Numbered from the stretch's first letter, positions 1-14,938 are shown. The stretch is 14,938 nucleotides of DNA from Candidatus Auribacterota bacterium (GCA_023136205.1 JAGLRQ010000056.1:1-14938); one strand, 5' to 3'. Program-made: numbers and translations. Notes: generated by a model not told the origin, from the sequence alone.

Positions 1-481
1 TTAAATTGGAAACACGCCTGGAATCGTACACATCAAAATTAACCGGTGTCTTATCGTAAAGATTTTGAAAGTGTTCAAAGGTTATTTCAAGATTTTTTAA
101 TACGCCTTCACGAATAGCAATTGAGGGTACAACAATTACGAACTTTTTAAATCCGTATTTTTTATTCAGCTCGTAAATAGTGCGGAGATATACATAAGTT
201 TTTCCGGTTCCTGTTTCCATTTCAATGGAAAAATTCATTCCGTCCAGTTTTTCAGTAGTGGTCAAATCATTCTTTTTTTGGATTTCCAGAATATTTTTAA
301 GAATCTGTTCTTCGCTTATTTCCAACTGATTGCCGACACCACCGTCCTGAAGCATGTAATTTTCACTACTTATCGAAAAACTGAAATCGCCCTGGTTTAA
401 AGGCTGTCCTTCAAATATATCGACAATGGAGTTTATCGCATCGTGTTGAAATAGCTGGTTTGGGTCAAAGTGGAGTTTCAA
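1..481 (-). CDS. res: Type III restriction enzyme Res subunit (SF2 helicase-nuclease); N-terminal 160 codons only, gene continues past the left window edge
   Basis: I translated the minus strand from TTG at 481..479: (M)KLHFDPNQLFQHDAINSIVDIFEGQPLNQGDF...MNFSIEMETGTGKTYVYLRTIYELNKKYGFKKFVIVVPSIAIREGVLKNLEITFEHFQNLYDKTPVNFDVYDSRRVSNL. The frame stays open to position 2. Walker A (METGTGKT) lies at 197..220. The N-terminal KLxFDxNQ..Q.DAI...V..F.GQP string and EMETGTGKTYVYLRTI are what I recognise from type III Res (ResIII/COG3587) proteins. It is absent from the ORF track because it runs off the edge. Confidence 0.85.
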   Translation of the reverse strand, partial: MKLHFDPNQLFQHDAINSIVDIFEGQPLNQGDFSFSISSENYMLQDGGVGNQLEISEEQILKNILEIQKKNDLTTTEKLDGMNFSIEMETGTGKTYVYLRTIYELNKKYGFKKFVIVVPSIAIREGVLKNLEITFEHFQNLYDKTPVNFDVYDSRRVSNL

Positions 482-1161
482 TTTGATTTCTCCAAATTTT
501 TTGAAAAATCAAACATTAAATGATACAGTTTTATTTCTTTTCCTTTAACAACTTTATGAGTCGAACAATAAGAATACTTAAATTTTTTAATAAAATTAAC
601 AGGTTTAAGGATTTTTTTTGTATTTGCTTTTTTGAAATTATTTTTTAATAACTTGTTAATGTTTTTAATATTATCAGGGATGTGCATTTGTTCAACAATA
701 AAGCCGATCATACCATTTATACCTTTAGGTGTTAAATATTTAGAGCTTACAAAACGCATAATACCATCCTTAATATAATCCCCATTAAGCCCTGAAGTTC
801 CTGACATATTATTATTATCCAGTCGTTTACACTCAATAATATAATAAGCATCTGTATTTTTAAGACTGTTTTGGCTAAGAATTTTTAAATCAACAAATCC
901 TGAACGCGCATGGTTAATATATTCGGCTGGTTCACAAACGATGTTGTAGTAAAAGTTAATTTTCTTACGCACCGCGTCGTCATTCAAATACTTAGAATAT
1001 AAATCATCACGTATCTTATTTTCGTCATTTGGAAGAACACGAACATTATCTTTTATCATCATCTTATAACAAGCTGTAATTCCAGAAAGAATACTTTGAA
1101 ATTCTATTTCATAAATTTCTGATGAGGGAATAAATAAAGAGGCGTCAAGTATTTTGTCCAT
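478..1161 (-). CDS. Stand-alone PD-(D/E)xK superfamily nuclease-like protein (Mrr-like catalytic core), 227 aa
   Basis: The track ORF is 478..1212. I prefer ATG 1161..1159 (MDKILDAS...) because AAAGAGGTG sits 4-6 nt upstream, whereas the upstream ATGs at 1212/1206/1194 have no such site. The candidate catalytic triad in GFVD-LKILSQNSLKNTDAYYII-ECK-RLD is D91 (889..891), E110 and K112 (826..828), with E77 as a possible first acidic residue. This has the spacing and hydrophobic beta-strand context typical of PD-(D/E)xK enzymes, and the ECKR core resembles the QCKR core of Mrr_cat. No other domain is recognisable. Confidence 0.6.
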   Translation of the reverse strand: MDKILDASLFIPSSEIYEIEFQSILSGITACYKMMIKDNVRVLPNDENKIRDDLYSKYLNDDAVRKKINFYYNIVCEPAEYINHARSGFVDLKILSQNSLKNTDAYYIIECKRLDNNNMSGTSGLNGDYIKDGIMRFVSSKYLTPKGINGMIGFIVEQMHIPDNIKNINKLLKNNFKKANTKKILKPVNFIKKFKYSYCSTHKVVKGKEIKLYHLMFDFSKNLEKSN

Positions 1162-4100
1162 AATACACCTCTTTGCCGGCTTTAAGAATCGCATCCATAA
1201 TTTCATCGACATCTAGATAGGCAATTGCTTTATGCCAGAGTTTTTTTTCATTTGGTTTTATGATATAAAAACCCTTTTTTTCAAAACCGCGAATATCTTT
1301 TTGAACAAACAGGGATTCCGTAACTTTTACGGTACCCAATGATATAATTCTACGCAAAAACTCTTTATTTTTCTTTTCTTTCGGTACAATTAATTGTTTA
1401 TCAGAGGAATTATTTGACACAACCTTAAAAAATACTCCAACAATATTGTTTGTGTGCCATATTTCCGCTTTAAGATGTTTTTCTTTAAATGAATTTTCAA
1501 AACGGGAAAGAAATATCTTTATATATTCTTTTAATAACTTATTGCTAAAAGGAATTGGAGAAAAAAGTTTTTCATATCCCTTGTGCCTCATAATTAGCGG
1601 AATTGTAATATTAATGGCATAATCAACAAGGGCAAGTTCCTGTTTATTTAAATCAAAACTTTTAAATATTTCCTCATTAAGCTGATTTACAAGTTTCTGC
1701 TTTTTTGATTCTATTGTTATTGTGGAAACTTGGGAATTTAATGGCTTTTGTTCTTCTCTGTAAAGACGTTCGGCAATATCTTCAATTTGTTTTACTATTT
1801 TTTCAATTTCAAAATTATCAATATATGGAAATCCCCATTTTTCTTTATCATTCACTTGTTGTTCTATCATGATTCCGACAGTAGAACTTTTTAAAAGAAT
1901 AAAATATGAAAATAAAGATGAATACAATAACCCTGCTAATTTATAATAATTAAGTTCCTTATTGTTCCCTACTGCTTTAATAGACGTTACTTTATCTGTA
2001 AATAATATTTTTCTTTCCAAAGAGATTACTGGAACTGACCTTAAACAAACATCAACAGTTTCCTTTAACAGCAAAACAGGGGGAGTAAAAACTTCTTCCA
2101 CAATCTTTTCATTTTCACGATAAATATATCCAACACACTTTTCAGTCCATTTTTCAAGTTGTGGAATGATAAAGAATGGTTTAATTTGCCCACGTTTATT
2201 TATGTCTAAAAAATCCCATCCAATTAATTCTTTAACATTAACTTTTTTCTTTCCATCTTTTCTTTTTAACCCTTGTTTAACTAAATAATTGTTTTTGTCA
2301 TCAATAATGTTCTCTATAGTTTTATAATCCTTTTTCAATCTACTAATAAAATTAAAATCTAAATAACTACCATAAACCAGCACTTTCCAGAGCCAGTCAT
2401 ACTTCATAAGCCTTTTTTGGACCACTCTTTTAATATCCGTATTTTGTAGAACAAATATCTTAAACAAAGAAAAAAGGCGGTTTGGTTTTAAACAAAGGTG
2501 AATTAATTCGTTTGAAGCCGTATCTTTACCGTATGAGTATCTGAAAAAGAGAATTGCGGCAGGTGCGATGGCTTTATCATTTGATTTATCAAAAATCTCT
2601 CTTCTTCCCGGAGCTAATTCAAAGACTTTATCAATAAAGAAATTATATAAAAAATATTTTCTAAATTTCTCCGCATTGAGATTATATAAGGTCTTACTGG
2701 AAACAATTAAAGCGCATTTTGTCTTCTCACTGCTAAAATCGCTAGTTCTTAAAAGGAAAGCTTGCGCTATTTCCTTATTGCTAGTTACACATTCATAACC
2801 ATTATCCTTTTTGTTAGATTCTTTTTGTTTGCGAGTCGTAATGTATTGCAGAAAGGGGTTATCCTGAGATGCTCCGCGTTTCCACGGTGGATTACCGAGA
2901 ATAAAATCAAAATTGTTTTTCCTAAAAAGTGAATTGTATTTTGCATTAGTATCAAAAAAATCAGCTGTATGAAAATTGCTATTTTTCATTAAATTAGGAA
3001 ATTTAAAATCTTCAATATCTTTAGGTTCCTGATAATCAAGCAATGCCAGATAAACGGAAAAAATAGCCACATTAACGGCATCCTTATCTTTGTCAATTCC
3101 AAAGATATTGTTTTCTGCAAGTTGTTTTAAAATGCGTTTAGTAATCTTATTATTGTTCAGGTCCTTATACCTTTCAACAATTCGTCTTAACGCTTCAACT
3201 AGAAAAATGCCTGAGCCACATGCAGGGTCGAGAACTTTACAATTATATTGTTCAGAGTTTTCTTGAAAATATTTTTCGACAGTCTCTGAAAGAATATAAT
3301 CAACAAGAAATTTTGGTGTATAATACGCTCCTTTTTCTGCCTGATTTTCTTTACCAATAAAGTGCTCATACACATTGCTAATAAATTCCACAGGAATTAT
3401 AGAAAAATTATATATATCAAATAGTGATAATTGGCCACTGGATAGTTGTGTTCCCATTAGCAAGTTTTTAAGAACAGAGAATGCTTTTTTGGGAATCTCT
3501 TTTAGCTTGTTATCATTCCGAAGAAATGCTTCGCCGTTAAATTGTCTTCTGAGATATTTGAAGAATTCTATCAGTTTTGCCTTATTATCAAAAAGGTCGC
3601 AAAATTCATTGTTTGTCCATTTTCGCGATTGTCCATCAAATTTAATTCTTACACCACGGTCTATCAAATAGCGGACAAATATGCATTTCCCAATAAGTGC
3701 GTTTGCCAAAGAATCTTTGGTACTATAGTCATTGATGAGACTATCGCGGGCATCCTGGATATTTTCAAGAAGATAAGAATCAACTCGATTCTGCTGTTTA
3801 AGTTTGGCTTGATATTGTTCTAAAGATTTTCCTGTAACAAGCTCGAAATAAGAAAAATTATTAAGGTTTTTACTGTCCTCCAATTTATCTAAAGCAGATT
3901 TATCTTTTAGATAGGAGAATCCATTATATATCTCTATGGAATCGGCTTCATTTATTATGACAATTGGAGTTTCATTGAAATTCCAGATAGCCTTAAAAAG
4001 TTTCTGTTTGTTTAGCGGTGAATCGTAAAATAGAATCAAAGGTTTTTTATCAAAGCAAAAAAAAGCTTCTGGTTTAAGTTTTTTGTCTATTAAATCTTCC

Positions 4101-4201
4101 AACCGTTTCGGTAATTTGCCTTTCCATTGCTCCCCTTTAACGACACAAAGGCCATTCTCATGCGTCATATTTAACTTTTTATAAATTTCTTTTAAGCCCA
4201 T
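1145..4201 (-). CDS. Large gamma-class N6-adenine DNA methyltransferase (Eco57I/type IIG-like architecture), 1018 aa, with ~270-aa N-terminal and ~450-aa C-terminal non-catalytic regions
   Basis: Motifs occur in gamma order. The pre-motif is IPVEFISNVYEHFIG...KGAYYTPKFLVDYI (aa 269-303). Motif I is VLDPACGSGIFL (aa 323-334, nt 3200..3235). Then comes IFGIDKDKDAVNVA. Motif IV is ILGNPPW (aa 434-440, GNPPW at nt 2882..2896). The ATG at 4201 lies 3 nt after the mod stop. The C-terminal half (aa ~560-1018) is presumably the target-recognition region. In the N-terminal ~120 aa (..KPLILFYDSP..IWNFNETPIVIINEADSIEIYNGF..) I can see no D...ExK signature. Confidence 0.85.
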   Translation of the reverse strand: MGLKEIYKKLNMTHENGLCVVKGEQWKGKLPKRLEDLIDKKLKPEAFFCFDKKPLILFYDSPLNKQKLFKAIWNFNETPIVIINEADSIEIYNGFSYLKDKSALDKLEDSKNLNNFSYFELVTGKSLEQYQAKLKQQNRVDSYLLENIQDARDSLINDYSTKDSLANALIGKCIFVRYLIDRGVRIKFDGQSRKWTNNEFCDLFDNKAKLIEFFKYLRRQFNGEAFLRNDNKLKEIPKKAFSVLKNLLMGTQLSSGQLSLFDIYNFSIIPVEFISNVYEHFIGKENQAEKGAYYTPKFLVDYILSETVEKYFQENSEQYNCKVLDPACGSGIFLVEALRRIVERYKDLNNNKITKRILKQLAENNIFGIDKDKDAVNVAIFSVYLALLDYQEPKDIEDFKFPNLMKNSNFHTADFFDTNAKYNSLFRKNNFDFILGNPPWKRGASQDNPFLQYITTRKQKESNKKDNGYECVTSNKEIAQAFLLRTSDFSSEKTKCALIVSSKTLYNLNAEKFRKYFLYNFFIDKVFELAPGRREIFDKSNDKAIAPAAILFFRYSYGKDTASNELIHLCLKPNRLFSLFKIFVLQNTDIKRVVQKRLMKYDWLWKVLVYGSYLDFNFISRLKKDYKTIENIIDDKNNYLVKQGLKRKDGKKKVNVKELIGWDFLDINKRGQIKPFFIIPQLEKWTEKCVGYIYRENEKIVEEVFTPPVLLLKETVDVCLRSVPVISLERKILFTDKVTSIKAVGNNKELNYYKLAGLLYSSLFSYFILLKSSTVGIMIEQQVNDKEKWGFPYIDNFEIEKIVKQIEDIAERLYREEQKPLNSQVSTITIESKKQKLVNQLNEEIFKSFDLNKQELALVDYAINITIPLIMRHKGYEKLFSPIPFSNKLLKEYIKIFLSRFENSFKEKHLKAEIWHTNNIVGVFFKVVSNNSSDKQLIVPKEKKNKEFLRRIISLGTVKVTESLFVQKDIRGFEKKGFYIIKPNEKKLWHKAIAYLDVDEIMDAILKAGKEVYYGQNT

Positions 4202-4204
4202 GTC

Positions 4205-6061
4205 TCACACCGCCTTAAATTCAATCTCCGCATCTTTCATCTGCAATGCGGTATTGGTTTTTAATTGGTCATTCTTGTTAAATAGACGATCAAGTGTGAT
4301 TACTTTCTGAGGTTTTACACCAATAACCGTTTCAATGATTTTCTTATCAACCTTCTCAAGGATTAAAGCAATTTCATTGTTATTTACAAGATCAAACCCA
4401 CTCTTTTTTTCAATCTTTGCGGTAAGAGGAATCCCAGATTTTAAAAGCAGTTCGTAAAGGACATCTTCTGTCTTTGAGTTTTCATCCAAAGATTCAAGGT
4501 GTTGTTGTAATTGCTCTACAAGCTGTTCCTCGTTTTCAATTTTTGTCCGCCATATTTTAAAATTTGATTCTTGTAATTTAAATACCTTAAACCCCAAGTC
4601 CTGTTTATCGGCGTTGCCATCCAAATCAAGTTTGCCTCCCTGTTCTTCGTTGATTTTTTTAATTACACGGCGAATGCGCTCTTTGCCAATTTCGGAAATT
4701 GTTTTGTATCCGGCTTTAAAAGCTTCGGATTTTTCATCGCATTTTTCAGGAAGTTGAACCATTATGAATTTACGATTACCGCCATCTTTTTTGTTGAGGT
4801 CAAGAACAGCGTGGGCAGTTGTTGCAGAGCCAGAAAAGAAATCGAGGATTATGTCATCATTATTGGTTCCTATATGAAGGGCTCTTTTTAACAATCTTAC
4901 AGGTTTGGGTGTATCAAAATATGATTCTCCATCAAATATTTTTTTTACTTCTTGTTGTGCTTCTTGATTGTGGCCTACATCGGTATATTTCCATATAGTT
5001 AAAGGAACTATACCATCCTGAACATCTGACAAAAACCTTTTTAATTGGGGAATAGAGTTCCCATCTTTCCCAAACCAAATACAATTATTCCCAACTAGTT
5101 CTTCAAATTTTTCTTTTGACACTCCCCAACTCCTCCCTTTAGGAGGAAACACTTTTCTGCCACTAGGTGTAATTATTTCATAAATATCTTTTTCAGTAAT
5201 CCTTTTTGCAGATAAATCGCTCGTTTTCCAGACACCTCTTGGGTCATTATCAGGATTTTTATATCTTGCATTAGCCTCCTCTGAACGTGATAAGAGATAT
5301 GGTCGCCAAATTTCCTTATTTTTTGAATAAATCAACATATAATCATGATTGTCCGAAAACCATTTCGCATCATTTTGTGGTGAATATTTTTTCTCCCAGA
5401 TTATATTTGCAACAAAGTTTTCCTCCCCAAATACCTCATTCATCAAAAGCCGCAAATTATGTACTTCATTATCATCAATACTCACAAAAATCACTCCGTC
5501 ATCCCGCAGTAAATTTCTCGCAAGAAACAATCTCGGATACATCATGGAAAGCCAATTGCTATGATAATGCCCGCTGTCCCTGCTGTTTTTTCTAAACAAA
5601 CCTTCTCTTGTCATAAATCCGGTTTCATCTTTATCGCCGATTCTGTTTAAATATTCTTCTTTGGTTTCTGAAAATTTATCGGGATAAATAAAATTGTCAT
5701 TACCTGTGTTGTATGGCGGATCAATATATATCATTTTGATTTTGCCAAAATAGGATTTTTGTAACACTTTTAGAACCTCAAGATTTTCTCCTTCAATAAA
5801 AATATTTCCGGTTGCATCAAAATTAATAGATTCTTCTTTTGCGGGAACAAGGGTCGCAGTAGTGGAAGATTGCAAAACACGAAAAGCATCGGATTTCCCC
5901 GCCCAGTTCAAAACATAACGTTCATTTTTGAATTCTATATCATCACCCAAAGCGGCTTTCAGCTTTTCCCAGTCAATCTTGTCTTCGGTAAATGCTTCGG
6001 GAATAATTTCTTTGAGCTTATGCAGTTTTTCGTCAGTTATGTTAAGTGATTTCCCATCCAT
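4205..6061 (-). CDS. mod: Type III restriction-modification Mod subunit (beta-class N6-adenine DNA methyltransferase), 618 aa
   Basis: Motif IV is MIYIDPPYNTG (DPPY at nt 5711..5722). About 290 aa downstream is motif I, IILDFFSGSATTAHAV (nt 4817..4843). This is the circularly permuted IV..TRD..I order of beta-class/type III Mod enzymes. Also typical are the N-terminal LNWAGK..A and ENLEVLK strings and the C-terminal FKVFKL tail. Confidence 0.9.
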   Translation of the reverse strand: MDGKSLNITDEKLHKLKEIIPEAFTEDKIDWEKLKAALGDDIEFKNERYVLNWAGKSDAFRVLQSSTTATLVPAKEESINFDATGNIFIEGENLEVLKVLQKSYFGKIKMIYIDPPYNTGNDNFIYPDKFSETKEEYLNRIGDKDETGFMTREGLFRKNSRDSGHYHSNWLSMMYPRLFLARNLLRDDGVIFVSIDDNEVHNLRLLMNEVFGEENFVANIIWEKKYSPQNDAKWFSDNHDYMLIYSKNKEIWRPYLLSRSEEANARYKNPDNDPRGVWKTSDLSAKRITEKDIYEIITPSGRKVFPPKGRSWGVSKEKFEELVGNNCIWFGKDGNSIPQLKRFLSDVQDGIVPLTIWKYTDVGHNQEAQQEVKKIFDGESYFDTPKPVRLLKRALHIGTNNDDIILDFFSGSATTAHAVLDLNKKDGGNRKFIMVQLPEKCDEKSEAFKAGYKTISEIGKERIRRVIKKINEEQGGKLDLDGNADKQDLGFKVFKLQESNFKIWRTKIENEEQLVEQLQQHLESLDENSKTEDVLYELLLKSGIPLTAKIEKKSGFDLVNNNEIALILEKVDKKIIETVIGVKPQKVITLDRLFNKNDQLKTNTALQMKDAEIEFKAV

Positions 6062-6155
6062 ATTGCTTTTATCCCTTTATTCTTTTCCTCTGCCCTCAAT
6101 TAGTAAAATTTCGTATTTTTTGCTAACCGGTTTATTAATCTAAAATCTAAAGCCT

Positions 6156-6184
6156 ATTCTATCTTTTCTTTGGCTTTTCTTCAA
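6156..6184 (-). promoter_or_regulatory. Candidate sigma70-type promoter for the mod-MTase-nuclease-res operon
   Basis: The minus strand reads TTGAAG (6184..6179), a 17-nt spacer, then TAGAAT (6161..6156). This is ~95 nt upstream of the mod ATG. A weak purine-rich AAGGGA lies ~11 nt before the ATG. The call rests on sequence pattern only, and the host promoter consensus is unknown. Confidence 0.4.
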
Positions 6185-6206
6185 CTGTTTGCTGTAAATG
6201 TATTAG

Positions 6207-6260
6207 AAAATAGGGACAGTCCACCCGCTCGCTGCGCTCGCTTGGGACTTTCCCTATTTT
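6207..6260 (-). terminator. Intrinsic (potentially bidirectional) terminator hairpin immediately downstream of murJ
   Basis: AAAATAGGGACAGTCC (6207..6222) pairs with GGACTTTCCCTATTTT (6245..6260). That gives a 16-bp stem with one C/T mismatch around a 22-nt GC-rich loop (ACCCGCTCGCTGCGCTCGCTTG). An A-tract and a T-tract flank the G/C core, so a U-run follows the stem on either strand. It begins 7 nt after the murJ TAA (6267..6269). Confidence 0.55.
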
Positions 6261-6266
6261 CCGGAT

Positions 6267-7880
6267 TTAAGCATTTCTTCTACTGGCAAACGCCTTTATT
6301 ATTTGATCAAGTTCAACGATTCCCATCAAACGGCATAGAACAAAAACCAATAACCCGGCAATGCCCATTGGGACAAACACGTTTATGAACTTTAAGAGAA
6401 TCCCATCCCTTCCGGCTTCAAAGTACAAAAGCAGCCTGTATGAAAGATATGTAACAACAAACATTACAGCAGAAACAACAGCTGTTTTTATAAAGTTTGA
6501 GAAAATTTCCCTTCCCCGTATCCTTCCTATTTTTGTTCTTAATTTATAAGCCAGCAGGTACAGGCTTATCACCGCGGAAAGAGATGTGGCAACAGCAAGC
6601 CCTACATAGCCGAAAGGCACAACAAGAATCAGATTTAAAATAACATTAGCCAGAAGGGCGATACAACTGATTTTAACCGGTGTCACCATATCTTTTAGAG
6701 AGTAAAAGGCCCTGACAAAGAGCATAGAGCCTCCATACGCGAACATACCTGCTGAATATGCCACAAGGGAATAATAAGTAGGCATTGCTGAATCATTCGC
6801 GGCAAATTTCCCGTAGCCAAACAACAAGTCTATTACCGGAAGGCCCAAAGCTATAAGGCCCGCCGTGGAACAAACCATAATAAAGAGTACCTGCCTCAAA
6901 GAATATGACAGTGAATTCTTCAATCCTTCCATATCGTTTTCAGCAGCCAATCCTGACATATGTGAAAATGCAACGGTGGAAATGGACACAGCAAAAACCC
7001 CCAGGGGAAACTGATAAAGCCTTGTAGACACATATAAATAGGAAATAGGCCCGTCACCCAGCCACGACGCCAGAAACTGGTCAACCAGCAGATTAATCTG
7101 TGTAATACCCATTCCCCAAATCGCGGGGCTCATTAACAATAAAACCTTTTTAACCGCGGGATGTTTAAATGTCCGGGAAAATGTAAATCTTAAATTCTTC
7201 ATCTTAAAAGCCGGTAGTTGTATCAACACCTGCAGAAGACTTCCAACCAGAACACCAATTGCAAGACCATAAACCATGTTCTGCTGCAGCGGGCCCATAA
7301 TGGGACATATAAAAAGAGCCGCGAGTATAAATACTATATTCTGCACAGCAGGGCCCAGCGCGGGTAAAAAGAAATGCCTGGCCGAATTAAGTAACCCCGC
7401 GAATAAAGCCGCAATTCCTATAAAAAGAATGAACGGGAACATCATTCTGGTAAGGCCTATGGCCAAATCAAGCTTTTCCGGATTTTTTAAAAACCCCATG
7501 GTAAAAAAACGCACTATTAGAGGGCTCAACAACATACCCATAATGGACACAACGAACAATATGCAGAAAAAAGTAACAAGCAGCCCGCCGGCAAATTCAC
7601 TAACCTTCTTCGGCGGTTTCGTTTTCAGCCACCTGGTAAAAACAGGTATAACACCGGCACTTAAAGCTCCCTCCGCGAAAAGGCGCCTTAAAGTAGATGG
7701 TATTCTAAGCGCCGCAAAAAAGGCATCGGTTACCCATGGGTCAAACATGGTAAGAACAAAGACTTCCCTTATCAAGCCCAGTATCCGGCTCAAAATCACA
7801 GCAAATCCTATAACGGCGGCCCCTCTGGTTATTTCAGGGTTTCCGGATTTTTTCAATTCTCTATTACTGTCAGACAGCAT
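6267..7880 (-). CDS. murJ: Lipid II flippase MurJ (MviN family), 537 aa
   Basis: The N-terminus ...AAVIGFAVILSRILGLIREVFVLTMFDPWVTDAFFAALRIPSTLRRLFAEGALSAGVIPVF is the conserved MurJ/MviN signature. The protein is polytopic and hydrophobic throughout, and ~14 TM segments are plausible. Confidence 0.9.
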   Translation of the reverse strand: MLSDSNRELKKSGNPEITRGAAVIGFAVILSRILGLIREVFVLTMFDPWVTDAFFAALRIPSTLRRLFAEGALSAGVIPVFTRWLKTKPPKKVSEFAGGLLVTFFCILFVVSIMGMLLSPLIVRFFTMGFLKNPEKLDLAIGLTRMMFPFILFIGIAALFAGLLNSARHFFLPALGPAVQNIVFILAALFICPIMGPLQQNMVYGLAIGVLVGSLLQVLIQLPAFKMKNLRFTFSRTFKHPAVKKVLLLMSPAIWGMGITQINLLVDQFLASWLGDGPISYLYVSTRLYQFPLGVFAVSISTVAFSHMSGLAAENDMEGLKNSLSYSLRQVLFIMVCSTAGLIALGLPVIDLLFGYGKFAANDSAMPTYYSLVAYSAGMFAYGGSMLFVRAFYSLKDMVTPVKISCIALLANVILNLILVVPFGYVGLAVATSLSAVISLYLLAYKLRTKIGRIRGREIFSNFIKTAVVSAVMFVVTYLSYRLLLYFEAGRDGILLKFINVFVPMGIAGLLVFVLCRLMGIVELDQIIKAFASRRNA

Positions 7881-7909
7881 CTACAACACCCTTCAGGTTT
7901 AAAATATAC

Positions 7910-7938
7910 TTGACATCAGAGGGCTCTTCTATTAGATT
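7910..7938 (+). promoter_or_regulatory. Candidate sigma70-type promoter for rpsT
   Basis: TTGACA (7910..7915), a 17-nt spacer, then TAGATT (7933..7938). GGAGG at 7976..7980 lies 10 nt before the ATG at 7991. Confidence 0.5.
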
Positions 7939-7990
7939 ACCATATCTGAAAACCAGGTCTTATTCTATAATTTATGGAGGTTAGGTAATT

Positions 7991-8245
7991 ATGCCCAATA
8001 TTAAATCAGCTAAAAAAAGAATGCGCGGCAGCGAGCAAAAACGACTTAGAAACAAGGCAACAATATCCGAGATAAAAACTTATTCTTCCAGGATAATAAA
8101 ACTTTGCGAGGAAGGCAAGAAAGATGAAGCCCGCCCTGCTTTTAAGAAAGCTTCTTCTGTTATAGATAAAGCATCCCTTAAAGGAATTGTTCATAAAAAC
8201 ACCGCGGCAAGAAAAAAATCAAAACTGGCCAAATTGCTGAAATAA
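7991..8245 (+). CDS. rpsT: 30S ribosomal protein S20
   Basis: MPNIKSAKKRMRGSEQKRLRNKA... is the canonical S20 N-terminus. The protein is 84 aa and basic, with a strong upstream SD. Confidence 0.95.
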   Translation: MPNIKSAKKRMRGSEQKRLRNKATISEIKTYSSRIIKLCEEGKKDEARPAFKKASSVIDKASLKGIVHKNTAARKKSKLAKLLK

Positions 8246-8263
8246 ACAACTTAAACCGGACTT

Positions 8264-9280
8264 TCAAATTCTTATACGTTTTAAATTACTATTCTCAATT
8301 TTTTCTCGCGCGCAAAGTTCCAGTATAAATTTTTCCATCAAAGCCTGGCTCGCGTTATCGGGGCTAAGCCTCATCTTTACCATGGCGGAAGCAAACGCCT
8401 GGATTTTATCTAATAAACTCTCAATTTCAAATTTCGCCGCTGACTCTTTAATCTTTTTAAGCCTCCAGGCTCCTGAAGCCAATCCCAGTCTTTGCGCGAT
8501 TTTTACATCCGACATCTTCCCGCGAACCATCAATTTAACAAGGGCAGCCTCAACAAGCTGTTTATGAAGAACATATAAAAGCTTTGTTATCGCACTAATA
8601 TCCATATTCATTTTCCTGAAAATGCCTATCGCTTTATCCTCTGCCCCCATCACAATATTGTTTACCAGACCCCAGAAATTACCCCCCTCTGAAGAAACGA
8701 TTTCCAAAACATCCTGTTCCGAAATCTCCTTTGAATCACAGGTATATACAAGCAATTTCTCTATTTCTGTTTTCAAAAGTTCGGGTTCTTCTCCTGTCAT
8801 TTCAGAAAATACCGCGGCAGAATTAGAGCTTATCTTTCTCCCGTTACTTTCCACAACTTTTTTTATCCATGGAACAATATCCCATGATTTTAACCGGGGA
8901 CAATGTTTTATAAACTCTTTAGAAATTGATTTGAGCGAACCGGCAATAACAGGAGAAAGCTTCAAAAATACAAATACGATACAATTTGAAGCAAAAGGAT
9001 TTTTAAGATAAGAAATAATTTTTTTAAGAGAGGCCGCGCCAAATTTTTCCGAGCCCCTTACAATTATAAGCCTTTGACTCCCAAAAAGTGATACCGTTGA
9101 AACCTCGTCAATAATCCTCTCTATACTGGTATCCTCTGAATGAAAAACGCTAACTTCTTCGCCGCCTGTATCATAAAAAAGTTTTTTTATGGATCGGATA
9201 ATTTCTTCTGACCGGAGAAAATTGCCCCCATAAACCAGATAAGAAGGCTGGAGACTTTGACTTTTTCGGTTAGACTGCAT
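8264..9280 (-). CDS. holA: DNA polymerase III delta subunit
   Basis: The protein is 338 aa. The N-terminal block YLVYGGNFLRSEEIIRSIKK...VSLFGSQRLIIVRG is typical of HolA. It sits directly downstream of lptE, the conserved lptE-holA synteny of diderms, and its ATG is 3 nt after the lptE stop. Confidence 0.8.
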   Translation of the reverse strand: MQSNRKSQSLQPSYLVYGGNFLRSEEIIRSIKKLFYDTGGEEVSVFHSEDTSIERIIDEVSTVSLFGSQRLIIVRGSEKFGAASLKKIISYLKNPFASNCIVFVFLKLSPVIAGSLKSISKEFIKHCPRLKSWDIVPWIKKVVESNGRKISSNSAAVFSEMTGEEPELLKTEIEKLLVYTCDSKEISEQDVLEIVSSEGGNFWGLVNNIVMGAEDKAIGIFRKMNMDISAITKLLYVLHKQLVEAALVKLMVRGKMSDVKIAQRLGLASGAWRLKKIKESAAKFEIESLLDKIQAFASAMVKMRLSPDNASQALMEKFILELCAREKIENSNLKRIRI

Positions 9281-9283
9281 CTC

Positions 9284-9856
9284 TCACCAGCGCTCAACAA
9301 CTTTTTGCAGTATTTTTTTTGACACCCGGTCAGCGGCACGCCACATCGCGGAACGCTCGGTTTCATAAATATCGGAACTGGAGATAACAGCATTCTGCTC
9401 TCTCTCTAAAGGAATCGACCTTTTCTTAGCAGCAGGGAGATCGGTTTCGAGAAAGTATCCGTTTTCCGCTTTAATTTTTACATCCCTGAAAATATATTCT
9501 CTCTGTTCCTGATCCCAAAGATCAAACACCACAGCTAATTCAAACAGGTATTCAGTAACAGTCCGAAAGTCATCTCCGGTGCTTCTTCCTCCAACTCTTT
9601 TCCAGCTGATTATTTTGCCTGTAAGTAAAAGGTCCGCTTTATCCTTATTTATCACTTCGAGAGACCCATCCAGTTGAAATTCTTTTATAACAGAATTTGT
9701 AATATAAACCTCTACGTTATCCTGAAAAGTTTCATTCCTAAAAACAGGGATAGCCATAGTTTTATAACCTTCCAGAACAATAGAACCGGTTTTATATCCG
9801 CATCCTCCTGCACTTGCTAAAACTAAAACCGCAAAAAAAGCTAAAATCTTGTTCAT
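9284..9856 (-). CDS. lptE: LPS-assembly lipoprotein LptE-like
   Basis: The signal peptide plus lipobox is MNKILAFFAVLVLASAGG-C-GYK. The size (190 aa) fits, as does the position immediately upstream of holA. Its ATG overlaps the upstream stop (ATGA at 9856..9853). The family call rests on synteny plus the lipoprotein signal rather than a strong motif. Confidence 0.6.
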   Translation of the reverse strand: MNKILAFFAVLVLASAGGCGYKTGSIVLEGYKTMAIPVFRNETFQDNVEVYITNSVIKEFQLDGSLEVINKDKADLLLTGKIISWKRVGGRSTGDDFRTVTEYLFELAVVFDLWDQEQREYIFRDVKIKAENGYFLETDLPAAKKRSIPLEREQNAVISSSDIYETERSAMWRAADRVSKKILQKVVERW

Positions 9857-11115
9857 TTATCAACTTCCTCAATAGTAATTGCTTCTATTTTGGTTTCCTT
9901 GGCCTGATCATCAATTTTCTCAACTGCTCTTTCCGGTTCCGGCTGTTCGGGGAGTTCTTCCTCTCCAGGGCTCAAGATTTTTTTAATCGGGTCGGTCGCA
10001 ATTTTAACCGGCTTGGCTGCCGTATCCACCACACCTTCAACAGTTCCGGTTATTATATCAGCTGCTTCATCCAACGGCATTGTTATAGTGCCGCCAGGCT
10101 CTTTGCCGCCGTCCATCAATAAATTCTCCTTTTCAATCCGTTTTTCCTTAGCCTCCTGGGTTTCCTCCAAATTCCTGAATCTTAATGAAGAAATCTTCTT
10201 CTTCGCTTTTATAGTCCACTTGGAATCAGGATACTGGTTTATTAGGAGCTCGTAGTAAACCTTTGAAGACACAAAATTACCCGCTTTTTCATAAAAGACC
10301 CCGTTCATGAACAACTCTTCCGCTTTCCGGTCTTCCAATTCCGCAAGAAGCTTTACAGCTTCTTCTTTCTTCTCACTTTCCGGATATTTCCTTTTAAACT
10401 GTAAAAATTCCTTTATCGCGTTATCAGTCGCCTCCTGATCATATTGCGGCCCCTTTGATTTTGTATACCATGTAAGGGCTACCTGGAACTTGGCATTATC
10501 AGAAAAATCCGATTTAGGATAATTTTCAATCACTTTTTCAAAAGCTTCAACCGCTTCATTGTAATCCCTAACTTTCTGGTAAGCAAAACCCGCCTTGAGC
10601 TGGGCTTTGGGAGCAAGCTCAGAATACGGCGCCTGTTCGACAATAAATTCAAAAATCTCTGAGGCTTTATCTATCGCGGATAAAACTTTAAATTTCCAGA
10701 GATACCTTTTCCCCCCGGAAAGAAAATCATTTCCTATCCTATAAATCTTATCTAAAATTTCATCTACCTGCCCATAAGAAGGATATTTTTCAAGGATAGA
10801 CTTATACGCGAGATAAGCTTCATAATACTGGCCCCTCTTTTCATAAACCCTTCCAAGAGCCATCTGCCCCTCCGGGGCAAAAGCCGAAGCAGGAAAAAAT
10901 TTCGCGACTTTTTTATATTCATACGCGGCTTTTTCATATTCTCTTTTGTTCTCAAGAGACCTTGCATGCTCCATTTGAAGTTTAGCTGTTTTCTTGGGTT
11001 CCCACTTCGGATTTACGAATTTGCCGGATTCAGGAGTCCATATCCACAGCGCGGGAGTCAGCGTCGGCGCCAAAACGGCTAAAAAAAATAGTATAACCCC
11101 CATAAACTTTGCCAT
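9853..11115 (-). CDS. BamD/YfiO-like TPR outer-membrane assembly protein with acidic C-terminal extension
   Basis: TPR-like repeats of the YfiO type are present: ...YEKAAYEYKKVAKFFPASAFAPEGQMALGRVYEKRGQYYEAYLAYKSILEKYPSY..., ...VEQAPYSELAPKAQLKAGFAYQKVRDYNEAVEAFEKVIENYPKS..., ...YYELLINQYPDSKW.... I place the start at ATG 11115 (MAKFMGVILFF...) because GGAG lies 9 nt upstream. The track ORF extends to 11151. The N-terminus is hydrophobic but has no lipobox Cys. Confidence 0.6.
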   Translation of the reverse strand: MAKFMGVILFFLAVLAPTLTPALWIWTPESGKFVNPKWEPKKTAKLQMEHARSLENKREYEKAAYEYKKVAKFFPASAFAPEGQMALGRVYEKRGQYYEAYLAYKSILEKYPSYGQVDEILDKIYRIGNDFLSGGKRYLWKFKVLSAIDKASEIFEFIVEQAPYSELAPKAQLKAGFAYQKVRDYNEAVEAFEKVIENYPKSDFSDNAKFQVALTWYTKSKGPQYDQEATDNAIKEFLQFKRKYPESEKKEEAVKLLAELEDRKAEELFMNGVFYEKAGNFVSSKVYYELLINQYPDSKWTIKAKKKISSLRFRNLEETQEAKEKRIEKENLLMDGGKEPGGTITMPLDEAADIITGTVEGVVDTAAKPVKIATDPIKKILSPGEEELPEQPEPERAVEKIDDQAKETKIEAITIEEVDK

Positions 11116-11212
11116 AGTCTTTGTCTCCAAACCTTGTTCCGGATTTAACATATCTATTCATGTTCCTTCATAGCTGAATATTTTCTTACGCGTTTACCAT
11201 AAAAATCAGTTT

Positions 11213-11241
11213 ATATTATCGGAGCACATTTTAAGTGTCAA
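11213..11241 (-). promoter_or_regulatory. Candidate sigma70-type promoter for the bamD-like/lptE/holA operon
   Basis: The minus strand reads TTGACA (11241..11236), a 17-nt spacer, then TAATAT (11218..11213). This is ~98 nt upstream of ATG 11115. Confidence 0.45.
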
Positions 11242-11245
11242 TAAG

Positions 11246-11369
11246 ATAATCCCAGATTTTGCATTAGCAAAATCTGCCCAAAGGGCGAACCCAAGAAAAT
11301 CCTGACGGGATTTTGTTGAAAAGGTTCGGGTAATCCCATATGTGTTTCTAATGCAAAATCCGGGATAAT
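11246..11369. repeat. 124-bp element bounded by 22-bp imperfect terminal inverted repeats, with nested internal hairpins (MITE-like or structured RNA)
   Basis: IR-L is ATAATCCCAGATTTTGCATTAG (11246..11267). The reverse complement of IR-R (11348..11369) is ATTATCCCGGATTTTGCATTAG, a 20/22 match. There is an internal perfect 10-bp hairpin, CAGATTTTGC-ATTA-GCAAAATCTG (11253..11276). There is also a nested stem, CGAACC (11286..11291)/GGTTCG (11323..11328), which encloses AAAATCC/GGATTTT. Confidence 0.55.
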
Positions 11370-11389
11370 TGTCGGACATTACTTTTTAT

Positions 11390-12352
11390 TCATGCTTTTC
11401 CATGCTCAAAAACCTGCCAGGCACATCCCATTAGGCCGCCATCGTTACCCAGCTTCGCGGGAACAATCTTTAATCTCTCGGAATAAATCTGCATCACCCT
11501 CTCCTTCAGAGTCTTTCTCACGGGCTTGAAAATAAGTCCTCCGGCTTTTGCCACCCCCCCGCCAATAACAACAATTTCCGGGTCAAGCAGGTTTACTACC
11601 CCCGCCAGGCAAACTCCCAGATATTCGCCTGTTTCATCCCATATTTGTTTCGCAAGAGCATCACCACTTTTCGCGGCATTAGCAATGTCAAGCGGGGTTA
11701 TTTTATGGTACTTCCCTTTAAACCACCGCGCCAAAATAGATTTATTATGTCTCTTTAGATATCCAACTGTTCTTTTAACTATATAAGAATTACCCACATA
11801 TGATTCCACACAAGCCTTACCCCCGCAGGCACACGCGGGGCCCTCTACGTTAACAGGCATATGCCCAATTTCCCCCCCGGCCATAAAACTTCCGTGATAG
11901 AGCTTATTTTCCAGGATTAAACCGCCGCCAACCCCTGTCCCCAGTGTAATACAGATTGCGTTTCTCGCACCCTTAGCTGCCCCATAAGCATATTCCCCTA
12001 ACGCCATCATATTGGCATCATTATCTACATAAACAGGTTTTCCCATCCTTTTTTTAAACTCTTTCGCAAGATGGACACTATCCCATCCCTTGATATTAAC
12101 AAGAGTATGTATTATCCCTTTTTTGTGATCGATATGTCCCGGAGCGCCAATGCCAACCCCCACAAAATTTTTTCCGGCAACACTATTCTCTTTCAATAAA
12201 TTTTTTATAACCGAAACCGATTTTTCAACCCAGGAATCAAATTTATTAAATTTCTGTGTTTCAAAATGCGTCCTGCCTGCCATCTTACCCCTCTTTGATA
12301 TAACGGCAACTTTTGTATAAGTCCCCCCAAGGTCGATACCTACCGCATACAT
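11390..12352 (-). CDS. glk: ROK-family glucokinase (sugar kinase, no N-terminal HTH)
   Basis: The ATPase phosphate-1 motif MYAVGIDLGGTYTKVAV is at the extreme N-terminus. The ROK signature region is ...GTGVGGGLILENKLYHGSFMAGGEIGHMPV.... The Zn-binding cysteine cluster is PACACGGKACVESY. GGAGG lies 7 nt upstream of the ATG. Confidence 0.85.
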   Translation of the reverse strand: MYAVGIDLGGTYTKVAVISKRGKMAGRTHFETQKFNKFDSWVEKSVSVIKNLLKENSVAGKNFVGVGIGAPGHIDHKKGIIHTLVNIKGWDSVHLAKEFKKRMGKPVYVDNDANMMALGEYAYGAAKGARNAICITLGTGVGGGLILENKLYHGSFMAGGEIGHMPVNVEGPACACGGKACVESYVGNSYIVKRTVGYLKRHNKSILARWFKGKYHKITPLDIANAAKSGDALAKQIWDETGEYLGVCLAGVVNLLDPEIVVIGGGVAKAGGLIFKPVRKTLKERVMQIYSERLKIVPAKLGNDGGLMGCAWQVFEHGKA

Positions 12353-12375
12353 ACAATTCCTCCATACTTTACTTT

Positions 12376-12467
12376 GGTTACTAGGTTATTGAGTTATTAG
12401 GTTATTAAGTTAGCAGATTAATTATTCAATACTTAGTAACTCAATAACGCAGTAACTTAATAACTAA
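12376..12467. repeat. Intergenic array of four copies of a 12-15-nt motif (GTTATT[G/A]AGTTA), two direct and two inverted, with 16-nt periodicity
   Basis: The forward copies are TAGGTTATTGAGTTA (12382..12396) and TAGGTTATTAAGTTA (12398..12412). The reverse copies are TAACTCAATAAC (12437..12448) and TAACTTAATAAC (12453..12464). A partial GGTTAC lies at 12376..12381. The array sits between the tatD stop (12482) and the glk start (12352). Confidence 0.6.
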
Positions 12468-12481
12468 TTTTCATTTCTAAT

Positions 12482-13258
12482 TTATTCTAATCCAAAAACC
12501 TTGTTAGCATTTAAATAAACTCTCTCAGCAAATACTGTTTTGCTTTCCCCTCTGAGTTCAGCAATATAATCAGTTATCCCCGCAACATTTGACGGCTCAT
12601 TCATCTTACCCCTCTTCCATTGTGGAGACAGGTACGGGCAATCGGTTTCTGTGAGTATCGTCGTATCTTTCAATGATACAGCTGCTAAACGGACATCATC
12701 TGATTTAGGAAATGTAATATTACCGGAAAATGAGATATAACAACCCATATTTTCGAGTGCCAGGGCATGGTCTTTTGTCCCCGAAAAACAATGCATTATA
12801 ACGGGAGAGTTATCAACAGAATGCGTTTTAAGCATTTTTACAACATCCTCATAAGCATCCCTGCAATGAACACAGACTGGAAGACTTCTCGATGCGGCAT
12901 AATCGAGAAAATATTTAAACGTTTTTTTTTGTTCTTCTTTAGGCACAACCTCTCTATAATAATCCAGCCCGACTTCTCCAACAGCTATAAACTCTTTTCT
13001 TGAAAACAGATCATCCAGCATTTTCCCCGAGATCTCACACAGATGTTTCGCAGAATATGGATGAAGCCCAAACGAAAAATATATTTTAACCCGGCTTTTT
13101 GAGATATCCAGTGACTGGGTTTCTCGTAATTCTTGTAAATCTGCTGAAATAGATAAAATCTTTTCAACACCATTAAAACGCGCTGACTGAAGAACATCCG
13201 TAAACTTCTGCTTAAGCTGTTTGGAAACCATATGCGCGTGAGTGTCAAAATATGGCAC
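12482..13258 (-). CDS. tatD: TatD-family metal-dependent hydrolase/DNase
   Basis: The protein starts at GTG (13258..13256). (M)PYFDTHAHM is the TatD HxH metal motif. Later blocks are ...AVGEVGLDYY..., ...PVCVHCRDA..., ...VIMHCFSG... and ...LTETDCPYL.... It is 258 aa. Confidence 0.9.
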   Translation of the reverse strand: MPYFDTHAHMVSKQLKQKFTDVLQSARFNGVEKILSISADLQELRETQSLDISKSRVKIYFSFGLHPYSAKHLCEISGKMLDDLFSRKEFIAVGEVGLDYYREVVPKEEQKKTFKYFLDYAASRSLPVCVHCRDAYEDVVKMLKTHSVDNSPVIMHCFSGTKDHALALENMGCYISFSGNITFPKSDDVRLAAVSLKDTTILTETDCPYLSPQWKRGKMNEPSNVAGITDYIAELRGESKTVFAERVYLNANKVFGLE

Positions 13259-13261
13259 AGT

Positions 13262-14584
13262 CTATTTTCCCCTGAGAGCATCGTACCACTGTTTGGAAAG
13301 ATCTTTCACAGACTCGAATTTCTCCCCATAGACTTCATTAAAAGCCTCATTAAAAGACTTCCCTTCAACCACAAGTTTGGCAAACTTGCACAAAGCAAGA
13401 TCTCCGTCATCACCATAACCATCTACGAGAATCTCTACTAATTTTGCGGACTGCGCGACAAACCTTCGGAAATCCTTCTCACTTTTGGGATATTTTTCGC
13501 GCCCGATAAGATCATTGAACCTGAAACCTTTCTTTGCCTTTATATCTTTCTTTAATCTCTCCATGCCATACATTGGAGTGCCTGAATAGTATGAAGCTGT
13601 TCCGGCAGTCAGCCACAACGCGGCATTTTCATTATCAAGAAATTCTTTCCAGAGAAGTTCTGCTAAAAAATATCCGAAAAGTTCAGCAGCAGTCAAAATA
13701 AACTCCTCCCTGGCTGTATAGCTAAGATTTGATAATCCCGTATCTCCCCAGGGCGCAATAAATATTTCTCTCTGTTTGCTTACTGAAAAACCATACGGCG
13801 TGCTGTCTGAAGGGCCGGCAATCGACTTGGTCTGTGACCAGTTTCTTCCTTCATCGAAAATATACACAGCGCATTTTGTTTGCCAGTTAACATAATCGTC
13901 AATTTTCATTTCGGTTATATATGTACTGTAACTTCTGTCTGCCTTATTTTTAATATTTCTACCTATTTTTTCATCTTTAGACTTGCCAATTTTATAATAA
14001 ATCGTGAAATACCGCGTATCCTCCATCTTGTCATTGACTTTAGTCAGCAGATAAGATCTTGCGGCTTTTGATTCGCCCTCCGCGTCCTTCTCCATTTTTT
14101 CATGAATTTCTTCGGTTACAACAACCTTCTCAATCTTATTTGCCTCTTCTTCAGCTTTCTTCTTTTCTTCCATAAGTTGTTTCTTTTCGGCAATTAATCG
14201 CTTTAACTCATCTTTTGTGTGCCATTTTCCTTTATATTTTACCAATCCCTTATTTTTCTGCTGAGCTTCAAATTTCTTTTTCGCTCCGGTTTGGATTTCT
14301 TCCTTCCTTCTTTTTAGTTCGGTTACTTTTTCTTCGGAACTTTTCTGATTTTCCCACTGCTGCCTCAGGTTAGTATTTTCTTTTTTAGAGGCTTTGACAA
14401 TATTTTCAACCCTTTCGCGTGTCAGAGTAACTTTTCCATAAGCTGTTTCATAAGTAACATCACTATCAGACTCAAAAAGAACTATACACTTGACAGTTTC
14501 ACCTGTTTTAAGAGTTATATCATCAGAATAAAGGTTAAATGACATTAAAAAAATAACAAAGAATAACCCCGTTCTTTTAACCAT
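13262..14584 (-). CDS. Secreted hypothetical protein (signal peptide, K/E-rich coiled-coil linker, uncharacterised C-terminal domain), 440 aa
   Basis: A strong SD, AAGGAGGG, lies 6 nt upstream of the ATG. The N-terminus MVKRTGLFFVIFLMSFNLYS is signal-like. Residues ~65-165 are very K/E-rich (EEKVTELKRRKEEIQ...KKQLMEEKKKAEEEANKIEK). I recognise no catalytic motif and see no HExxH. Confidence 0.75.
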   Translation of the reverse strand: MVKRTGLFFVIFLMSFNLYSDDITLKTGETVKCIVLFESDSDVTYETAYGKVTLTRERVENIVKASKKENTNLRQQWENQKSSEEKVTELKRRKEEIQTGAKKKFEAQQKNKGLVKYKGKWHTKDELKRLIAEKKQLMEEKKKAEEEANKIEKVVVTEEIHEKMEKDAEGESKAARSYLLTKVNDKMEDTRYFTIYYKIGKSKDEKIGRNIKNKADRSYSTYITEMKIDDYVNWQTKCAVYIFDEGRNWSQTKSIAGPSDSTPYGFSVSKQREIFIAPWGDTGLSNLSYTAREEFILTAAELFGYFLAELLWKEFLDNENAALWLTAGTASYYSGTPMYGMERLKKDIKAKKGFRFNDLIGREKYPKSEKDFRRFVAQSAKLVEILVDGYGDDGDLALCKFAKLVVEGKSFNEAFNEVYGEKFESVKDLSKQWYDALRGK

Positions 14585-14632
14585 TGTTTTCCCTCCTTTG
14601 TGTTTCAGTCAAAAATTTCCCAAAACATATGA

Positions 14633-14938
14633 CTATTTTATATCTTTTCGTGGGAAAAGCATGCCTGGAGCAACTAATTCTCTGCCTTTTTCCAGAATTT
14701 CCCATTCATTCACTTTTGCAAATGCTTTTTCCTTTATATCTTCATCCATACCAAGAGCCCTCCATACCTTTTCGGAAGAAACCGGCATAAAAGGATAGCT
14801 ATACGATGATATAATTCTTAAACTTTCCAGGAGGTTCAGGAGAACACATCCTAACCGCGCTGCCGCTAAAGGAGTTTTATTTAACCTCCACGGCTTTGTT
14901 TCTTCAACATACCGGTTTGCTTTAGCAACAATCTCCCA
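14633..14938 (-). CDS. metG: Methionyl-tRNA synthetase, C-terminal 101 codons (gene begins beyond the right window edge)
   Basis: My own minus-strand translation is WEIVAKANRYVEETKPWRLNKTPLAAARLGCVLLNLLESLRIISSYSYPFMPVSSEKVWRALGMDE...GMLFPRKDIK*, with TAG at 14635..14633. The N.Y.....PW.L.K block, the L.P.MP block and the terminal LFPR are the anticodon-binding-domain end of MetRS. Proximity of metG to tatD is a common synteny. Confidence 0.8.
   Translation of the reverse strand, partial: WEIVAKANRYVEETKPWRLNKTPLAAARLGCVLLNLLESLRIISSYSYPFMPVSSEKVWRALGMDEDIKEKAFAKVNEWEILEKGRELVAPGMLFPRKDIK

Follow-up and report, generated by a model that had tools for sequence, protein, structure and literature searches.

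Type III R-M systems typified by EcoP15I and EcoP1I are encoded by a mod-before-res operon, in which a β-class Mod with a central TRD is paired with a Res that joins SF2 motifs to a C-terminal PD-ExK nuclease. Enzymes of this type cleave in an ATP-dependent manner at two unmethylated sites in inverse orientation, and they hemi-methylate one strand. In the single-chain type IIL/IIG enzymes (R-M-S) MmeI, BpuSI and DrdV, an N-terminal domain with a PD-(D/E)xK motif, a helical spacer, a γ-class N6A-MTase and a TRD are instead combined in one large polypeptide. Defence genes are also found inside the operons of other defence systems, an arrangement described under the term 'guilt-by-embedding' (Payne, Hughes, Fineran, Jackson, bioRxiv 10.1101/2024.01.29.577857). 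The hosts given in the text of that preprint are Hma, BREX, DISARM and type I R-M; it reports embedded genes to be co-oriented with the host in 96.7% of cases and also describes Septu/ABC-ATPase cargo; supplementary figure S8 aside, type III R-M is not among the embedding hosts that we found named in it. Likewise, PrrC/Rlo/RhuM genes have been described as embedded in type I R-M operons such as EcoprrI (Anantharaman et al., 2013; PMC3710099).

Against this background we analyzed a stretch of 14,938 nucleotides from Candidatus Auribacterota bacterium (GCA_023136205.1, JAGLRQ010000056.1:1-14938; hereinafter the window), in which four genes are packed on the minus strand in the order mod, a 1018-aa MTase, a 227-aa D-ExK protein and the 5′ end of res, with the following features:

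6184..6156, minus strand: candidate sigma-70-like promoter, weak (TTGAAG-17-TAGAAT, 9/12 match), upstream of mod
6061..4205, minus strand: mod, type III β-class N6-adenine DNA methyltransferase, 618 aa; predicted host specificity and modification subunit
4291..4205, minus strand: mod 3′ tail, last 28 codons (DRLFNKNDQLKTNTALQMKDAEIEFKAV*); putative left boundary of the cargo slot
4201..1145, minus strand: embedded gene 1, 1018-aa γ-class N6-adenine MTase fused to a TRD; MmeI/PglX/BpuSI-like
1161..478, minus strand: embedded gene 2, 227-aa stand-alone PD-(D/E)xK-type nuclease candidate (D91, E110-C-K112); partner of the 1018-aa protein
481..1, minus strand: 5′ part of res (type III restriction subunit), 160 codons beginning with TTG; the gene continues past the window edge
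481..173, minus strand: res 5′ head, about 103 codons; putative right boundary of the cargo slot

The junctions are exactly as an earlier note on this DNA had described them. After the mod stop TGA (4207..4205) come GAC and the ATG of the 1018-aa ORF (4201..4199), leaving 3 nt between the two genes; the 227-aa ORF starts with an ATG at 1161 and so overlaps the 1018-aa ORF, which ends at 1145, by 17 nt, with AAGAGGTG lying 5 nt 5′ of that ATG; and the TGA of the small protein shares the TTGA at 481..478 with the TTG start of res. The same four-gene packing recurs in 18 loci from several phyla and is therefore neither peculiar to the window nor a chance feature of it: the MTase/nuclease overlap is conserved, 10 of the loci show a 4-nt overlap of nuclease and res, and the mod-to-MTase spacing ranges from -29 to +26 nt, with the exception of one locus (L043), where additional cargo separates the two genes. 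The same note had placed the four co-directional genes behind a single candidate promoter; the co-direction stands, but the promoter site is weak and promoter-like sites are not enriched in this AT-rich region (27 observed versus 27.3 expected from shuffles), so that a single promoter for the operon is possible.

The outer genes constitute a type III system by domain content. Mod matches the PADLOC MTase_III model over its full length (PDLC03634, 719 bits) as well as Pfam N6_N4_Mtase; its motif order, with DPPY (motif IV, aa 114) before FFSGS (motif I, aa 408), is that of the β class, and a variable TRD occupies its center at about aa 250-400. The N-terminal part of Res encoded in the window (aa 1-160) matches PADLOC REase_III (187 bits) and Pfam ResIII/DEAD and contains GTGKT with K94. 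We recovered the full res gene in L001 (10681-13305), coding for an 874-aa protein with ResIII, DEAD and RE_endonuc (PF19778) domains, in which GTGKT, VDEPQN, PD and VAETK are all intact; the C-terminal nuclease, whose integrity the earlier note had raised as a matter to settle, is thus preserved. This PD...ETK nuclease is likewise intact in 16/16 aligned four-gene loci, and a motif-by-motif re-check of 13 complete four-gene loci found DPPY, GTGKT, VDEPQN, PD...ETK and the NPPW of the large MTase in place; the D...ECK of the small protein is likewise preserved in the complete four-gene loci. Mod would accordingly provide specificity and methylation, and Res would act as an SF2 ATPase bearing a PD-ExK nuclease at its C-terminus, as in EcoP15I and EcoP1I. 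The departure from these is that mod and res are not adjacent in the window, being parted by two foreign genes (3.7 kb); this is a matter of gene layout rather than of the enzyme, and so does not argue against type III chemistry.

The first of the embedded genes codes for a 1018-aa protein recovered over its full length by the PADLOC REase_MTase_IIG model (PDLC03603, 894 bits) and by Pfam N6_Mtase, Eco57I and MmeI_Mtase. Here DPACGSG (aa 325) precedes GNPPW (aa 436), the order of the γ class, bearing out the proposal that the operon encodes two adenine MTases of different permutation classes. Foldseek searches with its AF2 model (pLDDT 77) recovered BrxX/PglX (E 2e-18), along with BpuSI, DrdV and MmeI (E range 2e-18 to 3e-13), with all of which it shares the succession of N-terminal domain, helical spacer, γ-class N6A-MTase and TRD. 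Like type IIG/IIL enzymes, it thus carries MTase and TRD in one large polypeptide; unlike MmeI, BpuSI and DrdV, it has no conserved D...ExK in its N-terminal aa 1-270 in a comparison of 67 homologues, where conservation falls on hydrophobic residues or on WNFNE, and the motif is found on the separate, invariably adjacent 227-aa protein. It differs from PglX/BrxX of BREX in its gene context, since no BREX partner genes (brxA/B/C/Z/L-type) were found in the window or in L001; the neighborhood consists of mod, res, murJ and uvrC. The TRD spans about aa 650-900 and can be swapped. The C-terminal 67 aa, conserved yet predicted to be disordered when taken alone, are a candidate docking site for the small protein.

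The 227-aa protein has no match in Pfam, PADLOC or NCBIfam. It has 693 homologues at E <= 0.001, none with an informative name among the 120 matches listed, and its family comprises 1107 representative clusters, the best 150 of which are all stand-alone proteins. Across 32 homologues, D91, E110 and K112 do not vary. Members of the PD-(D/E)xK superfamily have an α-β-β-β-α-β core that places D at strand two and E-x-K on strand three. The AF2 model (pLDDT 89) displays an α-β-β-β-α-β topology, and its matches in a Foldseek search of the PDB were the PD-(D/E)xK nucleases PspGI, Bax1, Card1 and SfsA at non-significant E values of 0.05-0.3. The invariant D...ExK together with the modeled topology makes this protein a candidate PD-(D/E)xK-type nuclease; of the earlier note's extra stand-alone nuclease fold wedged between the type III partners, the gene position is plain, and the fold is a prediction from these two features. 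One might alternatively see in the middle pair an orphan or BREX-like (PglX-type) MTase whose small partner is not a nuclease but, for example, a regulator or DNA-binding accessory, and hence no restriction system at all. The top structural match of the MTase, BrxX/PglX, is indeed nuclease-free, and the small protein has neither a significant match to any solved nuclease nor a family model. Yet in the model its three invariant residues sit on a β-β-β core of predicted canonical PD-(D/E)xK topology, a distant homologue (in L102) retains E-x-K, BREX partners are not seen in the window or in L001, and an obligate MTase and small gene with overlapping frames are typical of R-M; we consider this alternative highly improbable.

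How the small nuclease relates to the specificity of the MTase can be gauged from pairs of loci. L080 and L082 share 85% identity in the nuclease and 89% in the MTase core, but only 31% in the TRD; over all pairs, nuclease identity shows a Spearman correlation of 0.21 with TRD identity versus 0.56 with that of the MTase core. By these comparisons the small nuclease does not track the specificity domain, which gives it the look of a subunit without specificity that belongs to an MmeI/PglX-like protein, rather than of an ordinary type IIP enzyme. The label 'type II-like' given to these two genes in the earlier note should be refined accordingly. We propose that the first guest gene provides an MmeI/PglX-like polypeptide with γ-class adenine MTase and swappable TRD, and the second a small, highly conserved PD-(D/E)xK nuclease without specificity of its own, which the large protein would recruit in trans to form a 'split type IIG/IIL' enzyme, with DNA cleavage presumably carried out by the small protein. 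Multi-subunit type II systems with nuclease and specificity/MTase functions on different chains include BcgI (type IIB), which joins R and M in one chain and has a separate S chain, and AhdI (type IIH). Cleavage and MTase/specificity are likewise divided in the window's pair, with M and S on one chain and R alone; we know of no sequence relationship between BcgI or AhdI and this pair.

Among 80 species genomes, the MTase lies directly upstream of, and overlaps, the small gene in every locus with upstream sequence; by this measure the two proteins form an obligate pair. The pair occurs without any trace of mod or res in 37 loci with both flanks visible (e.g., L007/L019, between mgsA-like and crcB housekeeping genes); 17 loci have it nested within mod/res, and in 7 it borders on remnants of mod/res. 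The neighborhood survey suggested by the earlier note thus yields constant pairing, with type III flanks in part of the loci (17 nested of 80), and on this genomic evidence the pair is autonomous. Nested or remnant-bearing loci nevertheless make up 24 of the roughly 61 that can be assessed (about 39%), and some functional synergy with a type III host is therefore conceivable.

We examined the reciprocal association from the side of the host in the 80 best of >593 res-anchored matches on metagenome contigs, an unbiased sample of this Res clade and no census, of which 66 show both mod and res. The two are adjacent in 30/66 of these loci, and co-directional cargo lies between them in the other 36/66; among the Res proteins nearest to that of the window the gap is occupied in 12/15 loci, so that separation, and not the canonical EcoP15I/EcoP1I layout, is the more frequent arrangement in this clade. 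The window's pair itself fills the gap only once (L118), with a distant analogue in L102; 65/66 loci have mod-res without it. The remaining cargo is diverse, including SIR2+HerA, CBASS cyclase, Old nuclease, HEC-01A/B, NsnA, a Ppl-like ATPase, RhuM, AlbA_2/Schlafen, YhcG, Dcm+HATPase, GmrSD_N, PLD and an ABC-ATPase (AAA_21). All 54/54 cargo ORFs of at least 100 aa are co-directional with the host, and a 4-nt overlap is the most frequent cargo-to-res junction. Among the loci that carry the window's pair, three (L031, L043, L018) hold stacked cargo, the pair plus other genes. From these occurrences, the mod-res gap in the window's Res clade serves generally as a slot for defence cargo that is co-directional with the host, and the type III host is autonomous. 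Of the two readings entertained in the earlier note, the nesting of an MTase+REase module inside a type III operon is supported, as one instance of a wider slot, 36/66 occupied and filled by many unrelated systems. The operon very probably comprises two autonomous R-M systems, namely a complete type III host and a two-gene guest between mod and res.

The other reading, a composite four-component enzyme in which MTase-TRD and small nuclease serve the Res motor as accessory subunits, conferring two specificities or taking over outsourced cleavage, draws on the translational coupling of four genes conserved in 18 loci across phyla, on the 24 of ~61 assessable pair loci tied to this type III clade, and on a Spearman correlation of 0.81 between MTase and Res identities across four-gene loci. 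This correlation, however, mainly reflects a split of the loci into two groups (L001-L018 versus L027-L074). In three of them (L043, L073 and L074) the Res proteins are 90-93% identical, beside nucleases of only 47-66% and MTases of 62-78% identity, so that, by these identities, Res and the small nuclease do not co-diverge. The pair is moreover widespread alone (37 loci), close mod/res homologues are often adjacent (30 loci) or accompanied by other cargo, the slot houses many unrelated self-sufficient systems that are equally tightly coupled, and the catalytic motifs of Mod and of the Res nuclease are always intact, giving no sign of functional outsourcing. The composite reading thereby falls by the test that the earlier note had set for it, and we regard such an enzyme as quite unlikely.

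The two-system reading, in turn, is in keeping with scars at the edges of the slot. The mod 3′ tail is retained in Mod proteins beside unrelated cargo (L109, L096), and it recurs in L004 in an ORF, 'res-prime', in which res aa 1-103 are joined to the final 28 aa of mod. This duplicate of the res 5′ end (aa 1-103) is found after the pair in L004/L008, at 89% DNA identity to the resident res. Further Mod C-terminal remnants of 29-172 aa directly adjoin the pair in L010, L026, L036, L038 and L061; Res N-terminal remnants (aa 1-54, 8-44 and 1-44) come directly after it in L010, L013 and L036; and in L108 a res fragment lies between cargo genes. We infer that the conserved mod 3′ tail marks the left edge of the slot and the res 5′ head its right edge, between which cassettes would be exchanged and stacked, most likely via recombination between type III loci, the guests presumably sharing a transcript with the host genes and being coupled to them in translation.

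Host and guest might also be separate enzymes in a layered defence, the guest being regulated by the host or backing it up, for instance when a phage inhibits the type III system. Precedents are PrrC, which is held in check by EcoprrI, a type Ic R-M system (PMC3710099), and BrxU, which complements BREX (cited in bioRxiv 10.1101/2024.01.29.577857), and conserved co-orientation and coupling, as well as the high frequency of the pair/type III association, would fit. Against this, the guest brings an MTase and a TRD of its own, as is characteristic of a self-contained R-M system and not of a sensor of host inhibition; the pair is often found away from type III loci; and the sequences indicate no interaction surface, with Res and the nuclease failing to co-diverge. 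Such layering is, in our estimate, improbable, though less so than the composite enzyme.

The window's operon is hence best seen as an example of embedded defence genes rather than as a new four-part enzyme. The initial statement that its gene order is not that of a named defence system is literally true, but the layout falls under the embedded systems described in the preprint (bioRxiv 10.1101/2024.01.29.577857). As in the systems set out there, extra defence genes lie co-oriented inside the operon of a multi-gene DNA-modification-based system, host and guest are each found without the other, and the cargo is diverse, with HEC-01 and GmrSD-like cargo in common. Similarly, genes are inserted in an R-M operon in the PrrC/Rlo/RhuM cases, and RhuM, ABC-ATPase (AAA_21) and AlbA_2-type cargo recur here; in these the host is type I rather than type III, and the window's cargo is a full R-M module as opposed to a host-restrained Abi-type effector. 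We give about even credence to a broader proposal: that the type III operons of this clade are a previously undescribed class of embedding host, with a single slot, more than half of the loci occupied and cassettes swapped and stacked by recombination, and that the pair belongs to an uncharacterized, widespread 'split type IIL/IIG' R-M family, in which an MmeI/PglX-like MTase-TRD protein would recruit a specificity-less 225-aa PD-ExK subunit in trans, a putative nuclease family absent from the Pfam, PADLOC and NCBIfam models. Relative to the hosts named in the preprint's text, namely Hma, BREX, DISARM and type I R-M, the present host differs in being type III R-M and in having only two genes, and hence a single slot; there are also explicit scars, in which a res 5′ head is joined to the 3′ tail of mod, as a pointer to how cassettes stack.

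The four minus-strand genes at the left end of the window very probably constitute a type III R-M operon, the host, with a two-gene R-M module, the guest, embedded between its mod and res genes:

6061..4205, minus strand: mod, 618 aa
4201..1145, minus strand: large MTase ORF, 1018 aa
1161..478, minus strand: small ORF, 227 aa
481..1, minus strand: res, first 160 codons

Direct reading of the window matched exactly the gene order and all the junctions claimed in the earlier note: TGA-GAC-ATG joins mod to the large ORF; the last 17 nt of the large ORF also belong to the small one, whose ATG has AAGAGGTG 5 nt 5′ of it; and TTGA is common to the end of the small ORF and the start of res. The order of the motifs confirmed that the two MTases belong to different permutation classes, as had been proposed: Mod presents DPPY at position 114 and then FFSGS at 408 (beta class), and the large MTase DPACGSG at 325 and then GNPPW at 436 (gamma class). 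Mod was recovered by the PADLOC MTase_III profile (719 bits), and the Res fragment, which possesses a GTGKT motif with K94, by REase_III (187 bits). The window derives from a Candidatus Aureabacteria MAG, and from its own contig with the full res (L001) we recovered the complete Res, a protein of 874 aa with ResIII, DEAD, and RE_endonuc domains whose gene is followed by uvrC; its C-terminal nuclease motif (PD...VAETK), whose state had been left for checking, is intact.

The R-M island (window 1-6100) has a GC content of 27–37% versus 37–48% for the housekeeping genes upstream of it (6500-14938: murJ, rpsT, holA, lptE, a bamD-like gene, a ROK kinase, and tatD), and in L001 it lies between murJ and uvrC; this contrast and placement are consistent with horizontal acquisition. 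A single promoter for the operon is possible: the candidate upstream of mod matches the consensus at 9/12 positions, which is at chance level in AT-rich DNA (27 such sites found in the AT-rich region vs 27.3 expected). In the stretch that separates the murJ end from the mod promoter region, a 17-nt inverted repeat (window 6206-6261; 94% complementary, 22-nt loop) that was not picked up by a simple terminator scan is probably the murJ terminator. Two further ORFs in the window have no Pfam match, namely one of 440 aa (13262-14584, minus strand) and one of 208 aa antisense to murJ (7276-7902, plus strand); the latter is called as a gene instead of murJ in the sister contig L002 and is probably spurious.

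Searches with an alignment of the small protein against one genome per species retrieved 80 loci, and wherever a locus extends upstream of the small gene, the large MTase gene directly precedes and overlaps it. With respect to mod and res, these loci were distributed as follows, the remaining loci of the 80 not being assessable:

Four-gene arrangement, complete: 12 loci
Four-gene arrangement, truncated at the contig end: 5 loci
Pair directly abutted by mod and/or res remnants only: 7 loci (L010, L013, L020, L026, L036, L038, L061)
Both flanks visible, mod and res wholly absent: 37 loci

The neighborhood survey proposed in the earlier note accordingly places the pair within mod/res at 17/80 loci and away from any trace of them at 37/80, one example being L007/L019, where it is flanked by housekeeping genes. 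In a neighbor-joining (NJ) tree of the pair, the four-gene, remnant, and stand-alone loci are interleaved, with the stand-alone L080 next to the nested L082, and the remnant-bearing L038 next to the nested L074. The large MTase gene and the gene for the small protein, a putative nuclease, form a pair that is obligate and also autonomous.

The 1018-aa protein matches the PADLOC model PDLC03603 ('REase_MTase_IIG') over its full length (894 bits) and the N6_Mtase, Eco57I, and MmeI_Mtase models of Pfam, and its AF2 model (pLDDT 77) has BrxX/PglX as its best structural match (E 2e-18), followed by CamA, BpuSI, DrdV, and MmeI. A conserved D...ExK was absent from the N-terminal 270 aa across 67 homologues, and since this domain has no conserved catalytic motif, we ruled out a genuine type IIG enzyme to which the small protein merely adds a nuclease. 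The most variable part of the MTase, approximately aa 650–900, swaps independently of the remainder: between L080 and L082 the nucleases are 85% and the MTase core and C-terminus 89% identical, and this region only 31%. The last 67 residues (aa 952-1018, window 1145-1345) are among the most conserved, with many invariant columns in the alignment, and have a pLDDT <50 in the monomer model; they are therefore a candidate docking segment, which could fold upon engaging a partner, perhaps the nuclease. In two Flavobacteriia loci (L037:6163-9996 and L066:6159-9989), the MTase ORF is ~1277 aa, with ~260 aa more at its N-terminal end; no Pfam model matches the first 312 aa of these long versions, and the added length could reflect either a true extension or an in-frame start further upstream.

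The 227-aa protein had no match in Pfam, PADLOC, or NCBIfam, and profile searches against the sequences in the PDB gave no meaningful match. A search at E <= 0.001 retrieved 693 homologues, with none informatively named among the 120 listed, and 1107 representative clusters at the same threshold, the best 150 of which are all stand-alone proteins of ~210–240 aa. D91, E110, and K112 are invariant, and the confident predicted model (pLDDT 89) has a putative alpha-beta-beta-beta-alpha-beta nuclease core for which the top Foldseek matches in the PDB are PD-(D/E)xK nucleases, albeit with non-significant E-values. Across all pairs, nuclease identity correlates with that of the MTase core (Spearman 0.56) and hardly with that of the target-recognition domain (TRD; 0.21). 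We infer that the 227-aa protein cuts DNA as a subunit without specificity of its own and is directed to its target by the MTase-TRD protein, which would work in an MmeI/BpuSI-like manner with the nuclease delivered in trans. At L102:3093-6780, the mod-res gap contains a second, divergent Eco57I-like MTase (1032 aa), scoring only 188 bits to that of the window, together with a 202-aa distant relative of the small nuclease (hhalign, 94% probability) that keeps the E-x-K; the two-gene layout therefore extends beyond the family initially sampled.

To view the mod-res gap from the side of the host, we used a res-anchored scan of metagenome contigs, unbiased as to cargo, and took the best 80 of >593 matches. 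Of these 80 loci, 66 include both mod and res, which are adjacent in 30 and split by co-directional ORFs in 36; the pair itself was found among the 66 only in L118, with the distant analogue in L102. The cargo recovered from this slot comprises:

SIR2+HerA
CBASS-type cyclase with a 260-aa partner
Old-family nuclease
HEC-01A/B (AAA_21+DUF4276)
NsnA (GmrSD_N) with an AAA_15/DUF3696 ATPase
Ppl-like ATPase with an AlbA_2/HATPase_c_4 protein
RhuM (5 loci)
Schlafen/AlbA_2 (6 loci)
YhcG/DUF1016
Dcm+HATPase_c_3
HSDR_N-NACHT-like ATPase
DUF6978+DUF1828/1829
DUF6119
PLD nuclease

All 54 of the 54 cargo ORFs of at least 100 aa run in the same direction as the host, and the most frequent cargo-res junction is a 4-nt overlap. 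Such tight coupling across varied cargo means that the one-machine look of the window's operon is generic to the slot. Occupancy is 12/15 for the Res proteins nearest to that of the window and 5/16 for the most distant ones. A recurrent slot family of 260–300 aa with no Pfam or PADLOC match (L124:9210-9992, L125:2786-3697, L128:4579-5358), seen once behind a CBASS-type cyclase and once behind a 449-aa coiled-coil-like protein, could be an unrecognized effector. The locus with the Res nearest to the window's (L088:8922-12625, 89% identity) lacks a mod gene in the 10 kb upstream; a 360-aa Peptidase_S8-like ORF sits just upstream of its res and overlaps it by 4 nt, and the genes beyond are on the opposite strand. 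This locus may have been rearranged or be decaying.

The pair also shares the slot with other cargo: two AlbA_2 genes in L031, HEC-01-like AAA_21+DUF4276 in L043, a DUF1828 gene in L018, and an 887-aa ATPase with an AlbA_2/HATPase_c_4 gene in L004/L008. In this last locus, a 133-aa chimeric ORF (L004:8684-9085, equivalent to L008:10684-11085) follows the nuclease, with the second cargo directly next. In L004 this ORF begins with Res aa 1-103, 89% identical at the DNA level to the full res of the locus, and continues in frame into the 28 C-terminal residues of Mod, which are identical to the Mod tail of the same locus; the ORF looks like the scar, or footprint, expected from joining two 'mod-cargo-res' units. 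Remnant-bearing pairs outside a full mod/res show a matching pattern, with C-terminal pieces of mod upstream and N-terminal pieces of res downstream, and the Mod tail (NDQLKTNTxLQMKDAxIEFKxV) is conserved beside unrelated cargo. As judged from these scars, cassettes would be exchanged by recombination through the conserved mod and res ends, which suggests a simple route for the origin of the embedding. At L020:1902-2108, ~280 nt downstream of the nuclease, res persists solely as its final 68 codons (aa 807-874), suggesting that an internal deletion took out almost all of the gene. At L006:4743-8930 (the same as L010), the pair is flanked solely by mod C-terminal and res N-terminal fragments, and the neighbors encode DUF499, DUF3780, DUF1156, and an SNF2 helicase; these are an Hma-like gene set, and the type III-scarred cassette may therefore now lie in or beside another host system.

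The earlier note had weighed two explanations, namely an MTase+REase module nested in a type III operon and a composite four-component enzyme. The latter is not supported. In the 13 complete four-gene loci, none of the four proteins has lost a catalytic motif, and PD...ETK is invariant in 16/16 aligned Res proteins; cleavage is therefore not outsourced. MTase and Res identities do correlate overall (0.81), mostly by virtue of a two-group split (L001-L018 vs L027-L074). Among L043, L073, and L074, the Res proteins are 90–93% identical beside nucleases of 47–66% and MTases of 62–78% identity; the guest changed independently of the host. Near-identical Res proteins beside divergent pairs, together with the interleaving of locus types on the NJ tree, rule out strict inheritance of the four genes as a unit. 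The nested module proved to be the right explanation, with an autonomous pair and a slot that carries varied cargo.

The host-guest view guards against annotation of such loci as a new four-component enzyme. As the nuclease family has no database model, pipelines call its partner a single-chain 'type IIG' and overlook the nuclease. If mod-res gaps hold cargo as often as here, they offer a ready 'guilt-by-embedding' hunting ground for defense genes, and the slot already holds cargo without known function, such as the 260-aa partner of the CBASS-type cyclase, DUF6119, DUF6978+DUF1828/1829, and proteins of 237 aa and 315 aa. A trans-acting specificity-less nuclease with a TRD-swappable MTase, if true, would be of interest for enzyme engineering.

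[quoted passage not shown] The locus in the window is of this already known kind, with defense genes within a defense host; type III R-M is not named as a host in the text of that study (bioRxiv 10.1101/2024.01.29.577857). The literature covered, including a recent R-M review, gave no prior description of cargo between type III mod and res, nor did we find one of an MmeI-like enzyme whose nuclease resides on a subunit of its own; with partial coverage, both are weak evidence. Two aspects nevertheless appear to be new: the role of type III R-M as a host that often carries cargo in its one slot and bears recombination scars, and a split MmeI/PglX-like guest whose nuclease belongs to a family without a database model.
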